Part shown: positions 1 through 64,000 of the stretch, piece after piece
Layout of the letters: each line of letters begins with the position of its first letter
Position numbering within the stretch: position 1 is the first letter of the stretch
Source of the DNA: Candidatus Omnitrophota bacterium
Lineage (GTDB): Bacteria > Omnitrophota > Omnitrophia > Omnitrophales > JACROU01
Length of the DNA stretch: 64,000 nucleotides
Reading direction: 5' to 3'
Assembly: GCA_029261035.1 (NCBI GenBank)
Contig: JAJDCD010000025.1
Span: 66,926-130,925, forward strand
Notes under the pieces: generated by a model
Database searches by the model: none
Seen by the model: the letters and a program-made list of their open reading frames with translations, nothing else
What the model was told of the DNA's origin: nothing
Made by a program: the position numbers and the translations under genes

Positions 1-832
1 CATCATTCGTAAGGACAAAAGCAGCCTTCTTGATAAGAGCAAACGACTCTCTAAGTTTCCTCTTCCCAATCCAATTAACTACAGAAAACTCAGGGCCTAA
101 CTCAAGAAAGTCTTCTGCCAAATCCTTTTCTCCAGGGCTTCCCAACAGTACAATTTGCTTTGTTGGTAAATCCATTTTCAACAAACTTAAAAGCTGCACA
201 AAGTAATTCACAGGCCAACGTTTAAATTGAGCATCTCTTCCCCAAGAATCACCCCCGCCAGGGGCCACAACAATATAGCTATCATCACCCGAATTAAAGG
301 CACTCTCTCTCAACACATCCACTTCATTTATTTCTCGTTCTAATACATGAAGATGCATTTCCTGAGAGGAAGCTTCTACTTCTAAAGGTTTCAATAAATC
401 TAAATAATATTTGATCACATGCTTATTAGAATAACCTTGAGGTAACTGAAAACGATCCGATAAAAACAGCCCCCTCTTATGGTAATCAAATCCGATTCTT
501 TTGTGAATCCCTAGAAAAAATTTAGCCAAAAATGAATATTCTCTTGAAAGAGACACATCAATAAGCGTATCAAATTTTTCTTTTCTTAACCGCAATATCA
601 AACTAAAAACAAATTTCAACTTTCTTAAAAAGCTTTGTTTTCGAAACCACCCTCGATCAATAGGAATAGATTCATCCACATAAGAGTCATTCTCGAACAC
701 AGCTTCTGTCCTTGACCCTAGAAGTAAGACAATCTTCTCAACACGAGCTTCTTTCTTAAGAGCTCGAATGAGAGGAGTTAAAAAAAGACAATCTCCAATG
801 CCGAAAGGATTAACAATAAGTATACGCTTCAA
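1..832 (-). CDS. GT9-family ADP-heptose:LPS heptosyltransferase-like glycosyltransferase. The N-terminal part is present; the 3' end runs off the window start.
   Basis: The minus-strand translation of 1-832 reads (TTG)KRILIVNPFGIGDCLFLTPLIRALKKEARVEKIVLL ... VVAPGGGDSWGRDAQFKRWPVNYFVQLL ... LLGSPGEKDLAEDF, which is the typical heptosyltransferase N-terminus and mid-region. The TTG start at 832..830 overlaps the end of the next paralog. The gene is absent from the ORF track only because it is truncated. Confidence 0.55.
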   Translation of the reverse strand, partial: MKRILIVNPFGIGDCLFLTPLIRALKKEARVEKIVLLLGSRTEAVFENDSYVDESIPIDRGWFRKQSFLRKLKFVFSLILRLRKEKFDTLIDVSLSREYSFLAKFFLGIHKRIGFDYHKRGLFLSDRFQLPQGYSNKHVIKYYLDLLKPLEVEASSQEMHLHVLEREINEVDVLRESAFNSGDDSYIVVAPGGGDSWGRDAQFKRWPVNYFVQLLSLLKMDLPTKQIVLLGSPGEKDLAEDFLELGPEFSVVNWIGKRKLRESFALIKKAAFVLTND

Positions 833-1868
833 AGGCTTCAATGGCTTTTATAACCTCCTCAACAGTAATCGCATCTAAACATGCAAATGAATACGGGCAT
901 TCATGCGCCCAACAAATATCACAACCCACATCTTTGTGTAAAACCTTTGACTTCTCACCCAAGGGCCCCCAGCGCAACGGACTCAAACCAGCCTGATTTC
1001 GTCCAAAAATAGAGATAACCGGCGTATCCAAAGCACAAGCAATATGGACAGGTCCTGAATCGTTTGATATCAACATCTTCGCATCTTTAATCGCACAGAC
1101 AGACTCTGACAATTTTAACTTTTCTGTTAAATCAACAATATCCGACTGAACCCATTCTTTTATTTGTTTCACAAGAACATGTTCTTGATGACTTCCAATA
1201 AAAGCAATCGGAATATTTTTATTCTTAATTACATAATCCGCTAATGCCGCAAAATGACTTGGAGCCCACATCTTAGATGGACAGCTCGCTCCTGGATTAA
1301 TAGCAATATACTTCTTTTCTTCTAAACCTAATTGACTTTTAATTCGATTCCACTCAACTTGAGCTCGATCTTGGACAACCACTCTTGTATTCAACTTAGA
1401 AGGACACTGAATATCTAAAACACGAAGTAAATCAAAATTGTATTCAGCTTCATGCTTCTTGCCTTCTTGTTTTAGATGAGGAACTACATGAGTCAGCAAA
1501 CGATAATTCTTATACTTATATCCCAGACGAATTGGAATCTTTGCCAAATAAGAAACCCAATGAGAACGATTATTAGGATGAAGGTGAATCGCAATATCAA
1601 ACCGTTTACGCCTTAAGTCTCTAGCAAAGCTCCACGTGCCCTTCCAGCTCTTTTGCCCTTCCTGCTTATCATAAACAATAACTTCATCCAAAAAAGGGTT
1701 GCCCTGGATCAAATTTTGAGTCAAAGGAGAAACCATCATAGAAATCACCGCTTTAGGAAATTGAAGTCTCAAAGCTTCTATGACAGGAGTGCTTAAAACA
1801 ACATCCCCAATACGGTCTGTCCGAGTCACTAAAATGCGGTTTATTTTTTCATTTACTATTTCATTCAT
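810..1868 (-). CDS. GT9-family LPS heptosyltransferase (WaaC/WaaF/WaaQ-like)
   Basis: 352 aa. N-terminal motif ILVTRTDRIGDVVLSTPVIEAL. C-terminal motif SNDSGPVHIACALDTPVISIFG. Cys-rich C-terminus CDICWAHECPYSFACLDAITVEEV. Confidence 0.75.
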   Translation of the reverse strand: MNEIVNEKINRILVTRTDRIGDVVLSTPVIEALRLQFPKAVISMMVSPLTQNLIQGNPFLDEVIVYDKQEGQKSWKGTWSFARDLRRKRFDIAIHLHPNNRSHWVSYLAKIPIRLGYKYKNYRLLTHVVPHLKQEGKKHEAEYNFDLLRVLDIQCPSKLNTRVVVQDRAQVEWNRIKSQLGLEEKKYIAINPGASCPSKMWAPSHFAALADYVIKNKNIPIAFIGSHQEHVLVKQIKEWVQSDIVDLTEKLKLSESVCAIKDAKMLISNDSGPVHIACALDTPVISIFGRNQAGLSPLRWGPLGEKSKVLHKDVGCDICWAHECPYSFACLDAITVEEVIKAIEAFEAYTYC

Positions 1869-1879
1869 TATTCAGAACC

Positions 1880-2917
1880 TCAAACTAACAATGTTTCTAT
1901 TTTTTCGTTTACTTCTTCTGCTTTTAAGTCGTCCAAACATTTCCTTCGATCAATATGACATTGAGCCATTTCACAAGGCGAACATTTTAAATCGTGACGA
2001 ACAACCAAACTTCTCTCGTCTTCGTGCGCATACTTCCAAGGATTTGTTGGGCCAAAAATAGCTACCGTTTTCTTCCCAAGCTCAACAGCAATTTGCATCA
2101 ATGCAGAATCATTCGATATAACAATTTCCGACACAGCAATACAAGCAGCCGCTTCCTTTAAGCTCGTACCGCCCCCTAAATCATAAACACCTTCCGGAGA
2201 ATCCGATTTATCCTTTAACGAACGTGTGAGCTCCATTTCTGCATCTCCACCTAAAATAACTACAGCCAACCCTTTGCTTTGCAAGTAAGACACAACACCT
2301 AAAAAACCCTCTTCAGTCCATCTCTTTGTACTACTGTTCGCTCCAGGAACAACAACAGCATAAGACTCGCCATCTTTTAAACCTAATTTTTTCAACTCAC
2401 AAAATACTTTCTCTGATTCCTGCTCACCATACAATTCAATCACCTTTCGATTAGAAAGATCCAAACCTAAAGGCTTTAAAACGGACAAATGTTTTTCTCT
2501 CACAGACTGAGATTCTTTAAACTTACGACGAAAAAGAGATGTTCGATACTTTGAACGAACCAATAAAGGAATCGCCGTATGCTTTAAATCAACAATCAAA
2601 TCATAACGTGTTCGAACAATCTCTCTAACCCATTTCCATTTATCCATCAATCCCCAATTTTTTTCATAAACAAATATTTGATTCAAATCAGAACACCCTT
2701 GAAACAAAGCCAAAGGAGCCCTACCACAAATCATATCCACACGAGCACCAGGAAACTCCCCCCTCAAAACAGAAAGCACCGGCAACGTCAAAATACAATC
2801 CCCAATATTAGTCAAATTAACAAACAAAATTCTCTGAACCCTCTTCTTATCCACTAAATCACCACCTAATTGATATGCTTTTAGCTTTTGACTTCGACGC
2901 CAGATGCGAATCCGCAA
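1880..2917 (-). CDS. GT9-family LPS heptosyltransferase paralog
   Basis: 345 aa. Motifs ILFVNLTNIGDCILTLPVL and SNDSALMQIAVELGKKTVAIFGPTNP. C-terminus CSPCEMAQCHIDRRKCLDDLKAEEV. Confidence 0.75.
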   Translation of the reverse strand: MRIRIWRRSQKLKAYQLGGDLVDKKRVQRILFVNLTNIGDCILTLPVLSVLRGEFPGARVDMICGRAPLALFQGCSDLNQIFVYEKNWGLMDKWKWVREIVRTRYDLIVDLKHTAIPLLVRSKYRTSLFRRKFKESQSVREKHLSVLKPLGLDLSNRKVIELYGEQESEKVFCELKKLGLKDGESYAVVVPGANSSTKRWTEEGFLGVVSYLQSKGLAVVILGGDAEMELTRSLKDKSDSPEGVYDLGGGTSLKEAAACIAVSEIVISNDSALMQIAVELGKKTVAIFGPTNPWKYAHEDERSLVVRHDLKCSPCEMAQCHIDRRKCLDDLKAEEVNEKIETLLV

Positions 2918-3120
2918 GCTTTATAGCGGATCCTGAATCCTAAACCAACTCCACTATCCAACGAATGCTTTTATCCCTGATAACAGTTCTTATCCATAAC
3001 AATAAATCAGGTTTCGTTATTAATACAATAACGAAACACATTAAACCAAGAAACAATATGGGCTCGACGCCCATCTTGTTTCAACCCCTCACAAACCCAC
3101 CAGCGTTGATAAATTTAAGG

Positions 3121-3196
3121 AAACTAAAATATTCCCGCCGCGAGTTGCGCAGGCCACAGGCCGAGCATGTCTGAGCGCCGGGAACATTTTAGTTTC
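3121..3196. repeat. GC-rich conserved 40-nt core, ccgcgagttgcgcaggcNNNaggccgagcatgtctgagcg, closed by a 16-bp stem. Copy 1 of 2. Candidate structured ncRNA or REP-like element.
   Basis: It is flanked by aactaaaatattcccg / cgggaacattttagtt, an inverted repeat matching at 15 of 16 positions. It is intergenic between two GT9 genes. See the second copy at 22331-22394. Confidence 0.4.
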
Positions 3197-3217
3197 CGAC
3201 AACCCAATAAAAACACC

Positions 3218-4258
3218 TTATATATGAATAACCTTCTCCACCCCAACCCGCTCAACAAGAGAATCCCCAGAACCCAACCAACCTTCCCCCTCAATCCTCT
3301 CCAAAACCCCCACTGGCGTCAAATCATCCATCATCCCCGACTCCGCCTGAATAATAAGCGTATTCCCACTCCCTCGAGGCGCCGTATCCTTATAATCCGT
3401 AGGCCCAAACAAAGCAACAACATCCGTCCCCACAGCCCCAGCCATATGCATAGGACCCGTATCACAGGTAACCACAAAACGCGCTTTCGATAAAAGAGCT
3501 CCCAACTGCCCTAAATCCGTTTCCCCCGCAAATGAAACGGGATCTGCTTTCTTCGTATGCTTAATAATACTCTCCGCTAAAACAACATCACTTTTAGACC
3601 CTATAATTACAATCGGCAATTGGTATTTCTCATAAATCAAATCTGCAAGTTCCGCAAAATAAGACGTAGACCAACGCTTCGGCTCCCAATTGGCTCCTGA
3701 ATTAAGAACAACAAAAGATTTATTTGTAGAAAAATTCTTTTCCTCTAACTTTTTTTGAATCACATCATTCTCTTCTCGAGTTGGAACAAACTCACAATAA
3801 TAATTCTTAGGAATTTCCAGACCATCTGCTCTTAAAAGGTTAACAAAATAATCTGTTTGATGCGGAGGATTCTTTGGCTGCTCAATCGCATGAGTCAAAA
3901 ACATTCTTCTTTGTTTAGACATATAAGCAACCCTCTCTTTAATCCCTGCAAGCACACACCAAAAAGCTCTAGTTTTAGAAGGATGCAAAATATACACTTT
4001 ATCAAATTTTTCTTTTCGAAGCTGCAATATCAATGAAATTTTTTCTTTAAATCCACGGTTTAGTTTTTCATTAAATACAATAATACGATCGACATAAGGA
4101 GTATGATCAAGCACCCACTGGCAAACAGGAGGGACAATACACACAATTTCACAATTAGGATCATTCTCTTTAATCAATTTAAAACAAGGTGTTTGCATAA
4201 TCACATCACCAATCCAATTCTTCGTAAAAACTAAAACTTTTCTTCTTTTCATTCCCAC
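3218..4258 (-). CDS. GT9-family LPS heptosyltransferase paralog
   Basis: 346 aa. Motifs VLVFTKNWIGDVIMQTPCF and CDTGPMHMAGAVGTDVVALFGPT. Confidence 0.7.
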   Translation of the reverse strand: MGMKRRKVLVFTKNWIGDVIMQTPCFKLIKENDPNCEIVCIVPPVCQWVLDHTPYVDRIIVFNEKLNRGFKEKISLILQLRKEKFDKVYILHPSKTRAFWCVLAGIKERVAYMSKQRRMFLTHAIEQPKNPPHQTDYFVNLLRADGLEIPKNYYCEFVPTREENDVIQKKLEEKNFSTNKSFVVLNSGANWEPKRWSTSYFAELADLIYEKYQLPIVIIGSKSDVVLAESIIKHTKKADPVSFAGETDLGQLGALLSKARFVVTCDTGPMHMAGAVGTDVVALFGPTDYKDTAPRGSGNTLIIQAESGMMDDLTPVGVLERIEGEGWLGSGDSLVERVGVEKVIHI

Positions 4259-4296
4259 CCTCCAAATTCTATTCTTTAATCAAATTACTATTTAAG

Positions 4297-5424
4297 CTAA
4301 TTGCAAAGCTCCATCACTTCTTCATAGGTTCCATTTAATTTCCCACACAACCCCTCTAAAGAAAACTGTTCTATAGCAATTCTCTGCCCTTCTTCACCCA
4401 TCTGATCTCTTAAAGGTGCGTCGTCAATTAATTGACTTATTTTTTCGGCTAAGGCTTGAGGATCTCTAGGAGGCACCAAAAACCCATTAAGCCCATCTTT
4501 AACCATCATATAAATCCCGCCTACATTCGTCACAACAACAGGTTTTTTCGAGCTCATCCCTTCTAAAATACACAAACCAAAACCTTCCTCATAGATAGGT
4601 GGGTGGACAAAGACATCGATCAATCCCAATGGAATGTTCACATCCTCCATAGCATCTGCAAAAACAATATGTTCCGTCACCTTTAACTCTTCAGCTAATT
4701 TTAATAAAGTGGGTTTATACTTCCCTTCACCTACTAAGAAAAATTTTGCGTTTGGATTATTTTTAATCACGTAGGGTACTGCACGAATAAGATACTGATA
4801 CCCTTTAACTTCTTCCATTCTTGCAATACTACCAACAACGATATCTTCATGCCTTAACCCAAAAAAATCTTTTAGTCCTTTTTTATCTTTATCAGACAAA
4901 CTTTTATTGTAACTATCAACATCAATTCCATTAGGCAATAATAGAGCTTGGTTTTTAGCCACCTTAAAGGTGTTTACCAAACTCTCTCGTACAGGTTCAC
5001 TAATTGCTGTAACTCGGGCACCCCAACAAGGAAACAATCTTCTAAAAAGGTGTCTTTTGTAAATCCCATGACATGTTGTGATATAAGGAACTTTTGTAAA
5101 ACGCCTTAAAAGTGCTGCCGCAACTTGCGCTACACGCGTGTGCGCATGAACAATACCAACACCTTCCTTTTTAATAATTTCCATAAGCTGTAATACAGAA
5201 AAAAGCACTTTGGGATGTGCTGCATTTTTTGTTTTTATTGGTATCGTGTAATGAGTCACACCCTCTTTCTCAAGACGTGCAACTAAAACACCTCCCGAAC
5301 TTGCAACAACAGGCTCTTTTCCTTGTTGCTTTAACTTACAAGCAAGGTTCACAACATAAGTACTAATACCACCAATATTCAAATGAGTGGTTAACAACAA
5401 CACCTTCATAAGACTTCCTTTCAA
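4297..5424 (-). CDS. GT4-family (group 1) glycosyltransferase
   Basis: 375 aa. Motif VLLLTTHLNIGGISTYV. E-x7-E region EGFGLCILEGMSSKKPVVVTNVGG. Confidence 0.7.
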   Translation of the reverse strand: MKGSLMKVLLLTTHLNIGGISTYVVNLACKLKQQGKEPVVASSGGVLVARLEKEGVTHYTIPIKTKNAAHPKVLFSVLQLMEIIKKEGVGIVHAHTRVAQVAAALLRRFTKVPYITTCHGIYKRHLFRRLFPCWGARVTAISEPVRESLVNTFKVAKNQALLLPNGIDVDSYNKSLSDKDKKGLKDFFGLRHEDIVVGSIARMEEVKGYQYLIRAVPYVIKNNPNAKFFLVGEGKYKPTLLKLAEELKVTEHIVFADAMEDVNIPLGLIDVFVHPPIYEEGFGLCILEGMSSKKPVVVTNVGGIYMMVKDGLNGFLVPPRDPQALAEKISQLIDDAPLRDQMGEEGQRIAIEQFSLEGLCGKLNGTYEEVMELCN

Positions 5425-7565
5425 TGTGAGTTTTGTAATGGCTCCGTCACATGCGTTAATTTAATCTCTTCTATCGAATCCAATACTTCTTCTACTGTAA
5501 TTTGTTTCATACAATCCAATTGAACTTTACTATGACAACTATTCGAATAACAAGGAGCACATTTAATCTGCTTCCAATGCACTCTGATCTTCTTTGAAGG
5601 AGGAACATGTTTCTCCGGAGAAGTCGGCCCAAAAAGAGCCACAACAGGAGTCAAAGAAGCTGCAGCGATATGTAATGGTGCCGAATCTGGGGTCACAAGA
5701 ACTCGAAACTTTTTAGTTAATGCAATCAACTCCCCCAAAGAAGTCTTTCCAACTAGATTAACAACCCCCTTAGAGTGCATTTGCAAAAACTTTTCGGCCA
5801 AATGATTCTCCTGAGCAGCCCCTATTAAAACAATACGTGCTTGATACTTTTTTTGGAGTTCTTCTGCTAAATGAACAAACCATTCCAAAGGCCAACGCTT
5901 TGTAACCCACTTAGAGCTGGCTCCTAAAGCAAACCCTACAAGAAACGCATCCTCGGACACCCAAGATTTTTCTAACTGCTTTCTTACTTGAAGCTCATCT
6001 CTAGAACTAGCCCATAACTCCAAACGGTCATCTAAAGTCTTTATTCCCAGCTCTTTTAAAAGCTGGAACTGATGATCTAAAGGCGGAATTAATTTATTAA
6101 ACCCCTTCGTTCCTCGATTCAATAAACGACCTCCTTTTCCTCGAATATAACCAAATCGTTCTGGAATTTGAGCTAAAAAAGCAAGGAGGTGCGTCTTAAA
6201 ATTATTTTGAAAATCTATAGATAAATCAAAACTACGATTACGAATCAAATAACACAAAGCAGGAAATCGAAAACCCAAACTCCACAAACGATCTCTTTTA
6301 AAAGGAATAATTTCATCTAAATAAGGGCACCCCTGCACTACTTTTATCCATTTTTCATCGACAAGAATGCTTATATGTGACTTAGGAAATTTTTCTTTCA
6401 ACATTCTTAAACTTGGAATAACTAGAACAAGGTCTCCCAAAGCTCCTAATTTTATTACCAATATTTTTTTCTCTCTTTGTAATTTCTCATAAACTTTTAT
6501 TGTTTTTTCAAACATAAGATCGAGAGAAAAGTTTTCTTCCACTTTCTTACGCAAAGCATGTGCATATTGAATACATAAGTCTTGGTTTTCAATCATCTTC
6601 ACCATAGCCTCTGACATAAGCACAGAGTTTGAGGGAGGAACAAGAAGTCCATTCACCTCATGATCCACAATCTCACTAACACCTCCCACACGCGTCGCCA
6701 CCACAGCAGTCCCAGATGCCGCAGACTCCACAATAACACGACCAAAGCCTTCCGGCGTCTTAGTTGACAGAACAAGTAAGTGCGCACGCTTCAATATCTC
6801 AGGGATATCATTGCGAGGCCCTAAAAACTGTACAACCTCTTTTAAATCTAATTCATCAACCAAATCTTTGAGATAGGCTTCTAGCTTTAGTCCCCTTTTC
6901 CCATTTGCTCCACCAACAATCCAAGCGCGTGTATGAGGGTGCTTTCGATGAACTAAATGAAAAGCTCTAATAAAATCCGAATGCCCCTTCAAAGAAGTAA
7001 TTCTGCCAATATTAACAATATTAAACTGAGACACATTGGATTGGTATTTTTCTATATTGAATTCAAAACTAGACAAATCCACTCCTCGATATATCAAATC
7101 CATACGTTCTTTTGTTACATTAAAATTTTCATGAATGTGATTACCAATAGCTTTAGAAATTACAATAACTCGTTTCCCAAATCCCATAACACGAGAAAAT
7201 ATATGTGTTGAATAATAACCATGACAAGTCGTTACAAACTGAACTCCCGTTTTTTTTCTCACTTTTTTACAAGCAAAATAAGCAATCCAAGCAGGTATTC
7301 GAGATCGGGCATGAACAATATCAATCTTCTCCCGAATCAACAAGTCAGCTAATTTACCGACAAGAAATAAAGAAGATAAAGATTTCTTATGCACAGGCAA
7401 GGAAATATGATGCACCTTTGCTTTCTCTAACTGTTTAACTAAAACACCTCCATTAGAAACCACATAAGGATCATGACCTCTCGCCTTAAGAGCTAAAGCC
7501 AAATCAATAGTTCCGCGTTCTACACCACCATGATTTAATTCTGGGAGAATTTGCAAAACTCTCAT
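5421..7565 (-). CDS. Bifunctional fusion of an N-terminal GT4 glycosyltransferase and a C-terminal GT9 heptosyltransferase
   Basis: 714 aa. Residues 1-355 carry GT4 motifs (LQILPELNHGGVERGTIDLA; EGFGRVIVESAASGTAVVATRVGG). Residues 360-714 carry GT9 motifs (ILVIKLGALGDLVLVIPSL; VTPDSAPLHIAAASLTPVVALFGPT; the CAPCYSNSCHSKVQLDC tail). The gene overlaps its neighbours by 4 nt. Confidence 0.65.
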   Translation of the reverse strand: MRVLQILPELNHGGVERGTIDLALALKARGHDPYVVSNGGVLVKQLEKAKVHHISLPVHKKSLSSLFLVGKLADLLIREKIDIVHARSRIPAWIAYFACKKVRKKTGVQFVTTCHGYYSTHIFSRVMGFGKRVIVISKAIGNHIHENFNVTKERMDLIYRGVDLSSFEFNIEKYQSNVSQFNIVNIGRITSLKGHSDFIRAFHLVHRKHPHTRAWIVGGANGKRGLKLEAYLKDLVDELDLKEVVQFLGPRNDIPEILKRAHLLVLSTKTPEGFGRVIVESAASGTAVVATRVGGVSEIVDHEVNGLLVPPSNSVLMSEAMVKMIENQDLCIQYAHALRKKVEENFSLDLMFEKTIKVYEKLQREKKILVIKLGALGDLVLVIPSLRMLKEKFPKSHISILVDEKWIKVVQGCPYLDEIIPFKRDRLWSLGFRFPALCYLIRNRSFDLSIDFQNNFKTHLLAFLAQIPERFGYIRGKGGRLLNRGTKGFNKLIPPLDHQFQLLKELGIKTLDDRLELWASSRDELQVRKQLEKSWVSEDAFLVGFALGASSKWVTKRWPLEWFVHLAEELQKKYQARIVLIGAAQENHLAEKFLQMHSKGVVNLVGKTSLGELIALTKKFRVLVTPDSAPLHIAAASLTPVVALFGPTSPEKHVPPSKKIRVHWKQIKCAPCYSNSCHSKVQLDCMKQITVEEVLDSIEEIKLTHVTEPLQNSH

Positions 7566-9502
7566 AATAGAGCCCTCAAGCTTTCCGAAATCTTTTTCTT
7601 ATCATCATAAATTAAACGTGTTCTTCGTTGATTCATCTCAACATCCAACTCTTTCTCAACATCAAAAGGATTCACAACGCGAAGCACTCCCTGTTTCTGG
7701 AGATGTTTTTGAAAACGATAATGTTTAGAAGCTAGACCTTTTGAGTTCATTTTCAAAATCAACACATCTTTCCCGCTTGCCACTCCTTCTGAAATCATGG
7801 ACACACTATCTTCTGAAACTAGGATCACATCACTTACGCCCATCATCTTCCGGGCAATTCCCTCTGGATTATCTTCATTAGCAATAACCAAAAGAGGCAC
7901 CTCTGGATGTTTCTCAAATTTATCTTTAAGCACTTTTTCGTATTGCTTAGACGTTCTTCTAGAAGTGGTTATGATCAATTTACAGTTATTCTTATGAACA
8001 AATCGATCCAAACCCTCCACAAATTGTTTGAAAAATTGTGGCGAAAAATCATACCCTTTGGTTTTACCCCCAAGAAAAACAGAAACAACCTTTTGGTGAT
8101 CCAAGTTCAATTCTTGCCTCAAAAGCTCTCCATCAATTTTTAATTGTTCTGAATCCACTAAGTTAGGCGCTACCCGCGTCAACAAAACCCCTTTAGATTC
8201 TTTTACGCGATCATGTTCAGGAATTAAACTTAAATCTGGTTTCATCAAATTAAAAGGAAACGGCCGCTTCATTAACACAATATTTTTAACTTGGAATTCC
8301 TTCTTTAAAATAAAATTAAGTGGCAAAACAGAAAAGCCACAGGAAACCACAAGGTCAGGTGCTGTTTGAACTAACTGTTCATAAGACTCTTTTTCAAGAA
8401 AAGCTTTCAAAACATGCATTCTCCCCTGAGACCAAGGTAAAAGAATCAAAGAAAATAGTGAAAACATGCGTTTAGCCCATTTGCTTTTATAACGAATTTG
8501 AACCGTATCTAATTTAAACTCGAAACGTTCGTCCAGCTCATCCAAATCTTTAATCATTTGAGCAATAGCTCTGGACTGAACTTCATGCCCCGGTTTTCCA
8601 TCCGACAAAACTACAATGTTTTTTGTCCAATTATATTTCCATCGTTTAAAAAACCACAGCCACTGTTCTGGAAACTGTGTAATGTATTTTTGTAAATAAT
8701 CCATATACTGCTGTGTGTATTTTTCTATATCTTTTTTCACATCATCTGTTTTCACAACTTCGATTGGCTCTTCAAAATAAATTCGATGTTGAGAACCTTT
8801 TTCTCTAACAAGAAAAGAGGTTTGTATAATAGAACCCGTTCGATAAGCAATTTCAATAATCCCTTGTGGCGCTGTAGTTTTTCGACCAAAAAAACGAACA
8901 GGGACCCCCTCTTTGCCTCCAGATTGATCTCCCAAAATTCCTAAGAGCCCATTTTCTCTACTTAATGCTCTTAGAATAGCTTTCACACCAGCTCCCTTGC
9001 GAATCATTTTAGATCCATGACATTCTCTTAACTTTGTCAAAAAATTTTCTAATCTTTTTAATTTTTGATCTTTTACGACAACATAAATAGGAAAACCTTG
9101 AAAACACCCCCAAAGACTTAATAATTCCCAGTTCCCAAAATGTGCCGTTAGAAAAACAACCCCCTTCGTTCTTTTAGCAATGCATGCGTCATAAATTTCT
9201 CTCCGGTATTCAACAACATGTTTATCAGAATAAGCTTGATTCATTTTTGGAAAATAAAGTATTTCCACAAAATTTTGAGCCAAATTCATATAGTTTTGAC
9301 GAATAATTTTCTTTAACTCTGGCCCTGAATACTGATTACCAAAAGCTATCTTAAGGTTTGCATACACTCGTTTAAATCGAATTCCTAGCAAAGCAAGAAA
9401 CCACCCGAAACAACGTGCGAAAAACAAAGATACTTTGACAGGCAAACATTGACACAAAAAAGCGGCAATTCTAACGAGAGTATAAGCTATTAAGTCGAGC
9501 AT
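7562..9502 (-). CDS. Lipid A late acyltransferase (LpxL/HtrB family) fused to a C-terminal ELM1/DUF1022-like predicted glycosyltransferase domain
   Basis: 646 aa. The N-terminal ~300 aa carry the TAHFGNWELL HX4E acyltransferase motif and the LGDQSGGKEGVPVRFFGR motif. The C-terminal ~340 aa resemble the ELM1-like domain. The ELM1 assignment rests on recalled family features. Confidence 0.55.
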   Translation of the reverse strand: MLDLIAYTLVRIAAFLCQCLPVKVSLFFARCFGWFLALLGIRFKRVYANLKIAFGNQYSGPELKKIIRQNYMNLAQNFVEILYFPKMNQAYSDKHVVEYRREIYDACIAKRTKGVVFLTAHFGNWELLSLWGCFQGFPIYVVVKDQKLKRLENFLTKLRECHGSKMIRKGAGVKAILRALSRENGLLGILGDQSGGKEGVPVRFFGRKTTAPQGIIEIAYRTGSIIQTSFLVREKGSQHRIYFEEPIEVVKTDDVKKDIEKYTQQYMDYLQKYITQFPEQWLWFFKRWKYNWTKNIVVLSDGKPGHEVQSRAIAQMIKDLDELDERFEFKLDTVQIRYKSKWAKRMFSLFSLILLPWSQGRMHVLKAFLEKESYEQLVQTAPDLVVSCGFSVLPLNFILKKEFQVKNIVLMKRPFPFNLMKPDLSLIPEHDRVKESKGVLLTRVAPNLVDSEQLKIDGELLRQELNLDHQKVVSVFLGGKTKGYDFSPQFFKQFVEGLDRFVHKNNCKLIITTSRRTSKQYEKVLKDKFEKHPEVPLLVIANEDNPEGIARKMMGVSDVILVSEDSVSMISEGVASGKDVLILKMNSKGLASKHYRFQKHLQKQGVLRVVNPFDVEKELDVEMNQRRTRLIYDDKKKISESLRALL

Positions 9503-10505
9503 CCAACTTTTCCTCCCCTGAAACTATTTTTAGTTTTACAGAGACAACCACAGGATCAATCCACTTATTCCAAATATCCTTTTGCCTCATCCAATCCTTC
9601 TCTGTAGTAAAGACTTCTTGTATCAAACCATCATCTTTTAATTTCTTTATTTTTTTTAATTCCTGAATTGAAAAATTATGATGATCTAAAAAATTAATTT
9701 TTTTCTCAACCCGAATACCCATACACTCTACCAATCGATAAAAGGATTCAGGAAATCCAATACCAGACACACAGGCTACGGACTGATTTAAAAATGAGCC
9801 CACTTTCAAAGATTCTTCTGAAGACGCTCTGAATAAATCCCTTAGCTCATGCTCCGCTTCAATCAAATCCGCTTCAGGCGCATAATGCTCAATCTTTTGT
9901 TTTAAAAAACTCTCATCATCCTGAGATAAAGAGCTCCTGTGCGTTAAGACAATAACATCAGCTCTGTTCAATTCGGATAAAGGCTCCCTTAAACTCCCAA
10001 GAGGAATAAGGTTATTTGTCCCAAAAGGGCAGGCTCCATTAATCAACAGAACATCAAGATCTCTCTTCAGCTGAACATGCTGAAAACCATCATCGAGTAA
10101 AGCAATATCAAAATCTCTTCCATTCAAATAACGTGTGGCTGTCTTATGTCTATCTTTACCAACAGCAATTAAAGCTTGAGGACAAGAAGACTCCAACTCC
10201 AAAACTTCATCATGAGAATACCCTCTTGTCAGTATCATCACTTTTTTAGACTGCTCTTCTATTTTTGAAGTCAGATACTTAATAAAAGGGGTTTTTCCCG
10301 TTCCGCCCCAAGTAATATTCCCAACACTCACAACAGGAAACGATAAGGAGTTCTTTCTCAAGATTCGATATTTAAAAGCAGCCTTTCTAATTCCTATAAT
10401 CACTGAATAAAAAATACTAGCGATAGTCAGAAAAGGCACTATTATTTTATCTGTCAAAGTTTCGGCACCTGACTCTGCAATTTTTTTCACTTTAAGCTTC
10501 ATCAC
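9471..10505 (-). CDS. lpxK: Tetraacyldisaccharide 4'-kinase
   Basis: 344 aa. P-loop VGNITWGGTGKTP. The length and lipid-A context fit LpxK. Confidence 0.75.
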   Translation of the reverse strand: MMKLKVKKIAESGAETLTDKIIVPFLTIASIFYSVIIGIRKAAFKYRILRKNSLSFPVVSVGNITWGGTGKTPFIKYLTSKIEEQSKKVMILTRGYSHDEVLELESSCPQALIAVGKDRHKTATRYLNGRDFDIALLDDGFQHVQLKRDLDVLLINGACPFGTNNLIPLGSLREPLSELNRADVIVLTHRSSLSQDDESFLKQKIEHYAPEADLIEAEHELRDLFRASSEESLKVGSFLNQSVACVSGIGFPESFYRLVECMGIRVEKKINFLDHHNFSIQELKKIKKLKDDGLIQEVFTTEKDWMRQKDIWNKWIDPVVVSVKLKIVSGEEKLDARLNSLYSR

Positions 10506-10647
10506 AAAATTCCCAACCGTTTATCTCATTCGATACAGCTTGATTCAAATCACAACACTTTATTTAAAACCTCATACTTTCGCACCTAGTGTGCCCGGCC
10601 TTTAGACCTGGAACACATTAAAGTGGCAACTCAACAGCCTCAACTAC

Positions 10648-11970
10648 TTATACCTTCTCAACAAACTGAGGCTGAGACACAAACTTCTCAATCCACTCCA
10701 CATGTTTCTGACTGGATCCTTGAAGGCGTTCAACAACAGCTTTTGCATTCCGACCTAATTCCATCTGACGTTTCTTATCTTTTAACAAATAACGTAATCG
10801 TGTCTCCAGCAAAGAATGGTCCGAAATCATTTGAACAGCATCATTCATCGCCAACTGTTGATAGACATCATGAAAATTGTATACGTGAGGGCCTGTTAAA
10901 ATAGGCTTTTCATAATAGGCTGGTTCAATTGGATTCTGACCTCCATGATGAATTAAACTTCCACCCACAAAAACAATGTCTGACATGAGGTAAAGGTCTT
11001 TCAACTTTCCTATCTGGTCTACAATTAAAATATCTTCTGCACTTATAGGAGAGACTGCGCATGAAAATAACTTTGGTTTCAAACCCACTCTAGTAACTTC
11101 TTCTGAAATCACTTCTGCTCTCTCGGGATGTCTAGGCACTAACAACAGTCTCAAATTAGGAAATTCTTTCTTCAAAGACACAAAAGCTTCTAATAAAAAT
11201 TTTTCTTCCTTTTCATGAGTACTTCCTGCAATCAAAATCTGATCTCCTAAAGAAAATCCAAGAGACGTCTTCATTTCATTAGAATTACTAACAGAAGAAA
11301 TCCCACTGATAATTTGGTCATACTTCATATTACCCATCAGCTTCACTTTTTCTTCAGTGATAAGTTGAGCAAAACGTTTAAAATCTAACTCGGATTGAAC
11401 TAAACAAAAATTAACGGAATTGAATATAGGCTTCATTAAAAAACCAACTTTCTGATACCCCCTTAAAGAATCCTCAGACATCCTTCCATTCACTATTCCC
11501 ACCACAATATTTTGTTGATGAGCAAGCTGCACAAAATTAGGCCAGATTTCTTTTTCTGCTAATAGAATTAAATCTGGTTTCAAAGCCTTCAAAACACGTC
11601 GAATTACAAAACTAAAATCTAGAGGAAAGTAAATTAAGATACAATCTAGAGACTCCGCAACTTTATAACCCGTAGGAGTTGTTGTAGATATCAAAACTAA
11701 ACTTTCAGGAAACTGCTGCTTCAACTGATGAATAAAAACCTTTAAAGACAATACTTCCCCTACACTGACCGCATGAATCCAAATCAGTTTCTTGCCCTGT
11801 TTTTTGTTTTTTTGGATTCTGCTCAGAATTTCAGGTTCAAACTTACCCCAGCGTTCATTCCAATACCGATTTCCATCCTCAGCCTGTTTAGAACGGAGCA
11901 AAAACTTAGGAAAGGAAAATAAAGCAAATACAAAAAATATAAAATCAAATAATAAAATACGTATAAACAA
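10648..11970 (-). CDS. waaA: 3-deoxy-D-manno-octulosonic acid (Kdo) transferase
   Basis: 440 aa. N-terminal membrane anchor. Motif KLIWIHAVSVGEVLS, the KdtA signature. The C-terminus is GT-B-like. Confidence 0.75.
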   Translation of the reverse strand: MFIRILLFDFIFFVFALFSFPKFLLRSKQAEDGNRYWNERWGKFEPEILSRIQKNKKQGKKLIWIHAVSVGEVLSLKVFIHQLKQQFPESLVLISTTTPTGYKVAESLDCILIYFPLDFSFVIRRVLKALKPDLILLAEKEIWPNFVQLAHQQNIVVGIVNGRMSEDSLRGYQKVGFLMKPIFNSVNFCLVQSELDFKRFAQLITEEKVKLMGNMKYDQIISGISSVSNSNEMKTSLGFSLGDQILIAGSTHEKEEKFLLEAFVSLKKEFPNLRLLLVPRHPERAEVISEEVTRVGLKPKLFSCAVSPISAEDILIVDQIGKLKDLYLMSDIVFVGGSLIHHGGQNPIEPAYYEKPILTGPHVYNFHDVYQQLAMNDAVQMISDHSLLETRLRYLLKDKKRQMELGRNAKAVVERLQGSSQKHVEWIEKFVSQPQFVEKV

Positions 11971-11995
11971 TATGATTACTCCTAAATATTTTAAA

Positions 11996-12901
11996 TTAAG
12001 CCCTAGGATGCGCTTGTTCGTACGATTCTTTTAAGCGCTTGGTGGACACGTGTGTGTATATCTGAGTCGTAGATAAATTTTGATGCCCTAAAAGCTCTTG
12101 AACACTTCTCAAGTCCGCACCTCGATCTAACATATGAGTTGCAAAAGAATGCCTTAACACATGAGGGGAGATTTCTTTTGCTAGAGAAATACGTCTAGCA
12201 TATTTAAGAACAATTCTACGAACACTTCTATCTGTAAGCCTCGTCTTTCCTTTATTAAGAAATAAAGCGCCTAATTCACTTTGATCGTCTCTTTTATTAA
12301 TATAGTCTTTCATTGCGTCCAAAGCTTTAGAGCCTACCGGCACCATACGTTCTTTCTTCCCTTTACCACGCACTTTGAGAACCTCGCCTAAAAAATCAAC
12401 GTCCTCAATATTGAGTCCCACCAGTTCACTAACACGAATCCCGCTAGAATATAATAACTCCAGAATCGACTTGTCTCTTTTTTCTATTTTAGTGTTCTTA
12501 GAGGGCGCCTCTAATAAATTGCTTATTTCTTGCTCTTCTAAATAGATAGGAAGTTTTTTATCTTTTTTAGGGGTAGCAATATTAACTGCAGGGTTCTCTT
12601 TTACAAGGTTTTCTCTGGTTAAGAATTTAAAAAAAGAACGAAGGCTCGCTAATTTTCTCGAAATCGTACTTTTGGAAAAATCTTTCTCTGATAAAAAGGC
12701 TAAATAACGTCTGATTTCCAAATAATCAATTTTTTCAATCTCTGTATCCTTGAAAAAATTAAAAAAACTTTGAAGATCAACAGAATAATTTGTTATGGTA
12801 TGACTAGAAGCATTTTTTTCTGCTTCTAAAAATGTCATAAACCGTGAAACCAAAGTTTGATGCCTATTTTTTTGTTTAACTGTTTTCTCTTTTATACTCA
12901 T
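11996..12901 (-). CDS. Tyrosine site-specific recombinase of the XerC/XerD family
   Basis: 301 aa. Catalytic-region motif HVLRHSFATHMLDRGADLRSVQELLGHQNLSTTQIYTHV. Confidence 0.7.
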   Translation of the reverse strand: MSIKEKTVKQKNRHQTLVSRFMTFLEAEKNASSHTITNYSVDLQSFFNFFKDTEIEKIDYLEIRRYLAFLSEKDFSKSTISRKLASLRSFFKFLTRENLVKENPAVNIATPKKDKKLPIYLEEQEISNLLEAPSKNTKIEKRDKSILELLYSSGIRVSELVGLNIEDVDFLGEVLKVRGKGKKERMVPVGSKALDAMKDYINKRDDQSELGALFLNKGKTRLTDRSVRRIVLKYARRISLAKEISPHVLRHSFATHMLDRGADLRSVQELLGHQNLSTTQIYTHVSTKRLKESYEQAHPRA

Positions 12902-12963
12902 AATTACTTATTCTCCCAATCTTTTTTTACTGCTCTAAACTCTAATTAAAATTCAAAGCAGGA

Positions 12964-13164
12964 CTATCCCCCACCTACAAATTGGACAATCTCTAAAACA
13001 TCTTCCTCTTTAAGAAAAGTATCTGAATACAGCCCCTTCTCTATAACTTGCTTATTTATTTCACAAACAACGGCTTCTTTTTTAATGCCGTTTTCCTCTA
13101 AAAACTGTTTTAAACTGACAGAAACATCACACTCCTGCTGCTTTCCATTAACCGTTAAAAACAT
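12964..13164 (-). CDS. thiS: ThiS/MoaD-like sulfur-carrier protein
   Basis: 66 aa. Begins MFLTVNGK and ends in Gly-Gly (VQFVGGG). Confidence 0.5.
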   Translation of the reverse strand: MFLTVNGKQQECDVSVSLKQFLEENGIKKEAVVCEINKQVIEKGLYSDTFLKEEDVLEIVQFVGGG

Positions 13165-13270
13165 AACTATTCCCTCTGGATATGAATTAAGACTTCAAGA
13201 TGATAGCTCATTCTTATAGGACGTATTTTATCAAAATACTACAGGATGTAAAGTGGTAATTATAGGACGT

Positions 13271-13711
13271 TTATGCGGATTCCTGGTCTTCTGGGGGGTC
13301 TTTCTTTTTTCTCTTTCTCTTACTTTTATTTTTTTCAGGCTCTAAGCTAAAAAGATGCTCTAGATGTAGAATTTGGGAATCTTCTACCGCTTCTTCCTCA
13401 ATTCTTCGAATGAGTGCACTAAAATCCTCTTCTTTCATTTCTAGGTATTCTAAACATATTGTAGTCAATAGACGGGTTATTAAATTGGACTGAATTTCCA
13501 AATCCTGAAGACGATCATTTGCTTCTGAAACTTGTTCCCAAATTTTATCAATATGTGTTTTAAGGTATTCAAGATCCATTGGAGGCGCAGTGGCTTTACC
13601 CTTAGACACCTTCTTCGATGCTCTAGCGGAAGTTTTCTTTGGAGCTTTCTTTTTGACTATTTTTTTCGACTTTTTTTTCATCAATTCACACCTATAAAGA
13701 AAGAGTAACAT
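13271..13711 (-). CDS. Hypothetical protein with Lys-rich termini. Candidate histone-like, nucleoid-associated protein.
   Basis: The likely start is the internal MKKKSKKIVKKKAPKKTSARASKKVSKGK. It has an acidic coiled-coil centre and a C-terminal KNKSKRKRKKKD. Confidence 0.4.
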   Translation of the reverse strand: MLLFLYRCELMKKKSKKIVKKKAPKKTSARASKKVSKGKATAPPMDLEYLKTHIDKIWEQVSEANDRLQDLEIQSNLITRLLTTICLEYLEMKEEDFSALIRRIEEEAVEDSQILHLEHLFSLEPEKNKSKRKRKKKDPPEDQESA

Positions 13712-13810
13712 AAAATCAATTAATTAACGAATGAACAAAAAAGCATACTAACAGGCATAAAAAAGGGCAAAACAAGATCTTTGAAAAGAAATTGTCTTAC
13801 CCTAAAAAAA

Positions 13811-14413
13811 CTATTTACTATACGTAACTCTTGTTTTGGCGTAGGCGTCTATTAAACGTTCTCCGCCCTCTGGCTGCTCTCTATCCAATAATAAGAACAG
13901 GGCTAACACAGCAACAATAGGAAGTACAAGTAAACCAGAAACAGCCGCTGGAGAAAGAAAAGCGGTAATCGTTCCGATCGTAAAAATAACAATTCCTACT
14001 AAATACCAAACTCTTCTTACTAAAAGGCTAGGAAATACAATTCGAGCAAATTCACCCACATAACCACCCACTAAAACAATAGGTATAATTAAATGAATAT
14101 TACGAATTAAAGCTTGTGCAAATGTTATTTTCCCACCCACAAGACTTACAATTTTAGCATCAGCCATCCATCGACCTGGAGAAAAAACCAAGTCTCTAAA
14201 GATCATCCAACCTGCATTAACTAAGATCAACACCGTATTACGAACAATTTCAGGAGCAGAAAATAATGCTAATGCGGCCAAAACACCCAAAGCAAGTGGC
14301 ATAATAAGTAAATCAAAAATACAAGCAAGAGCTCTTCTTCTACGTTTAATGACTTCAGGGCTACCAACAGAACTCGATGATACTTGTTCTCCACCCCCTA
14401 TATTTTCTTCCAT
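13811..14413 (-). CDS. RDD-family integral membrane protein
   Basis: 200 aa. It has 3-4 predicted TM helices. The IFRDLVFSPGRW motif is RDD-like. Confidence 0.5.
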   Translation of the reverse strand: MEENIGGGEQVSSSSVGSPEVIKRRRRALACIFDLLIMPLALGVLAALALFSAPEIVRNTVLILVNAGWMIFRDLVFSPGRWMADAKIVSLVGGKITFAQALIRNIHLIIPIVLVGGYVGEFARIVFPSLLVRRVWYLVGIVIFTIGTITAFLSPAAVSGLLVLPIVAVLALFLLLDREQPEGGERLIDAYAKTRVTYSK

Positions 14414-14559
14414 AATAAAACTCCTTTCATATACCTCTATTACTAAAATTCATCCAAATAAAAGTTATAAAGACAGATCATTAATTACATTATCGACCAA
14501 ACACCCTTCATCTTTAAGTATACACGATAAGGAGTATACATAGAATCCTTACTCAGGCA

Positions 14560-15735
14560 TCAAGAAACTTTCTCAAATAAACCGCCCCACCTTCGACTGA
14601 CTTTCTTCTTCATTTCTAAGGATGTTAAAACCTTTAGAGTTTCTGTCACTGAGCATGAAAGCTCATCACTCATCGACTGAGAGTCCTTTGGCTGCTTTAA
14701 ATTATCGAGAAACAATGCTTCTTTTGGCGTCAATACCACAGGGGTTTCAATTCCAACTCGAGTAGAGTTGATTTGCACCGAATTCACATTCTCCCCTTCA
14801 TTAAAATCAAGCTCATATTTATCTTTTAACTGAGGGCTTAAATCTTCAGCAATTTCTGCTGCTGAAGTTACTAACTTAGCACCCTCTTTAATAAGCTGAT
14901 TCGTTCCTAGAGAGTAAGGGCTATTAATTTGACCAGGAACAACATATACTTCACGACCTTCATCCATACCTTGATGTGCTGTTATTAAAGACCCACTTTT
15001 TTGACCTGCTTCTACAACTAAAATACCTAAGGACAACCCTGCAATAATTCGATTTCTTTTAGGAAAATAATAAGGTCGGGGTTGTGTTCCTAAAGGAAAT
15101 TCACTCACCACAGCACCTTGCTCTACAATAGACTGATAAAGAGAAGCATTTTCTTTTGGATAAATAACATCAACTCCACATCCCAAAACAGCAATTGTTC
15201 TACCCTGAACTCGAAGAGCTCCTTCGTGGCTCATCTTATCTATACCACGAGCTAAACCCGAACAAATAGTAAAACCTCTATCTGCTAATTCAGAAGCAAA
15301 TTGCAAAGCTGTTTGATGGCCATAAATGGATGCTTTTCGAGAACCCACAATCCCAATGGACTGACGATCCTCTGGAAAGAGATGTCCTTTAACATAAAGT
15401 AAAATAGGAGGATCATAGATCTCAGACAAACTTTTTGGATAACGAGGATCAACATAAGAGATTAAATGAATATTTTGTTCATGACAACGATCTAGAATAA
15501 CATTTGGACGTACTTCGGAAGATGCTGCCACAATTCGGTTTGCAAGCTCTAAAGAAATATCTACATTCTGAACCATAGTGTGCGCGTTTCGACAACGAAC
15601 AATTTCCTCATAGTTACCAAAAAAATCTACGAGTTTTTGAAGTTTCTTAACACTCAAACCTTCGACAGAAGAAAGCACAATCAATTCTTTAAGCATGAGC
15701 CAACCCTTTATTGCTTGGCAGAAAATAGAGTCCAA
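14560..15735 (-). CDS. dprA: DNA processing protein A (DprA/Smf)
   Basis: 391 aa. Motif GIDKMSHEGALRVQGRTIAVLGCGVDVIYPKEN in a Rossmann-like DprA core. Confidence 0.75.
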   Translation of the reverse strand: MDSIFCQAIKGWLMLKELIVLSSVEGLSVKKLQKLVDFFGNYEEIVRCRNAHTMVQNVDISLELANRIVAASSEVRPNVILDRCHEQNIHLISYVDPRYPKSLSEIYDPPILLYVKGHLFPEDRQSIGIVGSRKASIYGHQTALQFASELADRGFTICSGLARGIDKMSHEGALRVQGRTIAVLGCGVDVIYPKENASLYQSIVEQGAVVSEFPLGTQPRPYYFPKRNRIIAGLSLGILVVEAGQKSGSLITAHQGMDEGREVYVVPGQINSPYSLGTNQLIKEGAKLVTSAAEIAEDLSPQLKDKYELDFNEGENVNSVQINSTRVGIETPVVLTPKEALFLDNLKQPKDSQSMSDELSCSVTETLKVLTSLEMKKKVSRRWGGLFEKVS

Positions 15736-15769
15736 TTAACCGATAAAAAATTACTTCTAAGATTTCCTG

Positions 15770-15877
15770 TTACTTATAAAAGAAAGCCCAAAGATAATCG
15801 TTAGCAGCGAACTTAAAAAAGTGCACTAAGCCAAAACCAATTAAAAGACCTAAAATAAATTTTATTTTTTTAGCCAT
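15770..15877 (-). CDS. Small hydrophobic ORF of 35 aa, a possible membrane peptide. It is below the ORF-track size cutoff.
   Basis: ATG at 15877 and TAA at 15770. It translates to MAKKIKFILGLLIGFGLVHFFKFAANDYLWAFFYK. It lies in the dprA-aroB gap. There is no homology support. Confidence 0.2.
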   Translation of the reverse strand: MAKKIKFILGLLIGFGLVHFFKFAANDYLWAFFYK

Positions 15878-15948
15878 GATTTTTCCTCAAATAAACGAAT
15901 TCTAAATATAAACTCTGAAAAATAACGCTATTTTTTCAGATAGAGGAA

Positions 15949-17043
15949 CTAAAGAACCGTTTTTAATATCTCTTCGATGAGAGATGGTGAAATCCCTTTC
16001 ACAGCTGCCAATTCTCCAATAGATTGAGGAAGAATAAATTTCACTTCACCTTTCCTCACCTTCTTATCTACCAAAAAATACTTTGCAACTGCTTTAGGTT
16101 TCAACCTCATTCCTTTGAGGGATGTAGGAAGTCCTGCAGATTGGATTAAACGAAGCTGTCTATCTAACACATTGCGTTTAATAAAACCAAGACGATACGC
16201 CATCTCACATGCAGCTACCATTCCCACACTCACTGCTCTTCCATGCGTGATTTTTTCATAACCCAAAGCGGCTTCAAATGCATGACCAAATGTATGGCCA
16301 TAATTTAAAATATCTCTAAAACCTTGAGTTTCATCAACGTCTGATTCTATCACAAAAACTTTAATTTTTGAAGATTCTAAAACTATTTTTTCCAAAATCT
16401 TAATATTCCCCTTGGCGGCCTTCGAAATATTCTTCTCTAACCAAGGGTATAAAGCCCCCCCTTGAATCATTCCATACTTCACAACTTCTCCCAAAGAGTC
16501 AGAAATAGTCTGTTTTGATAGGGTTTTCAACAATGAAATATCCGAGAAAATAGCCTTAGGTTGATAAAAAGTACCCGCTAAATTCTTACCTGATTTTAGG
16601 TTAATTCCCGTCTTACCCCCAATTGAACTATCTACTTGAGCTAAAAGAGTAGTTGGAATCTGTATATACCCTACCCCTCTTTTATACGTCGATGCGGCAA
16701 ACCCTGTCACATCTCCAACCGTTCCACCTCCAAATGCAATTACAAAAGAGGCTCTATCCAACTTACTTTTCAGCATCGCATCATATAAACGGAACAACTC
16801 TCTCTGACTCTTGGCAACTTCCCCATCCGGTAAAATATGAAAAACAGGTTTCATTTTTGCTTTTTTAAGTACTGCTGAAATATAAGGTTTATGCTTTCTC
16901 AGAATTCGGTTCTGACTCACTACCAAAATATTCCCCTCCGCTCCTACTGATTTTAAAAATGAAGGAAGTTTTTGGGAAAGCACTCGAGATCCTATGAAAA
17001 TAGGATGGGAATCTTTTCCTAAATTTACTAAAATTTTATACAT
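15949..17043 (-). CDS. aroB: 3-dehydroquinate synthase
   Basis: 364 aa. Motifs GGGTVGDVTGFAASTYKRGV and IPTTLLAQVDSSIGGKTGIN. Confidence 0.85.
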   Translation of the reverse strand: MYKILVNLGKDSHPIFIGSRVLSQKLPSFLKSVGAEGNILVVSQNRILRKHKPYISAVLKKAKMKPVFHILPDGEVAKSQRELFRLYDAMLKSKLDRASFVIAFGGGTVGDVTGFAASTYKRGVGYIQIPTTLLAQVDSSIGGKTGINLKSGKNLAGTFYQPKAIFSDISLLKTLSKQTISDSLGEVVKYGMIQGGALYPWLEKNISKAAKGNIKILEKIVLESSKIKVFVIESDVDETQGFRDILNYGHTFGHAFEAALGYEKITHGRAVSVGMVAACEMAYRLGFIKRNVLDRQLRLIQSAGLPTSLKGMRLKPKAVAKYFLVDKKVRKGEVKFILPQSIGELAAVKGISPSLIEEILKTVL

Positions 17044-17047
17044 AGAT

Positions 17048-17566
17048 TTAAAAACTTTCTTTTTTTAAATTAAAATTATCACAAATTTCCTTTGCTACCG
17101 ATTCTGCAGACTTACCATCTGTATCCACCTTTAAATTAAATTGATTATAAAGAAGATCTCTACTTTTCAGAATATATTCTAATGTTTTTTTGGGATCATC
17201 TGACTTTAATAAAGGTCGATGGGTTCGATGTTTTACTCGAGACCACAGTGTATCTGCTCCTGCTTTCAAATAAATTACCTGTCCTGTTTGATTCATCAAA
17301 TCCACATTCCCCTGCCGAAGAACAATACCACCACCCGTAGCAACAACTTGTCTCTCTCTTAAAGATACTTTCTCTAAAAGATTTGATTCCACATCTCTAA
17401 AAGCCTCTTCACCTTTTGAACTAAAGATATCCTGAATAGAGATTTTCTCTTGAGCTTCAATCTCAGTATCTAAATCCACGAAACGATACTGGAGTAAATC
17501 AGCAAGCTCTTTTGCTGTCACAGATTTACCCGAACCCATCATTCCAACTAAATAAATATTATTCAT
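17048..17566 (-). CDS. aroK: Shikimate kinase
   Basis: 172 aa. P-loop IYLVGMMGSGKSVTAKELA. Confidence 0.8.
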   Translation of the reverse strand: MNNIYLVGMMGSGKSVTAKELADLLQYRFVDLDTEIEAQEKISIQDIFSSKGEEAFRDVESNLLEKVSLRERQVVATGGGIVLRQGNVDLMNQTGQVIYLKAGADTLWSRVKHRTHRPLLKSDDPKKTLEYILKSRDLLYNQFNLKVDTDGKSAESVAKEICDNFNLKKESF

Positions 17567-17596
17567 GATTTGAATACTCTAATGAAAAATTAAACT

Positions 17597-18715
17597 TTAT
17601 TGTTTAATCTGATTTAAGAAGCTTTGGTGGTTTCGCTTCATTTCATCAAGACTATCTCCACCAAATTTTTCAATAAGCGCATTTGCTATTTCGTAAGCAA
17701 CCACCGCTTCACAAATAACACTACACGCAGCGATTGCGCACGTATCCGACCTCTCAAAAGCTGCTTTCTCTACTTCCTTAGAAGTCATATTAACGGACTG
17801 CAATGGCTTTCTCAGTGTCGAAATAGGTTTCTTTGTCGCTTTAACAATAATCTCTTCTCCTGTTGTCATACCCCCTTCAAAACCGCCCAAATTGTTCGTT
17901 CGTCTATAATACCCTCGATCCTCATCAAAAAGAATTTCATCATGACTTTGAGAACCTGGAATACGACCTAACTCTTCAGATAACCCAAAACCCACTTCTT
18001 TTACTGCCTGAACACTTATAATCGCCGCAGCAATACGTGCATCCAGCTTACTATGATAAGTAGCAAAAGATCCTAATCCTGCAGGACAACCTTTAACACG
18101 AACTTCAAAACGACCCCCGTAAGTGTCGCCGTCTTTTTGAGCTTGATCAATCAAAGCAATCATTTTTTTCTCAGACTCAGGACAAATACAATTCAGCTGA
18201 GAATCTTTCGTTCTTTTTTCTATATCTTCAAAAGAAACATTCTTCTCATCCACACAAACATTTCCTAATTCGTAAACATACGAAGTTATTTTAATCCCAA
18301 AATGCTGCAAGAGTTGCTTAGCAATTGCTCCGACAGCAACACGAAGTGTTGTTTCACGAGCACTCGCTCTCTCGAGCACAGCTCGAATCCCTTGTTGGTA
18401 CTTTAAAGCACCCATTAAATCTGCATGTCCAGGTCTTGGCCTTTCAATTTCTGGCATTTTATGAATTTTGAAATCACTATTTTCAAGCAGAATTCCAATA
18501 GGCGTTCCCGTTGTGTGTTCTTTTAAATACCCAGAAGTTAACTGGACCATGTCTTTTTCTAGTTTCATACGACCGCCTCGGCCATAACCTTGCTGTCTTC
18601 TCCACAGCTCATGATTGATTTCATCCATATCCATAGGAACTCCACTAGGCATTCCTTCGAGTACAGAAATCATATATTTATTATGCGATTCTCCAGAAGT
18701 AATATAATTCAGCAT
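17597..18715 (-). CDS. aroC: Chorismate synthase
   Basis: 372 aa. The N-terminal GESH motif and the conserved RPGHAD and GGR..ARET regions are present. Confidence 0.85.
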   Translation of the reverse strand: MLNYITSGESHNKYMISVLEGMPSGVPMDMDEINHELWRRQQGYGRGGRMKLEKDMVQLTSGYLKEHTTGTPIGILLENSDFKIHKMPEIERPRPGHADLMGALKYQQGIRAVLERASARETTLRVAVGAIAKQLLQHFGIKITSYVYELGNVCVDEKNVSFEDIEKRTKDSQLNCICPESEKKMIALIDQAQKDGDTYGGRFEVRVKGCPAGLGSFATYHSKLDARIAAAIISVQAVKEVGFGLSEELGRIPGSQSHDEILFDEDRGYYRRTNNLGGFEGGMTTGEEIIVKATKKPISTLRKPLQSVNMTSKEVEKAAFERSDTCAIAACSVICEAVVAYEIANALIEKFGGDSLDEMKRNHQSFLNQIKQ

Positions 18716-18835
18716 TCAAAACTCCTTTTCTTTCATTCTCTAAATCTATATGAAGTCAGACGTCAGAAATCTGAAGTCAGAAAAAACTTTTCACAATCTG
18801 TTCTCTGACTTCTGTCTTCCGTCTTCAGTTATTTT

Positions 18836-19651
18836 TCAAAAAATCAATCGAAGTAATTCTTCTCCATAAAAAATATTAAATAAAGCTGCAAGCCCCAAAA
18901 AAGGCCCATAAGGCACTAATTCATTTTCTTTTACATATTTTTGAAATAAAGCATAAGGCAAAGCAAAAAATGGAGCCACAAAAAAGGTCATAATTGTAAA
19001 TTTAAAACCAATAAAAGCACCCACCATGGCCAGAAATTTCAAATCCCCTCCACCCATTGTCTCTTTCTTCAATATCATATCACCAATCAGGGATGTGATC
19101 CAAATAATACCGCCTCCCACCAACAGACCTAAGAAAGAGTCTAGAAATCCTTTGAGTCTCGTAGATTCTCCTAACAGTTCAGGAAACAAAGGTGCCATAA
19201 GTAAGCCAAAAATAGTTCCAGTCATCGTTACTTGATCTGGAATTTCCATATGCTTAAAATCTACCCAAGTCACAATCAGTAAACTATAAATAAAAAAGGA
19301 AAGCCAAAGTAATCTAGGTGACAAACCAAAAAGCACAAAAAGACCTAATAAAATAAGTGCCGAAATGAATTCAACAGCCCAATATTGAAACGCAATTTGT
19401 TTTTTGCACGCTCTACACTTCCCACCCAACATCAAAAAACTTAGTAATGGGATATTGTCGAACCAAGCAATCTGTTTTCTGCACTCCACACAAAAAGATC
19501 TCGATTTAAACATAGAAACTTGATTAGGAAATCGGTAGATACAAACGTTCAAAAAACTCCCAATACAAGCCCCTAAAACAAAAGAAGCTATCGCAAACAA
19601 GATAAAGAAGGACTGTCCTAAATCATATAAATACTGAAGCGTTGAATCCAA
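18836..19651 (-). CDS. pilD: Type IV prepilin leader peptidase / N-methyltransferase (A24 family)
   Basis: 271 aa. Cys-box CIGSFLNVCIYRFP ... CVECRKQIAWFDNIPL ... CRACKK. It has multiple TM helices. Confidence 0.7.
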   Translation of the reverse strand: MDSTLQYLYDLGQSFFILFAIASFVLGACIGSFLNVCIYRFPNQVSMFKSRSFCVECRKQIAWFDNIPLLSFLMLGGKCRACKKQIAFQYWAVEFISALILLGLFVLFGLSPRLLWLSFFIYSLLIVTWVDFKHMEIPDQVTMTGTIFGLLMAPLFPELLGESTRLKGFLDSFLGLLVGGGIIWITSLIGDMILKKETMGGGDLKFLAMVGAFIGFKFTIMTFFVAPFFALPYALFQKYVKENELVPYGPFLGLAALFNIFYGEELLRLIF

Positions 19652-19660
19652 AAAACACCT

Positions 19661-20548
19661 CTATTTTGCTTTAATGGCCTGTGTTAACGCTTTTTCCATA
19701 ACACGTACAGGCGCTTTTTTACCCGTCCAAATCTCAAAACTTTTACTCCCCTGATGGAGTAACATTCCCAATCCATTCAGAGTCTTCCACCCTTTTGTTT
19801 TTGCGATCTTTAAAAAGGGTGTCTCTGAAGGAGAGTAAATCAAATCAACAACACACTGACTCTTCTTAGCCTTTGGAAAGAATTTATTTTGAACAATGGT
19901 TTTGTCTGAAGCTTTCAAACCAAGAGAAGTTGTATTTACAATAAGATCGTTATTAGAAATTAATTCTTTCAGCGAAGTATTATTTTTTAAAGCTCCTGAA
20001 ACAAATTCTACTTTTTTGAAACGCATTCCAAAATCACGGCAAAGCGTGCGCGCTTTACTAACCGTTCTATTAAGAATTGTTATTTGCTTAACTCCAGCTT
20101 CGCAAAGACCATAGACACAAGCCCTACTAGCTCCGCCCGCTCCTAATACTAAAACCGATTTCCCCTTAGACTTCCATTTCAAACCTTCACTCAAAGATTG
20201 CATAAAACCATAAGCATCCGTGTTATAACCCCACAGTTGTGAGTTCTTCTTTACTACGGTATTTACAGCTCCTATAGCCTTAGCTTCTGGACTAATTCTG
20301 TCTAAATAAGGCATCACCGTTTGCTTATAAGGTACGGTTAAATTAAAACCATACAACAACAGTTGCTTCTTCTTAGACATTACTTTCTTAAAATAAGTCT
20401 CTTTGAGTTCTATCGGAACATAAAATCGAGAAAGTTTAAGGGAGTCAAACCCAGCTTGATGCATCGGAGGAGATAACGTGTGTTTTAGAGGGAAGCCAAA
20501 AACACCATAAAGTTGAATTTTTCCTGGCGCTATGCGTTGTGGTTTCAT
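19661..20548 (-). CDS. aroE: Shikimate 5-dehydrogenase
   Basis: 295 aa. Motifs GFPLKHTLSPPMH, GYNTD and VLGAGGASRA. Confidence 0.8.
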   Translation of the reverse strand: MKPQRIAPGKIQLYGVFGFPLKHTLSPPMHQAGFDSLKLSRFYVPIELKETYFKKVMSKKKQLLLYGFNLTVPYKQTVMPYLDRISPEAKAIGAVNTVVKKNSQLWGYNTDAYGFMQSLSEGLKWKSKGKSVLVLGAGGASRACVYGLCEAGVKQITILNRTVSKARTLCRDFGMRFKKVEFVSGALKNNTSLKELISNNDLIVNTTSLGLKASDKTIVQNKFFPKAKKSQCVVDLIYSPSETPFLKIAKTKGWKTLNGLGMLLHQGSKSFEIWTGKKAPVRVMEKALTQAIKAK

Positions 20549-20603
20549 AAAAGACCTACTTAATTGAGAGCCGTTAGCACAAAGGTGACTAGAAAAACTT
20601 TTA

Positions 20604-22151
20604 TTAAATCAATGAAGACTTAGCTGGTTTCTTAGCAATATGAGCTGCAATTTTATTCAAAGCTCTTAAATACGCCTGAACACTTGCTTCAATCACATCG
20701 GTACTGGATCCACGTCCAATAACTTCTTTACCTTGAACCTTCATCTTGACTCGAACTTCACCCAAAGCATCTTTGCCGCTGGTCACAGAATTGATGGAAT
20801 AGTCCGTTAATTTAACCTTAATTCCAGTAATTTTTTCCAATGCTCGATAACAAGCATCTACAGGGCCGTCCCCTTTTGAGCTGCCCGATTTCAACTTTCC
20901 ATGAACTCTCAATTTAATTTTTGCTTTGGGGGTCTCATCTGTAGCAATTCTTGTTTCCATATGAACCAATTCCCAAACTGTAGGAATATCAGAAACAACA
21001 TCTTCAACTAAACGTTCGACATCTTCGTCAAAAACATACTTCTTTTTATCTGCAAGAATTTTAAACTTCTCAAACACACCATCCAACTCTACGTCTGTCA
21101 ATTCAAAGCCCAACGTTGTCAAACGATCTCTAAACGCATGTCGTCCAGAGTGTTTCCCCAAGACCAACTCACTCCCCTTTAAACCTACAGTTTGAGGATC
21201 AATAATTTCGTACGTTTGTCTCATTTTCAACACACCATCTTGATGAATCCCGGATTCATGACTAAACGCATTTCGACCCACAATGGCTTTATTCGGCTGA
21301 ACAATCATTCCTGTTAAATGAGAAACCATCTTAGAACTTTTAATAATCTCGTCTAATTTAATATCTGTATAACAATCCATAATATCTTTACGCGTATCAA
21401 TTGCCATCACCAACTCTTCCAAGGATGCATTTCCAGCACGCTCACCAATACCATTAACAGTACACTCCACCTGATTAGCTCCTGCTGAAACAGCCGCCAA
21501 CGAATTAGCCACGGCCAACCCTAAGTCATTATGACAATGAACAGACAAAACCACTTTTTTGCCTAATTGAGGATTGTTTTTAATCAAATATTTAATTAAA
21601 TCTTTAAACTCTTGCGGCACCGTGTATCCAACAGTATCTGGAATATTAATAGAAGTGGCACCTGCTTTAATTGCCGCCTTAACCATGTCTGATAAAAATT
21701 TTCTCTCCGTTCGGCAAGCATCTTCAGGAGAAAATTCGATCTGATCGAAATCTTTTCTACAATCTTTAATATATTTTGTAGTTAAATCAAATAACTCTTG
21801 TTTGGTTTTATGAAGCTTATGCTCACGATGGATTTGACTGGTCGCCAAAAAAACATGAATCCTTTTATTTTGTGCAAACTTCAAAGCCTTTTTTACAGCC
21901 TCAACATCCTTCTTTACCATACGAGCCAACCCACAAATAACAGGTTTTTTTACCTGTTTAGAGATCTTCTGAATAGCTTCAACCTCACCAGGAGAAGCTG
22001 CTGGAAAACCCGCCTCAATAACATCTACATTCAATCGCTCTAACTGAAGAGCCACCTTTAGCTTCTCAGCTGGAGTCAAAGATGCCCCAGGAGACTGCTC
22101 ACCATCTCGTAACGTAGTGTCAAAAATATGTATTTTTCTCTTCTTCTTCAT
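20604..22151 (-). CDS. leuA: 2-isopropylmalate synthase
   Basis: 515 aa. Motif IFDTTLRDGEQSPGASLT. It has a HxH metal site and a C-terminal LeuA dimerisation domain. Confidence 0.85.
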   Translation of the reverse strand: MKKKRKIHIFDTTLRDGEQSPGASLTPAEKLKVALQLERLNVDVIEAGFPAASPGEVEAIQKISKQVKKPVICGLARMVKKDVEAVKKALKFAQNKRIHVFLATSQIHREHKLHKTKQELFDLTTKYIKDCRKDFDQIEFSPEDACRTERKFLSDMVKAAIKAGATSINIPDTVGYTVPQEFKDLIKYLIKNNPQLGKKVVLSVHCHNDLGLAVANSLAAVSAGANQVECTVNGIGERAGNASLEELVMAIDTRKDIMDCYTDIKLDEIIKSSKMVSHLTGMIVQPNKAIVGRNAFSHESGIHQDGVLKMRQTYEIIDPQTVGLKGSELVLGKHSGRHAFRDRLTTLGFELTDVELDGVFEKFKILADKKKYVFDEDVERLVEDVVSDIPTVWELVHMETRIATDETPKAKIKLRVHGKLKSGSSKGDGPVDACYRALEKITGIKVKLTDYSINSVTSGKDALGEVRVKMKVQGKEVIGRGSSTDVIEASVQAYLRALNKIAAHIAKKPAKSSLI

Positions 22152-22254
22152 AAAAAACTTCTCTCTATTAAAATTTAAACTTCTTCCTATAGCATCTATT
22201 TTTAGACCACAGCAATATACCTAAAACATATTGCGCGAAGCACCTCTACCAAAC

Positions 22255-22285
22255 AAAAAAGCTTAGCTCGACGCTAAGCTTTTTT
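22255..22285 (-). terminator. Intrinsic-terminator-like hairpin between ilvC and leuA
   Basis: The sequence is aaaaaa agcttagc tcgac gctaagc ttttt. It is a perfect stem with A- and T-runs on both sides, so it could act bidirectionally. Confidence 0.45.
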
Positions 22286-22330
22286 ACATTACTCCTCCTA
22301 CCCATAATTTAAGTTCCTAGGAGGAGGAAA

Positions 22331-22394
22331 GATTATCTTCCGCCGCGAGTTGCGCAGGCAGAAGGCCGAGCATGTCTGAGCGTCGGAAGGTAAT
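22331..22394. repeat. Second copy of the GC-rich conserved core with a covarying closing stem
   Basis: The core ccgcgagttgcgcaggcagaaggccgagcatgtctgagcg is flanked by gattatcttccg / cggaaggtaatc, matching at 11 of 12 positions. The core is the same as at 3137-3176 except for a 3-nt variable patch. Confidence 0.4.
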
Positions 22395-22426
22395 CTTGTC
22401 CGACGACGACCCTTGCTTAAATTCCC

Positions 22427-23458
22427 CTACCTCTTCCCAACACTTAAAGCACTTTGAGAACCAGAACTTGACTGAATCCAAGGCATCATTTTTCTTAACT
22501 CATCCCCCACCTTTTCAATCAAATGGCTATCATCACGATCTCTCATTTTATTATAATTACTACGATCTGTTTTATTCTCATTCATCCATTCTTCAGCAAA
22601 CTTTCCTGATTGAATTTCAGAAAGAATATTTTTCATTTCTTTTCTTGTCTCTTCAGTAATAATTCTGCGACCACGAGAATAATCTCCGTATTCTGCAGTA
22701 TCAGAAACTCGACGATGCATCCCTTTAATTCCGGAAACGAAAATAGCATCCGTAATCAATTTCAATTCATGAAGACATTCGAAATAAGCAATTTCAGGTT
22801 GGTACCCTGCATCCACCAAAGTTTCAAATCCAGCACGAATCAATTCACTGGTACCACCACAAAGAACCGCTTGCTCACCGAACAAATCAGTTTCTGTTTC
22901 TTCTTTAAATGTAGTTTCGATCACACCCGCTCTTGTTCCACCAATACCTTTAGCATGAGCTAGTGCAAGTTGCTTCGCATTTCCTGTAAAATCTTGCTGA
23001 ACCGCGATCAAACAAGGAACCCCTTTACCTTCCATATATTGAGAACGCACTAATGCACCTGGTCCTTTTGGAGCTACTAGAAAAATATCCACATTTTCAG
23101 GAGCCTTGATATATCCAAAATGAATATTAAAACCGTGAGAAAAAATCAACCCCTTACCTTCAGATAAGTGCTGTTTAATCTCATTTTCATACACTTCTAA
23201 CTGAATATGATCCTGAGTCAAAATCTGAATGTAATCCGCCTGCTCCGCTGCTTCAGCTGCAGTTACAGGTTGAAAACCATCTTTTACTGCTTGATCAAAA
23301 CTAGGGCTTGGTTGTCTTTGTCCAATAACAACATCCACACCACTATCTTTTAAATTTAAAGCTTGGCCTCTTCCTTGAATGCCATATCCAATAATTGCTA
23401 CTTTTTTTCCTTTTAACAGATTCAAATCTGCATCTTGATCGTAATACATCTTAGCCAT
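22427..23458 (-). CDS. ilvC: Ketol-acid reductoisomerase
   Basis: 343 aa. Motif [24 protein letters not shown]. Confidence 0.9.
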
Positions 23459-23493
23459 GATACTTTTCCTTTCGGTTTTAAACTCTAAAGTCT

Positions 23494-23528
23494 AAAAAAG
23501 GGGTCACTCGATTTACGAACGACCCCTT
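23494..23528 (-). terminator. Terminator- or attenuator-like hairpin between ilvH and ilvC
   Basis: The stem aaggggtc / gacccctt has a 15-nt loop. On the minus strand it is followed by TTTTTT, the complement of the A-run at 23494-23499. Confidence 0.4.
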
Positions 23529-23569
23529 AGTCAAAATAAAAACAAGTTCTTAAAAGCTTAGCTCTCGTC

Positions 23570-24198
23570 TTACTTTTTAGCTTTCGCTACTTTTTTCTTA
23601 GCTTTAGATTTCTTTTTAACTGTTTTTTTAGCTGTCTTTTTTTTGACAACCTTTTTCTTACTCGTCTTACTTTTTGCTTTAGGGGCTTTTTTTAATTTTG
23701 AATTACTTGTCTTCTCAATATCTGAATTACGACTAATAGCTAAAAGCCCAGTTCTAACCACTTCGACCAAACCATAAGGTTCTAGTAATTCAAGCATCGC
23801 GTCCACTTTACCTTCAGTTCCTGTGATCTCAACAGTAACAAGTCTAGCATTCACATCTACAATTTTTGCTCTAAACGTATTAACTACTTGAATCACTTCA
23901 GAGCGAAGTGAGGCAGGTACTTTTAATTTCGCAATCACGAGTTCACGCGTGATTCGATCTTGTTCAGGCAAATCAAAAACTTTAATTACATCCACGAGTC
24001 GGTTCAATTGTTTTACAACCTGATCCAAAACACGATCATCACCGCGCGCCACAATAGTCATACGAGAAACACTAGGATCTTCCGTTTCTCCTACAGCTAA
24101 GCTATCAATATTAAAACCTCTGGCAGAAAACAAACCAGAAACAGATGCAAGAACACCAAAATGATTTTCAACTAAAACCGAGATCACATGCCTCATAA
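23570..24198 (-). CDS. ilvH: Acetolactate synthase small (regulatory) subunit with a C-terminal Lys/Ala-rich histone-H1-like tail
   Basis: The ACT domain begins MRHVISVLVENHFGVLASVSGLF. The preferred start is ATG 24198, which has an AAGGAG RBS 5 nt upstream. The ORF-track start at 24274 overlaps ilvB and adds a non-conserved 26 aa. The tail is KKAPKAKSKTSKKKVVKKKTAKKTVKKKSKAKKKVAKAKK. Confidence 0.8.
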
Positions 24199-24257
24199 AA
24201 ACTCCTTTGTCAAAGCTATAAGTCCTTGGCAACAAATGCCAAAACCCTAAGCTAAAT

Positions 24258-25946
24258 TTAAGCCATCCCCTCAATCATTTCTGAGTTGGACTTTCCTGCA
24301 GGAACCATTGGGTACACATTGTCTTCTTGTTGAACTTTAAAATGAAGAATCACAGGTCCTTTATATTCTTGAGCCTGCTTAATTATTTCAGGAACTTCAT
24401 GTTTCTTTGTTGCTCTTAAACCCAAAGCACCATAAGACTCCGCTAACTTAACATAATCGGGTCCTGGGATATAAGAATAAGAATACCGTTTATCATAAAA
24501 AATCTCCTGCCATTGCCGAACCATACCCAAATAGTTATTATCCAAAATCGCAATTTTAACAGGTAGTTCATGATCCACTGCTGTGGCCAATTCCTGAATA
24601 TTCATTTGGATACTACCATCTCCAGCAATACACCAAACATCTTTACCTGGCTTGGCAAAAGCAGCTCCAATCGCTGCCGGAAATCCAAATCCCATAGTCC
24701 CCAAACCACCACTCGTTACGTTTGTTCGCGGCTTCGTATAGTTCCAAAATTGAGCGGTCCACATTTGATGCTGACCCACCTCTGTCGTAACGACAGTTCC
24801 TCGATCACAACGTTTCGTAATCTCTTCAATCACATACTGAGATTTTAACTGTTCCTTTTCTCCTTGCGTATACTTTAGAGGATGCTTTGTCTTCCATTCA
24901 TTCAATTGCTTATGCCAAGGATTAATCTTTAGTTTTTTAATCTTTTTGGTCATCTCACTTAAGATTTGCTTCGCATCCCCAATAACATAACAATCTACTT
25001 CTACGTTCTTAGAAACAGAAGACGGATCAATGTCTAAGTGAATCTTTTTTGCTTTAGTTGCAAACTCAGAAACTTTCCCAGTAACACGGTCATCGAAACG
25101 GGCTCCAACAGCAATTAAACAATCACTTTCTTGAACTGCATGATTTGCGTAATATGTTCCATGCATACCTAACATTTTCAAAGAAAGAGTATCATCTTCA
25201 GGGTAAGCTCCTAATCCTAAAAGAGTCGTCGTAACAGGAATATTCGATTTCTTTGCAAAGTTATACAACTCTTTAGCTGCATTTGAAATAATAGCACCAT
25301 GACCTACGTAAAGAACGGGCTTCTTACTTTTTTGAATAATTTCTATTGCCGCATCTACATTTTGAGGGTTCGCCGCTTTAGGTGGATTGTATCCACGAAT
25401 GCTCACCTTTTTAGGATATTCAAACTCAGCAACATGCTGACTAATATCGATAGGAAAATCAATCAAAACAGGACCAGGCCTTCCCGTTTTAGCAATATAA
25501 AAAGCTTCTTTAGTAATTCTAGCAATATCTTTTACATCTTTAATTAAATAATTATGTTTTGTAATTGGACGTGTAATGCCAATAACATCCGCTTCTTGAA
25601 AAGCATCATTGCCAATTAAATAACTACGAACTTGTCCTGTAATAGCAACCATAGGAGCCGAGTCCATAAAAGCGGTGGCAATACCTGTAACTAAATTAGT
25701 TGCTCCAGGTCCAGAAGTTGCCATAACAACACCTGGTTTCCCTGTCGTTCTACCAACTGCGTCAGCCATGTGGGACGCACCTTGTTCATGACGCACTAAA
25801 ACCAATTTGATATCCGCATCATACAAAGCATCAAACACAGGAAGAATCGCTCCTCCAGGATATCCAAATATAACGTCTACACCTTCTTTTTTAATGCACT
25901 CAACCAAAATCTGCGCACCCGTCATCTTCATAACTAAATTCTCCAA
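24258..25946 (-). CDS. ilvB: Acetolactate synthase large (catalytic) subunit
   Basis: ThDP and FAD motifs GYPGGAILPVFDAL and GDGSIQMNIQEL. The likely true start is ATG 25931 (MKMTGAQ), which has a GGAG RBS. Confidence 0.85.
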   Translation of the reverse strand: MENLVMKMTGAQILVECIKKEGVDVIFGYPGGAILPVFDALYDADIKLVLVRHEQGASHMADAVGRTTGKPGVVMATSGPGATNLVTGIATAFMDSAPMVAITGQVRSYLIGNDAFQEADVIGITRPITKHNYLIKDVKDIARITKEAFYIAKTGRPGPVLIDFPIDISQHVAEFEYPKKVSIRGYNPPKAANPQNVDAAIEIIQKSKKPVLYVGHGAIISNAAKELYNFAKKSNIPVTTTLLGLGAYPEDDTLSLKMLGMHGTYYANHAVQESDCLIAVGARFDDRVTGKVSEFATKAKKIHLDIDPSSVSKNVEVDCYVIGDAKQILSEMTKKIKKLKINPWHKQLNEWKTKHPLKYTQGEKEQLKSQYVIEEITKRCDRGTVVTTEVGQHQMWTAQFWNYTKPRTNVTSGGLGTMGFGFPAAIGAAFAKPGKDVWCIAGDGSIQMNIQELATAVDHELPVKIAILDNNYLGMVRQWQEIFYDKRYSYSYIPGPDYVKLAESYGALGLRATKKHEVPEIIKQAQEYKGPVILHFKVQQEDNVYPMVPAGKSNSEMIEGMA

Positions 25947-26189
25947 TCCGTAATATGAATAAATAAAAGTCTTTAAATTATCGTCAAAAAATGTTTTCCA
26001 TTAAGAAATTGTTTAACTTAGCAGAAAAGTGACACTCCTAAGGAGCCTATAAACTAGCAAGACATAAACGATGATTATAACAATGGTGTTATCATCTGTC
26101 TATAGCTTTCAGCTATCAACCGTTAGCTATTAGCTTTAGGTAATTTAAGTCCTATAACCAAAATTTTGCGGTCTCTTTAGAGAAAAGGT

Positions 26190-26223
26190 GTCATTCCCGA
26201 ATTCCTTAGTCGGGAATCCATGC
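26190..26223. repeat. Hairpin repeat of the gtcattcccga-N8-tcgggaatccatg family, copy 1
   Basis: 8-bp stem attcccga / tcgggaat. Same family as 63941-63973. Confidence 0.5.
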
Positions 26224-26285
26224 TATATAAATTTGAATAAAAAAAGGATCCTCGACACAAACATTCGGGGATGACAATTGGGAAT

Positions 26286-26327
26286 GTCATTGCAATGCAT
26301 TGGACTTTGAGCCGTGGCAATCTCAGA
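26286..26327. repeat. Solo copy of the 42-nt gtcattgcNNN...gccgtggcaatctcag element
   Basis: It has the same ends as the inverted repeats bracketing the GIY-YIG gene at 49265-49306 and 49612-49653. Confidence 0.5.
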
Positions 26328-26373
26328 CAAATGAACCTTTTCCCTAAAAGCTAAAGGCTATAATCTAATAGAC

Positions 26374-28383
26374 TTACTTCAGAACAACTTCCCTAGCCTT
26401 CTCTACCTTTAATTCGTCTTTAACAAGCTCCACGTAGGCACGTAAAACTTCAGCAACTGAGGTTGCTTGCGCTGCTCCTCCTCTAGGATAATGGATCTTA
26501 TTTCCATCAAAAACTTCCGAAATATACCCTAAACCAGCATCCTCCAAATGTTCCAAAATAGCATCCAACTGCTTTAACATTCTTCGTTTGATGGTTTTTG
26601 TTCTTCCATAAGCTCTCAAGGATCCAAAAATATAGGCCCCCATTAACCAAGGAAAAACACACCCCTGATGATATATTCGATCTCGCTCAAAAACATCCCC
26701 AATATAAACCCCTTTATATCTAGGATCTTCAGGCGACAAGCTTCTTAATCCATAGGGAGTTAAAAGATGTTCATCTATTTTTTTCATTACCGGTTTCCAA
26801 CGGCTAGTGGAAAGTACCGGAAAAGGAAGACTAATAGAAAATACCTGATTCGGTCGAATCGTATCATCGTTTTCTTTTTCTCCTACGACATCATACAAAC
26901 AAGTTTCTTTTCTATTCCAAAAACGTTCATTGAAATTTTCCTTGGTATTAAATGCAAAATCCCGATAAACACCGCTCTCTTTTTCATCTTTGAGTAAATT
27001 TGAAAAAAACTCCATAATTTTTAATGCGTTGTACCACAACGCATTTACTTCTACCGTTTTTCCATAACGACTGGTTACAGGTTCATTCCCCACAGCAGCA
27101 TCCATCCATGTTAAACGTGTATGTTTATTCCCAGCTTTTAACAAAAAGTCTTGATCCATCTTAATATCATCCCGAGCCCCCTCAATGTAAAATTTGATAA
27201 TCTTTTTCATGGCGGGATAAAGTTTCTTAGAAACTGTCAGATCATCCTCTGTTAATTGGTAATACTCATAGACTGCATTCACAAACCACAAAGAAGCATC
27301 CACAGAATGATAGTCGGGTGTTTCAGAATGGTCCGGGAAATAATTAGGAATCATTCCCTGACTCACATAACGCGTATAAGCTAACAACAACTCTTTCGCC
27401 TCTTCAATCCTTCCCGTAGACAATGTTAAACCAGGTAATGCTATAAAGGTATCTCTTCCCCAATCTTCAAATCTCGGATAACCCGCAATCACACGCTTCA
27501 ATCCATCTTTAGCTGTCACAATAAAACTTCTAGAATTCCTCCACAGTTGACGTATTGCAGGATTTGAAATTTCTTCAGGAATTTCATCTTGTTCTCTTCT
27601 AGCCTCTTCAACTAGTCGAATGCGTTTTAGATTTAATTCTTTTTTCTTTTTTGTCGTTGCCAACAAATACACTTCCGACTCATTCAAAAATGAATATATA
27701 AAGGAACACGGCTGAAATAAATCTTCCTCACTCTCAGAACCTCTTTCTTTTTCACCCACCAACTGTGCGTGATTAAACCACGAAAATGATTTGTCTAAAA
27801 TTACTGAGTTATGATAAAAATAAATTGGCGGCAGCTCTGAGTATGGGGATAAGGAAACAACACCTACCTGTGTCTTCAACTCAGAATTTAATTCCTTATT
27901 TTCAAAACCTAAACTATGAAATTCACGATAAGCTAACTTAGGTTTTACTTCTAATCTTATTTTTTCAGGGTCTCCTGACAGTAAACGATAAGTTATGACT
28001 GTTGAGTTTTCCCCTTGAATCATAAATACATTTTTTTCTATAAGAATGTCATCGATTTGAAATATAAAAGAAGGAAAAGGAGAAAGTAAAAATTTAGATA
28101 AGTGATTGTAACCTTTTGGAAAGACTTTGTCTCGATAGACATTGGTAGATAATTCATACTTCTTAGAACCCACAAAGACAACTTCTTCCAAATGACTTAA
28201 AAGAACGAAACGCGCTCTTGGTGGCTGAGTTGCAGCAACAAGCAAACCATGATATCTACTCGTATTTGCACCAATCAGTGTTGAGGACGCATAACCCCCA
28301 ATCCCATTGGTCTCAATCCACTCTCGTTTTATCGCCCAATCAAAATCTTTGCACGCTTCTTTATCAAAAGACAAAGTATTCAT
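26374..28383 (-). CDS. Glycogen debranching enzyme (amylo-alpha-1,6-glucosidase family, archaeal-type GDE)
   Basis: 669 aa. GDE_C-like segments include GAAQATSVAEVLRAY, NALWYNALK, WFVNAVYEYY and HQGCVFPWLMGAYI. Confidence 0.7.
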   Translation of the reverse strand: MNTLSFDKEACKDFDWAIKREWIETNGIGGYASSTLIGANTSRYHGLLVAATQPPRARFVLLSHLEEVVFVGSKKYELSTNVYRDKVFPKGYNHLSKFLLSPFPSFIFQIDDILIEKNVFMIQGENSTVITYRLLSGDPEKIRLEVKPKLAYREFHSLGFENKELNSELKTQVGVVSLSPYSELPPIYFYHNSVILDKSFSWFNHAQLVGEKERGSESEEDLFQPCSFIYSFLNESEVYLLATTKKKKELNLKRIRLVEEARREQDEIPEEISNPAIRQLWRNSRSFIVTAKDGLKRVIAGYPRFEDWGRDTFIALPGLTLSTGRIEEAKELLLAYTRYVSQGMIPNYFPDHSETPDYHSVDASLWFVNAVYEYYQLTEDDLTVSKKLYPAMKKIIKFYIEGARDDIKMDQDFLLKAGNKHTRLTWMDAAVGNEPVTSRYGKTVEVNALWYNALKIMEFFSNLLKDEKESGVYRDFAFNTKENFNERFWNRKETCLYDVVGEKENDDTIRPNQVFSISLPFPVLSTSRWKPVMKKIDEHLLTPYGLRSLSPEDPRYKGVYIGDVFERDRIYHQGCVFPWLMGAYIFGSLRAYGRTKTIKRRMLKQLDAILEHLEDAGLGYISEVFDGNKIHYPRGGAAQATSVAEVLRAYVELVKDELKVEKAREVVLK

Positions 28384-28423
28384 AATTCACCTCTGAAGTA
28401 AGTATAACAGAGAATAGAAGTCC

Positions 28424-28506
28424 AAGATCCTTCGCTTCACTCAGGATGACAAATAAAAAATAATTTAGAAGAAAGCTTGTCATCCTGGAGTATGGGGAAG
28501 GATCTT
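28424..28506. repeat. Nested inverted-repeat element with outer stem aagatccttc / gaaggatctt and inner stem caggatgacaa / ttgtcatcctg
   Basis: It lies immediately downstream of the giant gene. A related copy is at 54994-55060. Confidence 0.5.
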
Positions 28507-28567
28507 AAGAAATTATTGAATTTACCTTTTGTCAGAGATCTTGCAACAGACTGCTTCACTTCAACCT

Positions 28568-31500
28568 TTATGCAGCTGTGAGAAGGGCTTGATACGCTTT
28601 AAAAGCTTGTTGGAGTTTACTGATTTTTTCTCTTAAGGAATTTTTAACAAAAGTAAAAACACCTCTCTTCTTATCTTTCCGAATATTGTCACGCACAGGT
28701 TTCATTAATGGATGAGACATATCCCCTTCGCTCATTCCCAACAAGAAAGCATGCGGCAATGCATAACGATTAAAATCTGCTAACTCAATACCTAAATCAC
28801 TTAACTCATTTGAAGAAGGGGTCTCTAACCTTTGGATCAACATAAGATCAATCGCACTTAATAATTCGGACGAACCTACAACGCTCAATCTACGATGAAC
28901 CATCGCCTGAGTTATATTTACACTCACTTCTTCAAAATACTGTTTTGCCAAATTTAAGATTTGAACAAAATCTTTTCCTGTTAAATAAGATTGAAAACTA
29001 TCGACTTCATCCCCTTTAAGTATAGGAATAACAAGAATTCGATCATTAATTAGCTCCCCATTTTTATCCTTCAAGAATTTTATTTTATTTTCAATCTGTT
29101 TGGCTTCTTTATTGGTTCCATAATAAAAAATTAAAGACACTGTTTTTGGATTATTCGTAAGTAATAGTGACTCCGACTCTACATCAAAGTAATCACTTGT
29201 TTTCATAACAACAGAAAAAGTCTCTGAATTCAAATCATAGGCATTAAACACACGACTTTGAGTTTCCGAAAGCACTCGATCAAAAGAAACAACCCTTGGA
29301 GATTCAGCATCCGCACTTTCAGCCGCAAAAGCTTTTGGATACCAAGAACTCATAACAAGTCTGTAAAGAGAGCTCTTCGCAGAAGAATAAAAGGACAAAG
29401 GTAAAATGCGTCCCGAAAATAACTGTGCCGTTTCTCTAACACGATCCACAACACCCAAACTTGCAGCAGAAACGTCTGCTAACTCAGGGTCATTGGAATA
29501 AATAAACCCTCCTCCAGAAGTACGATTTATAATATTTGCATGAAACACCGCTAAATCATGCTGATCTAACAAAGTATGAACTTGGTTAAAAAAAACAAAA
29601 TCTGATTTCCCAGACTCCAAATCACCTCTTGTTTTATACTTAAATGCCTGAACCCAAGCATTTACCTCTGGGTTATCAAGGTCCACTGTCACAAACTGCC
29701 AAGAGTCACTGACCCCTGGTAAAAAAGAAAATGCTTTTCTGATGTTGTTTCTCATGTCCTCAAAGTCTTTCTCCAAAGGAGTTACCGTTCTAAATCCTTC
29801 ATTAGGAATATATTTTTGAAACTTGTGCTTAAACCCATTCCACTGACCATAAACACCTCCATCTTTGTGTCTTAAGTCTATGAATGGGTAAATAATCTCC
29901 CCTCTTTTAAATGCTTCTAACACACGAGTGTCTCTATCTAAAATATTAAAATCTAAAGGAATCTCTTCTAAAGACACCCCCTCCTTTTGATACGCAGTCA
30001 TCATCAAAATTAAAATACTTAAAGGTTCTTCAAATACACCTGGACCTATTAAATCGATGGTTATTTTTTTATTTTGTTCATCGCTTTCCTTTTTCTTTCT
30101 AATCAACTCTCTTAACTTTAAATAAAAACTTTCATACTGTTTATGAGTCCTAAAAAACAACCCATACCGACCCGTTCCTTCATAATCCAAAGGAAGGGTA
30201 ACATCACTTTCTGGCTGAACCCAATACAAACTAAATTTTCCAAATTCTCTTTTATACTGGTCCATATCCTTAATTCCATTCAAATACATAAAGTACTCTC
30301 TAAAATCATCGTACCCACTAGCACGTGCAAAGCCTGACAAAGCCTTCAAAAAACTCTCTGAAAAGATGCGTCCCATATCTAATTGATGTATAAATGTTGC
30401 TCTAAAAGCTAAACTAGAAAGCATATCCGAAATCAAAACTCCATCCACACTCCCTATTCTTTTCACTAGACTCTTAGACACTTGTATTTCTCCTGTTTTA
30501 AAATCCGTTTGCTGCTGTCCCAGACTAGAAGCTCTCGAACGAGCAGCATCCATCACATCAACAACATCTTTAATTGTTTCTTTTGTATGATATGGAAGCA
30601 TAGACATCTTTACAGAATATGTTGGATCATCCTGAATTTTTAATAAATAATCATGCGGAGTCATTAAAATTAACTCTGAGTAACGAGCCATTGCAATTTT
30701 TCTGCTTTGCTCAGCAAATATTCGGACCATTCTGTCTTCAGTATATTCAGAGACCTGCTGTAAAAAATTAATTTGTTCTTTTAAGTAATCAACAAGCATA
30801 ATTAAATTCCACAAAAAAGAAGGTGTTGTTCCAGACTCACCCCAAAGCTCCCACAAATCACTATAGGGACTATCCAGTATTTCTATAAACTTATTTTTCT
30901 CAAGCAAGTCTCTAAAAGCACGTCTAGATTCAACAGAATTAACCGCTTTAATAATTCCCGCAGATGTAAATCCTGCTTTAAATAGCACTTCTTGTTTCCT
31001 CTCCAAAATTTCTCTTCTATCTTCTTCCAAATCATTATTCAAAATATTACTATTTCTATCGTACGCATCATGAGCTCTTTCCGACAATGTAGCAACAAAA
31101 TCTGTTGGAATATCAACATAAAGCAAACTTGTAACTCTAGGTAACCAACCCATTCTAACCTTTGCTTCAAAGTATTCCTCAGCAAAAAAACTTTTCCACA
31201 AAAATTGATACACCCCTTTTAAGTCGTTTACATTTAAAAGCTCTTGCTCCTTCTCTTTATTCCACCCACTATGATTCAATAATCCTTGAACCAAGCCTTC
31301 TACAAAGAACTCAAATCCATCATATTTCTCAAAATGATGCAAACTATCAACAGCAGAAACCGAAGATAATAAAGCGTCACTCACTTTCAGTTCTTTGCGC
31401 CTAGCACTTGTGAAAGGGTATTCATAAAGCATTCTAGAAGCAAAAAAGTCTGTCAAAACAAATCGTTGTCCTTGATTTATAGTTATTAATTTTTCTGGGT

Positions 31501-34500
31501 TTGTTAAGGGAATACGTCCTTGAACAAATTGATATGCCAATGCCTTTCCATAACCATAAGCAGCTTGTTGCACCCATGACTTCTCATCCTTTTTTTCTAT
31601 TAATTCTCCTTCATGAGTTGCTCGAATGGAACCTGGGCTCAACCTTAAAAGATACCCTTGTTTATTCGTTTTGTGTTCAAATTGAATACTAGCAATTACC
31701 CTAACAAGAGTCTCTTTTTCATACCCTTCTAAAGTAAAAGTCCCATATTGTTGCAAAGCATCAAATTCTCTTTTAGCCTCTCCAGCCGTCAGTCCTCCTC
31801 GAATACCTCTAAAGGAATCTTCGTAATCATAACCGCCTTCTGGAGTCCCAACCCCTTTTAATTCAAGAAAAAACTCTTGGCCATTCAACGAAAAAATCAA
31901 AGGCATTCCATTCTTTAAAACAATTCCTGTCCTCCCACCTGCACGCGTACCAATTTCAGGAGGAGTTACAGACATCAACACACTATAATCTTCCCCAATA
32001 TCTTCAGAGCTCGTAACAAGAACAGCCCCTGATAAAAAGTATTCTTTTAAGTCCTCCGGAACCATTTCCCAATCTACGGATGTTTCCATACTAACTTCAT
32101 CCATCAGAGTAAATGCGAGAGGTATTTCTTCCACAGATCTCAAATCTGTCCATTGAGCCTTAAAAGTCGCTGAGTCAGCATTTACAACATTTCTAAACTC
32201 TCTCCCTTTAGAATACACTGGTTGTATTTTTCCATCTCCATCTCTTGATAACCCAACAAGAAGATCGCCTTCCTGTCTAGCACTTTCAAACCTCTCTCTA
32301 ACCTCAGAATCTTCTACACTTTCAAGCTCGCTCAACTTCTCAGGCTCTGGCCAAAAATCGATTTTCTCACCACTATTTCGCTGCCAAATAACAAGCCCTT
32401 TCTGTAGAAGCTTACTTCCAAAATCAGAAAAAAACCTCAAGCCCCCCTCAAGCTTTTGGTAAGCTTTTGTAGGAGAACCATAAAGCTCTCTCAACATATC
32501 AAGCGTATGAACCCTTCCTTGGAGTTTGGATTCTTTGCTAAAATATTCCGACATAGTTTCGAAGTGAATCTTAGCAAAACTAATGTTAGGCCTATTAAAA
32601 GCTCCTATAAGATCTTCTATATGTCTATACGTATCTTTATGCCATTTCTTAATTCTTTGCTTTAACCTACTACGTAAAGACCAATAATCATTTTGAGGCT
32701 GCACTTCTGAAACAATTAAAACAGGATTATTAGACGCATCCCTCGATACCACGACATGCATCCAACCAATAAGACCTGGTCCCTCTGGAAAATTTTTCAA
32801 ATCCACCTCTCCCAAAACACCTCTAACCTCCTCTAAATCTTTTGTGTATTTAGTACCCTTTGAATCAACCAAAACATACACAACCAACGTTGGCTCATAA
32901 CTTTCATTAAAGAATGGGAGACGATCAATGCTTGCAGACAACTTGTATTTACCTAACTTTGAACTTTTATTAATACTCTCTTTAACTCTCTCTAAAAACC
33001 TCCAGTTCTCCAAGTAAATTGCTAAATTTCTACTTTGATCTGAATTCTCATTATTCAAACCAAGAGAAGATGCATCTACCTTACTCAACACTTTCTCTCG
33101 ACTTGCTACAACAGGAAGGTCGCCATCAGTTATTGAAGCCTGATAACTTTGATAAATCTCTTCAAAATAACTGCTATTAGAAAATAACTCAAAAACATCT
33201 TTCGATAATTTTGGATCAGAAAAAGAAAAATCAAAACCTAGCAAAACAACATTAATTAATTGCTGCACCCTTTCATCAGACAATCCTAAATGAGATAAAT
33301 TATTACTCATAGAGTCCCTTAAATAACCAGCAAACTGATTAGCAACATCAATATAAAATTGAACTTTTCCTTGATAATCAATTAAATAAAACTGTAATTC
33401 TCCCTTATGATCATCAACAACCACCTCCGCATTAGGCCATCCTCCCACCTTTTGATAGAAAGAACCTATAACCTTCCCAAACTGATAAAAGGCATTATCA
33501 AGAAAACCTTCATCCCCTAACCTTTCTCTGTTAACTAAAAGCCATTCATCAAAACTAATTCCAGGAGTATAGTCTTTGATATAAACTCTAATTGGATCTT
33601 CCTTATCAAATCCAATCTGAACAAATTGAAGAGGGCGAGTTAAGTAAGGCGTCTTTTCATAATCTTTCATACTTTCTTGGTATTCCATATACGTATGAGA
33701 ATCCGTAACAGCCCCATCCACACGATACATAAACTTGTCTGTAGCTGCCGTTAGATAAAAAACTTCATCTGGGCTTCTTAGCACAATAAGGTCCACCTTC
33801 TTATTGGACCCTTTAGCCTTACTTAAATCTATGAGCTCAATATCAAATTCGGAAAGTGGCTTGTCTGAACCTCTAAGTTCAAGAACATTTTCAAGTGTTC
33901 TTAATCCAGTTTTCTTATCCTTTACCAATAAAGCAGCCAAGATGCTTAAATGTGTGTCATGAATACCCTCTAACTCCTTATGAGAATCATAAACTTTAGT
34001 TTTAGCCAATATCTTTTCAACCTCTTCATCAAATTCAACCCGTTTAAAACGAAAGAATCTTCTCGTGCTCTCCTTAACTGATTCTTTAAATACAAGAGTC
34101 TCTTTTAATTGTTCAACACCCAATGATTGAGCCTCTGAAATCAAAGAGTCTTCCTGAGTAACCACACCTTCCTTTTCTTCTATAGACATAATCTGACTAA
34201 AGAAGTCTTTAACCACCCTTTCCATTTCGTTCTGTAACGCTAAATTATTTTGACTGTAGTGCTTATGCTGTGTTCCTTTCTGTAAAGTCACTACGTTTGA
34301 CCCTGAATCAGACCGCACTTCTGGATCAATGATAAAACGATGAGATACATTCTTCAAACCAGAGAAGGCCAAAACAAGATCCAGCTCTTTAGCAGAAGGA
34401 TCCACTGAAAAATAAACAGAACCCACCCCACTTGGAAGGCCCTTCACTTTTAAAGAAACATGCCAATCATAACCTCTCTCTAAATCAAAAAGCTTAGGAC

Positions 34501-37500
34501 CTTCATGTTCGATTTCTTCTGGTAGATTTTCTTTTTTGAACAGATCTTTAAACCTTTGAATTAAAGGAGTTGGATCAATAGGATAAATAGATGAGAAAAA
34601 GATAGCATCCGAAGCCTCTTCTGCTTCAGACAAATCTAACTCTAAATTAATTAAAGTAACTTCTTCATCCAAAGCAGGAAAGGAAATACGTCTGCTGTCC
34701 TTATCAAAAGATAATATGGGTTTAAAGGTCTTCAGAGAATCAAAAAGTCTCGCGCTCTGAGAAGGATAAATCGGCTCTTCTGATTCATATAAAACATAAT
34801 ACGTATCATCCACTAATACATAAGGGTCTAAATTTTCGGAGGTCCATATACGAGAAACATTCCCTACGTAGGCTTTACCATCAGACTGTTCTCTTAAAAA
34901 ACGATTTAACTCATATTCAAACAACAGTTCTTCAGTGCTAACATCGTCTCTTTTCATTAAAACATACTGCTTCCCATCAACATCCTCAAAACTCCAATAA
35001 ACATCGCTCAGTTTTTTTACCTGGACAAAACCTTCAATTCCAAATAAAGGCTCCACTCTCTGAATAAACTCCCCTTCAACACCTAAACTTCGGGCGGTGA
35101 AAAATTCTAAAACATCTCTATTGGGGTGCTTATTTTTAAATTCGTTACGACCTCTAAAGTTAACTCCTGTTCCAGTTAAATCAACCACCTCTAACTTTAC
35201 TAAGTTAAGTAAAGCTTCTAAGTTTCGATTCTTCACATCTCTTATTCTAGCCAAATACAGTTCCTTCAAATTAGTTAACTTGCTAATTATCTCTAAATCA
35301 CTTCCTTTTATTTGAGTCCTAGTTAGATTCAGCACTTCTAAATTTCTTAGAGCTTCTAACTGTTTTAACCCAGTTCCAGTTACCCTAGTTCCACTTAGAC
35401 GAAGTTCCTTCAGATTAGTTAATTGGATTATATCCTCAAGAGCACGATCTCCAACTTCAGAGCCTATCAAAGAGAGGGTTTTTAAATTTAGTAAATTCCT
35501 TAAATAGTTTAACCCTTCATCCATTACTTGGGTTCGATCCATTATAAGGCTTTCTAAATTCGTCAACTTTCTCAAATGTACTAACCCTTCACCCGTTACT
35601 TGCGTATCTTTTATATCAAGATTTTTCAAACTTATTAAACCACTCAAATGAGTCAGCTCTTCATTTCCAATGTCAAGTTCACTCAGATCAAGACTTCTCA
35701 AATTAGCATGTTCTTTTAAATGCCCAAGCTCTTCATTTCCAATGTCATAATAAATAAATAAAAGAAATCCTAAATTTTTTATCCCTCTTAATTTACTTAG
35801 TGAGACATTTTCAAATGGTAAGAAACCAAGTTTGATATTTAGCATTAAAGTATCTTCTTCAAAACCTACAGCTTCTCTAAATTCACCTTGTTCATATACA
35901 GAAGGATTATTCAAATCATCTAAACGACCTTTTATATCCTCTCTCACCCGTGCTTTATATTCTTCTATCACCTGTTGACCTTTTTTCGTTTCTCTTATTC
36001 GTCGTATAGCTTGTTTATGCTGCTCATGATAACTATCTGGAAAAAGGATACCTTGAGCCCACCCTCCTTCCAACACTCTCATCACTTCATCTTCTCTTCC
36101 AAGTCCTCCCAGCCTATGAAGAACCATCCCTCTCAACCCAAAATTTTCTGGGTATTCGTGCAACGCTCTCATCATTTCATTTAATCCCATATCAGGGCCT
36201 ATACCAAGGCTTTGCGCTTCTGTACTTTTAGGCTCATCTTCATCATCTGTTTCAACCCAAGAGATATTTCTATAATTTACCTCTACATCTCTTCTTGCAA
36301 GATAAATTCCTCCCGCTCCTGTCCCGACAGCAACAAGCAATAAGAGTGCGGGAATAGCTATAGGCATAGAGAATAAGAAAGAAAACAAACCTAAGGTAAA
36401 CATGTTGATTCCTAAAAAGACAATTCTTTCTCCTCGAGTAGAGCCTGGGGTCAAAGTGCTTTGTGGAAAATCAAAATCTTGAACATCCTCATCTCCTAAA
36501 CTAGCTCCCACAACAGCTCTTCGATCTCTTTCTCTATCATCAAGAATGCTTCTTTCTTCAAAAGACACATCTGACATTTCGCTTCTCAACAAATCCTGAT
36601 AATTACTCACCTGATCGAACAAAAACCAATTACGTTCTGTTGGCTTTAATCTTAATTGTTGTTCAGCTTGAGCAGCTCGATATTCCTCAAGCAATTCATC
36701 GTACTCCAACAACTCACTCTCATCTCCTTCGTAACGAAGTAATGCTGCTTGAAACATTTCGAGCAAAAGTCCTAATTTCAAGTCTAAATGCCTCAATTGC
36801 TCAATTTGATCAAAAACTTCTTTTCCCTTTTGCACAAAAAAGTTTTCTTCAAAAATATATCCACGAAGAACTTCATAAGTTGTTTTTTTCTTTTTTATTT
36901 GAATAGGTTGCCCATCTACATCTCGTGATGCTGTAGCCACTGGCATAAGCATTCTTCTTTCTTCAGACCAAACACCCGAATTGATTTCGCGAGACATTGC
37001 CCAAATAGCTGCAGTCCATAGAAAAGGAATCAAAGTCATCAGGATACTAAAAATAGAAAAAATAGTTGCGTTTTGAATTGCCGCATCCGGGCCAGGGCCA
37101 ACAATAAATGAATGAATACCTATAGGAAGCAAAGAAAATGGCATATATTGAAATAAAAACTTCGTGAAAAAATCTTGAAAAAGTACAATTCGGTTCGCAT
37201 GTCGTTCAGGGTTTTGAACAGCAGACACAAAAGAGTATAATTGAGAAGACATGGCACTATAAGCATCCCCTGCACTTCCTCCATAGGCTCCGTGCCAAGC
37301 AAAGATTTCATCCGCCTCTTTTCTGTAAGATTTTCCTAAAGCACGAATATCTTTTATGACTTGTTTTACAGCTTCATTCCGATCAGAAGAAAGGTTCGGA
37401 TTAGAAAAAATATTCGCCACTTCACTTACTGCCACTGAGCGTTTTTGTATCGACCTCATGGATGGAAGCAGCATAATAAGTGCTGTTGCAAATACATTCC

Positions 37501-40500
37501 TATGGGGAGGCGGAATATTCGTATTAATAGCAGCATCCCTCAGAATAAGCACCGCTTTTTTGCGGTTGCCAATGTAGCCCTCCCGTCTCATCAGTGCAAC
37601 AATAACTTCCGCAGCCTGCTGCACCTGTCCTTCTGTATATAACCGCCATGCATCATCAAATTCTAAAGCAGGTTCTTGAGATCGCAATTCTTCTTTCCCC
37701 AAACTCGCTCCTTCAATTTGACGATCATCTTTTTTCTTCTTTTTCTTAAGCTTTATACTTAGCTTTTCTGGAGTTTCTGATATGTCTGGGGTTGTTGAGA
37801 TGGAAAAACCCAAACTTGAAAATCGAATAGAAAGCTGATCTTTATAACTCTCTATTTGAGCTTGCATCCTTGGGCTCTCAGTTTGAAACTCATCTAGAAA
37901 CTCATGAAATCCCTGTACATCTTGAATAATTCGATTTTTTAAATTAAGATTATCGAAATCATCTGCATATTTAAAAATAAGGGATGCAATTTCATTTAGT
38001 AAAATTAACCTTGAGTCTAAACTGTCCAGATATTCAAATTGACTCAATAAATATTTGCGTGACTGTTTATCGTTAAATAAAGATTTTTCTGATTCCCATA
38101 TCAACCTTCTAACATGGCTTACAATGTCACGATCAGCTAATTTGTTTTGATCAAAGAGCTCCTCACGAAGCTCTCTTCTTTCTCTTATTTTATTGAATAC
38201 TTTTTTAAGAGTCCCAACAATGACAATAAGAGAAACAAAAGATATCAATACATTGATATTAAAATGAGATGTGTAAAATCGATGAGGATTAACGTCGAAA
38301 AAAGAATGGTAAATGCTAACTAAAGGAATAATAGCAATCACCCAAGCAAAACTCGCCACTAATGCAAGACCTTCTATTTCATTAAAATCCCTATTTCTAT
38401 AAACTGTCAAAGGATCTTCTATTAAATGCTCTGTCTCAAAGATGAAATCGGATGTAAGATAATACTTTTGCTTATCATCTTCTTTTCTAATTGAGTAATT
38501 AAAACGATCTGTATTCTCCTGCATCAAATAAGTCCTCAATAAACGCTTCGCATCTAACCCATATTCTGAATTTGTTAAAATTTCAGCATACTGATCAATT
38601 TCTTCTCTCGATTGAGAAATTACGCCTTTCATCCCTTCTGTTGCTAAAATAAGCTCAACATAATAACGAGCTACACTTCTTCTCTTCTTTCTGTCTTTAT
38701 AGTAATACAGATGATGACTGTGCAAATATTCAATTATTTCTCTTTGATAAATATTTTCTGCTGGCAATGGCCTATATTCCAAAAGCAAATCCAAAGCTTC
38801 TCCATGACGTTGTGCTTCTCTTAAAGACCGGTGTCTAACAGCCAATTTATTTGCTTCATCATCTGTTAAATCCACACTAACTCTTTCTTTTGGATCAGAT
38901 CTGTCTGAATAATCAAACGGAAATTCATCTTTGGAAAACTGCTTACCCAAACTCGCACCTTCTAGCTGACGGTCATCTCTTACTTTTCCAGTTTTAGAAT
39001 CTTCTGCAATTGGAGGGGCGGAAATATCTCTTTGAATATCTGGAAATGGAATATCAGGAAATTGTTGAATTAAGAATTCCCGCAGGTTTTTAGATTGGTC
39101 TTTGATGGGCTCCGACACGGAACTTATTTCTGTTAAAAATTGATAAAAGGCTACAATTTCATTATTGAGCCACTCTACCAACAATGGGTTTTCTTTTTCT
39201 TCCGAATATTTAATGACGGCTGCTGCTAATTCATTCAGCAAATAAATTTGAGCATCCGTGGTTCTCAGTTTTTCAAATTGAAGTTTAATGTATTGACGAT
39301 GTTTTTCATCATTAAAGAAATAGCTGTCTGTTGTCCATAACTTCTTATTAACTGCCTTAACAATTTCTTGATCACTCTCACCTAAAGATTCAAAAAGAAT
39401 TTGGTTCTGAAGTTCTAGATAATTAAGATCTTTTCCTCTGTTTTTATCCAACATCATTCTAAAAATAGCAATTAAAGATATGATTGGAATTAAAATGGCA
39501 ACTCCTCCAAGAACATAATCCGATATCTGAGAAGCCTCTAGCAAAACACGAGTGCCTAAGGTAATAAAAATTGCTGGCATTGGAACAAGTATCCAATTTT
39601 GTTTTCTGAAAATTACATTAAAAATTGAAGGGTTTCCAATTTCTTCCAAGTAAGCTTGAGGATCTAAAATCATTCTAGAAGCATGTTCTGCATCTCGTGC
39701 TGTTTTATAATAAGGCCCAGCAGGTCCTGAACCATATTGACCACCACCCCACTCAACATACTCCTTATACTTTTGGGCGCCTTGCTCATTTAGTTCTTTT
39801 GAAAGCTGTTTCAATAGATTTGAAGCTGTTTCCGCTGAAACAGCAGACGAGATTAGATCAACCATTTTGTCTTGAAGGTCCCAATCATCAAATTTAGATT
39901 CTACACCTGGCAACAATTGAATAAAAAACTTAGCTGCTTTTCTTCGAATTTGCACAGGTTGTGTTTGATCAAACAGCAATGGATAAACTAAATCAAAACT
40001 TTGTTTTCGATATTCATCATTATCGGGTAATATTCCTGGAGAACGCGCTAATAGAATATGAATCATCTTTTCATAAAAACCCAATTGAAATAAACCCTTA
40101 GCTTGAGTCAATCGATTTCTAGCATCTTCGATACCTGCTACGGATAACCTTTCATCAAAACCAAACTGCCTTTCAGTAAGTGGCGAGTTTCCCATAATAG
40201 AGCGTCGACGAGACACTTCCTCTCCAGCCGCACCAGGATCAAAATCACGCCATTTAAGCCACATCTGCTCTGTATCTACAACTGTCAAATCCAAAGGCTC
40301 TGGATGCTTTTCATAAATCTGTCTAATTTCTTCTCGAGATACTGGAGTCTGGTAAAAACTAACATGCAATAAATTCTCCATACCTTCAATCAAACTAATG
40401 TCTACCGACTCTAAACCATCTAGATTTAAATCAATCTCTTCTTTCCATTCATTCAGAATAACTCTCTTATCCCACTCCTCTTCTAGTCCATTGACTCTTA

Positions 40501-42574
40501 AAATTTCTCTTACCCTCTCTTTATCTTTTTCATAAGATCCTAATGATTGGGCCAAAACAGCTTCTTCGCTCAACGGTTGGGTTTGGTTTTTGTTTACAAC
40601 AAAGGTAGGGCGAATAATCACAGCTTCTTGGATAGGGATTAGAATAGACTGATTTGTCAGTCCCAAGCTTATCTCTACACCTTTTTTATCAGAAGAATCT
40701 TCCAAACCTGTTTGATAATTCACAGTCAAATCTGCTTGTTTAAAAAGAACATTGGATTCCAAATAGCGACTTATATTTTGAACTAAAACTTCTGTATTGT
40801 TTCTTAAATTTGGATTTAAAGATAATTCGCGCTCAATCAGAATATTTAAAAGATCAATCACAGCATCAACAAGCATTTCCACTTGCCTTTTTTCATCTCC
40901 TCCTAAAAGTTGAATTTGTTTCAGATCCCCTACCATCCCAAGCACTTTTTGAATTTGGGAGGTATCAAAAATAGTTTTACTCATTCCCATAACAGACTGG
41001 TGATACTTCTCGTGACCAAACTCCGTTTGGATTTGAGGCTGAACTCCAACATAAGATATGTTTTTATCCTTAATCAATTCTGCTAATCCTTCGGAATGAA
41101 AACCTCCCGTAATTAAGATGGCTTTTTCTTGTTTCATTTGTTTCATTTGTTTTTGAAGTTGCTCAAATAAAGCTTTATTACGTTCTTCGGCTAATCGGTA
41201 GAACTCGATAGCATTCTTATAGACAGGTTTAAATGTTTTTTGATTTTCTAAAAGAGTTCCCAAATCTCTTTCTTCTTGGTTTGAGAGTTGCAGAAGACGA
41301 TCCGTCAACTTACGCACATCTCCATTCAAACCTTTCCAATCAGAGTATGACAATTCAAAAGCAATCAATTTCTTAAATAAATTCAAATCCTCACTCAGCT
41401 TAATTAAAATCTGTTCATTTTCGTTCTTAGATAAAAATTCATATAAATTTCTACTTAATTGGTTCATTTCATTAAAAAACTCAGGACCTGTAATTTCGCT
41501 CTGAAGAATGAAGTGTTCTGAAAACTTTCTTAAATTTTTATACGCTGAAAGATCTATTTGAGCCTGCAAACTTGCTTCATAAATAAACTGAAAGAATTCT
41601 CGGGGAGCTTTTCCTGTCGTTTCGTAAAGTCGTGTCACCAAAGATTGGTTGATCTGATTTCGTTTTGTAATGGACGTTAGCCCTCGAATCAGATGCTGCT
41701 TATCCCGCTCATCAAAAACTCGTTCTCTCATCAGATGAATTAGTTGTGTTACTTCCTTCTGGAGACCCTCATCATCTAACTCTCGTTCTCTATCTTGAAC
41801 ACGAAGCATTCGACACAGAAAGGGATATTCTTTTTGGTTTAAGGGTGAGGTCAATTCTATATTAAGAAACTCTTCTGCTTTTTTTTCTAAATAAGAGATA
41901 AATTGAATGAGTTCGATTTGTTTATTCTGATATTGCAGAACTTTTTTATCAAATTTTAATAACTCGGGATTGTAAATACGCGATTTTAAAATATTCAGTT
42001 CTCGGTCAAAAGAATCAAAAAAGGGTTTTGCTTCTTCTTTGGTTTGAAGGCCTTTACGGAACAAAGTGTAATCCTCTCGGTAAAGGTCTGTTTTTTCAAC
42101 TCCTTCAAAAAAGATACCTTCATAATCTTTTAGCCCTTCAGATATTTCCAAAGCAAAAAGTTCTCCACCTGTAACCTCCCCCTTCTGAGCTAAGGCGTCT
42201 GCTACCTTCATATTAATATCTGCATAAGGAAAAAAGTGATAACTACGAGGATCTAACGAAGAGGACGCTCCTTCTAAACCAATTAACTGATAATCATGTT
42301 CACGGACTAAGTAATCTAAAATACTTTGGATATTTTTCTGTGCTTCATAGTTCGCATGAGCATCTTGAATATGAACAATCACTTTTTCGGAGTCTGCAGG
42401 AATAACTTCTTTGACTGTACCTAGTTGTTGAGGTAAGGAGAGTTGAAGAGCACTTTGAGACACACTTTTTACGTTTAGCGACAATAGCCCCTCTGGAACA
42501 GACCATGCCACTGTAGTTGTCGTAAAGCAAATAAGCACAAAACTAGCTATAAACCTCAAGTATTTAAAACCCAA
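28568..42574 (-). CDS. Giant secreted and membrane-associated multi-module protein of 4668 aa, function unknown. It has a signal peptide, a conserved N-terminal domain, at least 4 TM segments, an LRR block and nine A-x-S-L-G module boundaries.
   Basis: A single uninterrupted ORF. The TTG start has an AAGGGAG RBS 7 nt upstream. The signal peptide is MGFKYLRFIASFVLICFTTTTVAWS. The LRR block is at DNA ~35155-35800. Confidence 0.85.
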   Translation of the reverse strand: MGFKYLRFIASFVLICFTTTTVAWSVPEGLLSLNVKSVSQSALQLSLPQQLGTVKEVIPADSEKVIVHIQDAHANYEAQKNIQSILDYLVREHDYQLIGLEGASSSLDPRSYHFFPYADINMKVADALAQKGEVTGGELFALEISEGLKDYEGIFFEGVEKTDLYREDYTLFRKGLQTKEEAKPFFDSFDRELNILKSRIYNPELLKFDKKVLQYQNKQIELIQFISYLEKKAEEFLNIELTSPLNQKEYPFLCRMLRVQDRERELDDEGLQKEVTQLIHLMRERVFDERDKQHLIRGLTSITKRNQINQSLVTRLYETTGKAPREFFQFIYEASLQAQIDLSAYKNLRKFSEHFILQSEITGPEFFNEMNQLSRNLYEFLSKNENEQILIKLSEDLNLFKKLIAFELSYSDWKGLNGDVRKLTDRLLQLSNQEERDLGTLLENQKTFKPVYKNAIEFYRLAEERNKALFEQLQKQMKQMKQEKAILITGGFHSEGLAELIKDKNISYVGVQPQIQTEFGHEKYHQSVMGMSKTIFDTSQIQKVLGMVGDLKQIQLLGGDEKRQVEMLVDAVIDLLNILIERELSLNPNLRNNTEVLVQNISRYLESNVLFKQADLTVNYQTGLEDSSDKKGVEISLGLTNQSILIPIQEAVIIRPTFVVNKNQTQPLSEEAVLAQSLGSYEKDKERVREILRVNGLEEEWDKRVILNEWKEEIDLNLDGLESVDISLIEGMENLLHVSFYQTPVSREEIRQIYEKHPEPLDLTVVDTEQMWLKWRDFDPGAAGEEVSRRRSIMGNSPLTERQFGFDERLSVAGIEDARNRLTQAKGLFQLGFYEKMIHILLARSPGILPDNDEYRKQSFDLVYPLLFDQTQPVQIRRKAAKFFIQLLPGVESKFDDWDLQDKMVDLISSAVSAETASNLLKQLSKELNEQGAQKYKEYVEWGGGQYGSGPAGPYYKTARDAEHASRMILDPQAYLEEIGNPSIFNVIFRKQNWILVPMPAIFITLGTRVLLEASQISDYVLGGVAILIPIISLIAIFRMMLDKNRGKDLNYLELQNQILFESLGESDQEIVKAVNKKLWTTDSYFFNDEKHRQYIKLQFEKLRTTDAQIYLLNELAAAVIKYSEEKENPLLVEWLNNEIVAFYQFLTEISSVSEPIKDQSKNLREFLIQQFPDIPFPDIQRDISAPPIAEDSKTGKVRDDRQLEGASLGKQFSKDEFPFDYSDRSDPKERVSVDLTDDEANKLAVRHRSLREAQRHGEALDLLLEYRPLPAENIYQREIIEYLHSHHLYYYKDRKKRRSVARYYVELILATEGMKGVISQSREEIDQYAEILTNSEYGLDAKRLLRTYLMQENTDRFNYSIRKEDDKQKYYLTSDFIFETEHLIEDPLTVYRNRDFNEIEGLALVASFAWVIAIIPLVSIYHSFFDVNPHRFYTSHFNINVLISFVSLIVIVGTLKKVFNKIRERRELREELFDQNKLADRDIVSHVRRLIWESEKSLFNDKQSRKYLLSQFEYLDSLDSRLILLNEIASLIFKYADDFDNLNLKNRIIQDVQGFHEFLDEFQTESPRMQAQIESYKDQLSIRFSSLGFSISTTPDISETPEKLSIKLKKKKKKDDRQIEGASLGKEELRSQEPALEFDDAWRLYTEGQVQQAAEVIVALMRREGYIGNRKKAVLILRDAAINTNIPPPHRNVFATALIMLLPSMRSIQKRSVAVSEVANIFSNPNLSSDRNEAVKQVIKDIRALGKSYRKEADEIFAWHGAYGGSAGDAYSAMSSQLYSFVSAVQNPERHANRIVLFQDFFTKFLFQYMPFSLLPIGIHSFIVGPGPDAAIQNATIFSIFSILMTLIPFLWTAAIWAMSREINSGVWSEERRMLMPVATASRDVDGQPIQIKKKKTTYEVLRGYIFEENFFVQKGKEVFDQIEQLRHLDLKLGLLLEMFQAALLRYEGDESELLEYDELLEEYRAAQAEQQLRLKPTERNWFLFDQVSNYQDLLRSEMSDVSFEERSILDDRERDRRAVVGASLGDEDVQDFDFPQSTLTPGSTRGERIVFLGINMFTLGLFSFLFSMPIAIPALLLLVAVGTGAGGIYLARRDVEVNYRNISWVETDDEDEPKSTEAQSLGIGPDMGLNEMMRALHEYPENFGLRGMVLHRLGGLGREDEVMRVLEGGWAQGILFPDSYHEQHKQAIRRIRETKKGQQVIEEYKARVREDIKGRLDDLNNPSVYEQGEFREAVGFEEDTLMLNIKLGFLPFENVSLSKLRGIKNLGFLLFIYYDIGNEELGHLKEHANLRSLDLSELDIGNEELTHLSGLISLKNLDIKDTQVTGEGLVHLRKLTNLESLIMDRTQVMDEGLNYLRNLLNLKTLSLIGSEVGDRALEDIIQLTNLKELRLSGTRVTGTGLKQLEALRNLEVLNLTRTQIKGSDLEIISKLTNLKELYLARIRDVKNRNLEALLNLVKLEVVDLTGTGVNFRGRNEFKNKHPNRDVLEFFTARSLGVEGEFIQRVEPLFGIEGFVQVKKLSDVYWSFEDVDGKQYVLMKRDDVSTEELLFEYELNRFLREQSDGKAYVGNVSRIWTSENLDPYVLVDDTYYVLYESEEPIYPSQSARLFDSLKTFKPILSFDKDSRRISFPALDEEVTLINLELDLSEAEEASDAIFFSSIYPIDPTPLIQRFKDLFKKENLPEEIEHEGPKLFDLERGYDWHVSLKVKGLPSGVGSVYFSVDPSAKELDLVLAFSGLKNVSHRFIIDPEVRSDSGSNVVTLQKGTQHKHYSQNNLALQNEMERVVKDFFSQIMSIEEKEGVVTQEDSLISEAQSLGVEQLKETLVFKESVKESTRRFFRFKRVEFDEEVEKILAKTKVYDSHKELEGIHDTHLSILAALLVKDKKTGLRTLENVLELRGSDKPLSEFDIELIDLSKAKGSNKKVDLIVLRSPDEVFYLTAATDKFMYRVDGAVTDSHTYMEYQESMKDYEKTPYLTRPLQFVQIGFDKEDPIRVYIKDYTPGISFDEWLLVNRERLGDEGFLDNAFYQFGKVIGSFYQKVGGWPNAEVVVDDHKGELQFYLIDYQGKVQFYIDVANQFAGYLRDSMSNNLSHLGLSDERVQQLINVVLLGFDFSFSDPKLSKDVFELFSNSSYFEEIYQSYQASITDGDLPVVASREKVLSKVDASSLGLNNENSDQSRNLAIYLENWRFLERVKESINKSSKLGKYKLSASIDRLPFFNESYEPTLVVYVLVDSKGTKYTKDLEEVRGVLGEVDLKNFPEGPGLIGWMHVVVSRDASNNPVLIVSEVQPQNDYWSLRSRLKQRIKKWHKDTYRHIEDLIGAFNRPNISFAKIHFETMSEYFSKESKLQGRVHTLDMLRELYGSPTKAYQKLEGGLRFFSDFGSKLLQKGLVIWQRNSGEKIDFWPEPEKLSELESVEDSEVRERFESARQEGDLLVGLSRDGDGKIQPVYSKGREFRNVVNADSATFKAQWTDLRSVEEIPLAFTLMDEVSMETSVDWEMVPEDLKEYFLSGAVLVTSSEDIGEDYSVLMSVTPPEIGTRAGGRTGIVLKNGMPLIFSLNGQEFFLELKGVGTPEGGYDYEDSFRGIRGGLTAGEAKREFDALQQYGTFTLEGYEKETLVRVIASIQFEHKTNKQGYLLRLSPGSIRATHEGELIEKKDEKSWVQQAAYGYGKALAYQFVQGRIPLTNPEKLITINQGQRFVLTDFFASRMLYEYPFTSARRKELKVSDALLSSVSAVDSLHHFEKYDGFEFFVEGLVQGLLNHSGWNKEKEQELLNVNDLKGVYQFLWKSFFAEEYFEAKVRMGWLPRVTSLLYVDIPTDFVATLSERAHDAYDRNSNILNNDLEEDRREILERKQEVLFKAGFTSAGIIKAVNSVESRRAFRDLLEKNKFIEILDSPYSDLWELWGESGTTPSFLWNLIMLVDYLKEQINFLQQVSEYTEDRMVRIFAEQSRKIAMARYSELILMTPHDYLLKIQDDPTYSVKMSMLPYHTKETIKDVVDVMDAARSRASSLGQQQTDFKTGEIQVSKSLVKRIGSVDGVLISDMLSSLAFRATFIHQLDMGRIFSESFLKALSGFARASGYDDFREYFMYLNGIKDMDQYKREFGKFSLYWVQPESDVTLPLDYEGTGRYGLFFRTHKQYESFYLKLRELIRKKKESDEQNKKITIDLIGPGVFEEPLSILILMMTAYQKEGVSLEEIPLDFNILDRDTRVLEAFKRGEIIYPFIDLRHKDGGVYGQWNGFKHKFQKYIPNEGFRTVTPLEKDFEDMRNNIRKAFSFLPGVSDSWQFVTVDLDNPEVNAWVQAFKYKTRGDLESGKSDFVFFNQVHTLLDQHDLAVFHANIINRTSGGGFIYSNDPELADVSAASLGVVDRVRETAQLFSGRILPLSFYSSAKSSLYRLVMSSWYPKAFAAESADAESPRVVSFDRVLSETQSRVFNAYDLNSETFSVVMKTSDYFDVESESLLLTNNPKTVSLIFYYGTNKEAKQIENKIKFLKDKNGELINDRILVIPILKGDEVDSFQSYLTGKDFVQILNLAKQYFEEVSVNITQAMVHRRLSVVGSSELLSAIDLMLIQRLETPSSNELSDLGIELADFNRYALPHAFLLGMSEGDMSHPLMKPVRDNIRKDKKRGVFTFVKNSLREKISKLQQAFKAYQALLTAA

Positions 42575-42664
42575 TAGGACACTCCCTTTTTTAATAAGTT
42601 TAATATGTATTTAGCTTCTTTACAAGATTTATACTGCTATATATAGGGATACAACCCTATCCAT

Positions 42665-42708
42665 GTCCCAAAAGTGACAGTCACCTTGGTGACAGTCACT
42701 TTTGGGAC
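42665..42708. promoter_or_regulatory. 44-bp near-perfect palindrome with two GTGACaGTCAC half-palindromes 15 bp apart. Candidate operator upstream of the giant gene, or a uvrB 3' hairpin.
   Basis: The sequence is gtcccaaaagtgacagtcacc ttg gtgacagtcacttttgggac. The 21-bp arms have 1 mismatch. It sits about 90 bp upstream of the TTG start at 42574, next to the AT-rich tatatatagcagtataaat. Confidence 0.4.
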
Positions 42709-42718
42709 ACACATTCAG

Positions 42719-44785
42719 TTATTTACGTTTTGATTTAGGGTGGTAGATTCGGTGGGTTTTGGTCTTTGGCTTAATTGTAGACATTTGCCCGGGCTTTGAT
42801 TGGGGCAGTATTTCTAAGCCGTACTCTTTCTCGAGCTCTCTAATCTGGTCTCTGTATTTAGCTGCTTTATCAAAATCCAAAGCACTAGAGGATCGTTCCA
42901 TTTTTTCTTTTAGATAAGAAAGGTAGGTTTTAATATCATGCTCTTCTTTACTTTCTCCAACTACATCTGAAACCATATCTTCTGCTTTTCGAGTAGACGC
43001 AATACCATCATAAATTGCTTTTACAATTGATTTGGGTTCAATGTGATTATCTTCATTATATTTTTTCTGAATTTCTCTACGTCGATCTGTTTCTGTAATC
43101 GCTTTTCTCATCGAGTCCGTAATACGATCCGCGTACATAATGACACGCCCATTTAGGTTTCGAGCCGCACGACCTGCTGTCTGGATCAAGGCCACTTCAC
43201 TCCGTAAAAAGCCTTCCTTATCGGCATCTAATATAGCAACCAAGGAAACTTCCGGTAAATCCAAACCTTCTCTCAGTAAATTAATCCCTATTAAACAATC
43301 AAATTTTCTTAGACGAAGGTCTTTCAAAATTTGCACACGTTCTATAGCATCAATTTCAGAATGTAAATATCGGACTTGAACACCCATATCTTTTAAATAA
43401 CGAGCTAAGTCTTCGGACATCCTTTTGGTTAAGGTCGTCACCAAAACTCTCTCATGTTTAGCTGCTCGATCTTTAATTTCATGCATCAGGTCATCGATCT
43501 GTCCTTCCGTCTTTCGTATTTCAATTTCCGGATCAATCAAACCTGTAGGACGAATAATTTGTTCTACAACCTGATCTTTTCTTTCCATCTCATACGGGCC
43601 TGGTGTGGCAGAAACATACAGGGTCTGTCCTACTGCCTTCTCAAATTCTTTAAAATTAAGAGGACGGTTGTCTAAGGCTGATGGCAACCTAAACCCATGA
43701 TCTACCAATGTCTTTTTCCTTGCTTGGTCCCCGTTATACATACCCCGAACCTGAGGAACTGTCACGTGAGACTCATCAATGATCAAAAGGAAATCTTTAG
43801 GGAAGTAATCGATTAAAGTATAAGGTTTAGAACCTGCTTCTCTGCGAGAAAGGTGTCTTGAGTAGTTTTCAATACCACTGCAATAACCCACTTCTTGAAG
43901 CATTTCAAGATCGTAAAGTGTTTTCGAGTACAATCGTTTTGCTTCCAGCTCTTTTCCAGCAAGCTTCAAAGTTTTGACTTGTGATCCTAATTCATCTTCG
44001 ATATCCTTCATACCTTCTTTAATTCGCTCCGAAGTCGTCACAAAGTGCTTGGCTGGATATACTGCTATTTTTTCTAGATCTTGAACAGGTTGGTTCGTAT
44101 CTTTATCCAGAAGACAAATACGCTCTATCTCATCCCCAAACATTTCAATGCGAATTGGATTTTCCCCATAAGAAGGAAATAATTCTAAAATATCTCCGCG
44201 AACTCTAATATTCCCTCGTTTAAAATCAACATCGGCTCTAGAGTATTGGATAGCTATAAGTTCTTTCAACAAATCATCTCGATCAATATGCTGTCCCTTT
44301 TCTACCTGAACCAACAATCCTTGCCAATCCTCAGGAGATCCTAAACCATAAATACAAGATACCGAAGAAACAATGATCGCATCATCTCGAGAAAGAAGAG
44401 CGCTCGTTGCCGCTAAACGCAACCGATCCAAATCATCATTGATAGAAGCATCTTTTTCTATATAAGTATCTGTATAAGGGATATACGCTTCTGGCTGGTA
44501 ATAATCATAATAAGAAACAAAATACTCGACTGCATTTTCAGGGAAAAATTCTTTTAACTCGGAATATAACTGTGCCGCTAAAGTTTTGTTATGAGAAATA
44601 ACCAGCGTTGGCTTTTGATATTGAGCAATCAAATTAGCCATCGTAAAGGTCTTACCCGAACCGGTCACACCTAAAAGAACCTGTTCTTTCATCCCCTCTT
44701 GAAACCCTCGAACCAATTTCTCAATCGCTTGAGGTTGGTCTCCTTTAGGTTTATAGGGAGAAACCAGCTTAAATGTGTCTGTCAT
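42719..44785 (-). CDS. uvrB: Excinuclease ABC subunit B
   Basis: 688 aa. Walker [16 protein letters not shown]. Helicase motifs and a UVR domain are present. The C-terminus has a short basic tail. Confidence 0.9.
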
Positions 44786-44847
44786 TCATTTCTTCCTTAT
44801 AAGCTGTCACCCTCGACTTGATCGGGGGTCCAGAAAAATGAAACTGG

Positions 44848-44867
44848 ATTCCCGCCTCCGCGGGAAT
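44848..44867 (-). terminator. Hairpin attcccgc-ctcc-gcgggaat downstream of nadC. A possible terminator and a member of the cgggaatcca hairpin family.
   Basis: 8-bp GC-rich stem with a 4-nt loop. On the minus strand a T-rich tract (ccagtttcattttt) follows it. Confidence 0.35.
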
Positions 44868-44875
44868 AACAATGT

Positions 44876-45763
44876 TTATAGAATCTCCAATGAAAAATCA
44901 AAATTGGGAGCCGAGTGAGTGATAGCTCCAACAGAAATACGATCTACTCCTGTTTTTGAAATTTGTTTTATATTTTTGAGTGTAATTCCACCTGAAGCTT
45001 CTAGTAATGGTTCTTTTATCTTTATCTCTTTAGCTAATTGGCGAGAAATCACCACTGCTCTCTTCAGTTCATTTATCTTAAAGTTATCTAATAAAATCAT
45101 ATTCGGTTTATAAGAAAATGCCCAGGGCAGTTCTTTAATAGAATCTACTTCAATCTGTAACGGAATTCTTTTATTCCGTTCCTTCATCATCTTTTGATAG
45201 ATTTCAAATTCTTTATCTCCATCCAATTCACACAAAATAGTCTTATGGTTGTCCTTAATCAAATATTGATCATACAGACCAAAACGATGAGAAAAGCCTC
45301 CACCACATTCAACCGCATATTTTTCAACATCTCTCCATAAGGGGGTTGTCTTTCTTGTGGCCAACAGCTGGCATTGTTTAGAAGCAATTTGCTTTACATA
45401 AGATTGAGTCGTTGTAGCAATACCGGATAACTTCCCTAATAAGTTCAGGGCTAAACGTTCTGCGGTTAAAATAGAACGTGACGGACCTTCTATTTTTAGA
45501 ATGACCTGTCCTTTTTTTACAAGAGACGCATCCTTCTTCAAAACCTTAACTTTTAACTTGGAATCTAAAGATTTAAATATCAGAGGAATTAATACAGAAC
45601 CCGATAGAACTCCATTTTCTTTAGCTATAATCTGAGCTTTACTTTTAGAGGTCTTGGGAATAGACCACTGCGAAGTAACATCTCCAAAACCCACATCTTC
45701 TTTAAGGGCTGCGATGAGACGCTTTTTTAAAGATTGGGATATTTGTAACTTGGGTTGTTTCAT
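44876..45763 (-). CDS. nadC: Nicotinate-nucleotide pyrophosphorylase (quinolinate phosphoribosyltransferase)
   Basis: 295 aa. C-terminal motif LLDNF ... ASGGITLKNI ... DRISVGAITHSAP. Confidence 0.8.
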   Translation of the reverse strand: MKQPKLQISQSLKKRLIAALKEDVGFGDVTSQWSIPKTSKSKAQIIAKENGVLSGSVLIPLIFKSLDSKLKVKVLKKDASLVKKGQVILKIEGPSRSILTAERLALNLLGKLSGIATTTQSYVKQIASKQCQLLATRKTTPLWRDVEKYAVECGGGFSHRFGLYDQYLIKDNHKTILCELDGDKEFEIYQKMMKERNKRIPLQIEVDSIKELPWAFSYKPNMILLDNFKINELKRAVVISRQLAKEIKIKEPLLEASGGITLKNIKQISKTGVDRISVGAITHSAPNFDFSLEIL

Positions 45764-46485
45764 TTAATATGGGTTATCTTTTTCAGTTTTTCGATTTCTT
45801 CACCTTTCAGAAAACGCCATTCTCCTGCTTTAAGCCTAGATAAACCTAAAGGTCCGATAGAATCTCTTCGTAGTTTTTTCACATCATAGCCTAAAACGCC
45901 TAGCATCCTTCTGATCTGACGGTTCTTTCCCTCCTTCAGTTCAAAATGAAGTCGAGAAGATTTGGAATCCGCATGCAGCAATTTCACACGGCAAGGAAGC
46001 GTTTTTCCCTCTTCTAAATTTATCCCCTTTTCTAAGCGGGTCAAATCTCTTGATTCAAAATAACCTTTTATTTCTACTCGGTATTGTTTAACAACTTTAT
46101 ATCGAGGGTGAACCAACCGATTAGCCATATCCCCATCATTCGTTAAAAGCAAAAGACCTGTAGAGGCTTTATCTAAACGTCCCACAGGATAAAGACGACC
46201 TATTTTTTTAGGAAGACAATCCGTCAAAGTATCTTTCTTTTTCGAAGCTTTCATCGTACATTCAACGCCTTTGGGCTTATGTAAAAGAATATAAGTTGTA
46301 GCTTCCTTTTTGAGACGATTTCCATCTACTTCAATACGATCAGAACTTATATCTACTAAGGTTGGAATATGAGTAATCACTTCCCCATTCACACTGACAC
46401 GACCTTGCGTAATATACTCTTCTGAAGCTCTTCGACTCGCTATACCTGCATGAGCTAAACATTTAGCTAAACGTTCTTTGGCCAT
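45760..46485 (-). CDS. Pseudouridine synthase of the RsuA/RluB family with an S4 domain
   Basis: 241 aa. Motif GRLDKASTGLLLLTNDGDMANRL. The start ATGA overlaps the nadC start. Confidence 0.75.
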   Translation of the reverse strand: MAKERLAKCLAHAGIASRRASEEYITQGRVSVNGEVITHIPTLVDISSDRIEVDGNRLKKEATTYILLHKPKGVECTMKASKKKDTLTDCLPKKIGRLYPVGRLDKASTGLLLLTNDGDMANRLVHPRYKVVKQYRVEIKGYFESRDLTRLEKGINLEEGKTLPCRVKLLHADSKSSRLHFELKEGKNRQIRRMLGVLGYDVKKLRRDSIGPLGLSRLKAGEWRFLKGEEIEKLKKITHIK

Positions 46486-46489
46486 AATT

Positions 46490-49180
46490 TTATACCAATT
46501 CTTCTAAGGTTTTTTTTTCTTCTTGAAAAACCTTTTGCTTCTTAAGGGATTCTTGTAGTTTCTCTACTTCTTTCTCATACACTTCCTTAGGAGCATTATT
46601 TTTAAATTTATCATTCGATAATTTTTTTTCTAAAGAATGGATATAAGCATCCACATTATTCAAACTTTCATCCACCACTTTTTTTCTTTTTGCAATATCA
46701 ATATCCTGGCTTGCATCCACATAAAGAATAATCTCTTTCAAAACACCCACTTTAAACCATTTTCCTTTTTCTTTTTGAGAACTAATAAATTGAACTTCTT
46801 CTGCATTCGCTAAAAGCTTAATTTCAGAAGCCAAACCTTTCACAACACTATCCGCAGACTCTAGCTCACAAGCAATATGAATTTTATCTCTCGGAGCTAC
46901 ATTGTTTTCAGCCCGAAAGTTTCTCAGAACTGTTGCAATTTCTTGCAACAACTCCACTTTTTGAATGGATTCTTCATTAATCAAATCATGGTTCGTTTCA
47001 GGCCATTGACTTAAAGAAATAGATTCTCCTAAGTCTTTATTGCACAAAGCTTTAAGCTTCTGCCAAATTTCTTCTGACTGAAAAGGCATGATAGGATGGA
47101 TTAACCTTAAACTTTTCTCAATTACATGCAACATCACTTTTTCTGTTAACTGTCGTTCTCCTTTGGAAATGAGGTCTTCTCCCTCAGAAGTTAATTTTGG
47201 TTTAACCAACTCAATATACCAATCGCAAAATGCATGCCAAAAGAAATGATATAAATCACTAGCAGCATCATTAAAACGATATACTTCTAAAGCGAAATTC
47301 ACTTTTTTAATTGTGCTGTTGAGTTCGGCTAAGATCCATTCGTCAATCAAAGTTAGATTCTTCAATTCAGATTCAGACAATTCAAAGTCCTCTAACTTTT
47401 CAGATTCTAGATTCATAAATAGAAATCGGCAAGCATTCCAAATCTTATTAGTAAAATTTCTTCCAATTTCAAACTTATCCTTACTTAGATAAGCATCTTG
47501 CCCACTCCCTGTAATCATCATCAAACTAAATCGAAGAGCGTCTGCTCCAACTTCATCAATCACGTCTAAAGGATCAATCGTATTCCCTAAAGATTTTGAC
47601 ATCTTAGTTCCGTCTCCGTCCCGAATCGTTCCATGAATATTAACTGTCTTAAAGGGCTCTTTACCCAAGAATTCACAGCCAGCCATAATCATACGCGCAA
47701 CCCAAAAGAAAATAATTTCTGAACCCGTAACTAAATCTGTTGTCGGATAAAAGCGCTTAAGGTCTGGAGTCTCATCAGGCCAACCCAATGTAGAAAAAGG
47801 CCATAACCAAGAAGAAAACCAGGTATCCAAAACATCTTCATCTTGTCTTAAGTTCTTACTCTTACATTCTTGACACTCTGTTACATCTTCTCGAGAAACA
47901 TTAATATGTTCACAATCATTACAATACCAAACAGGAATACGATGTCCCCACCAAATCTGTCTAGAAATACACCAATCCCGAATGTTTTCCATCCAGTTTA
48001 GATAAACTTTCGTCCAACGATCAGGAATAAACTGAACTCGCCCTTCTTGAACCACCTTAATTGCTTTTTCAGCCATAGGTTTCATCTTAACAAACCATTG
48101 TTTCGAAAAATAAGGTTCTATTACGGTATCACAACGATAACAATGCCCAACGGCATGCTGATGAGGTTCTACTTTGAGAAGCAATCCTAATTCTTCCAAG
48201 TCTTTTACTATTTTCTTTCTCGCTTTAAAACGATCCAACCCTTGGTAGGCTCCACCCGCTTCATTAATAGAACCGTCTTCATTCATTACATTAATAAACT
48301 CAAGGTCATGACGTTTACCTATCTCAAAGTCGTTAGGGTCATGTGCTGGCGTTACCTTAACTACACCTGTTCCAAACTCCTTATCGACAAAATCATCTTG
48401 AACAACAGACAACTCACGATCCACAAGAGGAAGGTTTAATTTTTGTTTTACTAAATCGGAGTAACGCTCATCGGTAGGATTAATAGCAACAGCCGTGTCC
48501 CCCAACATCGTTTCAGGACGCGTTGTAGCAACAACAACAAACTTATCTTTGCTATCTTTGATCGGATATTTAATATGATAAAGAGAACCCTCACTATCTT
48601 TATGAGGAGCTTCTTCGTCTGAAAGAGCCGTATGGCATCGAGGACACCAGTTAATAATGTAATGTCCTTGATAGATTAACCCTTTTTCATAAAGACGAAC
48701 AAAGGTTTCTCGCACTGATCGAGACAAACCCTCATCCATCGTAAAACGTTCGCGAGTCCAATCACAAGAGGAACCTAAATGCCTTAATTGCTTCGAAATG
48801 GTAGACCCATGTTCTTCTTTCCACTTCCAGGTCTCTTCGAGAAAAGCTTCTCGCCCTAAATCATGACGTGTCTTCCCTTCCTTAGCTAACTTTCTCTCAA
48901 CTACATTTTGGGTCGCAATACCCGCATGATCCATTCCAGGCATCCAAAGTGTAGGCTGTTGTTTCATACGATGCCAACGGGTTAAAATATCTTGAATGGT
49001 ATTATTGAGAGCGTGACCCATATGTAAAATTCCGGTCACATTAGGCGGAGGAATAACGATAACAAAAGGGTCTAGATCTAAATTTTCATTAGGACAGAAA
49101 TAACGAGATTTTTCCCAAACTTTATACCAACGCGTTTCAACGTCTTTGGATTTATATATTTTATCGAGTTCTATTTTCAT
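46490..49180 (-). CDS. valS: Valine--tRNA ligase
   Basis: 896 aa. HIGH region PPPNVTGILHMGHALN. KMSKS motif present. C-terminal coiled coil. Confidence 0.9.
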   Translation of the reverse strand: MKIELDKIYKSKDVETRWYKVWEKSRYFCPNENLDLDPFVIVIPPPNVTGILHMGHALNNTIQDILTRWHRMKQQPTLWMPGMDHAGIATQNVVERKLAKEGKTRHDLGREAFLEETWKWKEEHGSTISKQLRHLGSSCDWTRERFTMDEGLSRSVRETFVRLYEKGLIYQGHYIINWCPRCHTALSDEEAPHKDSEGSLYHIKYPIKDSKDKFVVVATTRPETMLGDTAVAINPTDERYSDLVKQKLNLPLVDRELSVVQDDFVDKEFGTGVVKVTPAHDPNDFEIGKRHDLEFINVMNEDGSINEAGGAYQGLDRFKARKKIVKDLEELGLLLKVEPHQHAVGHCYRCDTVIEPYFSKQWFVKMKPMAEKAIKVVQEGRVQFIPDRWTKVYLNWMENIRDWCISRQIWWGHRIPVWYCNDCEHINVSREDVTECQECKSKNLRQDEDVLDTWFSSWLWPFSTLGWPDETPDLKRFYPTTDLVTGSEIIFFWVARMIMAGCEFLGKEPFKTVNIHGTIRDGDGTKMSKSLGNTIDPLDVIDEVGADALRFSLMMITGSGQDAYLSKDKFEIGRNFTNKIWNACRFLFMNLESEKLEDFELSESELKNLTLIDEWILAELNSTIKKVNFALEVYRFNDAASDLYHFFWHAFCDWYIELVKPKLTSEGEDLISKGERQLTEKVMLHVIEKSLRLIHPIMPFQSEEIWQKLKALCNKDLGESISLSQWPETNHDLINEESIQKVELLQEIATVLRNFRAENNVAPRDKIHIACELESADSVVKGLASEIKLLANAEEVQFISSQKEKGKWFKVGVLKEIILYVDASQDIDIAKRKKVVDESLNNVDAYIHSLEKKLSNDKFKNNAPKEVYEKEVEKLQESLKKQKVFQEEKKTLEELV

Positions 49181-49264
49181 ATTTTACTTAATAGTGAGTC
49201 AAATGTCTGAGATTACTTCGTCGGCATTTAATTCAACTCCTCGTAATGACAATCTCTCTGAGTC

Positions 49265-49653
49265 CGTCATTGCGAGCATCAACAAAAGATGCGTGGCAAT
49301 CTCAGGAGTAATGGTTATAAAGTTTCGTAAAGATCATTAAATTCTGGATTAAACTTTTGAATTAACTCTAATTTCTTTTTTCTCGATCCTGCTTTTATTT
49401 GCTTTTCCCTCTCTATTGCAGTTCTAATATCATCTGCTACTTCAAAGTAAATTAACTTATCCAAGTTATACTTTTTAGAAAAACCATCAGTGAGCTTTTT
49501 CTTATGCTCAAAAATTCTTTTCTTAAGATCGCTGGTAACACCCGTATAGATTGTAGTGTTGTTCTTATTTGTTAAGAAGTATATATAACCTGATTCATCC
49601 ATTTTTCTATGCCTGAGATTGCCGCGGCCTTTTTGTCGCTACCTCGCAATGAC
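49265..49653. mobile_element. Candidate miniature mobile element: a GIY-YIG nuclease gene bracketed by 42-bp terminal inverted repeats
   Basis: Left arm, 49265-49306: gtcattgcgag-N14-gcgtggcaatctcagg. Right arm, 49612-49653, is the inverted gtcattgcgag-N14-gccgcggcaatctcagg. Both ctcagg ends face the ORF. Solo copies of the arm occur at 26286, 56561 and 57815. Confidence 0.45.
49315..49602 (-). CDS. Small GIY-YIG (URI-domain) nuclease of the UPF0213/COG2827 type
   Basis: 95 aa. Begins GYIYFLTNKNNTTIYTGVTSDLKKRIFEH, where GxIY...YTG is the GIY-YIG core. It is the size of stand-alone URI nucleases. Confidence 0.75.
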   Translation of the reverse strand: MDESGYIYFLTNKNNTTIYTGVTSDLKKRIFEHKKKLTDGFSKKYNLDKLIYFEVADDIRTAIEREKQIKAGSRKKKLELIQKFNPEFNDLYETL

Positions 49654-49677
49654 GAAAAACGAGACTGAGCCGCTTTT

Positions 49678-51243
49678 CTAAATCTTTTCACCCTTGAGCA
49701 ATTTGTATTCCACAGCTTCGACAAGGGCTTGCCAGCTGGCTTCGATGATGTTTTCGGAAACACCCACTGTAGTCCAAGTTCCTTTTTCGTCTTGGAATGT
49801 GATGAACACACGCACTGTCGCACCGGTACCTTCAGCTTCATCGATGACACGCACTTTAAAATCCGTTAAATGAATTTTTTTGATTACAGGATAAAACTTA
49901 GAAAGCGCTTTTCTCAAAGCATTATCTAATGCATTAACAGGACCATCCCCATCTGCTGCTGTATGCTCTACAGCTTTACCTATTTTCAACTTTAATGTTG
50001 CTCGACTTGTGATTTTACCTTCTTCACTTTTTTCATCATGCACATTAAATTCAACCAACTCAAAAAATTTCTTTTCTTTCCCTGTCATTTTTCGCATTAA
50101 CAACTCAAAGGAAGCATCTGCTGCCTCAAATTGATAACCTTTACTTTCAAGTTCGTAGACTTTCTCTAATATTTTCTTGGTCTCTGGGGATTCTTTATCT
50201 AATCCCAAGGACATCTCTTTTGATTTGATCAACACATTAGATCGTCCTGATAATTCAGAAACTAAAAAACGTGTATTATTACCCACACTTTTAGGAGAAA
50301 TATGTTCATAGGTCTTCGAGTTCTTCATCATTGCATTGACATGAACACCCCCCTTATGAGCAAACGCAGAACGTCCAACATAGGGCTGGTTATTTTCAAA
50401 AGGCATATTGCAGATTTCTGCGATATAACGACTTAACTCTGTCAACTCTTGCATTTTTGACGCTGCAACTGTTGTAACCCCTAACTTAAAAACAAGATTA
50501 GGGATAACGCTGATTAAATTTGCATTTCCACACCGCTCTCCATAACCATTAATCGTTCCCTGAACCTGAGTCGCTCCGGCTTGAACTGCAGCGATTGAAT
50601 TCGCAACACCCAAATTACAATCGTTATGACAGTGGATCCCTATTTCTGTAGACACTTGAGTTTTAACCTCAGCGATGATTGCAGCAATTTCAGAAGGCAA
50701 GGTCCCTCCATTCGTATCACAAAGCACTAAATAACTCGCACCACCTCTTTCAGCCTCTTTCAATGTCTTGATTGCGTATTCTGAATTTTCTTTATACCCA
50801 TCAAAAAAATGCTCTGCGTCATAAATCACTTCCATACGCTTGGACTTCAAATATTTAACGGAGTCGTAGATCATGCTTAAATTTTCTTTCATTGAAGTTT
50901 TAAACACTTCCTTCACATGAAAATCCCAACTCTTTCCAAAGATGGTAACCACCTCAGCTTTTGCTTCCACTAATTTAGCTAAGTTTGCATCCTCAGAAGC
51001 CTTGATATTAGGCCTTCTCGTAGAACCAAAAGCTGCAACTTTGGCCTTTTTTAACTTTAATTTTTTCACTTCTTTAAAGAAACTCATATCCTTAGGATTA
51101 GAGCCTGGCCATCCGCCCTCGATGTAATGAACCCCAAATTGATCTAATTTTTTGGCAATCTTTAGCTTGTCATCCAAAGACAAACTCATCCCCTCTCCTT
51201 GGGAACCATCTCTTAATGTTGTATCGTATATTGTTACCTTCAT
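49678..51243 (-). CDS. cimA: (R)-citramalate synthase-type LeuA-family enzyme
   Basis: 521 aa. Motifs IYDTTLRDGSQGEGMSLS, HCHNDCNLGVANS and a C-terminal LeuA-dimer-like region. It is distinct from the canonical leuA at 20604. It clusters with the thr genes, which fits threonine-independent 2-oxobutanoate synthesis. Confidence 0.6.
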   Translation of the reverse strand: MKVTIYDTTLRDGSQGEGMSLSLDDKLKIAKKLDQFGVHYIEGGWPGSNPKDMSFFKEVKKLKLKKAKVAAFGSTRRPNIKASEDANLAKLVEAKAEVVTIFGKSWDFHVKEVFKTSMKENLSMIYDSVKYLKSKRMEVIYDAEHFFDGYKENSEYAIKTLKEAERGGASYLVLCDTNGGTLPSEIAAIIAEVKTQVSTEIGIHCHNDCNLGVANSIAAVQAGATQVQGTINGYGERCGNANLISVIPNLVFKLGVTTVAASKMQELTELSRYIAEICNMPFENNQPYVGRSAFAHKGGVHVNAMMKNSKTYEHISPKSVGNNTRFLVSELSGRSNVLIKSKEMSLGLDKESPETKKILEKVYELESKGYQFEAADASFELLMRKMTGKEKKFFELVEFNVHDEKSEEGKITSRATLKLKIGKAVEHTAADGDGPVNALDNALRKALSKFYPVIKKIHLTDFKVRVIDEAEGTGATVRVFITFQDEKGTWTTVGVSENIIEASWQALVEAVEYKLLKGEKI

Positions 51244-51296
51244 AATATCCTTTGTTTACTAGCGGTCAGCGTAAAGCGTTTAGCGAATAGGTTATC

Positions 51297-51333
51297 AAAC
51301 CCTCACCCTAGGCCTCTCCCTATCAGGGAGAGG
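51297..51333. repeat. Element aaaccctcacc-N5-cctctccct-atc-agggagagg. It contains a perfect 9-bp-arm palindrome and is nested inside an 11-bp inverted repeat.
   Basis: Flanking inverted repeat agcgtttagcg (51275-85) / cgctaaacgct (51358-68). A second copy in the opposite orientation is at 56451-56487. Confidence 0.45.
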
Positions 51334-51378
51334 GAAATAGCTTTTCTATACGCTCCACGCTAAACGCTCTACGCTAAT

Positions 51379-52605
51379 TTATATTACTGTTTTTCTACGA
51401 CTTAAACCAAATGCACTGTGTATCGCTCGGACAGCTGCTTTTCCTTTTTTACCATCCACGACACAAGAAATTTTAATTTCAGAGGTTGAAATCATTTCGA
51501 TATTTATTTTCTTTTTTGCAAGCGTGCTAAACATTTTCGCAGCGACACCTGAATGCGATTTCATACCCACACCCACCAAACTCACCTTTGCTATATTCTT
51601 ATCCACTTCTACCCCGCTCGCCTTTACAATTTTGGCTGCTTGATGGATGACAGGAAGAGTTCTTTTCAATTCCGATTTAAATACGGTAAATGAAATATCT
51701 GTAAAATTGGTCGTGGATTTATTTTGAATAATCATGTCCACATTCACATCACTTTTAGCGAGCTTCTCAAATACCTTAGCAGCAATCCCTGGAGTATCAG
51801 GAACTTTTAACAAAGTAATCTTAACTTCATTCTCTGTAATAGTAACTCCACTAACGAGCACTTGCTCCATTTTCTTATTCTCCTTTGTGATCAACGTTCC
51901 CGGATTATTGTTCATACTACTTCGAACCATAATCGGAACATTATATTTTTTCCCAACTTCAACTGAACGAGACTGCATTACTTTCGCGCCTAAAGACGCC
52001 ATCTCGAGCATTTCTTCATAACTAATCATATCCAACTTGCGTGCATCTTTAACAATACGAGGATCTGAAGTATAAACCCCATCCACATCTGTATAAATTT
52101 CGCATAAGGAAGCTTTTAACACATGCGCCAAAGCAACCGCTGTTAAGTCCGAACCTCCACGACCTAGAGTTGTAATCTCATTCTTAGAGGTGCTCCCTTG
52201 AAAACCTGCTACAATAACAATCTTACCCTTTCTCAATTCTCTGCGAATACGGTCGGTATTAATATCAACAATTTTGGCTTGCCCGTGTTTTTCATTTGTT
52301 GTTATTCCAATCTGCAAACCTGTCATCGAAACAGCATCTTCACCTAGCTCATGAATCGCCATTGCCAAAAGAGCTACAGACATCTGTTCTCCAGTCGTCA
52401 GCAACATATCCATTTCACGTTGGTTCGGAATCTTAGCGACTTGGTGGGCTAACGAATTTAATTCGTCTGTTTTTCCAGCAGGAGCAGAAACAACAACAAC
52501 CACTTGATTCTTTTTACGTTTTGTACGAACAATCCGTTTGGCTACACTCTTAACTTTTTCGATGTCTCCAACAGACGTACCACCATATTTTTGAACAATA
52601 ACCAT
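51379..52605 (-). CDS. Aspartate kinase, monofunctional, with ACT domains
   Basis: 408 aa. Motifs VQKYGGTSVG and VVVVSAPAGKTDEL. Confidence 0.85.
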   Translation of the reverse strand: MVIVQKYGGTSVGDIEKVKSVAKRIVRTKRKKNQVVVVVSAPAGKTDELNSLAHQVAKIPNQREMDMLLTTGEQMSVALLAMAIHELGEDAVSMTGLQIGITTNEKHGQAKIVDINTDRIRRELRKGKIVIVAGFQGSTSKNEITTLGRGGSDLTAVALAHVLKASLCEIYTDVDGVYTSDPRIVKDARKLDMISYEEMLEMASLGAKVMQSRSVEVGKKYNVPIMVRSSMNNNPGTLITKENKKMEQVLVSGVTITENEVKITLLKVPDTPGIAAKVFEKLAKSDVNVDMIIQNKSTTNFTDISFTVFKSELKRTLPVIHQAAKIVKASGVEVDKNIAKVSLVGVGMKSHSGVAAKMFSTLAKKKINIEMISTSEIKISCVVDGKKGKAAVRAIHSAFGLSRRKTVI

Positions 52606-52635
52606 TCTATTTCCTCTACCTAATCACACAACTCA

Positions 52636-53832
52636 TTATTTTTTAAGGAGCGTCGGAAGAATCTTATATGCATCGTTAACAACCACTTCAGACTCTGCGG
52701 CTTCAGCTTCAGTAAATATATTCCCGCCAGCAGACTCTATTCCCTTACCAGCAACTACAAAAGGAACACTAGAACGAAAATGCGTTCGTGTATTACATGA
52801 AGTTGAGTGATCCGGCATAATCAAAACACGCGTATCTGGATTCTCTTCTAAATACCGTCTTACTGGACCTACAATCTTAGAGTCAAAATCTTCAATTGCC
52901 TCTACCTTTAGTTTTGGATTGCCTTGATGCGCTGTTTCATCCGTAGCTTCCACATGGATATAAATAAAATCTTTCTCTTTCAAACTATTTAATCCAAATT
53001 CCACTTTTCCTTCATAGTTCGTATCCACGTAACCTGTAATGTCTGGTACCGGCAAAATTTCCAACTCCGCTAAACGTCCAATCCCACAAACCAAGTCCAC
53101 TGCAGAAACGATTGATCCTTTGATTCCAAAACGAGATTCAAAAGTCTCTATCTTAGGCATTACCCCTTGCCCCCAAAGCCAAATCATATTTGCCGGATTC
53201 TCATTTAAATCCACACGAACTTGATTGATCTCATGATCTTTTAAATGAATTTTAGCTTTTTCCATAATATCTTTTAAAATATCAGAACCATTTCCTGTCG
53301 GCCAATGGTCTTCAATCGATTGATCCTGAATATCATGAGGAGGAACACATTCGGCAGATAATCCTTTAATTCCTGCAGAATCCTTGATCACTGCAATATG
53401 CCTATATTGAATACCAGGATAAAGTGTAATTTTTTCAGAATCTATTTTTCCTTTTAAAAAATCTACGAGGGTATGAGCTTCTGTCGTACTGATATGCCCA
53501 GCACTGTAATCGGCCATTTTTCCATCCGCATCGGTTACTAAGTTCATCCTAAAAGCAACTTCACCCTCATTTAACTTAATTCCCATATTAGCGGCTTCCA
53601 AAGGAGCTCTTCCCGTATAACATTCTTTTGGGTTATAGCCCAAAATAGAAAGGTGCCCTACATCAGAACCCGGAGACAAACCTGCAGGAATCGTATCCGC
53701 TCGACCCATTCGTCCGTTTTCGCAAAACCAAGTTAGGTTTGGCATATGACTCGATTCTAACGGGGTCTTTCCACCCAAAGCTTCGCAAGGTTCATCACTC
53801 ACACCATCTGGAACTAATACAATATATTTCAT
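52636..53832 (-). CDS. Cofactor-independent phosphoglycerate mutase, archaeal type (apgM-like). It sits in the thrB position of the threonine operon and is a candidate non-orthologous homoserine kinase.
   Basis: 398 aa. Motifs MKYIVLVPDGVSDEP and PDHSTSCNTRTHF. It lies between aspartate kinase and thrC. There is no GHMP-type thrB in the window. Confidence 0.65.
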   Translation of the reverse strand: MKYIVLVPDGVSDEPCEALGGKTPLESSHMPNLTWFCENGRMGRADTIPAGLSPGSDVGHLSILGYNPKECYTGRAPLEAANMGIKLNEGEVAFRMNLVTDADGKMADYSAGHISTTEAHTLVDFLKGKIDSEKITLYPGIQYRHIAVIKDSAGIKGLSAECVPPHDIQDQSIEDHWPTGNGSDILKDIMEKAKIHLKDHEINQVRVDLNENPANMIWLWGQGVMPKIETFESRFGIKGSIVSAVDLVCGIGRLAELEILPVPDITGYVDTNYEGKVEFGLNSLKEKDFIYIHVEATDETAHQGNPKLKVEAIEDFDSKIVGPVRRYLEENPDTRVLIMPDHSTSCNTRTHFRSSVPFVVAGKGIESAGGNIFTEAEAAESEVVVNDAYKILPTLLKK

Positions 53833-53850
53833 AGTTGTTTCCTCTGTCTT

Positions 53851-54915
53851 TTATAATTTCAAATTCATAGCATCCAAAACTTTATCTTTATTAGAATCCA
53901 CCGTTATCACTTCATCATCAAAACTGAGTGCAATATCAGGATCTTTTAATCCCGATCCCGTCAGAGTACAAACAACCGTACTTCCAGGTTTAATGTAATC
54001 TCTTTTTACTAATTTAATTAAACCAGCCACAGAAGCACAAGAAGCAGGCTCTGCAAAAACACCATCTCTTTCAGCAATAAAACGATACGCCCATTTAATT
54101 TCTTCATCTGTTACCGCTTCAATTAAACCGCCTGATTCATCACGTGCATTCACAGCACCGTCCCAACTTGCTGGATTCCCAATGCGAATCGCGGTCGCAA
54201 TTGTTTCTGGATTTTCAATAATTCGATTTTCAACAATAGGAGCCGATCCTGCCGCTTGAAAACCACACATTTTAGGTAACGTTTTATTTTTACCATGCTC
54301 TTTATACTCTTTGTATCCCATCCAATAAGCCGTAATATTACCTGCATTCCCCACAGGAATTAAATGGTAATCAGGAGCCTTTCCCAACTCATCCACAATC
54401 TCAAAAGCAGCGGTCTTTTGCCCTTGAATACGATATGGGTTAATAGAGTTCACTAACTTTACAGGATGACTATCCGTAATTTCTTTCACCAAATTTAAAG
54501 CGTCATCAAAGTTGCCTTTAATCTGAATCACTTTTGCTCCGTAACGATAAGCTTGGAGCAATTTTCCTTTAGCAATGTTACCCTCAGGGATCAACACAAA
54601 ACATTTCAAGCCAGAACGAGACGCATACGCAGCTGCCGCAGCAGAAGTATTTCCTGTTGAAGCACACATAATCGCTTTATAACCTTCTTCCAAAGCTTTC
54701 GACACCGCCATCGTCATTCCACGATCTTTAAACGAACCTGTAGGATTCAAGCCTTCAAACTTATAATAGACTTTAAAATCCAAGTTAAATTCTTTAGGCA
54801 AAGCTTCAGATATAATCAACGGAGTGTTTCCTTCATTCAAAGAAACAATTGGTGTCTTATCTGTTATGGGTAAAAACTCTGCATATCTCTCTATAATTCC
54901 AATTTTCTTAGGCAC
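53851..54915 (-). CDS. thrC: Threonine synthase
   Basis: 354 aa. PLP motif GSFKDRGM. Confidence 0.85.
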
Positions 54916-54993
54916 TCTTTTTCCTTTGTTTATAGCTATCAGCTTTTAGCCATTAGCCGGACAATCTTTTCAAACTGTCTTCCTGAGTGTAAC

Positions 54994-55060
54994 GAAGGAT
55001 CTATGACAAATGAAATAATAAAATTCTTCAAGATCCTTCACTGCGTTCAGGATGACAATA
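54994..55060. repeat. Mosaic hairpin repeat gaaggatct-N28-agatccttc followed by caggatgacaa
   Basis: It shares a ~30-nt segment (aagatccttcRCT..tcaggatgacaaWa) with 28424-28453. It lies between thrC and hom. Confidence 0.45.
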
Positions 55061-55083
55061 CAACTGTTCACACTTAACGAAAT

Positions 55084-56379
55084 TTAGCTTTCAATTCGGA
55101 TAACTCGTGTTTTTTCGCGAATCACCGATCGGTTTGAATCAATCTTTTTTACAGCCGTTCTAATATCCGCTTCATGTCCTTTGTACGTTAACAAAATCAA
55201 AGGCACTGTGGTCCCAGACTTTTTCTCTGTCTGGATCACATTAGAAATGCTCACGTTATGCTTTCCTAAAATTCCAGAGATATAAGAAAGCGTTCCGGGT
55301 TTATCAATCACAGAAAATCTTAAATAATAACGCGAAAGAATCGACGAAATACTTTTAACTTTAACCTGAGACTTAGAAGTTCGCGGCAAATTACTTCGAA
55401 TACCCTTTGCCCAATCAATCACATCACTTAAAACAGCACTCGCAGTAGGCTCCGGCCCTGCCCCTTTTCCATAAAGAAGAACTTCCCCTACTTCATCCCC
55501 TTCAAAAAGGATTGCATTAAAAGAACCATCCACCTTCGCTAAGATATGGTTATTAGGTAATAAGGTTGGTTGTACACGAGCCTCAATACCATCTTTTTGT
55601 TTCTTAGCTATTGCCAATAACTTAATCGAATAACCAAATCGTTTAGCAAAATCAATATCATGTTGCGAAATATGTTTAATCCCTTCGCAATCAACACTCT
55701 TAAAAGGAATCTTCTGTTCAAAACTATATCGAGCCAAAATAGCAATCTTATGCGCTGCATCAACCCCTTCAATATCAAAAGTAGGATCTAACTCGGCATA
55801 ACCCTTTGCTTGAGCTTCCTGAAGAGCAACATCAAAATCCACGCCATGCTGACTCATTTGAGTCAAAATATAATTACTGGTTCCATTAATAATCCCTAAG
55901 ATCGAATGGATATGATTCGCAGCTAACCCCTCTCTTAAGGACTTAATTACAGGAATACCTCCACCCACGCTCGCTTCAAAGAAAATTTGACGACCTAACT
56001 TCTTCGCTTCTTTATATATAGATTCTCCCTCTTCAGCAAGGAGAGCCTTGTTCGCTGTTACCACATCTTTACCATTACGAAAGGCTTCTAAGACAAATTT
56101 CTTCGCTAAAGCAACGCCACCCACAAGCTCAATCACCAAATCAATCGAGGGATCTTTCAATACATCCGATGGTTTTGAGGTTAACAACTTAGAGTCCAAG
56201 GACTTAAATCTCTTTTTCTTGGTATTCTTAACCAAAATCTTTGTAATATCAAAACGCACATCATAGCGTTTCTGAAAGAGACTCCTCTTACGAGAAATCA
56301 CACGATATACTTCCGAACCAATCTGTCCCAATCCTAAAAGTCCAATAGAGACCCTTCTCATAAATCCTCCAAAAGGCAT
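55084..56379 (-). CDS. hom: Homoserine dehydrogenase with a C-terminal ACT domain
   Basis: 431 aa. NAD-binding motif IGLLGLGQIGSEV. The alternative start ATG 56361 (MRRVSIG) has GGAGGA upstream. Confidence 0.85.
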   Translation of the reverse strand: MPFGGFMRRVSIGLLGLGQIGSEVYRVISRKRSLFQKRYDVRFDITKILVKNTKKKRFKSLDSKLLTSKPSDVLKDPSIDLVIELVGGVALAKKFVLEAFRNGKDVVTANKALLAEEGESIYKEAKKLGRQIFFEASVGGGIPVIKSLREGLAANHIHSILGIINGTSNYILTQMSQHGVDFDVALQEAQAKGYAELDPTFDIEGVDAAHKIAILARYSFEQKIPFKSVDCEGIKHISQHDIDFAKRFGYSIKLLAIAKKQKDGIEARVQPTLLPNNHILAKVDGSFNAILFEGDEVGEVLLYGKGAGPEPTASAVLSDVIDWAKGIRSNLPRTSKSQVKVKSISSILSRYYLRFSVIDKPGTLSYISGILGKHNVSISNVIQTEKKSGTTVPLILLTYKGHEADIRTAVKKIDSNRSVIREKTRVIRIES

Positions 56380-56450
56380 AAGTTAAACACACTAATATAC
56401 TCAAAAATAACCCTACAGTAAAGGGGTAAAAGGTAAATTTAGGAACTTTC

Positions 56451-56487
56451 CTCTCCCTCTCAGGGAGAGGACTCAGGTGAGGGTTTA
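56451..56487. repeat. Second copy, inverted, of the cctctccctNNNagggagagg / ggtgagggttt element
   Basis: The sequence is cctctccctctcagggagagg-actca-ggtgagggttt. It is bracketed by a 12-bp direct repeat ataagttaaaca at 56378-89 and 56488-99. Confidence 0.45.
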
Positions 56488-56560
56488 TAAGTTAAACAAA
56501 AAGAACAATTATAGGCTAATGGGTGAAGTGTGAAGCACTCTATACACTTGCCCATACTGT

Positions 56561-56599
56561 GTCATTGCGAGGCATTGGTAATGAAGCCGTGGCAATCTC
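56561..56599. repeat. Solo copy of the gtcattgcgag...gccgtggcaatctc 42-nt element
   Basis: The sequence is gtcattgcgaggcattggtaatgaagccgtggcaatctc. It is the same family as the GIY-YIG inverted repeats. Confidence 0.5.
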
Positions 56600-56608
56600 T
56601 ATCTCTGA

Positions 56609-57214
56609 CTATTTTTCCTTCAATATTTTCTTATGAATTTCCAGCAAAGGTTGGATATTACCTTGATCTGCTTCTTTTAATGCTGCTAGATAGGTCTTTC
56701 TAAAGGTCTTTTCGATGAACAGTTCATCCTCAGGCCATTCCAAGTAAGCTCCCAATTCACCTTTTAAGTAAAGGTTGGTAATTAATCGAGCCCACCTTCC
56801 ATTCCCATTACTAAAAGGATGAATCCAAACAAGTCGGTGATGCAAAAGAGCAGAAATCTCTATAGCATCTCTACCCTTCTCAACCCAATAAGAAAAATCC
56901 TCTTCTAGCTTTTTAAGTTCCGTAGAAATCTTATAAGGTTCAACACCCACATTAAACCCTACACTTCTAACTTTCCCTGCCCAATTCCAAACATCACAAA
57001 ACATATCTTTATGAACCCTCAAGAAAAAATGCATATCATATTTAACAGCTTCTTTAGAACTCAGGTTTAAATAATACTTCGTCAATGCTTTATTGATATT
57101 AATAAACTCAGCTTCAAACAGCTCCTCCCTTGTTGATAAATCTTGCTTTAGCCCAGAAATATCATCCAAAGGCGTCGCTCCTAATGGAGTTGATTGACTT
57201 AATTTTCTCGCCAT
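56609..57214 (-). CDS. Fic/Doc-family protein (Fido fold, candidate AMPylator)
   Basis: 201 aa. Fic motif IHPFSNGNGRWARLITN. Its start overlaps the upstream HTH gene by 16 nt. The pair resembles the HTH plus Fic pairs found on mobile elements. Confidence 0.75.
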   Translation of the reverse strand: MARKLSQSTPLGATPLDDISGLKQDLSTREELFEAEFININKALTKYYLNLSSKEAVKYDMHFFLRVHKDMFCDVWNWAGKVRSVGFNVGVEPYKISTELKKLEEDFSYWVEKGRDAIEISALLHHRLVWIHPFSNGNGRWARLITNLYLKGELGAYLEWPEDELFIEKTFRKTYLAALKEADQGNIQPLLEIHKKILKEK

Positions 57215-57690
57215 AAAACATCTCGATGCTTTGTCATAATTTGTTTTTTTAACTCTTCTACCTGTTCTTCAATTAAATCAGATGGAGGCTTCTGAGATTC
57301 CATAGCAGCATTCGCAACAGAAAGCTCTATAATCTCTCTCGCTTTCTCCTCCGCTTTTTTATCTATAAATGCAGCAATATCTTCTTTGGGAACAAGTTGA
57401 ATTAACAGCTCACAATTCAAACCTTCTGCAATTTTTTTTAACGTAGAAAGTCTCGGATCCACAGACTCATTCTCCACACGAGATAACATCATCTGCTCTC
57501 CATGAACTCGCTTAGCTAATTGCACCTGAGTCATTCCAAGTGCCTTTCTCATCAACTTCAACTGCCGACTCACAGCCTGCCTCAACGCAAGCCACTGCGG
57601 CAACTCCCCAACCGTATGGTACTTTCCACTAAATCGAACTAACTCTCTCTTGGTTTTCATATCTCTCACCTCTATATAATTATAATACAT
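57199..57690 (-). CDS. XRE-family helix-turn-helix protein, a putative regulator or antitoxin partner of the Fic protein
   Basis: 163 aa. HTH segment LRKALGMTQVQLAKRVHGEQMMLSRVE. It overlaps the fic start. An AT-rich promoter-like tract lies upstream at 57676-57730. Confidence 0.65.
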   Translation of the reverse strand: MYYNYIEVRDMKTKRELVRFSGKYHTVGELPQWLALRQAVSRQLKLMRKALGMTQVQLAKRVHGEQMMLSRVENESVDPRLSTLKKIAEGLNCELLIQLVPKEDIAAFIDKKAEEKAREIIELSVANAAMESQKPPSDLIEEQVEELKKQIMTKHRDVLWREN

Positions 57691-57842
57691 ATATGATATA
57701 TTTCAATATATATTTATATATTTTAATACTTCCCATATGGGCCCGGGCCTGAATGAGGAGGGCCTGAACGAGGTGCTAAATAGAAGAAAAGGTCATTGAG
57801 AGGCTTTAACAAAAGAGCCGCGGCAATCTCGGGGAATTGGAT

Positions 57843-57894
57843 AAAGGGGACAGGCAACTTTTCTATTTGTTAAAAAAAGTAGCCTGTCCCCTTT
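57843..57894 (-). terminator. 13-bp-stem hairpin immediately after the stop codon of giant gene 2
   Basis: The stem is aaaggggacaggc / gcctgtccccttt. The 27-nt loop contains a T-run. The hairpin overlaps the TAA at 57893-95. Confidence 0.35.
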
Positions 57895-60800
57895 ACGCTG
57901 CCGCCGCTACAAGCTCTTCAGCTTGGAACTGGGCATACACCTTATTTAATAGGGTTGTAATGAAACTGGCCCCAATAACCCATTCTTGACCATCAGGCTT
58001 GAAGCCGGCTTTGAGAAAAAGCTCCTCTCGAAGATCAGGGTAATTGGCTAATTGACGTAAGAGGGCTACGACCTGGACAGGATCTACTCCATTACCTGAC
58101 AACACTTCTAAGTCAAGACGTACTCGATCTCCGTTACTGAAAATCATCTGGAATACATTTTCGTTTGGACTCACCCAAATACCTGGCACCTCATATTTTC
58201 TTAATGAAGCTCTAAAAATTTCTGGATTCAAAAGCTCTCGACGCACATCTTTAAGTTTAAATTGTTTTCCAGGTAACTTATATAGAGCTTGAAGAAACTC
58301 CGGCTTACCTCTCCCCTCCCACGTTACCATCAACAAATCTTTTTTCTGCATCATGCTATTAAACTGAGATGCACTTCTTTCAGGGTCGTCCACATGACTT
58401 AAAATGATGTCATCCACGATCAGTGGAATGGGTTTATTGACTTCAGCTTCTAGCAACCCCGAAACTTCCAAAGATAAATATTGAGTCATCACCTCTAAGG
58501 ATTGATTAAAATCTATAATACGAGGATCTATGATTCGATCTACTGTATCTTCCAAAACTCCCATACGAATAAGTAAACTTTTAATAACCTCTAATGGAGA
58601 ATTTGGCATAAATAAGATTTGCCCTGCAAAGGCTTGAGCAACTTGAATCATTCCTTCAACCGAAACATCTCGCGCTTTAATTTGAGTTAAAGCAGGTTCT
58701 GCTCCCAAACTCTGCGCTTCAGCTCTGAGCCATTCTTCTTCCGGACCACTCAGTTCGTTCGCCTCATCTCCAGACTCTCGTTTCCATAATTCTGATAAAG
58801 TTTTTAACTGGTTTATAACTAAATCAAATCCTATACCTTCCTCTTTTTCTAGAATCATCAAAACCTCTTCCCCTCTTTTTGCTTTGATTAAATTTGCTCC
58901 ATATTTACCCTCAATAAACCATCTTAAAAAATTATTTTGAAAATCAACTTTTTTACTAATATCCTTCTCAGCTAACAACGTATCAAAAATAACAGAAAAA
59001 GCTTTTTCAATTCTTTCCAACTGTTTTAGTTTTTTATTTTCATCTAATACTGAAGGCATAGCTAAGAAAAGAAAAACCACTAAGGGTAAATAGCGCTTTT
59101 CTTCTTTGGCCAACCTTATAATTTGATCTCTCAAAAATGAGTCTGTTGCATATCCAAATTGAACCATCTCAGATAGATGGGAAAACACCTTAGGCAAAGG
59201 ATCATCCACATAAGGAACATAAAAACGATATATCAGAATTATAAACTCAATATTAAATATAGGGTGACGAACACCCATTTGTTCTTCTAATAAGATTTGA
59301 TTCCATATATGAATAGCTCCGGATAAACGTCTAGCTCTAACATTGGTCAACAACTCCTTTAAACCATCAAGTAATTCGTCCAAAGAAATGGTCACACGTC
59401 GTTTTGAAATGCTTGTAACCATTTCTTGTATTGCTTTGATAGAGTTTCTTGACAAATCTTTATCATGTTCAGCTATAAACTTCTGCCAAATTCTAAAAGT
59501 GTTAATATCATGAATGAATTTATACTCAAATAATACTTCTAAAAGCCTTAGTATTTCTTCCCCTCTAAAAAAGGTCTCAAATCCAAAAATTTTGGACTCA
59601 GCATCTGGTTTAAAAAATGCTCGTTGAAATTTTTCATCCAGTTTTGTTGACGGGCCTATTATCTGAGTCAAAGAAGAATTATCATACTTTTGTCTTATAT
59701 TCGAGTACGCCCCTAAACTCTGCGCATCCACTCTTAACCACTCAGGTTCCTCTCCTTCTGACTCAATACTTTCGAACGGCCCTTCTTTTCCCCAAACATC
59801 TGCTATTTGCCTTAGCTGTTCTAAAACTTTTTCCTCTCCAACAGCATCTTTTCTTCTTATAATCTCTAAAACCTCCTCCGTTCTAAACATTCCGTTAGAA
59901 CTTACTGTTAATCGTTCCCATACATCTAATCCTAATCTAGGCTCCTCCATACTCTCCATAAAAATCAAATATTCCATTAGAAAATTCGGATCTAATACTC
60001 GGCCACTCCTTTCCACCTGTTCAAGAAAACTACCAACAACTTCAAAAGAAGAAGAAATTGTAAAAATGTCATTCATTTCTACCACCTTACTGAGCCTTTC
60101 CCAGAGATCAGAATGGAGAACATCCTTATCTATCAATTCTTTTTTTATCAAAAAACCTAGGGTTCTTAACAGAGTAAAAGTACTTGTAAAAGAATCCTTG
60201 TTCAAATGAGCAAACCTAAATAATAAATTAATATCCAAAACTTGTTCATCAGCTCTCCCTGACTTCACAGCCACCCCCAACTCTACAAGCTGCTCAAAAC
60301 TGCCCATCTCCCGCAAATCATAATATTGAGCCATTATAATGAACAGTTCCTCATTCCATAATTTTTCTGGAATCCTCTCCTCTGCTATGCCGGTTTCCAT
60401 CCGTAACAAATCCTCTATAAGAGGTTGTATTTCCTTTGAATTCACCTGAACAAGCGCTTCCAAAAAATCTAAATTAAATCTTTCTATCCTTCGTCTTTTC
60501 TCTAGCAGGGAGTCTCCTAACTGTTCGATAGCTTGAAAAGACGTGATTCTATTATCCCTACTCCCTTTACTAACTATTTCAAAAATTCTTTCTATTTTTT
60601 CTAATTCACTTACATCTTTAAAAATTTCTGTTAAAACGATAAATGCCTCCATAGCCGCTTCTTCATCTTCAAGCACTTCAACTAACCCAGAAAAGTCCTG
60701 CTCAAACGCTTCCCACTCCATGTCCAGCCCCTCTAAAAGACCAGCCTCTTCATATCTATCACGAGCTCCTAAACTTTTTGCAGAAATGATGACGGGTGCC

Positions 60801-63800
60801 ACATCAATCAATCTCTCAACTATCCCATCTACTTCTTCCTGAGGGGCTGTAATCATTCTTAACGCTTCAACGGCTCTCGTCTTTAGGTCTGAGCGTATTT
60901 CATTTAAATTTCCGGTTTGACGATTTCTTTGGGTCCATCCAACAACATCGTTTAAGTTGGCTTCTAGATCTTTTTTTGTTTCATCACTCATTTCGTAGAA
61001 TACGTCTGGTGCATCAATCACAAAGCTGCGTCCAAACTCAGCGAAGGCGGATGTGTTTGTGAAGTGAGGAAAAGGAGTTCCTTGCACACGATCTGCAATG
61101 AACACCGTCATTTTAGAGGATTCAATGACAATTCCCGTCCCTACACCATCATCAATCGTAGAAATTTTAAAAGGTCCAACCTTTTTCCACTCTTTTCGCT
61201 TAGCTCTTTCGATTGGAAAATCGGTGCGCACCACATGGGAATGAATTTGGGCTTGGCTCGCTCCTCCCCGTGGAGGGTCTGCAATGTCTTGGTAGTGCCA
61301 GCCATTCATTGCCATTTTAAAACCATTTTGACCAAACTCTTCTTTGGGAATCATCAAGACATTAAAAGAATTTCCTTTTTCTGAAATCAGCTGTGTCGTC
61401 TTCGCAATAAGTGCGGCTAACTGCTGGTCTTCAACAGAGTCAGTTTGTATGACATTACTATTGGTATTCAATTCGTTTACGGCTGTAATAGCGTCCCGTA
61501 TATGTGTTTGTTGATTCCACTCTTTTTGATGAACAACATCGTCTGCTCTAGAAAAAGTCATATGGTACGGTTGGTCTTCGTCATACAAACCTTCTCTTAG
61601 TGGCCAAATGGCATAAGGATTAAACGCAAACCACCATCGATTCCCACTAGGACCCTCCCATCGAAGTCTAAATTGTTTTTCATTTGCTTTCATTCGTTCG
61701 GGGTAAAGCACTTTCATGACAGGTGTGTCTTCGTTGATTTTTTCTTTTTTAACTCCGGTTCGATTGGGTCTTTTTGCTCGTGCCACATTCTGCACAAAAA
61801 TAAACTCTGGATCCTCCTCTAACCCTACAGGCAATCCCCCTAGATAGGTTTTAGGAGATTCTTCTTCTGGAAAATAAAGTGCGTATTCCACTGTGTTTCC
61901 ATCTTCCATAATTTTTAAAAAATCTCTTCTTGATTTATCCATTTGTAAATTTAAAAAAGCTCTAACAGCATCCGACAAATACTGGAAATAATTTGCCCTT
62001 AATTCCGGCTCTCCTGGAACAAAAGGACTAACCGACTGCACTCTTAATGAAGCGTTCTGTCTAAGCGCTTCAAACGCTAGTACAATGTTTTTAATAATAA
62101 AATTGCTATTACTAACAGGAGCTCCCAGCGAAGCCGCTGAACTCAAATAATCATTACTAAAATCAATAGGAGCTGGTGTTGCAAGCGTTAACGCCACAAC
62201 AGCTTCTAACACTCTTTGTTTTCTATCTTTAGAATACCTCGAATGCATCCCACTTAAATCCAAAGATAAAGGCGCTCCTATGTTCGATTCGGAGATTTTA
62301 TTTAAAGTAGGAATAATTGATTTCAAATAAAGGTTACGACTATAATCAAAAGCTTCTATTTGTGGAGAGAGCGAGACAACGGAATACCCTTTCTTGCCAA
62401 GCAAGTCTTGAACCCCTTCACTATGAAAACCTCCTGTTATCAAAATTCCCCTATCCTCTTTTCTTGTTTTCATATGTTTAAGCATTCGTTGAACAAACTC
62501 ATTCTCTCTTTTCTCTGCCAAAACATAGAACTGGTGTGCTTTTTTGAAGAGAAGCATCATGGATTCCGTAGATTTAAAAAACGTCTTTTCTTGCAATAAT
62601 TTTTGAACATCTAATTGTAGCTGGAGTGGTACAGGACGAAGGCTTTCTTTGAAGAGCGTCGTATATTCTTCTCTATTTAATTCCAAAATCAAAAATCGTT
62701 TTAGAGAAAGGTAGAGTTGGTTCAGTTGCATGATATTCTTTTCTTCTGCTGTGCTGGTCAATTGAGCCGCTAGCATGTTTTCTAATAACCTAAGCTCTTC
62801 AAACAAACCTTGTGAATTAATTTCGGATTCGAGAATCTGATACTGAACCCATCGTGAAAAAGCCTCTAATTTAGGTGTTTCAACCCCTTTTTCCATAAGC
62901 TGCTCTACAACTTCTTCAAATAAAAACCGTGGGAACTTGATCTCACTCTCTACCCCTTCTCTCATACGATTAAGCCAAGTCTCAAATTGGGAATACAGTG
63001 ACGCACTTAAGTGAGGTTGAATACTTTCTAAAAACTGATTTGATTCTTTAAATGCTAAACTGAAATTAACTTTAGATTCGATAGACTTCATCGAAAACAA
63101 TCGAACAAGGTTAGGGTAATCTAATTGGTGGACGGGATCATCAAAGTTAATTTGAAGTGCTTTTTGACTGTACTTCTTTAAAGTTTCCAAATAAGAATAA
63201 AGGTAATCTGAATCTTTATGATACTTACGCCATTCCTTTACATAAAGTTTAAGTTCATTAGAAAAATAACGATTTTCTAATTGCATTAGTTTTATTTCCA
63301 CATCCTTCATCCATTCGGATGACATGGATTGGTTTTCTATCACATATTGAAACAACTGAAGGTCCTCATTGTAAATTTGAGAATCTTCAACTCCAAAAGC
63401 TTCAATGGGCTGAGCATTTTCTTGAGAAAGCAAAAACATCTCTGCGCCTGTAACAACTCCTTCCTGCATGAGTTGATCCGCCACTTCTAAATTAAATTTT
63501 TTATTCGGAGAAAAATGAAACAAGGAGGGATCTAACTTCTCTGTCCCTGCCTCTAAATACAACGTGGAGACTTCTTGAGACTCCGTAAGGACTTGCACCA
63601 TTTTTTCTATTTGTTTTTGCGCTTGATAATTACTGTGGACATCTTGGATATGAAAAACAATACCTTTGGGTTTGTCTGGCACATTAGAATAAGTCACCCT
63701 TCCTAACTCGGGTGGCATCACATCAGAAAAAAGAGAGGTTGTGGAAGAAGTTTGACGTAGAACTTCTCTAGGTTGCGGTGCTTGCGCCCACAAACAGCTG

Positions 63801-63853
63801 TTGAACGTAAATACAACTGCTACTATAAGTGTAGTCAGCTTATTAAAATTCAA
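57893..63853 (-). CDS. Giant secreted modular protein of 1986 aa, a paralog of the 4668-aa protein. It shares the N-terminal domain and has four A-x-S-L-G module boundaries.
   Basis: The TTG start has the same nucleotide context as its paralog. The signal peptide is MNFNKLTTLIVAVVFTFNSCLWAQA. Shared motifs include HIQDVHSNYQAQK and ILITGGFHSEG. Confidence 0.85.
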   Translation of the reverse strand: MNFNKLTTLIVAVVFTFNSCLWAQAPQPREVLRQTSSTTSLFSDVMPPELGRVTYSNVPDKPKGIVFHIQDVHSNYQAQKQIEKMVQVLTESQEVSTLYLEAGTEKLDPSLFHFSPNKKFNLEVADQLMQEGVVTGAEMFLLSQENAQPIEAFGVEDSQIYNEDLQLFQYVIENQSMSSEWMKDVEIKLMQLENRYFSNELKLYVKEWRKYHKDSDYLYSYLETLKKYSQKALQINFDDPVHQLDYPNLVRLFSMKSIESKVNFSLAFKESNQFLESIQPHLSASLYSQFETWLNRMREGVESEIKFPRFLFEEVVEQLMEKGVETPKLEAFSRWVQYQILESEINSQGLFEELRLLENMLAAQLTSTAEEKNIMQLNQLYLSLKRFLILELNREEYTTLFKESLRPVPLQLQLDVQKLLQEKTFFKSTESMMLLFKKAHQFYVLAEKRENEFVQRMLKHMKTRKEDRGILITGGFHSEGVQDLLGKKGYSVVSLSPQIEAFDYSRNLYLKSIIPTLNKISESNIGAPLSLDLSGMHSRYSKDRKQRVLEAVVALTLATPAPIDFSNDYLSSAASLGAPVSNSNFIIKNIVLAFEALRQNASLRVQSVSPFVPGEPELRANYFQYLSDAVRAFLNLQMDKSRRDFLKIMEDGNTVEYALYFPEEESPKTYLGGLPVGLEEDPEFIFVQNVARAKRPNRTGVKKEKINEDTPVMKVLYPERMKANEKQFRLRWEGPSGNRWWFAFNPYAIWPLREGLYDEDQPYHMTFSRADDVVHQKEWNQQTHIRDAITAVNELNTNSNVIQTDSVEDQQLAALIAKTTQLISEKGNSFNVLMIPKEEFGQNGFKMAMNGWHYQDIADPPRGGASQAQIHSHVVRTDFPIERAKRKEWKKVGPFKISTIDDGVGTGIVIESSKMTVFIADRVQGTPFPHFTNTSAFAEFGRSFVIDAPDVFYEMSDETKKDLEANLNDVVGWTQRNRQTGNLNEIRSDLKTRAVEALRMITAPQEEVDGIVERLIDVAPVIISAKSLGARDRYEEAGLLEGLDMEWEAFEQDFSGLVEVLEDEEAAMEAFIVLTEIFKDVSELEKIERIFEIVSKGSRDNRITSFQAIEQLGDSLLEKRRRIERFNLDFLEALVQVNSKEIQPLIEDLLRMETGIAEERIPEKLWNEELFIIMAQYYDLREMGSFEQLVELGVAVKSGRADEQVLDINLLFRFAHLNKDSFTSTFTLLRTLGFLIKKELIDKDVLHSDLWERLSKVVEMNDIFTISSSFEVVGSFLEQVERSGRVLDPNFLMEYLIFMESMEEPRLGLDVWERLTVSSNGMFRTEEVLEIIRRKDAVGEEKVLEQLRQIADVWGKEGPFESIESEGEEPEWLRVDAQSLGAYSNIRQKYDNSSLTQIIGPSTKLDEKFQRAFFKPDAESKIFGFETFFRGEEILRLLEVLFEYKFIHDINTFRIWQKFIAEHDKDLSRNSIKAIQEMVTSISKRRVTISLDELLDGLKELLTNVRARRLSGAIHIWNQILLEEQMGVRHPIFNIEFIILIYRFYVPYVDDPLPKVFSHLSEMVQFGYATDSFLRDQIIRLAKEEKRYLPLVVFLFLAMPSVLDENKKLKQLERIEKAFSVIFDTLLAEKDISKKVDFQNNFLRWFIEGKYGANLIKAKRGEEVLMILEKEEGIGFDLVINQLKTLSELWKRESGDEANELSGPEEEWLRAEAQSLGAEPALTQIKARDVSVEGMIQVAQAFAGQILFMPNSPLEVIKSLLIRMGVLEDTVDRIIDPRIIDFNQSLEVMTQYLSLEVSGLLEAEVNKPIPLIVDDIILSHVDDPERSASQFNSMMQKKDLLMVTWEGRGKPEFLQALYKLPGKQFKLKDVRRELLNPEIFRASLRKYEVPGIWVSPNENVFQMIFSNGDRVRLDLEVLSGNGVDPVQVVALLRQLANYPDLREELFLKAGFKPDGQEWVIGASFITTLLNKVYAQFQAEELVAAAA

Positions 63854-63940
63854 TAGAACGCCCCATATTTAATAGTTTTATAAACAATTTAACTATATCA
63901 CATTTAAACAATGCCTTCAAAGTGGTAAAGGGAACCTCTT

Positions 63941-63973
63941 GTCATTCCCGAAATCTTTTATCGGGAATCCATG
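63941..63973. repeat. Hairpin repeat of the gtcattcccga-N8-tcgggaatccatg family, copy 2, upstream of giant gene 2
   Basis: The sequence is gtcattcccgaaatcttttatcgggaatccatg. The stems match those at 26190-26223 and the loop differs. Confidence 0.5.
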
Positions 63974-64000
63974 ACAAATTGAATATCTCTCTTCTTTAAT

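Follow-up and report, generated by a model that had tools for sequence, protein, structure and literature searches.

Recurrent S-L-G motifs at the module ends of giant exported Omnitrophota proteins as candidate polyprotein processing sites

Two giant modular ORFs and their family

The window (the whole 64-kb stretch of Omnitrophota DNA analyzed here) carries two giant ORFs, giants 1 and 2, which are chromosomal genes among housekeeping genes. Giant 1 starts with a signal peptide and an N-terminal hydrolase-like domain (N-domain), continues through ten junction motifs, and closes with a C-terminal tail. A leucine-rich repeat (LRR) domain is its sole Pfam-recognized module, and four of its modules contain one transmembrane hairpin each.

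28568..42574 (−): giant 1, 4668-aa ORF with a TTG start; an identical protein, P0123, is in the public protein collection
40940..42574 (−): N-terminal region, aa 1–545, signal peptide and predicted TIKI/EreA/TraB-like domain
40538..40552 (−): A-Q-S-L-G, aa 675–679, first site past the N-domain
38945..38959 (−): G-A-S-L-G, aa 1206–1210, DDRQLEGASLGK, similar at the DNA level to the aa 1622–1626 site
37697..37711 (−): G-A-S-L-G, aa 1622–1626, DDRQIEGASLGK
36494..36508 (−): G-A-S-L-G, aa 2023–2027
36203..36217 (−): A-Q-S-L-G, aa 2120–2124
35159..35701 (−): LRR domain, aa 2292–2472 (Pfam; NCBIfam internalin-like match)
35081..35095 (−): A-R-S-L-G, aa 2494–2498, 22 aa past the end of the LRR domain
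34118..34132 (−): A-Q-S-L-G, aa 2815–2819
33251..34048 (−): module core, aa 2843–3108, homologous to two tandem modules of P0141
33059..33073 (−): A-S-S-L-G, aa 3168–3172
30575..32323 (−): widespread uncharacterized domain, aa ~3418–4000
30518..30532 (−): A-S-S-L-G, aa 4015–4019
29453..29467 (−): A-A-S-L-G, aa 4370–4374
28571..28675 (−): family-conserved C-terminal tail element, last 35 aa, ...KLQQAFKAYQALLTAA-COOH

The widespread domain has about 100 relatives, many of them proteins of 600–700 aa, and no sequence match in Pfam or PDB; its HPENL / TDYSD signature has a kinase-like look, judged only by eye. Giant 2 is a paralog of giant 1 across the first ~520 aa only and has four junction motifs.

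57893..63853 (−): giant 2, 1986-aa ORF with a TTG start; an identical protein, P0223, is in the public collection
62219..63853 (−): N-terminal region, aa 1–545, of the giant 1 domain family (28% identity to giant 1)
62123..62137 (−): A-A-S-L-G, aa 573–577, first site past the N-domain
60782..62074 (−): module, aa ~594–1024, homologous to modules of P0224 and P0225
60767..60781 (−): A-K-S-L-G, aa 1025–1029, aligned opposite RAEVR (P0224) and RSEVR (P0225)
59711..59725 (−): A-Q-S-L-G, aa 1377–1381, similar at the DNA level to the aa 1713–1717 site
58703..58717 (−): A-Q-S-L-G, aa 1713–1717
57896..58000 (−): C-terminal tail element, ...LLNKVYAQFQAEELVAAAA-COOH

The two giants are members of a large Omnitrophota family of exported multi-module proteins, 1,000 to over 4,600 aa in length, in which a signal peptide and an N-domain of ~500 aa are followed by a string of heterogeneous modules and then by a conserved tail whose last two residues are [S/A]-A. 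The modules include LRRs, transmembrane hairpins, and a kinase-like-looking type, and in relatives also methyltransferases and glycosyltransferases.

Recurrence and placement of the junction motif

The two giant ORFs together contain 14 copies of the motif [A/G]-x-S-L-G, as compared with 0.32 expected (Poisson p = 1e-18), within a fuller consensus of V/I/S/A/T - polar - A/G - A/S/Q - S - L - G. The SLG tripeptide occurs 17 times against 3.05 expected, a count reached in 0 of 2000 shuffles (shuffle maximum, 11); three of these SLGs (aa 636, 1063, and 1587) are noncanonical, having no A/G at position −2. The motif is not equally frequent in unrelated proteins, as its frequency in the window's 30 remaining ORFs, which total 12,512 aa, is at chance level (2 observed, 0.72 expected). 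All 13 sites listed in an earlier sequence-only reading are present, at positions right to a few bases (SLG starting at aa 1208, 1624, 2025, 2122, 2496, 2817, 3170, 4017, and 4372 of giant 1 and at aa 575, 1027, 1379, and 1715 of giant 2). Absent from that list was the canonical AQSLG at giant 1 aa 677 (40538–40552).

Some details of that reading required revision. The spacing is roughly periodic, with intervals of 531, 416, 401, 97, 374, 321, 353, 847, and 355 aa in giant 1 and 452, 352, and 336 aa in giant 2, although its regularity had been somewhat overstated. The codon pattern AGT-TTR-GGN, said to encode nine of the 13 listed sites, encodes eight of them (8/14 canonical sites). Its serine component stands, with AGT used at 9/14 canonical sites as against a background of 27% (p = 0.004), whereas TTR at the motif leucine reflects normal leucine usage (62%) and third codon positions are variable. 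What had been called an acidic or DDR-rich stretch before each site is better described as hydrophilic sequence to either side of the motif (mean hydropathy about −1 to −1.5; background, −0.33). Suggested likenesses to sortase and rhomboid signals are not supported: the sites are not C-terminal, lack a following transmembrane helix and basic tail, and occur in hydrophilic stretches rather than within transmembrane helices.

The proposal that the SLG sites are inter-module junctions, and under selection as such, is supported by their location just past recognizable domain ends. The first site always follows the N-domain, 50–330 aa beyond it, at a median of 142 aa past GGFH in 28 RSExR-type proteins. 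In giant 1, the sites at aa 2023–2027 and 2120–2124 bracket a module of 97 aa that amounts to little more than a single transmembrane hairpin (aa 2051–2090), and the conserved end of the widespread domain, ‘..MLPY’, is ~20 aa upstream of the aa 4015 motif. The motif is also kept in L001, the syntenic ortholog of giant 1 in a sister genome (same neighbors, aspartokinase to UvrB), which has four sites (SRAA-SLG, AEGA-SLG, FQAS-SLG, and ASGA-SLG) and no detectable similarity to giant 1 past the N-domain. L003, a second family protein of that genome whose modules are likewise unalignable, has 10 [G/S/A]-x-SLG in 2068 aa, and the SLG motif is also present in L081 and L148.

Junction peptides vary by lineage, from A-x-S-L-G in giants 1 and 2 to A-E-A-R-[S/A]-[L/M]-G in one lineage and R-S-E-x-R in most others, while distant paralogs within one genome have the same motif type. 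RSE.R occurs 135 times in 63,546 aa of family proteins and six times in 52,013 aa of flanking ORFs (2.1 versus 0.12 per 1000 aa); L006 has RSESR nine times, with 0.004 expected, and L060 has RGDSATGEMP about eight times. RAEVR, RPE.R, and RTEMR occur as variants of the RSExR type. The types occupy equivalent positions. The giant 2 module at aa ~594–1024 is 27% identical to those of P0224 (E 2e-52) and P0225 (E 5e-54), and the module ends align as ‘..APVIISAK-SLG’, ‘..LEPISV-RAEVR’, and ‘..PEPASL-RSEVR’, respectively, with the Ser of S-L-G opposite the Ser of R-S-E in P0225. The tandem P0141 modules homologous to giant 1 aa 2843–3108 have AEAR[S/A][L/M]G motifs at their bounds.

These observations bear on a rival view in which nothing specifically reads the motif, and it is either a passive element of structure or linker, such as a helix cap or turn, or the scar of a duplication or fusion. 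This view is largely refuted, and we consider it improbable. Two pairs of sites are indeed local duplicates, those at aa 1206/1622 of giant 1 and aa 1377/1713 of giant 2, one pair being 82% identical over 39 nt and one 74% identical over 42 nt; two giant 2 modules have their last 58 aa in common at 43% identity; and the AGT bias is as expected were some sites of common ancestry. However, the other ten sites have no DNA or protein similarity outside the motif and vary at third codon positions, the intervening modules lack homology to one another, and self-BLAST of the giants, as an internal-repeat check, found homology only between the N-domains. Moreover, the motif persists in L001 even though its modules have diverged past detection, it is of one type among distant paralogs of a genome, and in other lineages a homologous module has another conserved motif in its place, which is not the behavior of a passive linker.

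We regard as very improbable the notion that the motif acts during synthesis or export, through ribosome pausing, 2A-like product separation, or marking the start or stop of translocon insertion. The RSExR-type motif often directly precedes a hydrophobic, signal-anchor-like stretch (L006 aa 727, 895, 1838, and 2041; L040 aa 1220) and in one case a Tat-like NRRGFLKAG (L030 aa 2198), and the hairpins of the four giant 1 modules fit such a role. But no hydrophobic stretch is near most giant 1 sites or any giant 2 site, DNA or RNA conservation does not extend around the sites, and we know of no bacterial 2A-like mechanism.

The N-terminal domain and the case for processing

The N-domain is predicted by an AF2 model (pLDDT 82) to have a TIKI/EreA/TraB/RRSP-like hydrolase fold, its core split by a helical insert of ~320 residues (giant 1 aa 162–479). 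Residues H73, E101, R465, and H493 (giant 1 numbering) are invariant and D71 nearly so, forming a putative catalytic pattern D-x-H...E...H (D71-x-H73, E101, H493). The 28-residue spacing from His to Glu is the same as in Bcr135 (H85-E113) and RRSP (H3902-E3930) (PMC6254334). Pfam models of the TIKI, TraB-PrgY, erythromycin esterase, and ChaN superfamily do not match the N-domain at E < 0.01.

The best explanation of the motifs, in which we place about even confidence from sequence, is that they are inter-module junctions, specific to each lineage, at which endoproteolytic processing takes place, the giant ORF being a polyprotein. Each module of the chain would end in a junction motif, and after export via the Sec signal peptide the product would be cut into separate module proteins. 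Recognition specificity would have drifted between lineages among R-S-E-x-R, A-E-A-R-[S/A]-[L/M]-G, and A-x-S-L-G. The N-domain is one candidate protease, in cis or in trans; since N-domains only 28% identical occur with the same motif in the same genome, it is no less likely that each genome has a single enzyme acting in trans. We infer cleavage at the motif, the location of the scissile bond, and the responsible enzyme from observed enrichment, family specificity, domain-end position, ortholog conservation, RSExR equivalence, and the modeled fold and invariant residues of the N-domain.

Natural C-termini resemble what a cut just before S-L-G would leave. Among complete long family members, 35/44 have A as the last residue and 37/44 have S or A at position −2; before S-L-G, position −2 is A/G in 34/35 sites and position −1 is A/S in 24/35. 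This likeness holds for the SLG type and is not clear for the RSExR type. A structural model attempted for the motif had a pLDDT of 34.

Endopeptidases among TIKI/Ere superfamily members count in favor of processing, but the superfamily also includes esterases and a nonenzymatic heme-binding protein, which count against it. Also counted against it are the many family members that are N-domain-only proteins (480–600 aa), a clade of giants that has the N-domain and no detectable junction motif, and P0141, in which junction motifs and the C-terminal tail occur without an N-domain. The first two indicate that the N-domain has a role needing no junctions. To our knowledge, no protease has [A/G]-x-S-L-G specificity.

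The motif might instead be an uncleaved recognition peptide, either docking a partner (a chaperone, secretion factor, or envelope-anchoring factor) or carrying a modified Ser, so that the protein remains one chain with spaced handles. We judge this unlikely, though the most serious competitor. Selection and lineage specificity fit any co-evolving recognition system, the hydrophilic flanks are accessible, inter-site transmembrane hairpins could keep one long chain on the membrane, and the serines of the two motif types align. On the other hand, RAEVR, RPE.R, and RTEMR lack this Ser, which argues against its modification, and no candidate partner is known. Two features are more in keeping with processing sites: the strict placement at module ends and directly past the N-domain, and a natural C-terminus that resembles the motif's upstream half.

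Comparison with known systems

Other Omnitrophota giants (‘Archaeovorins’ and dockerin-type proteins) are membrane-associated multi-enzyme proteins of more than 30,000 aa, with many transmembrane segments and C39 or S8 peptidase-like domains near the N-terminus (West-Roberts et al. 2023, preprint, 10.1101/2023.11.21.568195). Their cleavage into smaller products has been proposed in that work, whose authors note that information on cleavage points does not exist and which makes no mention of a junction motif (10.1101/2023.11.21.568195). Giants 1 and 2 come from the same phylum and differ in having the TIKI/Ere-like N-domain and the Ala-ended tail.

Viral polyproteins (picornavirus 3C, Q|G; potyvirus NIa; alphavirus nsP2) similarly have unrelated units in one long ORF with short junction peptides, which differ by lineage and co-evolve with the protease. 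Unlike these, the Omnitrophota giants are chromosomal and bacterial and have a signal peptide, so processing would occur in the envelope, and neither a chymotrypsin-like nor a papain-like protease was recognized in them. Cutting at a short exposed motif into several functional fragments also occurs in other large bacterial proteins that are secreted or surface-bound, namely the P97/P102 adhesins of Mycoplasma hyopneumoniae (processed at S/T-X-F|X-D/E) and gingipain polyproteins. They come from unrelated phyla, with different motifs and proteases, and their cleavage is seen by proteomics, whereas that of the Omnitrophota giants is proposed from sequence.

MARTX and large clostridial toxins are likewise giant exported modular proteins with heterogeneous enzymatic modules and short exposed sites between them. 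Their built-in cysteine protease domain autoprocesses Leu-(Ala/Ser/Gly) sites between effector modules, the counterpart of the cutting postulated here. The C80 cysteine protease domain, RTX repeats, and other MARTX parts were not found in the giants (Pfam, NCBIfam), and InsP6 activation is implausible for a host that is an environmental bacterium of free-living or predatory habit. In the giants, the N-terminal TIKI/Ere-like domain is instead the candidate protease, and the motif differs and varies by lineage. The processing site of TcdB is ..GSL|GEDD, which GASLGDED of giant 1 resembles, and the MARTX effector RRSP has the superfamily fold that is predicted for the Omnitrophota N-domain.

A lineage-specific junction peptide in two giant exported proteins

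The window (G+C ~37%) is a piece of bacterial chromosome in which all large ORFs lie on the minus strand. Two of these encode giant exported proteins, for each of which an identical public protein exists.

Giant 1: 28568..42574, minus strand, 4668 aa, TTG start; identical public protein P0123
Giant 2: 57893..63853, minus strand, 1986 aa, TTG start; identical public protein P0223

The genes flanking the giants are ordinary housekeeping genes, comprising LPS core and lipid A genes, a XerC/D-type recombinase, aro, ilv, and leu genes, and genes for prepilin peptidase, glycogen debranching enzyme, UvrB, valyl-tRNA synthetase (ValRS), aspartokinase, homoserine dehydrogenase, and a Fic protein. The tyrosine recombinase (11996–12901, among the LPS genes) and the Fic/DOC family gene (56609–57214, immediately downstream of giant 2) have no visible link to the motif described here. 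Omnitrophota are known for very large genes, and relatives of the giants occur almost exclusively in Omnitrophota genomes.

The motif [A/G]-x-S-L-G occurs 14 times in the two giants (0.32 expected, p = 1e-18), and SLG itself 17 times (3.05 expected; maximum of 11 among 2000 shuffles). All 13 sites listed in a sequence-only reading are present, along with a fourteenth canonical site that it overlooked, AQSLG at giant 1 aa 675–679. A similar frequency in unrelated proteins, the outcome which that reading had set against its own proposal, was not observed, since the window's other 30 ORFs (12,512 aa) contain only 2 matches against 0.72 expected. The spacing, put earlier at ~350–450 aa, is mostly 320–450 aa but ranges overall from 97 to 847 aa. 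Lone SLG matches outside the family are coincidental. The window's ValRS (46490–49180) reads ..KMSKSLGNTIDP, but has a lysine at –2 and therefore does not match [A/G]-x-SLG. In the ValRS of L001, the locus of the giant 1 ortholog in a sister genome, LG comes after the class I tRNA synthetase signature KMSKS, and the resulting KMSKSLG fits the relaxed pattern by chance.

The proposed codon choice AGT-TTR-GGN is found at 8 of the 13 sites (9 had been claimed), and its TTR leucine is ordinary usage; the excess is due to Ser AGT only (9/14 sites vs. 27% background, p = 0.004). Third codon positions at the sites are variable, which, together with the restriction of the bias to Ser AGT, indicates that selection acts on the peptide and not on the DNA. 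A recombination site, RNA structure, or other DNA-level signal was rejected on these grounds and because there is no extended repeat. The motif serine is encoded by AGY at 10 of the 14 window sites, as compared with 35% AGY among the serine codons of the giants. Between AGY and TCN no single-step change preserves serine, and the bias may reflect shared ancestry of the sites or the manner in which new sites arise.

The segments between motifs are not repeats. The giants resemble each other only over their first ~520 aa (28% identity), and inter-motif segments are mutually dissimilar except for the last 58 aa of two giant 2 modules. These modules (aa 1030–1381 and 1382–1717; window 58703–60766) are a diverged tandem duplication visible only in those 58 residues (43% identity), which end EE(P)EWLR-x-[D/E]-A-Q-S-L-G. 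Just two pairs of sites are alike in DNA (37695–37733 with 38943–38981, and 58701–58742 with 59709–59750). With so few similar pairs and dissimilar modules, a duplication scar, one of the origins suggested earlier, cannot account for the whole set. The giants show a polyprotein-like arrangement, in which unrelated modules alternate with exposed linkers that carry a short conserved motif.

L001, from a groundwater Omnitrophota genome, is the syntenic ortholog of giant 1, its neighbors from aspartokinase through UvrB being arranged in the same way. Past the N-terminal domain it bears no detectable similarity to giant 1; its sites are SRAA-SLG, AEGA-SLG, FQAS-SLG, and ASGA-SLG. The L001 reading frame is broken, in that its first ORF stops at 12451 and another frame resumes at 12271 for >1336 aa; the break, which is not located at a junction motif, may stem from misassembly, pseudogenization, or programmed frameshifting. 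The same genome encodes another family protein (L003, >2068 aa), which has ten [G/S/A]-x-SLG sites ~25–230 aa apart (mostly 120–230), a metagenome relative (L081) has four, and the adjacent genes L148 and P0141 of another contig carry EAASLG, AEAESLG, SAAQSLG, AEARSLG, and AEARAMG. Pooling 35 sites yields a fuller motif, V/S/A/I/T - polar - A/G - A/S/Q/K/R - S - L - G, with both flanks hydrophilic.

Modules, membrane context, and sorting signals

Pfam and NCBIfam scans of both giants identified only a leucine-rich repeat (LRR) domain, at giant 1 aa 2292–2472, ending 22 aa before ARSLG. An uncharacterized, widespread domain at giant 1 aa ~3418–4000 (~100 representatives at E below 1e-3) ends ~20 aa before ASSLG at aa 4015, and giant 1 aa 2843–3108 has homology to a tandem pair of P0141 modules, with AEARAMG at their bounds. 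Two giant 1 modules (30575–32323 and 33251–34048) look kinase-like by eye (HPENL..TDYSD, and DMH.GNV..DHTD in P0141). Pfam, NCBIfam, and PDB sequence searches with these two modules gave no match, and the kinase-like label thus rests on sequence signatures. Among module relatives, Pfam detected a GT4 fragment at the start of P0225, a relative of a giant 2 module, and nothing else; a search with giant 1 aa 2028–4668 retrieved only LRR proteins. Prediction of a giant 2 module with its junctions by AF2, from a 3-sequence alignment, gave a pLDDT of 34, too low to show how the motif is set in the structure.

Transmembrane (TM)-like stretches are located in every module between giant 1 sites 677, 1208, 1624, 2025, and 2122. 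A clear hairpin is seen in three of these four modules, and the third module has one scored stretch only. The shortest segment is built around such a hairpin.

97-aa module: 36203–36508, giant 1 aa 2023–2124, with a single transmembrane hairpin (aa 2051–2090) and a motif at each end

Paired helices would hold all sites on that side of the membrane on which the exported N-terminal domain lies. The 1140-aa relatives P0007 and P0009 have similar hairpins after their first motif. Giant 2 has no TM-like stretch past its signal peptide, which itself is unscored by the hydropathy scan.

Sortase- and rhomboid-like recognition, both raised earlier, do not fit these features. The sites are internal and number 4–10 per protein, and the real C-termini of the giants end ..AA without a hydrophobic helix; sortase, exosortase, and rhombosortase sorting signals were rejected on this evidence and because the signal peptide is the sole TM-like stretch of giant 2. 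The sequence around all 14 sites is hydrophilic, and a TM-like stretch comes as near as 26 aa at just one of them, which argues against a rhomboid-like signal. Type I signal peptidase sites have small residues at –3 and –1 after a hydrophobic h-region. The pooled sites mimic this –3/–1 rule, with V/S/A/I/T at position –4 in 29/35 and A/G at –2 in 34/35, but the eight upstream residues are hydrophilic and form no h-region. A co-translational or translocation signal is highly improbable. Autoproteolytic domains (intein/Hint, GPS, SEA, Ntn, pyruvoyl) were rejected because the flanks of the sites are mutually unrelated and no such Pfam domain is present.

Junction peptides of other lineages

R-S-E-x-R takes the place of this motif in most related giants, with 14 sites in L038; in L006, RSESR is present 9 times against 0.004 expected. 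Across 22 such proteins (63,546 aa) there are 135 RSE.R sites, as compared with 6 in 52,013 aa of neighboring ORFs; four of these six fall in two long neighbors, which may be additional substrates. Variants include RAEAR (L014), RPE.R (L031), and [K/R][S/T/P]E[L/M]R (P0140). In L060 (genome JBAZKH01), the 10-residue RGDSATGEMP recurs ~8 times within aa 793–2169 (G.MP, 9 observed vs. 0.13 expected) and is a third junction motif, unrelated to the other two. One clade of giants shows no such junction motif. The RSExR motif is often directly followed by a hydrophobic, signal-anchor-like stretch (L006 aa 727, 895, 1838, and 2041; L040 aa 1220), and at L030 aa 2198 by Tat-like NRRGFLKAG; modules after RSExR sites look as if they keep their own export signals.

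The motifs of different lineages occupy equivalent positions. The first site lies 52–332 aa past GGFH, the closing motif of the N-terminal domain, in 28/28 RSExR-type and 4/4 SLG-type proteins. Giant 2 aa ~594–1027 is homologous to a module of P0224 and P0225 (27% identity; E 2e-52 and 5e-54, respectively), and the alignments extend to the very end of the module, which reads ..TAPQEEVDGIVERLIDVAPVIISAK-SLG-ARD in giant 2, ..TAPQDEIDSIIQSLTLPLEPISV-RAEVR-PES in P0224, and ..TAPQAEIDSIIQNLRIAPEPASL-RSEVR-NKA in P0225. A homologous module ending in each lineage's own motif is what a recognition site co-evolving with its reader would be expected to produce. It is unexpected for a structural element or fusion scar, so that a passive linker or scar is improbable. 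Equating AEAR of P0141 with SEAR of RSEAR was rejected, as the giant 2/P0225 alignment sets the serine of SLG opposite that of RSE. In a rough tree of the N-terminal domain, SLG-type proteins form two separate paralog pairs (giant 1 with L003, and giant 2 with L081). Motif type thus tracks the organism and not the paralog, which favors one reader per genome.

The motif is a lineage-specific inter-module junction that is under selection and specific to the family, as is evident from its location at module ends, its retention in L001, and its replacement by another motif at a homologous position. This bears out the junction proposed in the sequence-only reading, whose observation proves to be stronger than it stated.

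Three other giant multi-enzyme proteins retrieved through module homology have junction-like repeated peptides of their own: P0140 (3082 aa) DRTEMR(PVTDVAGLHK..), P0189 (6578 aa) RPIAGASGTGP..IGSDTN between methyltransferase-like modules, and P0209 (3883 aa) SSSP[L/V]. P0189 and P0209 lack the signature of the N-terminal domain, and punctuation of giant ORFs may reach beyond this family.

The protein termini and possible processing

The long family members share an element at their C-termini, consisting of a short strand and an amphipathic helix that ends hydrophobic-A-x-[S/A]-A-COOH.

C-terminal element of giant 1: 28571–28675, last 35 aa
C-terminal element of giant 2: 57896–58000, last 35 aa

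The last residue is alanine in 35 of 44 complete long members, and position –2 is serine or alanine in 37 of 44, with an amphipathic stretch before. Forms consisting only of the N-terminal domain have a charged C-terminal end (D/K/E). Conservation is confined to about the last 35 residues, and phmmer retrieved no relative when the last 294 aa of giant 1 were used as query. The tail could have a role in secretion, sorting, or protease docking.

The N-terminal domain has >580 matches in species-representative genomes; the records listed are nearly all Omnitrophota, with a few labeled uncultured Planctomycetia. Family members are 480–600 aa (N-terminal domain only), ~1000–1140 aa, or 2000 to >4000 aa in size. 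The domain is predicted to adopt a parallel β-sheet with flanking helices, the core fold of TIKI/EreA/TraB/ChaN proteins, which is common to Bcr135/136, EreC, HopBA1, RRSP C2, and ChaN. The catalytic constellation of this superfamily is 2His/2Glu (E3900, H3902, E3930, and H4030 in RRSP; H85-E113 in Bcr135; PMC6254334). All of 25 sequences of the N-terminal domain share H73, E101, R465, and H493, and at least 90% of them have D71; the H73-E101 spacing of 28 residues equals that of Bcr135 and RRSP. As judged by sequence pattern, these residues appear to reproduce a 2His/2-acid constellation. Neither Pfam nor NCBIfam has a family matching at E ≤ 0.01, the faint matches being to DUF5694 (best E 0.011) and DUF5682 (best E 0.11), each in 2 of 25 members, and a PDB profile search retrieved nothing relevant. 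The superfamily includes endopeptidases (Tiki, RRSP), and also esterases and a haem-binding protein. The domain also occurs alone and in giants lacking the motif, and P0141 has junction motifs without the domain.

The most economical reading, plausible at about even likelihood, is that the motif is an endoproteolytic processing site and that the ORFs encode bacterial polyproteins. This reading draws on the location of the motif at module ends, its accessible flanks, its switching at homologous positions, a built-in hydrolase from a superfamily with site-specific endopeptidases, and the resemblance of the natural C-terminus to the upstream half of the motif. A motif that serves docking or modification without being cleaved, which would itself mark a recognition system specific to the family proteins, is possible but less probable. 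The N-terminal domain is a tentative candidate for the protease. Under processing, the natural tail ..A-x-[S/A]-A would imitate the neo-C-terminus left at every junction, and a single recognition step, for example by the N-terminal domain protease itself or a PDZ-type tail-specific protease, might suffice to mature the chain one module at a time. The junction peptide would have passed from R-S-E-x-R through A-E-A-R-S-L-G to A-x-S-L-G while co-evolving with the specificity of the N-terminal domain. The full scheme, of phylum-wide exported polyproteins matured by a TIKI-family domain whose specificity co-evolved with the junction peptide, is rather unlikely.

A lineage-variable peptide punctuating a giant-protein family makes concrete, testable predictions, namely the positions of neo-termini in existing metaproteomes, split points for structure prediction, and residues to mutate. 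Were cleavage to occur, the giants would constitute a rare chromosomal bacterial polyprotein system with co-evolving sites, and a new activity for a TIKI/Ere-like domain might emerge. The motif strings yielded no relevant hit in the literature. Cleavage by C39 or S8 domains has been proposed in a preprint on giant genes of Omnitrophota, which states that the cleavage points are not known (10.1101/2023.11.21.568195); cleavage and motifs both go unmentioned in a 2026 preprint on complete Omnitrophota genomes. If the giants belong to the polyprotein class, the junction motifs would be the long-missing cleavage map of Omnitrophota giant proteins. Among known systems, MARTX and clostridial toxins and viral polyproteins come closest. 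None of their defining parts occurs here, the C80 cysteine protease and RTX or CROP repeats of MARTX and large clostridial toxins being absent from both giants by Pfam and NCBIfam, but the logic is common to all.

Follow-up and report, generated by a model that had tools for sequence, protein, structure and literature searches.

Two giant proteins of an uncultivated Omnitrophota bacterium are punctuated throughout by a short, recurrent peptide, [AG]xSLG, at which they may be cut. Both are encoded in the window (the whole stretch of 64,000 nucleotides of DNA that was analyzed), where their neighboring genes are housekeeping genes. By their sequences, giants 1 and 2 are members of an unannotated and undescribed protein family found only in Omnitrophota, whose layout is a signal peptide, an N-domain of ~530 aa with a 2His/2Glu set, a variable cargo and a C-domain ending in ..[AS]A-COOH. 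We see about an even chance that giant 1 is a cassette-built, probably proteolytically processed polyprotein, a reading which depends on the delimiter being a proteolytic site, as is suggested indirectly by its position, its conservation and its switching between clades. The parts of both proteins are listed in Table 1. A representative protein library holds giant 1 as an identical entry (P0042), and tRNA and Rfam scans of the window found nothing.

Table 1. Positions of giants 1 and 2 and of their parts in the window.
Feature	Residues (aa)	Nucleotides	Strand	Remarks
Giant 1 ORF	4,668 in length	28568..42574	minus	TTG start; 11 units divided by 10 [AG]xSLG motifs
Giant 1, Sec-type signal peptide	1-25	42500..42574	minus	MGFKYLRFIASFVLICFTTTTVAWS, followed by VPE; read from the sequence
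Giant 1, conserved N-domain	~26-560	40895..42499	minus	homologues and AlphaFold
Giant 1, delimiter 1	675-679	40538..40552	minus	AQSLG
Giant 1, module A (unit 2)	680-1210	38945..40537	minus	helical domain, TM hairpin, helical segment, tail ending EGASLG; shuffle z, three-way alignment, P0043 cassette
Module A, hairpin	994-1040	39455..39595	minus	7-aa loop; Kyte-Doolittle 1.75 and 2.56
Giant 1, module B (unit 3)	1211-1626	37697..38944	minus	architecture as module A; tail ending EGASLG
Module B, hairpin	1403-1457	38204..38368	minus	16-aa loop; Kyte-Doolittle 2.52 and 2.22
Giant 1, module C (unit 4)	1627-2027	36494..37696	minus	third, more diverged copy; tail ending VVGASLG
Module C, hairpin	~1812-1861	36992..37141	minus	helix 1 weak (Kyte-Doolittle 0.8-1.4), helix 2 clear (2.0)
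Giant 1, unit 5	2028-2124 (97 aa)	36203..36493	minus	barely more than one hydrophobic hairpin; ends EAQSLG
Unit 5, hairpin	2049-2093	36296-36430	minus	hydrophobic stretch
Giant 1, unit 6	2125-2498	35081..36202	minus	leucine-rich-repeat (LRR) domain, internalin-like; ends TARSLG
Giant 1, units 7-10	unit 7, 2499-2819; unit 8, 2820-3172; unit 9, 3173-4019; unit 10, 4020-4374	29453..35080	minus	orphan cargo, each ending in [AG]xSLG
Giant 1, delimiters 2-5		38945-38959, 37697-37711, 36494-36508, 36203-36217	minus	
Giant 1, delimiters 6-10		35081-35095, 34118-34132, 33059-33073, 30518-30532, 29453-29467	minus	
Giant 1, conserved C-terminal domain	4375-4668	28571..29452	minus	ends ..YQALLTAA; family C-terminus alignment
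Giant 2	1,986 in length	57893..63853	minus	N-domain, and C-domain ending ..LVAAAA
Giant 2, delimiters		62123-62137, 60767-60781, 59711-59725, 58703-58717	minus	A[AKQ]SLG

The motif occurs 10 times in giant 1 against 0.26 expected (maximum of 3 in 5,000 shuffles) and four times in giant 2 against 0.07 expected; the other 32 ORFs of the window, 12,879 aa in all, hold only two matches. It forms all 10 unit boundaries in giant 1 and four in giant 2, and it adjoins unrelated domains, namely the LRR domain, which is contained within a single unit, and the conserved N- and C-terminal domains. The motif closes each of modules A to C and also the two paralogous units of giant 2 (units 3 and 4; z = 11.8), whose ends read EWLR..AQSLG. 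In both giants and in P0043, a relative from another organism, the sites begin after the N-domain and the final one lies immediately before the C-domain; the first delimiter also follows the N-domain in the family members L004, L008b and L001. Three of the 10 sites of giant 1 lie in paralogous modules and may be inherited copies, as would be expected if the recurrence arose by chance, from composition or as a by-product of internal duplications. The probability of such an origin is, however, negligible in view of the excess over shuffled sequences, of the seven sites which flank units without detectable mutual similarity and of the presence of the motif in giant 2, L004 (8 sites), L008b (10 sites) and P0043 (4 sites), which have no cargo in common with giant 1 except for one P0043 cassette. 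The shuffling test and the independent proteins refute a chance origin. The codons for Ser, Leu and Gly vary between sites, with variation at every position of the motif; selection therefore acts on the peptide, and an origin at the DNA level, as a recombination site or a recoding signal, is ruled out. Compared with random positions, the flanks of the motif have a more hydrophilic character and a higher content of disorder-prone residues (p 0.005-0.03). The context is unfit for a phosphopantetheine site (DSL), a lipobox, a sortase or exosortase signal or an encapsulin targeting peptide: there is no carrier domain, no Cys and no TM helix after the motif, and the motifs are not C-terminal.

A preliminary description of this DNA had reported a tandem duplication in giant 1, each copy with two TM helices and a helical segment ending in ..GASLG. 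Self-comparison of the protein by BLASTP bears out the duplication, with a significant and collinear alignment between aa 993-1211 and aa 1403-1627 (31% identity and 55% positives over 191 aa, 5 gaps, E = 1e-23). The sequence NWILVPMPAIF begins at aa 993 (DNA 39598) and DDRQLEGASLGK lies at aa 1200-1211 (DNA 38977-38942), matched in the other segment by LALVASFAWVIA at aa 1403 (DNA 38368) and DDRQIEGASLGK at aa 1616-1627 (DNA 37729-37694). When motif-to-motif units were compared by Smith-Waterman alignment against shuffles, modules A and B gave z = 39, and module C gave z = 13.8 with module A and 6.4 with module B; all three are collinear in a three-way alignment. The duplication thus stands, but its extent (~220 aa) and its copy number (two) had been set too low: modules A to C are three tandem paralogous cassettes, in which the repeat extends from one motif to the next (531, 416 and 401 aa). 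A cassette begins with a soluble helical domain, which is followed by a hydrophobic helical hairpin, a helical segment of ~110 aa and a hydrophilic tail ending in [AG]xSLG. The string DDRQ[LI]EGASLGK, which had been assigned to the module, is present in it, but its [AG]xSLG core is the general delimiter, which also stands beside unrelated domains. An AlphaFold model of module B, whose input alignment consisted of its two paralogues, is all-helical and agrees with the proposed helical segment (pLDDT 65-85 in the ~110 aa after the hairpin), at a low overall confidence (pLDDT 56) which drops below 50 in the tail (residues 382-416). Foldseek matches of this model were generic helical repeats and were disregarded.

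The two hydrophobic stretches in each of modules A (aa 994-1012 and 1020-1040) and B (aa 1403-1423 and 1438-1457) are 19-21 residues long, with a mean Kyte-Doolittle value of 1.75-2.56, and by this measure of hydropathy their length and apolarity suffice for crossing a bilayer. Two further TM stretches that had been proposed were found as the hairpins of module C and unit 5. Giant 1 has nine TM-grade hydrophobic helices, including the N-terminal one, and so many helices could in principle thread the chain through the membrane repeatedly and place successive large modules on opposite sides, as the preliminary description had it. The arrangement of the helices makes this topology very improbable. 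The helices are closely paired, 2-16 residues apart (loops of about 7, 16, 3-10 and 2-3 residues in the four hairpins), so each hairpin brings the chain back to its side of origin. In addition, in all four pairs and in the P0043 copy, K and R are enriched on both outer flanks and scarce in the loop, which by the positive-inside rule would place both flanking domains on one, cytoplasmic, side, and no single unpaired TM helix lies between any two large domains. The signal peptide of giant 1, as read from the sequence, has a K/R n-region, a hydrophobic core and an A-W-S c-region, and the equivalent peptides of homologues end in ..GWA, ..AHA or ..AWS. As a Sec-type signal it would put the N-domain outside, the charges of the hairpins would put their flanks inside, and there is no TM helix between the two.

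A search of 5.8 billion proteins with the module region (aa 680-2124) found no homologue. The three-module profile found no match among 79 related family ORFs, with which giants 1 and 2 share the N-domain alone (BLASTP), and a full HMMER scan of 1.84 billion representatives returned giant 1 itself, one true relative, P0043, and a spurious match to a plant NBS-LRR-like protein. Residues 3852-4387 of P0043 form a cassette orthologous to module A (28% identity over 581 aa, E 2e-42), which spans motif to motif, has its own hairpin and adjoins the C-domain; the same cassette is used at another position in another organism. P0043 has four [AG]xSLG sites in 4,625 aa and one stretch of 2,770 aa with none, and hence the delimiter does not mark every domain. 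Within the rest of the cargo of giant 1, unit 6 matches Pfam LRR_14, LRR_4 and LRR_8 at aa 2292-2472 and internalins in the PDB at aa 2252-2483. Units 7 to 10 (aa 2499-4374) gave no match in Pfam, NCBIfam and PDB sequence searches and no homologue among 5.8 billion proteins. Taken alone, the duplicated membrane module, an orphan cassette built on a helical hairpin for which one relative is known, is of modest interest.

The N-domains of giants 1 and 2 are 28% identical (E 1e-53). A database search found 41 Omnitrophota homologues and tblastn confirmed 442 stretches in GTDB species genomes; the homologues were from Omnitrophota only, counted where the source was named. The family signature in this domain is HIQDAH..LEGA..GVE..GGFH. 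The C-domains of both giants can be aligned with the C-terminal ends of 38 complete members of the family, whose last residues are ..[x][AS]A. Most family members have a delimiter R[SA]ExR in place of [AG]xSLG, the latter type being that of the organism of giant 1 and its closest relatives. The density of R[SA]ExR is 1.84 per 1,000 aa in the ORFs of the family and 0.14 in the remaining ORFs of the same loci; many of the family ORFs in the examined loci are covered only up to a length of ~3,900 aa. Paralogues of one genome share the motif type, whether RSExR, RAExR or [AG]xSLG. In L024, a receiver domain (aa 1752-1873) has RSEVR on either side, at positions 1734 and 1879. A literature search for RSExR pentapeptides returned only noise. 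The two motif types have little in common beyond a small residue two positions before the central Ser or Ala, so their functional equivalence is something we infer.

Every one of the 14 sites of the window has Ser at the center, as do 77% of 293 R[SA]ExR sites (22% have Ala). This preference would suit a post-translational modification of the Ser. A related reading is a sorting site, such as an export signal repeated for successive segments; both motif types favor a small residue two positions before the center, which is reminiscent of the -3/-1 rule of signal peptidase. We consider a role in modification or sorting to be quite improbable. An obligatory Ser hydroxyl is at odds with whole genomes in which Ala replaces Ser (RAEKR in DAOPYQ01), and no gene for a modifying enzyme lies beside either giant, among their housekeeping neighbors.

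A second alternative is that giant 1 stays uncleaved, as one membrane-tethered multidomain scaffold in which the motifs serve as linkers or hinges or as short linear motifs for a binding partner, which might be an adaptor, a chaperone or a secretion component. Neither giant has a confident protease domain, conserved N- and C-domains around a variable cargo are also suited to a single functional chain, and hydrophilic, low-confidence linkers fit a docking motif as well as they fit a cleavage site. Nevertheless, we hold this alternative to be somewhat unlikely, as a hinge needs no strictly invariant core of 3-5 residues between unrelated folds, and a wholesale switch of motif between clades, uniform among the paralogues of one genome, would be unexpected. 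Moreover, the motif parts the N- and C-domains from the cargo and bounds shuffled cassettes, a pattern which is typical of polyprotein sites.

If giant 1 is a polyprotein processed at the delimiters, modules A to C would each be released as a hairpin-anchored membrane protein of ~400-530 aa. Two candidates for the processing enzyme would be the N-domain, cutting in cis as a hydrolase of TIKI/Ere-like type, and a protease from another locus of the genome, one that would have altered its specificity from clade to clade. The N-domain of giant 1 has an alpha/beta core and a helical insert of ~300 aa. Among the columns of the domain H73, E101 and E160 are invariant and H493, in GGFH, is near-invariant (at least 90% conserved). 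GGFH fits the GxxH signature of the TIKI/TraB/PrgY/ChaN/erythromycin-esterase superfamily. That superfamily has a central parallel beta-sheet between helices; the AlphaFold model (pLDDT 87.6) has a beta-sheet core, with six strands flanked by helices, and each of the four residues, in the order His, Glu, Glu, His, is predicted to lie directly after a strand, at its C-terminal end; a 2His/2Glu set is the mark of active TIKI-superfamily enzymes (PMC6254334). The set gives a weak hint that the N-domain may belong to the TIKI/erythromycin-esterase superfamily. This assignment is without statistical support in either sequence or structure comparison. With Foldseek, the model had nothing at E <= 0.001 in the PDB and in a viral library; in the PDB, Bcr135 came at E 0.37-1.1 and EreC at E 1.1-1.4, with TM scores up to 0.26. 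In Pfam, PF04187 (ChaN/Tiki) was reached in 1 of 43 members at E 0.006, below the cut-off, and the N-domain profile found nothing relevant among PDB sequences. The sole hhalign alignment to E. coli YbaP, which is not significant (E = 0.62), pairs R465..GGFH493 with R..GALH of YbaP. The giant 1 N-domain also differs from the superfamily in being dominated by its helical insert; the top Foldseek matches, to alpha-pore-forming toxins and SMC-like coiled coils, reflect this long insert and not homology. Searches of Pfam and NCBIfam found no other protease domain in giants 1 and 2. Only tentatively, and as an unlikely proposition, do we suggest that the giants of this family are true polyproteins in which a TIKI-like endopeptidase, the N-domain, cuts its own chain at a clade-specific delimiter.

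Post-translational cleavage of Omnitrophota giants has been suspected before, by authors who had no cleavage points; the question was treated as open, and the missing points were said to block further analysis (bioRxiv 10.1101/2023.11.21.568195). Proteins of the Archaeovorin type have over 30,000 aa, many TM regions, a divergent SecA_DEAD domain and an N-terminal C39 or S8 peptidase (West-Roberts et al. 2023). Giant 1 resembles Archaeovorins and related giants in being a very long single ORF of Omnitrophota in a housekeeping chromosomal context, with a signal peptide, scattered TM helices, mostly unannotatable sequence and occasional enzyme-type domains. It differs in its size, at 4,668 aa with nine hydrophobic helices, and a Pfam search found no SecA_DEAD, C39 or S8 domain in it. 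Relatives of giant 1 carry receiver, PGM/PMM, phosphorylase and S8 peptidase domains (the S8 domain in L073), which are also listed in two preprints (bioRxiv 10.1101/2023.11.21.568195; 10.64898/2026.06.07.730766). A keyword search of both for the 2His/2Glu N-domain, the ..[AS]A C-domain, [AG]xSLG and R[SA]ExR found no mention of them.

MARTX toxins likewise have conserved ends and a variable center of unrelated modules, which are shuffled between strains and freed by cutting at short sites between domains. In these toxins, cleavage by the cysteine protease domain occurs after a Leu that precedes a small residue, and a cut between SL and G of the delimiter would fit. [quoted passage not shown] However, the giants have a Sec signal peptide and not a C-terminal type I signal, there is no sequence similarity, most of the giant 1 family uses R[SA]ExR and not a Leu site, and Pfam and NCBIfam searches of giants 1 and 2 found no C80 cysteine protease domain and no RTX or glycine-rich repeats. 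Viral polyproteins of the picornavirus and flavivirus type are also similar, with unrelated domains in one ORF, joined by flexible linkers that carry a short conserved junction motif; this motif differs between lineages and is uniform within a genome. The giants differ from these in being cellular, chromosomal genes without a recognizable chymotrypsin-like or papain-like protease, and their processing is one that we infer.

Omnitrophota encode the longest predicted proteins known, and whether these act as single chains or as many cut products is an open question. A delimiter that is over-represented, selected as a peptide and specific to clades makes the question of cleavage experimentally concrete, and it offers rational split points for structure prediction of the giants. 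It also defines a previously unannotated family, which many Omnitrophota genomes encode, often several times over. If the N-domain does cut its own chain, self-cutting would free a shuffled set of cargo, hairpin-anchored membrane modules among it, and the delimiter would be the missing cleavage map for Omnitrophota giants.

The duplication reported in giant 1 (4,668 aa) by the preliminary description, a module of two transmembrane (TM) helices and a helical segment, is confirmed and extends to a third copy. All the peptides quoted there were found in giant 1 at the positions given, and the two segments are collinear, with 31% identity and 55% positives over 191 aa (E = 1e-23). When the protein was split at a recurrent motif and all unit pairs were scored against shuffled controls, the repeat proved to be triple (modules A, aa 680-1210; B, aa 1211-1626; and C, aa 1627-2027), with z values of 39, 13.8 and 6.4 for the unit pairs. 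A three-way alignment is collinear from an upstream helical domain through a hydrophobic pair and a downstream helical segment to a terminal GASLG. The hydrophobic segments are of membrane-spanning grade, as had been supposed (19-21 residues, Kyte-Doolittle means of 1.75-2.56), the sole weak one being helix 1 of the third copy. AlphaFold, a check suggested in that description, was run on module B with an alignment of its two paralogues only and gave an all-helical model of low confidence (pLDDT 56 overall), with values of 65-85 in the helical segment after the TM helices and below 50 over the last 35 residues, which include the motif.

In giant 1, each of the four internal membrane stretches consists of two helices joined by a loop of 2-16 residues. 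The outer flanks of these hairpins are rich in K/R and the loops poor in them, as in the module copy of a database protein, P0043. The large domains therefore do not alternate between membrane sides, contrary to the earlier proposal, and the positive-inside rule puts them in the cytoplasm. This location conflicts with an exported N-terminal domain (N-domain), because no TM helix lies between: the N-terminus of giant 1 is Sec-signal-like, K/R residues and a hydrophobic core being followed by A-W-S, and its homologues likewise show A-x-A-type ends. Implausible localization calls of the same kind have been published for Omnitrophota giants (bioRxiv 10.1101/2023.11.21.568195). Giant 2 has no internal TM helices.

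The ASLG ending, which had been regarded as specific to the module, belongs to a motif, [AG]xSLG, that bounds all units of giant 1 and recurs in giant 2. There are 10 copies in giant 1 versus 0.26 expected (5,000 shuffles, maximum 3), 4 in giant 2 versus 0.07 expected by shuffling, and just 2 in the remaining 32 window ORFs of at least 150 aa (12,879 aa). Codons for Ser, Leu and Gly differ between sites; the constraint therefore acts on the peptide and not on the DNA. The 25 residues on each side of the 14 sites exceed random positions in hydrophilicity and disorder-prone residues (p 0.005-0.03). The 97-aa unit of giant 1 is essentially one further hydrophobic hairpin, the LRR unit is internalin-like, and giant 2 holds two paralogous units (z = 11.8), each with the end EWLR..AQSLG. 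Unit 10 of giant 1 contains ITIDLIGPGVFEEPLSILI, which by eye resembles the SAM-binding motif of CheR-type methyltransferases; Pfam, NCBIfam and PDB searches gave this reading no support.

Coordinates and composition of features in the window and in related loci
Feature	Position	Strand	Details
Giant 1 ORF	28568-42574	minus	14,007 nt, encodes 4,668 aa
Giant 1 units			11, cut by [AG]xSLG: N-terminal domain; three modules; 97-aa unit; LRR unit; four orphan units; C-terminal domain
Giant 1, unit 10	29453-30517		aa 4020-4374
Giant 2	57893-63853	minus	1,986 aa; N-domain, four A[AKQ]SLG delimiters, C-domain ending ..LVAAAA
Conserved C-terminus, giant 1	28571-28600
Conserved C-terminus, giant 2	57896-57925
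Conserved C-termini, 38 complete relatives			e.g. ..TAKSA, ..TSKAA, ..IAIRA
LPS inner-core and lipid A cluster	810-11970		GT4 transferases, LpxK, KdtA
XerC/D-type recombinase	11996-12901
Prepilin peptidase	18836-19651
Motif type per genome			RSExR in most; RAExR in DAOPYQ01; [AG]xSLG, and no R[SA]ExR at all, in JACROU01 and JAKQXH01
Relative L024	aa 1734-1883		receiver
Relative L073	aa 1348-1525		S8 subtilase
Relative L004	aa 1361-1499		PGM/PMM domain III
Relatives at L008 (JACROU010000002)	~11678 onward		two family giants head-to-tail on one strand, 1,808 aa then 2,106 aa; second with 10 SLG sites (8 match [AG]xSLG) and C-terminus ..KKARSA

Giants 1 and 2 have their N-terminal ~520 aa in common (28% identity, E 1e-53). 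A database search with this N-domain found 41 proteins labelled "hypothetical", none with a Pfam domain, and the named ones all come from Candidatus Omnitrophota. A scan of GTDB, with one genome per species, yielded 442 confirmed matches; among the best 79 of these loci, often several per genome, wherever the record title gives an organism, it is an Omnitrophota MAG. In the 79 loci the shortest N-domain ORFs have ~500 aa and the longest exceed 3,900 aa; for many of them, cut short at a 10-kb limit, the length is a lower bound. Complete members have a common C-terminal domain (C-domain) with last residues ..[x][AS]A (..LLTAA in giant 1, ..VAAAA in giant 2), an ending that resembles Ala-Ala C-terminal degron or tail-specific-protease signals. 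Between the conserved ends, members show no BLASTP-level similarity to one another.

RSE is the tripeptide in greatest excess in the majority of family members (18 versus 1.9 expected in L042; 16 versus 1.4 in L073), and it stands in the context R[SA]ExR, the recurrent delimiter that these members have in place of [AG]xSLG and that reaches 18 copies per ~3,900 aa among the 79 loci (e.g., L042, L073, L022, L024 and L051). Its density per 1,000 aa is 1.84 in family ORFs versus 0.14 in other ORFs of the same loci, and the few outside ORFs with at least three copies are giants too, ending ..SAA, ..RAA or ..RSA. Paralogues within one genome use one motif type throughout, and L003 and L004, which by their N-domains are among the closest relatives of the window, are members from JACROU01 and JAKQXH01. 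Variants are RAEKR (L027 and L072) and R[AS]EAR (L036); R[SA]ExR and [AG]xSLG have in common only a small-residue preference two positions before the central Ser/Ala. The response-regulator receiver domain of L024 (aa 1752-1873) lies exactly between RSEVR at 1734 and 1879, and further relatives carry S8 peptidase, phosphorylase or PGM/PMM domains. The receiver, S8 and PGM/PMM domains embedded in these relatives are of recognizable cytoplasmic type.

Homologues of the module region were found neither by a word-indexed search nor among the 79 family ORFs. A HMMER scan of 1.84 billion representatives with a module profile found one true relative, P0043, a 4,625-aa protein whose gene lies in a housekeeping context on a 2.17-Mb metagenomic contig and which has the signal peptide and N-domain of giant 1, terminates in ..MILSAA and contains [AG]xSLG at four places. 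Its single module copy, with a hydrophobic hairpin of its own, extends from motif to motif and matches giant 1 aa 665-1210 with 28% identity (E 2e-42). In P0043 this unit directly precedes the C-domain, and in giant 1 it directly follows the N-domain; as it is bounded motif to motif but placed differently, the unit acts as a movable cassette.

The window itself is chromosomal, with LPS-core and lipid A genes, the shikimate pathway, ilv and leu genes, UvrB, ValRS and others, and its genes show no mobile-element signature adjoining giants 1 and 2. All 34 ORFs of at least 150 aa are on the minus strand, with frequent TTG and GTG starts; the whole 64 kb, with 34-41% GC, shows a strongly negative GC skew (-0.09 to -0.38), and neither tRNAs nor Rfam families were detected in it. 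The LPS inner-core and lipid A cluster, which indicates a diderm envelope, includes four GT9 heptosyltransferase-like domains, one within a GT4-GT9 fusion, and a lipid A acyltransferase fused with an ELM1-like domain.

The most economical reading of these sequences is that the delimiters may be proteolytic processing sites and the giants polyproteins of shuffled cassettes. This reading is suggested because the motif is short, strictly conserved and selected at the protein level; because it sits in flexible linkers between unrelated domains; because it is uniform in each genome and switched between clades; and because it bounds conserved end domains and mobile cassettes. A serious rival is that the giants are uncleaved scaffolds, in which these linker motifs would be conserved docking or hinge elements. 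If the giants are processed, one precursor would release three paralogous hairpin-anchored membrane proteins from the tandem modules. The processing enzyme could be the N-domain, the only one conserved universally, or, equally possibly, a trans-acting protease; the S8 domain of some members would be a further candidate.

The AlphaFold model of the N-domain (43 sequences) is confident (pLDDT 87.6, pTM 0.80), with six strands, flanking helices and a ~300-aa helical insert. H73, Q79, E101, G158 and E160 are invariant, G490-G491-F492-H493 are at least 90% conserved, and a strand immediately precedes each of H73, E101, E160 and H493. Active hydrolases of the TIKI superfamily, among them erythromycin esterases, Bcr135 and the MARTX effector RRSP, are recognized by two His and two Glu residues (2His/2Glu) borne on a parallel sheet (PMC6254334). 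Direct tests of such a relationship gave weak results. Foldseek with the N-domain model listed Bcr135 (3b55, 2rad) and EreC (6xcs, 6xcq), at E values of only 0.37-1.4, and 1 of 43 members touched Pfam ChaN/Tiki (E 0.006). The N-domain profile found no relevant match among PDB sequences, and hhalign against the E. coli TraB-family protein YbaP was not significant (E 0.62), its sole alignment pairing R465..GGFH493 with R..GALH. Membership of the TIKI superfamily is taken as a lead and not as a result. One subfamily (P0016-P0039) consists of the N-domain alone, ~480-490 aa without cargo and with a conserved ..PKVTTKTDDNLYRQTLKREW end; its members could be stand-alone forms of the putative hydrolase.

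Giant Omnitrophota proteins are already known as a class. In the two preprints that describe them (bioRxiv 10.1101/2023.11.21.568195; bioRxiv 10.64898/2026.06.07.730766), their cleavage points are stated to be unknown, and at keyword level the N-domain, the C-terminal ending and the delimiter motifs are unmentioned. The duplicated module on its own is of modest interest; it is the delimiter, together with the architecture of the family, that is worth pursuing.

Follow-up and report, generated by a model that had tools for sequence, protein, structure and literature searches.

Between cimA and valS in the window, the 64-kb stretch of DNA from a Candidatus Omnitrophota bacterium analyzed here, a 389-bp segment consists of a GIY-YIG nuclease gene with a ~40-nt unit on either side, in inverted orientation. 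The locus raises the question of what ties the gene to the repeats: whether the segment is a transposon, whether the gene is a passenger in repeats that exist independently of it, whether the enzyme serves repeats with a host function, or whether enzyme and repeats are partners in the manner of the REP/RAYT systems.

The nuclease gene and the repeat units of the window

The gene lies at the cimA-valS junction inside a string of co-directional genes and is the only GIY-YIG gene copy in the 64-kb window, which holds six repeat units, all of them intergenic. The features are the following.

49315-49602, minus strand: stand-alone GIY-YIG gene of the UPF0213/Slx1-like clade (ORF list, Pfam, homolog alignment and AF2 model).
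49612-49654, minus strand: unit on the upstream side of the gene and oriented like it (sequence, complementarity and fold); tag CGTC 49654-49651, 5' arm of stem P1 (ATTGC) 49650-49646, GAG 49645-49643, variable part 49642-49626, GCG 49625-49623, 3' arm of P1 (GCAAT) 49622-49618, tail CTC 49617-49615.
49265-49306, plus strand: unit on the downstream side of the gene, in the opposite orientation (sequence, complementarity and fold); tag CGTC 49265-49268, ATTGC 49269-49273, GAG 49274-49276, variable hairpin 49277-49292, GTG 49293-49295, GCAAT 49296-49300, tail CTC 49301-49303.
49209-49251, minus strand: more diverged third unit (TGTCATTACGAG...GAAGTAATCTC), whose P1 stem, ATTAC/GTAAT, is compensated.
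26285-26324, plus strand: solo unit (TGTCATTGCAATG...GTGGCAATCTC), intergenic, ~50 nt after the stop of the minus-strand ORF 26374-28383.
56560-56599, plus strand: solo unit (TGTCATTGCGAGGCATTGGTAATGAAGCCGTGGCAATCTC), intergenic, ~10 nt after the stop of the minus-strand ORF 56609-57214.
57791-57830, plus strand: solo unit with one mismatch in the 5' box (GGTCATTGAGAG...GCGGCAATCTC), intergenic, ~60 nt after the stop of the minus-strand ORF 57893-63853.

The 95-aa product matches Pfam PF01541 (GIY-YIG) over residues 5-77 (E=1.3e-15; 57.9 bits, cut-off 22.6); this is its sole Pfam match, and the HUH Y1 (IS200-like) transposase domain is absent. Residues Y8, Y19, R29, H33, E66 and N85 are invariant in an alignment of 25 homologs, a pattern compatible with an active enzyme; their catalytic roles are assumed here by analogy with I-TevI and UvrC. 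Searched against the PDB, the family profile matched two UPF0213 structures, 1ZG2 (E=2.8e-6) and 1YWL (E=0.017), and the AF2 model (pLDDT 87.7) gave 1ZG2 as best Foldseek match, followed by Slx1 and the N-terminal domain of UvrC. These nearest solved structures, together with the stand-alone form and a length within ~95-100 aa, place the protein in UPF0213/COG2827 (YhbQ-like). Fold and catalytic-type residues are shared with members of this group (1ZG2 BH0048, 1YWL EF2693, Escherichia coli YhbQ, Bacillus subtilis YazA) and with eukaryotic Slx1. However, identity to 1ZG2 is just ~24%, and Slx1 differs in needing Slx4 and in carrying a C-terminal zinc-finger domain. The catalytic domain and its C-terminal helices take up the 95 aa fully, and a separate DNA-binding domain is absent. 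Models of homing endonucleases matched weakly (TIGR01453, 24 bits against a cut-off of 56; PADLOC HEase, E=1e-3; phrog_7168), and identity as a defence system was rejected, the PADLOC matches being marginal only.

The gene has a GC content of 29% versus 37% for the window. In a scan around it, promoter-like matches did not exceed the shuffle expectation and none stood out, and terminator-like sites were not found; given these results and the co-directional gene string, the gene probably lacks a promoter of its own and is expressed through read-through from cimA.

The bracketing by inverted repeats described in the initial annotation was confirmed, the outer 12-mer CGTCATTGCGAG (49265-49276) being perfectly complementary to 49643-49654. 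This outer block had been taken for an 11-mer, and the inner block, described as an identical 16-mer, is identical over a 12-mer (GGCAATCTCAGG); over the inner 25 nt (49282-49306 and 49612-49636) the arms are 80% complementary. Twelve nucleotides separate the tail of the upstream unit (49617-49615) from the ATG, and AGG (49304-49306) plus 8 more nt lie between the tail of the downstream unit and the stop codon (49315-49317). Solo copies reported near 26286 and 56561 were recovered at 26286-26324 and 56561-56599 (both plus strand). The supposed partial copy at 57815-57830 does exist, as a full unit (57792-57830, plus strand) with the single 5'-box mismatch, and the degenerate copy at 49209-49250 (minus strand) had been overlooked. 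The latter unit (49209-49251) ends 28 nt 5' of the valS ATG and forms a head-to-head doublet with the unit at 49265-49306, with 15 nt between the GTC cores. The six tags are CGTC (two), TGTC (three) and GGTC (one). The pattern GTCATTGCGAG-N10-30-GGCAATCTC has three matches in the window (49266-49303, plus; 49615-49653, minus; 56561-56599, plus) and none in 100 shuffles.

As isolated DNA strands the window units fold weakly (MFE -1 to -6.6 kcal/mol; z-scores -1.9 to +1.3) and their thermodynamic stability is not significant against shuffles, so the claim of structure rests on covariation. A search of 49100-49800 in Rfam at E<=10 returned two matches (E=3.4 and E=6.8, 14.3 bits) far under the gathering scores, and a known RNA family was excluded on this basis.

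Repeat architecture and recurrence of the gene-repeat pairing

The window and 80 homologous loci together yielded 228 distinct units, from which the architecture of the repeat was derived. The consensus, yGT-C-ATTGC-GAG-[5-46 variable nt]-G(A/T/C)(A/G)-GCAAT-C-TC, comprises a tag (C/T)GTC, the 5-bp stem P1 (ATTGC/GCAAT), a conserved purine internal loop, a variable inner hairpin and a tail CTC. Within the tag, G occupies position -2 in 96% of the units and T position -1 in 99%, and position -3 has T (62%) or C (27%); in the tail +1 is T in 64% and +2 is C in 68%. The pair ATTGC/GCAAT was counted 228 times, ATCGC/GCGAT and ATTAC/GTAAT nine times each, ATAGY/GCTAT four times and ATGGC/GCCAT once, against five matches in total in reversed-sequence controls; ATTCT/AGAAT and ATCCT/AGGAT are additional P1 types of other lineages. 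At least four nested pairs from the base of the inner hairpin were found in 57 of 229 distinct variable regions, compared with ~3 in shuffles, with 24 different arm sequences among these 57. The inner hairpin closes with G-C in 165 cases and with A-T in 26, and the switch from G-C to A-T parallels that from GAG to GAA. Compensatory changes maintain both P1 and the inner hairpin across genomes.

GA-rich mini-hairpins (GCGAAGC, G-GA-GCGAAGC-GA-C) are common among the inner hairpins, and purine-rich loops are thus present on the tag strand only. The wobble counts (15 G.T, 8 A.C) give no clear pick of functional strand or nucleic acid, and a likeness of the GA//GAA loop to hammerhead or kink-turn motifs was ruled out on inspection of the consensus. 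Across loci, the solo units are oriented without preference with regard to the flanking genes (17 sense, 13 antisense); given this result and the lack of terminator-like sites, an RNA motif such as a 5'-UTR or terminator element is not supported.

Neighboring units mostly alternate in orientation: gene-less convergent doublets are common, with 83 pairs (gaps of 5-61 nt), the gene occupies the gap in 45 pairs, and 72 pairs are divergent. At most loci the inner hairpins of the two arms differ, which indicates that the arms are separate members of the family and not copies of each other. The initial annotation had treated the arms as IS-type terminal inverted repeats; each is instead a complete structured REP-like unit.

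Homologs of the window protein number more than 4000 at 60-74% identity and were found in Omnitrophota, Elusimicrobia, Ignavibacteria, Chloroflexi, Zixibacteria, Thermodesulfobacteriota, Deferribacterales and Bacteroidota, a range that genome-contig loci extend to Cyanobacteria, CPR lineages and Proteobacteria. Protein identity between phyla is 55-70%, comparable with the 62-69% at which the CimA proteins of most other Omnitrophota match the window CimA, and combined with the patchy phyletic spread it suggests horizontal transfer. Only 15 homologs came from 2.9 million viral contigs, which makes phages an unlikely vehicle; these few, too, have tagged hairpins on their flanks, of additional stem types. 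The 33 plasmid records with homologs are nearly all chromids or mislabelled chromosomes.

The surroundings of the gene were analyzed in 80 homologous loci from named genomes of more than 10 phyla by means of two finders, a strict unit pattern (applied to 70 loci) and a stem-agnostic search for tagged hairpins (80 loci). With the strict pattern at least one unit lies within 150 nt of the gene in 62/70 loci and the (+,-) bracket is present in 35/70; units drop from ~65-75 per 100-nt bin beside the gene to ~1 beyond 600 nt. With the stem-agnostic finder a tagged hairpin lies within 150 nt of the gene in 72/80 loci and the bracket (+ upstream, - downstream) is present in 44/80, the hairpin density being 7.1 per kb near the gene versus 0.48 per kb more than 1 kb away, a 15-fold difference. 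At the level of sequence, these counts establish that the pairing of gene and repeat and its geometry recur in more than 10 phyla with lineage-specific stems.

A repeat-bounded unit had been thought unusual for this nuclease family, and it proves to be the rule for the clade.

The 3' box of the upstream unit (GCAATC) ends at a median of ~19 nt ahead of the ATG, that of the downstream unit in most bracketed loci begins 0-10 nt past the stop, and overlap of the stop codon with the tail of the downstream unit is frequent. N-terminal extensions ('MSLR...KQSQG') in some database proteins correspond to read-through of the upstream unit. The bracket is not universal: the heads of the units point toward the gene in Neisseria gonorrhoeae and, for the nearest units, in Azospirillum lipoferum, and in cyanobacterial loci the units are mainly downstream of the gene. 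Protein similarity loosely tracks the stem type of the repeats, but is confounded with taxonomy.

Kinship with the CGTC-tagged REPs

CGTC-tagged REPs were defined by Di Nocera, De Gregorio & Rocco in 2013 by an unpaired tag CGTC, also TGTC and with CCTC allowed, a stem of 8-9 bp with complementary A/T at the first and second positions, a loop of 4-5 nt and a short unpaired tail with the consensus CCA (PMC3733652). They are multicopy and extragenic, frequently form opposite-orientation dimers, occur in several phyla and take in the dRS3 repeats of Neisseria as well as RPE-4 and RPE-6 of Rickettsia; no associated enzyme was reported (PMC3733652). The kinship of the window repeat to this CGTC/TGTC-tagged superfamily had been overlooked in the initial annotation.

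The shared features are an unpaired 5' CGTC/TGTC tag, a stem that starts with A-T and then T-A, and an intergenic, multicopy occurrence in many phyla, often in opposite-orientation pairs. The window itself carries the tags CGTC, TGTC and GGTC and six extragenic units in 64 kb, including the inverted doublet 49209-49306. The stems, in contrast, diverge after the A-T, T-A start: the window units have a 5-bp outer stem, a GA//GNR internal loop and an inner hairpin of 5-46 nt, whereas the described families have a continuous stem of 8-9 bp and a loop of 4-5 nt. A short 3' tail is present but reads CTC in the window and in the consensus of the collected units, and CCA at the proteobacterial homolog loci; Omnitrophota, CPR, Chloroflexi and Cyanobacteria, in which the bipartite-stem family was seen, are not among the phyla listed for the CGTC REPs (PMC3733652).

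A tblastn search of the window protein against plasmid and chromid records gave matches largely in genera on the published CGTC list (PMC3733652), namely Sinorhizobium, Sphingobium, Azospirillum, Neisseria, Novosphingobium and Rhizobium, and at every inspected locus the homolog adjoins the host species' own CGTC REPs. The Sinorhizobium meliloti homolog is preceded by CGTC-ATCCTCGGG-cttga-CCCGAGGAT-CCA and followed by its inverse, and the homologs of Sphingobium, Novosphingobium aromaticivorans and Aeromonas lie in the same kind of bracket, formed by the CGTC REPs of each species. In N. gonorrhoeae the homolog is an intact 94-aa ORF within a dRS3 array; on A. lipoferum AZO_p3 the gene lies between sufB and sufC and is surrounded by 4 of the 7 CGTC-1 REPs counted on the replicon, and in Photobacterium a cluster of units is found downstream of the homolog.

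Sequence and genomic placement together demonstrate that the repeats belong to, or are kin of, the (C/T)GTC-tagged REP superfamily. On account of the 5-bp stem, the internal loop and the variable inner hairpin, those of the window are treated here as a related new bipartite-stem family and not as a member of CGTC-1 to CGTC-4. A literature search on the repeat sequence returned primer matches only. Searches linking GIY-YIG, COG2827, YhbQ or UPF0213 to REPs, REPINs or MITEs found no such report, including any repeat association for YhbQ or UPF0213; subscription papers were outside their coverage, so an earlier description is possible.

History of the locus and competing explanations

The proposal that the segment is a discrete insertion between valS and cimA holds in the junction comparison. 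In the nearest available relative (L081/L082, CimA 82% identical) the gene and units occupy the same junction, whereas the cimA-valS spacer is 107 nt in L083 (CimA 77%) and 26 nt in L084/L085 (CimA 75%), with neither unit nor GIY-YIG gene; L083 and L084 contain no unit in 13.5 kb each, which is not significant taken alone. Repeat copy number shifts between near-identical strains: L081 and L082 have identical CimA and differ by 2 versus 4 tandem units of 57-nt period. Between the window and L081 nucleotide identity is 72.6% for the gene and 74.4% for cimA, and dN is 0.18 and 0.13, respectively, with dS saturated. The gene has thus diverged about as much as cimA; it is old, vertically kept and under purifying selection, and it behaves as a long-resident gene, not as a hopping IS. 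Nostoc loci are likewise syntenic, and related cyanobacteria carry cassettes in unrelated contexts (L009 and L027).

The explanation favored here, at somewhat better than even confidence, is that of a REP-flanked nuclease gene in a REP/RAYT-like partnership whose enzyme would be a GIY-YIG nuclease of the Slx1/UPF0213 type. The gene would sit in the spacer of a tail-to-tail repeat pair while the same repeats are scattered as intergenic solo and doublet copies. The target of the nuclease would be the hairpin in its folded state together with the unpaired GTC tag, presented either by single-stranded DNA or by an extruded cruciform and recognized in the way that Slx1 and UvrC recognize DNA structure; the enzyme would nick there in trans, and host replication or repair would afterwards duplicate, convert or maintain the repeats. 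We infer this recognition and the driving or maintenance of the repeats from the arrangement. We know of no strand-transfer chemistry for a hydrolytic 95-aa GIY-YIG domain; a hydrolase cannot itself paste DNA, hence the copying step would have to come from the host.

In REP/REPIN-RAYT systems GTAG-tagged REPs are associated with an HUH Y1 transposase (PMC3116915). Common to both arrangements are a nuclease gene flanked by inverted repeats of a dispersed family (single-copy for RAYT, one copy in this 64-kb window), inverted doublets, long vertical persistence of the gene and a tag-plus-hairpin architecture. They differ in the tag, yGTC here versus GTAG, and in the enzyme: the window has no HUH Y1 gene, and the ~95-aa GIY-YIG hydrolase that would work in place of the HUH tyrosine transposase lacks access to strand transfer through a covalent intermediate. 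A broader proposition, to which we assign an even chance, is that the clade supplies the whole (C/T)GTC-tagged superfamily, including dRS3/NIME, RPE-4, RPE-6, the rhizobial REPs and the bipartite-stem family, with its dedicated partner enzyme.

It is unlikely that the gene is instead a free-standing homing-type endonuclease, that is, a selfish passenger that cleaves gene-less REP doublets and is copied in by repair, the repeats being independent and pre-existing. Some IS elements insert specifically into REPs, which offers a parallel, and the position of the gene, always in a tail-to-tail spacer, would make the gene-less convergent doublets (83 cases, with 5-61-nt spacers) its empty alleles. 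Like the free-standing GIY-YIG homing endonucleases (phage T4 Seg, I-TevI family), it is a small GIY-YIG gene with presence/absence polymorphism between conserved genes; the weak matches to TIGR01453 (under its cut-off), PADLOC HEase and phrog_7168, and the cyanobacterial cassettes in unrelated contexts, also agree with this idea. Such enzymes, however, combine a catalytic with a DNA-binding domain in ~200-250 aa, while the window protein ends with its 95-aa catalytic core and has no C-terminal DNA-binding domain, and its clade is rare in viral contigs and embedded in a dispersed repeat family. The units would furthermore provide just ~10-12 conserved nt of flanking homology per side, gene and host have diverged together, in synteny, in Omnitrophota and Nostoc, only one copy is present in the window, and the spread and cross-phylum conservation of the tag would be left unexplained.

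Less probable again is a housekeeping role, in which the repeats are host structural or regulatory elements (mRNA 3' stabilizers, supercoiling sites) whose hairpins or cruciforms are processed by the nuclease, its gene being placed there for autoregulation. All three solo units of the window do lie 10-60 nt past stop codons, the gene is under purifying selection in stable synteny, its nearest characterized structural relatives, Slx1 and UvrC, are structure-specific nucleases, and the cassette is tolerated within operons (cimA-valS, sufB-sufC). Yet close relatives that have the same operon lack both gene and repeats, the phyletic spread is patchy, with a cross-phylum identity of 55-70%, the GC content of the gene is below that of the window (29% vs 37%), and solo units lack an orientation bias relative to transcription across loci.

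The model of the initial annotation, an autonomous element with MITE-like derivatives, is retained in part, inasmuch as gene-less convergent doublets and solo units do occur, but the gene is present once in the window, in synteny and with no sign of hopping. Its strict form, a cut-and-paste TIR transposon with the GIY-YIG protein as transposase, is improbable and ranks below the housekeeping role. The inverted-repeat bracket with identical outer 12-mers, the L081 arms that match at 35/36 positions, the gene-less doublets and the absence of the element from the orthologous sites of two relatives are what would be expected of it. However, a search for a target-site duplication at the outer ends was negative, the flanks (...ctctctgagtc before the first unit, aaaaacgagact... 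after the second) being free of an adjacent direct repeat. Moreover, the inner hairpins of the arms usually differ, most dispersed copies are single units and not arm pairs, and a single gene copy in the window with vertical inheritance does not fit. The tandem duplications in L002 and in an S. meliloti fragment have the appearance of unequal recombination between repeats rather than transposition. No recognized transposase class is represented, and to our knowledge no bacterial DNA transposase is of the GIY-YIG class, the chemistry being hydrolytic, without strand transfer.

A coincidental association of the gene with a ubiquitous repeat, in support of which units also occur far from the gene, is refuted by the 15-fold enrichment beside it and the geometry kept in many phyla with different stems, and by the composite pattern absent from 100 window shuffles, and its probability is negligible.

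The REP/RAYT-like partnership favored above bears on a gap in the biology of repeats. REPs are among the commonest non-coding repeats of bacteria, and a cognate enzyme, RAYT, is known only for the GTAG-tagged half; the 2013 account of the CGTC-tagged half explicitly assigned it none (PMC3733652). The present data suggest that the nuclease is the missing partner enzyme of this 'orphan' superfamily: a 95-aa protein that travels with the repeats in more than 10 phyla is a concrete and easily purified candidate for CGTC REPs, dRS3 and RPEs, whose origin and maintenance become directly testable in the tractable S. meliloti and Neisseria. If confirmed, it would represent a second, independently evolved REP-nuclease symbiosis, based on a hydrolytic structure-specific nuclease versus an HUH transposase, and a new mechanism of repeat propagation or maintenance, and would provide a function for part of the large UPF0213/COG2827 'GIY-YIG nuclease family protein' group. 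Should tag and hairpin be recognized together, the enzyme may also find practical use as a small structure- and sequence-guided nickase.

Copy number and duplication around the nuclease gene

Two Omnitrophota relatives that carry the GIY-YIG gene and its hairpin repeat units at cimA-valS (L081 and L082) differ between this gene and valS (8100-8380 and 8100-8266, respectively) by exactly two 57-nt tandem units, each period comprising a 36-nt unit and a 21-nt spacer, despite the identity of CimA in the two assemblies. The difference reflects a recent gain or loss of copies through expansion or contraction of the tandem array.

Duplications also involve the gene itself. In Sinorhizobium meliloti (L086, 1186-1290) a duplicate of its C-terminal third lies between another CGTC REP pair, just upstream of the intact gene; in locus L002 the whole cassette (gene and bracketing inverted units) is duplicated in tandem with a 426-bp period, and L072 has two adjacent copies. 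The three cases are best read as products of recombination between the flanking repeats. Long regular arrays surround the gene in L073 and L037, with periods of ~180 nt and ~89 nt, respectively. In four loci of heterocystous and filamentous cyanobacteria (L009, L026, L027, L054) no unit occurs close upstream of the gene, and a convergent pair is found instead ~5-130 nt downstream.

The cimA-valS operon and neighboring features

The G+C content of the GIY-YIG gene (49315-49602, minus strand) is 29%, that of the window 37% and that of cimA 39%. Two relatives lacking the cassette have a different small gene between apgM and lysC (L084, 4274-4633; L085, 1295-1654), encoding a 119-aa member of the 23S_rRNA_IVP / bAvd four-helix-bundle family; this gene is absent from the window and from L081.

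51379-52605, lysC
52636-53832, apgM
57840-57890, strong hairpin (ggggacaggc...gcctgtcccc; loop A/T-rich)

The gene for the 119-aa protein is a second small-gene insertion polymorphism within the operon bearing cimA-valS. The empty cimA-valS spacer of another relative (L083, 7567-7673) holds a palindromic repeat unrelated to the units, cgaatgacgaatgacgaatgtcga ... tcgacatttgacattcgaaattcgacat. The hairpin, which lies just past the stop of a 1986-aa ORF (57893-63853, minus strand) and adjoins a solo unit, is probably the terminator of that ORF.

Units within coding sequences

A unit, GTCATTGCGAGACAGTCAACAAAGGAGTCGCGGCAATC, lies within a called 7340-aa LRR-protein gene of L081 (12775-12812), possibly as an in-frame intragenic insertion, which would resemble the Rickettsia RPEs. 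ORFs also extend into repeats in Aeromonas (L090, 992-1300) and at the N-termini of two database homologs of the nuclease (P0015 and P0089), gaining repeat-encoded tails or heads such as …DGSPPARG and MSLR…KQSQG. Many odd short extensions of database proteins are probably accounted for by these repeats.

Follow-up and report, generated by a model that had tools for sequence, protein, structure and literature searches.

Upstream of hom in the genome of a Candidatus Omnitrophota bacterium, two short genes on the minus strand overlap, one encoding an XRE-family helix-turn-helix (HTH) protein (protein A) and the other a stand-alone Fic protein (protein B). What does this pair do, and how did it come to lie between hom/thrC and the neighbouring giant gene 2? 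The question was addressed in a 64-kb stretch of DNA containing the locus (the window) and by comparison with homologous pairs from other genomes. The family to which the pair belongs, mobile mystery protein A/B, was named about two decades ago without a mechanism, and experimental work on any of its members was not found in the literature. It is proposed here, with a probability of roughly 0.6, that the pair is a self-contained, translationally coupled mobile mystery A/B operon acting as a type II toxin-antitoxin (TA) module of the addiction type, similar to the class I Fic systems.

Layout and family of the gene pair

Gene B (56609–57214, minus strand) encodes the putative toxin, a protein of 201 aa. 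Gene A (57199–57660, minus strand) encodes a putative antitoxin and autorepressor, probably of 153 aa. According to the list of open reading frames, the end of A overlaps the start of B by 16 nt (57199–57214, minus strand), which is read as translational coupling. The two reading frames, their coordinates, strand and overlap had been reported correctly in a first-pass annotation of this DNA, but the 163 aa assigned to the HTH protein are too many. The maximal reading frame does extend to an ATG at 57690 (163 aa). This codon is located upstream of the −10 hexamer, inside a near-consensus promoter, and the longer start is therefore considered over-extended. The probable start is the ATG at 57660, which is preceded by the Shine-Dalgarno sequence GAGGTGA, and on an identical Logan contig, gene calling carried out independently also gave a gene A of 153 aa from this codon. 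The predicted promoter is of the sigma-70 type (TTGAAA-N16-TATAAT, 57679–57706, minus strand) and matches the consensus at 11 of 12 positions. It is located in the tract (57676–57730) previously pointed out as an AT-rich promoter region, which at 92.7 % AT is indeed the most AT-rich 55-mer of the window, and imperfect AT-rich palindromes (57688–57739) overlap it. Further upstream, a strong hairpin with 21-nt arms of 95 % complementarity (57842–57895, minus strand) overlaps giant gene 2 at its stop codon (dG −20.5 kcal/mol, z = −8.0) and probably shields the pair from transcription coming from upstream.

Within the mobile mystery A/B family, a 16-nt overlap is not unusual. A family-wide comparison showed that A and B overlap in 56 of 78 pairs, most commonly by 4 nt and in six pairs by 16 nt. 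Of 80 genomes from many phyla, 78 have an A homologue directly upstream of B.

Profile searches, which had been recommended, placed both proteins. Protein B matched Pfam Fic (E=2e-14). With TIGR02613 (mobile mystery protein B) it reached 155.4 bits, the cutoff being 124.4, over positions 1–184 of 186. Protein A contains an HTH_3 DNA-binding domain (57406–57561, minus strand; aa 34–85 of the 153-aa form; E=1.3e-10). Its best match was TIGR02612 (mobile mystery protein A; positions 18–150 of 150), although the score of 75.1 bits is below the cutoff of 122.6. The mobile mystery identity given in the first-pass annotation is thus right for B, which scores above its cutoff; for A, no other family matched better. 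Judged by its sequence, protein A belongs to a divergent branch of mobile mystery protein A; just 13 close relatives were found, at 30–52 % identity. The pair resembles the family in protein sizes (~150 and ~200 aa), gene order, tight coupling and the frequent plasmid carriage of the family. It differs in the sub-cutoff score of its A protein and in being chromosomal, without recognisable mobile-element genes nearby.

In protein A, a conserved C-terminal domain comes after the XRE-type HTH; A107, E121, Q123 and W150 of this domain are common to the partner proteins from 79 loci. An AF2 model predicted helices between residues 30 and 80 with pLDDT 91–96. Foldseek returned the HipB and HigA2 antitoxins, Cro/c2 repressors and controller proteins of restriction-modification systems as its nearest structures. 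By structure as well as by sequence the HTH is closest to HipB and HigA2, and a DNA-binding antitoxin autoregulating its own operon is the logic to be expected for protein A. In contrast to the HipB and HigA systems, the putative toxin is a Fic protein and not a HipA kinase or HigB RNase, and the predicted toxin-binding C-terminal domain is unrelated. Pairs of Xre and Fic/Doc proteins have been listed before as predicted TA systems (PMC2701414).

The Fic active site and the glutamate of the partner protein

The Fic active-site motif, HPFSNGNGRWAR, is encoded at 56786–56821 (minus strand; aa 132–143), as had been reported from the translation. H132, G137, N138, G139, R140 and R143 are invariant in 34 homologues, and every position matches the class I consensus except the canonical Mg-binding D/E, which is replaced by Asn136. 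This Asn is at least 90 % conserved in the same 34 homologues. It was also present in 81 of 81 GTDB loci, but the pattern used for that scan contained the Asn itself, and the conservation claim rests on the 34 homologues. A degenerate motif had been named as a possible objection to a functional Fic protein. The catalytic residues are complete and the sole departure is shared by the whole family, so that the motif is intact and not degenerate.

The replacement does raise the question whether protein B AMPylates. Fic variants with a D-to-N change have been suggested to be inactive (PMC4454073), and by analogy the Asn may abolish AMPylation. In Fic-1, the E139A variant lost AMPylation and retained de-AMPylation in complex with its antitoxin (PMC13327609). 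Protein B might accordingly be a non-toxic or chemically different Fic protein, either a kinase-like enzyme such as Doc, a de-AMPylase only, or a regulatory modifier, with the HTH protein as a transcription factor and cofactor instead of an antitoxin. The family-wide N136 and the behaviour of Fic-1 E139A agree with this explanation, as does the Doc consensus HxFx(D/N)(A/G)NKR, which tolerates Asn and belongs to a kinase (PMC4257102). Protein B shares with Doc both the Fic fold and this permitted Asn. However, it has GNGR where Doc has NKR and thus lacks the Doc-defining Lys. Its score against the Doc profile TIGR01550 is 25.9, with a cutoff of 38.65, and its partner is an HTH protein and not an antitoxin of the Phd/AbrB type. 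Moreover, neither the GNGR anion nest nor either of the two arginines varies, which is also the case in AMP-transferases. An addiction module would better account for the strict linkage of the two genes, their carriage on plasmids and their patchy phyletic distribution. A different chemistry or a non-toxic role is for these reasons considered quite unlikely.

Protein B carries no inhibitory helix of its own. A conserved (S/T)xxxE(G/N) motif was not present within the Fic protein among 34 family members. The N-terminus falls short of the class II position, and the C-terminus stops before the class III position. The alignment with C. elegans FIC-1 begins at residue 36 of protein B, ~36 residues past the inhibitory Glu of FIC-1. 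The invariant E36 was considered as an internal class II inhibitory Glu and rejected; it lies in the middle of a helix, is followed by Phe and comes ~36 residues after the class II position.

A candidate for such a motif was found in protein A. Its most conserved residue is not located in the HTH but in the C-terminal domain: Glu121 is present in all 79 partner proteins and Q123 in 77 of them. The surrounding sequence NAAMESQ (57292–57312, minus strand; aa 117–123) is a candidate inhibitory-helix motif similar to alpha-inh, and a confidently predicted AF2 helix (residues 95–120) terminates right before E121. Thr or Ser occupies position −4 relative to Glu121 in 62 of 79 partners, and the full (S/T)xxxE(G/N) is found in 13 of 79. 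In the protein studied here the Glu of this motif is kept, with Asn in place of S/T and Ser in place of G/N. SDLIEEQ (aa 127–133), which had been proposed as the closest match to an inhibitory helix, was discarded because its alignment columns are variable. Searching PDB sequences with a profile of the C-terminal domain did not find VbhA, FicA or AntF. The same search yielded chance matches to V-ATPase subunit E alone (E>3).

Natural fusions of the two proteins also occur. P0006 and P0319 join a full A protein to B at an identical junction. In P0271 (SFSLEG) and P0382 (SMKLEN) the C-terminal domain of A, with a canonical motif, is placed directly N-terminal to Fic, which is a class II-like layout. 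AF2 modelling of P0006 gave confident domains with a pTM of just 0.53. In combined alignments of A and B, MAFFT placed A sequences on the Fic half when many B sequences were included; the usable alignment was a shallow block alignment of 13 A and 5 B sequences. In a Foldseek search with the model of a homologous fusion, which confirmed the Fic fold alone, the closest solved folds to the Fic half were the class I toxins VbhT and EcFicT (TMt 0.62–0.67), compared with 0.52–0.57 for the class II protein CdFic.

The class I mechanism, including the role of the Glu, has been established for VbhA/VbhT and AntF/Fic-1 (PMC3667792, PMC13327609). Like VbhT/VbhA, EcFicT/EcFicA and Fic-1/AntF, the pair combines a small Fic protein, which has no inhibitory helix within it, with a partner gene just upstream, and the partner bears an invariant Glu at the end of a predicted helix in a candidate motif of the [S/T]xxxE type. 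The differences are also clear. The class I antitoxins are helix-only proteins of ~60 aa, whereas the partner here has ~150 aa with an N-terminal XRE HTH. The family motif reads [T/S/H/N]xxLExQ and not (S/T)xxxE(G/N), the Fic motif has Asn and not D/E, and the partner proteins share no detectable sequence homology.

Genomic setting and spread of the family

In five loci from four related Omnitrophota lineages (hom 69–77 % identical) the order hom-thrC-leuA-valS is kept while the pair is absent upstream of hom. Homology with these relatives restarts ~50–60 nt upstream of hom. The pair is an accessory cassette, located where synteny breaks upstream of hom in this Omnitrophota genome. No close relative came up when GTDB genomes were screened with the hom protein. 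Universal conservation at this position, which would have spoken against mobility, is contradicted by all five related loci. An ancestral pair, fixed in the chromosome of the lineage, would fit the near-average GC content (Fic 0.363 and HTH 0.407, compared to 0.373 ± 0.021 for the window) and the finding that no integrase or transposase adjoins the pair. Against this stand its absence from all five loci, the scatter of the family across many phyla and plasmids, and the divergence of its sequence: the nearest Fic homologue anywhere is 57 % identical, while the relatives of the flanking genes are 77–87 % identical. An ancestral origin is therefore highly improbable and already largely refuted. 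Base composition was also considered as a sign of transfer and found uninformative; GC barely deviates, and the GC3 of the HTH gene, at +2.7 sd, is the sole outlier of the pair.

The pair is flanked by two copies of a 39-nt REP-like element. The upstream copy (GTCATTGAGAGGC...GCCGCGGCAATCTC) is located at 57792–57830 (plus strand) and the downstream copy, in direct orientation, at 56561–56599 (plus strand), 10 nt past the Fic stop codon. They are 77 % identical overall with conserved ends. A solo copy of a GIY-YIG-associated terminal repeat had been reported at 57815–57830; the fragment is present (57816–57830), but it is not solo, as the second direct copy follows the Fic stop and the pair is bracketed as a result.

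It might be supposed that the bracketed 1.27 kb (56561–57830) is a composite mobile unit, with the direct repeats as its ends, gained or excised by recombination at GIY-YIG-associated repeats. The direct copies bracket the pair exactly, the same element brackets a GIY-YIG ORF (49315–49602), and the restart of homology only ~50–60 nt upstream of hom is in line with such a unit. Short-read assembly also breaks within the upstream copy: an independent contig with this same sequence, built from short reads, begins inside it, at window position 57805. However, the element is a REP/MITE-like intergenic repeat that proliferates, with 6 copies in the window and 12 copies, some of them in tandem arrays, in 21 kb of the nearest relative. 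Two flanking copies can thus arise independently, and these two are only 77 % identical. An empty site with a single repeat was not found. Giant gene 2, located outside the bracket, is likewise missing from the relatives, so that the breakpoint is larger than the repeat bracket. A composite unit with these ends is very unlikely, and the repeats on either side belong to a REP-like element found genome-wide and are no more than candidate cassette ends. The earlier suggestion of acquisition by mobile DNA is supported indirectly: the pair is missing from this site in relatives, but no integrase or transposase adjoins it, its GC barely deviates, and the repeats are spread over the genome.

Two tandem 14-mers, GGGCCTGAAYGAGG, are located between the promoter tract and the upstream repeat (57745–57773, plus strand), at 57745–57758 and 57760–57773 as annotated before. 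They are the sole two copies in the window at ≤2 mismatches and have no equivalent in relatives. An interpretation as a structured element or as a dispersed repeat was rejected; the fold is not significant and other copies are absent.

The family itself is widespread. At least 551 loci were found among GTDB species genomes, a set of loci that leaves out the genome of the window itself, and 432 clusters at 50 % identity scored E≤1e-30. The family description of mobile mystery protein B gives a mobile-element or plasmid context. Homologues were found on 248 plasmids, among them replicons of Agrobacterium, Rhizobium, Vibrio and Coxiella, while the pair studied here is chromosomal, at a synteny breakpoint and flanked by REP-like repeats. 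No homologue was present among 50,697 phage records, and a phage origin of the pair was rejected.

The pair could also be an anti-phage abortive-infection or defence module, in which the HTH protein would restrain Fic until infection, after which Fic would shut the cell down; this explanation is compatible with a TA mechanism. Protein B matches the HMM of the PADLOC candidate PDC-S04 (E=9e-23, a profile without a curated cutoff) and, more weakly, that of SoFic (E=9e-13). In the cargo of Tn7-like transposons, TIGR02613 has been counted with the defence and TA genes (PMC8649781), and one homologue adjoins a PIN pair. However, PDC-S04 is an unverified single-gene candidate, for which no defence was observed in the single native-host test found (bioRxiv 10.1101/2024.12.20.629700), and SoFic is a class II enzyme of 361 aa with an internal inhibitory helix. 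In the window, no defence island surrounds the pair, whose neighbours are hom/thrC and giant gene 2, and in the four homologue contexts examined mostly housekeeping genes were found. A role in defence is unlikely.

Proposed mechanism and meaning for the family

The class I-like reading remains the most likely one. It is favoured by the strict pairing of A and B, the invariant Glu121, the class I-like fold, the fusions and the plasmid carriage, and is further supported by the strong predicted promoter of the operon itself and the hairpin that likely insulates it from the upstream gene. According to this reading, free protein B, without an inhibitory helix of its own, would modify an essential cellular target, probably by nucleotide or phosphoryl transfer, and would be toxic on that account. 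Protein A would bind B via its C-terminal two-helix domain. Glu121 (NAAMESQ; family consensus [T/S]xxLExQ) would be placed in the active site of B, facing R143, the second arginine of the Fic motif, and would either block productive ATP binding or turn the complex into a de-modifying enzyme. With its N-terminal XRE HTH, protein A would presumably repress the AT-rich promoter of its own operon.

Some observations point the other way. NAAMES departs from (S/T)xxxE(G/N) at both flanking positions. Also to be counted against the class I-like reading are the score of protein A below the TIGR02612 cutoff and the pTM of 0.53 for the AF2 model of the fusion.

More tentatively, and at somewhat less than even odds, the mobile mystery A/B proteins as a whole may represent an unrecognised antitoxin-inhibited, class I-like branch of Fic proteins, with the Glu carried on a full XRE-HTH repressor and Asn replacing the Mg-binding D/E. 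If this is true, the glutamate in the [T/S]xxLExQ motif of an XRE-HTH repressor would be inhibitory, and possibly would catalyse de-modification. The systematic replacement of the Mg-binding D/E by Asn would then imply that the metal dependence is changed or that the reaction is not standard AMPylation, and the fusions P0271 and P0382 would document a transition from class I to class II inside one family. For the Omnitrophota genome, the pair marks a point of rearrangement and is otherwise an ordinary member of its family. Two features, the Glu that never varies in the HTH partner and the Asn shared by the whole family in the Fic motif, provide a testable hypothesis on how the module is restrained and whether it AMPylates.

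Gene organization and family assignment

The Fic gene (B, 201 aa; 56609-57214) and the XRE-type HTH ORF (A, 163 aa in its maximal form; 57199-57690) share 16 nt and both lie on the minus strand, the overlap being as the first-pass annotation had described it. The minus strand holds all 36 ORFs of at least 95 aa in window positions 1-64000, both giant genes (4668 and 1986 aa) included. The AT-rich promoter tract proposed at 57676-57730 was found to be 92.7 % AT, the highest value of any 55-mer in the window, and to carry a near-consensus sigma-70 promoter (TTGAAA-N16-TATAAT, minus strand, 57706..57679, 11/12 match). This promoter places the ATG at 57690 upstream of the -10 box, and the 163-aa ORF is probably over-extended. 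A GAGGTGA ribosome-binding site precedes the ATG at 57660, and in a 100 % identical short-read contig (SRR15505516) the gene was called from this start, in the 153-aa form. The two tandem 14-mers reported earlier (GGGCCTGAAYGAGG; 57745-57773, 39-67 nt upstream of the -35 hexamer) are real and unique: no further copies were found in the window or in any locus compared, and no significant folding was detected in them. A very stable hairpin with 21-nt arms (57842-57895; dG -20.5 kcal/mol, z -8), with no T-run downstream, overlaps the stop codon of giant gene 2, the neighbouring giant ORF, so that the pair looks transcriptionally autonomous.

The profile searches proposed for both proteins matched B to Pfam Fic (E=2e-14) and A to HTH_3 (E=1.3e-10). 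The likeness to mobile mystery proteins A and B, drawn from family descriptions, held for B, which scored 155.4 bits against TIGR02613 (cutoff 124.4). It held in part for A, of which TIGR02612 was the top NCBIfam match, covered nearly end to end but at 75.1 bits below the cutoff of 122.6. Only 13 close relatives of A were retrieved (30-52 % identity), and A is a divergent A-type partner. None of the family members has a solved structure; the closest PDB sequences were FICD and VbhT, with similarity confined to the Fic core. No experimental literature on the A/B family was found either. The locus thus adds a somewhat divergent new member to a family that is known but mechanistically uncharacterised.

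Genomic context and the 39-nt element

The host is an Omnitrophota bacterium, and its hom homologs carry the name Candidatus Omnitrophica. Context was compared with five hom-containing loci (L082-L086) from four related lineages, L083 and L084 representing one hom protein (P0143) in two samples. Identity of hom to the window was 77 % in L082, 70 % in L083, L084 and L086, and 69 % in L085. All five loci keep hom, thrC, phosphoglycerate mutase and aspartate kinase; leuA and valS are also kept in L082-L085, the four loci reaching far enough. Upstream of hom, ETF-QO, an aminotransferase and SpoU are found in four of the five; in L086 their place is taken by an AAA ATPase and a T5orf172/MUG113 gene (7700-9830). 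A HigB/HigA-like Gp49/HTH_37 pair lies farther upstream of hom in L083 (445-1085), and L082 holds three consecutive lysine/alanine-rich, histone-H1-like ORFs (4822-6192) with no counterpart in the window. Neither the HTH-Fic pair nor giant gene 2 is present in any of the five loci; universal conservation of the pair at this site, named earlier as evidence against mobility, is thus not seen. DNA homology with the nearest relative, L082, restarts only ~50-60 nt upstream of the hom start codon, so that the pair sits right on a synteny breakpoint, at a site that varies among relatives.

On either side of the pair lies a copy of a 39-nt element (GTCATTGNGAGGC...GCCGYGGCAATCTC; 56561-56599 and 57792-57830), both in direct orientation, so the upstream repeat is not the solo copy it had been taken for. 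Elements of the form GTCATTGCGAG-N15-20-GGCAATCTC occur six times in the window, the others at 26286-26324, 49209-49250, 49266-49303 and 49615-49653; three of the six surround a 95-aa GIY-YIG ORF (49315-49602, minus strand). Twelve were counted in 21 kb of the nearest relative (L082 3598-17571), which has tandem arrays around the orthologous GIY-YIG gene; none were found in more distant relatives. The element is therefore REP/MITE-like, specific to the lineage and proliferating.

That the element flanks the pair on both sides is suggestive of a cassette that moved with it, but is no proof of movement; the earlier claim of acquisition by mobile DNA is supported only indirectly. Homologs were found on 248 PLSDB plasmids, among them those of Agrobacterium (99), Rhizobium (50), Vibrio (17), Sinorhizobium (17) and Coxiella (15), whereas a search of 50,697 phage records gave none. 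The closest Fic homolog anywhere shares 57 % identity; for the flanking housekeeping proteins, relatives reach 77-87 %. Base composition is uninformative here (GC 0.363 for Fic and 0.407 for HTH; mean 0.373 ± 0.021). At four homolog loci, whose neighbourhoods are unrelated, the pair stands as an isolated insert of two genes, with a transposase-like gene adjacent in one and a PIN pair in one.

Pairing, the candidate inhibitory motif and Fic chemistry

A GTDB scan with one genome per species revealed at least 551 loci encoding relatives in many phyla, including Aminicenantes, Planctomycetota, Campylobacterota, Omnitrophota and Chlamydiota, and further in Alpha- and Gammaproteobacteria, Spirochaetota, Actinomycetota and Saccharibacteria. 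Among the best 80 of these loci an A homolog lies directly upstream of B in 78; the genes overlap in 56 of the 78 pairs (by 16 nt, as in the window, in six) and lie within 30 nt in 21. A and B form a conserved unit. At E<=1e-30 an exhaustive profile search gave 432 cluster representatives, of which almost all are ~200 aa long. Natural fusions support physical interaction of A and B: full A is joined to B at an identical junction in database proteins P0006 and P0319, and in P0271 (SFSLEG) and P0382 (SMKLEN) the Fic domain is directly preceded by the C-terminal domain of A alone, which bears a canonical SxxxE[GN] motif. The AlphaFold fusion model had a pTM of 0.53.

In an alignment of 79 A-type partners the sole invariant residue is Glu121 (position in the 153-aa form), outside the HTH, with Gln123 and Leu/Met120 each in 77. 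The position four residues before it is T in 43, S in 19, H in 11 and N in 6 partners; [ST]xxxE is matched by 62 of the 79 and the full (S/T)xxxE(G/N) by 13. The corresponding candidate inhibitory motif of A, NAAMESQ (57292-57312, minus strand), differs from the textbook motif before and after the Glu and was therefore missed earlier. SDLIEEQ, then named the closest match, occupies variable columns and was rejected in favour of NAAMESQ. AlphaFold models place the Glu right after a long confident helix both in A (residues 95-120) and in a natural fusion homolog (residues 71-95). No [ST]xxxE-type motif is conserved within B, whose termini are too short for the class II and class III inhibitory positions. 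In Foldseek comparisons the nearest structures to the Fic half were VbhT and EcFicT, both class I toxins (TMt 0.62-0.67), with class II CdFic farther off (0.52-0.57). A profile of the A C-terminal domain detected no known Fic antitoxin.

The Fic motif (HPFSNGNGRWAR; 56786-56821, minus strand) is intact: H132, G137, N138, G139, R140 and R143 (numbered as in the window's protein) are invariant in 34 homologs, and the degeneration named earlier as grounds for doubt was not seen. The canonical D/E position is taken by N136, with conservation of at least 90 %, which makes HPFxNGNGRxxR the family signature. In adenylylation-competent Fic complexes the D/E residue coordinates the catalytic Mg2+ (PMC3667792), and mutation of this residue in Fic-1 abolished AMPylation while de-AMPylation was kept (PMC13327609); Doc kinases tolerate D or N here (PMC4257102). 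Because of Asn136, non-AMPylating chemistry is a live alternative for B. An N-terminal segment, GxTPLDDxSGL (aa 12-22; 57149-57181), is highly conserved across the Fic family, T14 and P15 nearly invariantly and L22 invariantly. It is predicted to be unstructured in the fusion model (pLDDT <50) and might serve as a site for a partner, a target or a pseudo-substrate. Some family members (P0280, P0302, P0304, P0308 and P0315) extend 120-150 aa past the Fic domain at the C-terminus.

The best-supported reading of the pair is a toxin-antitoxin-type module with class I Fic architecture and an HTH-bearing putative antitoxin; Xre-Fic/Doc pairs were catalogued before as predicted TA systems (PMC2701414). 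Defence is a possible but unsupported role: B matches PADLOC PDC-S04 (E=9e-23), but PDC-S04 is an unverified candidate and was negative in one native-host test. With the above corrections, the first-pass observation was essentially right and its interpretation is supported. For the family as a whole, the hypothesis is an inhibitory Glu borne by the HTH partner and, in the Fic partner, an Asn variant of the motif.
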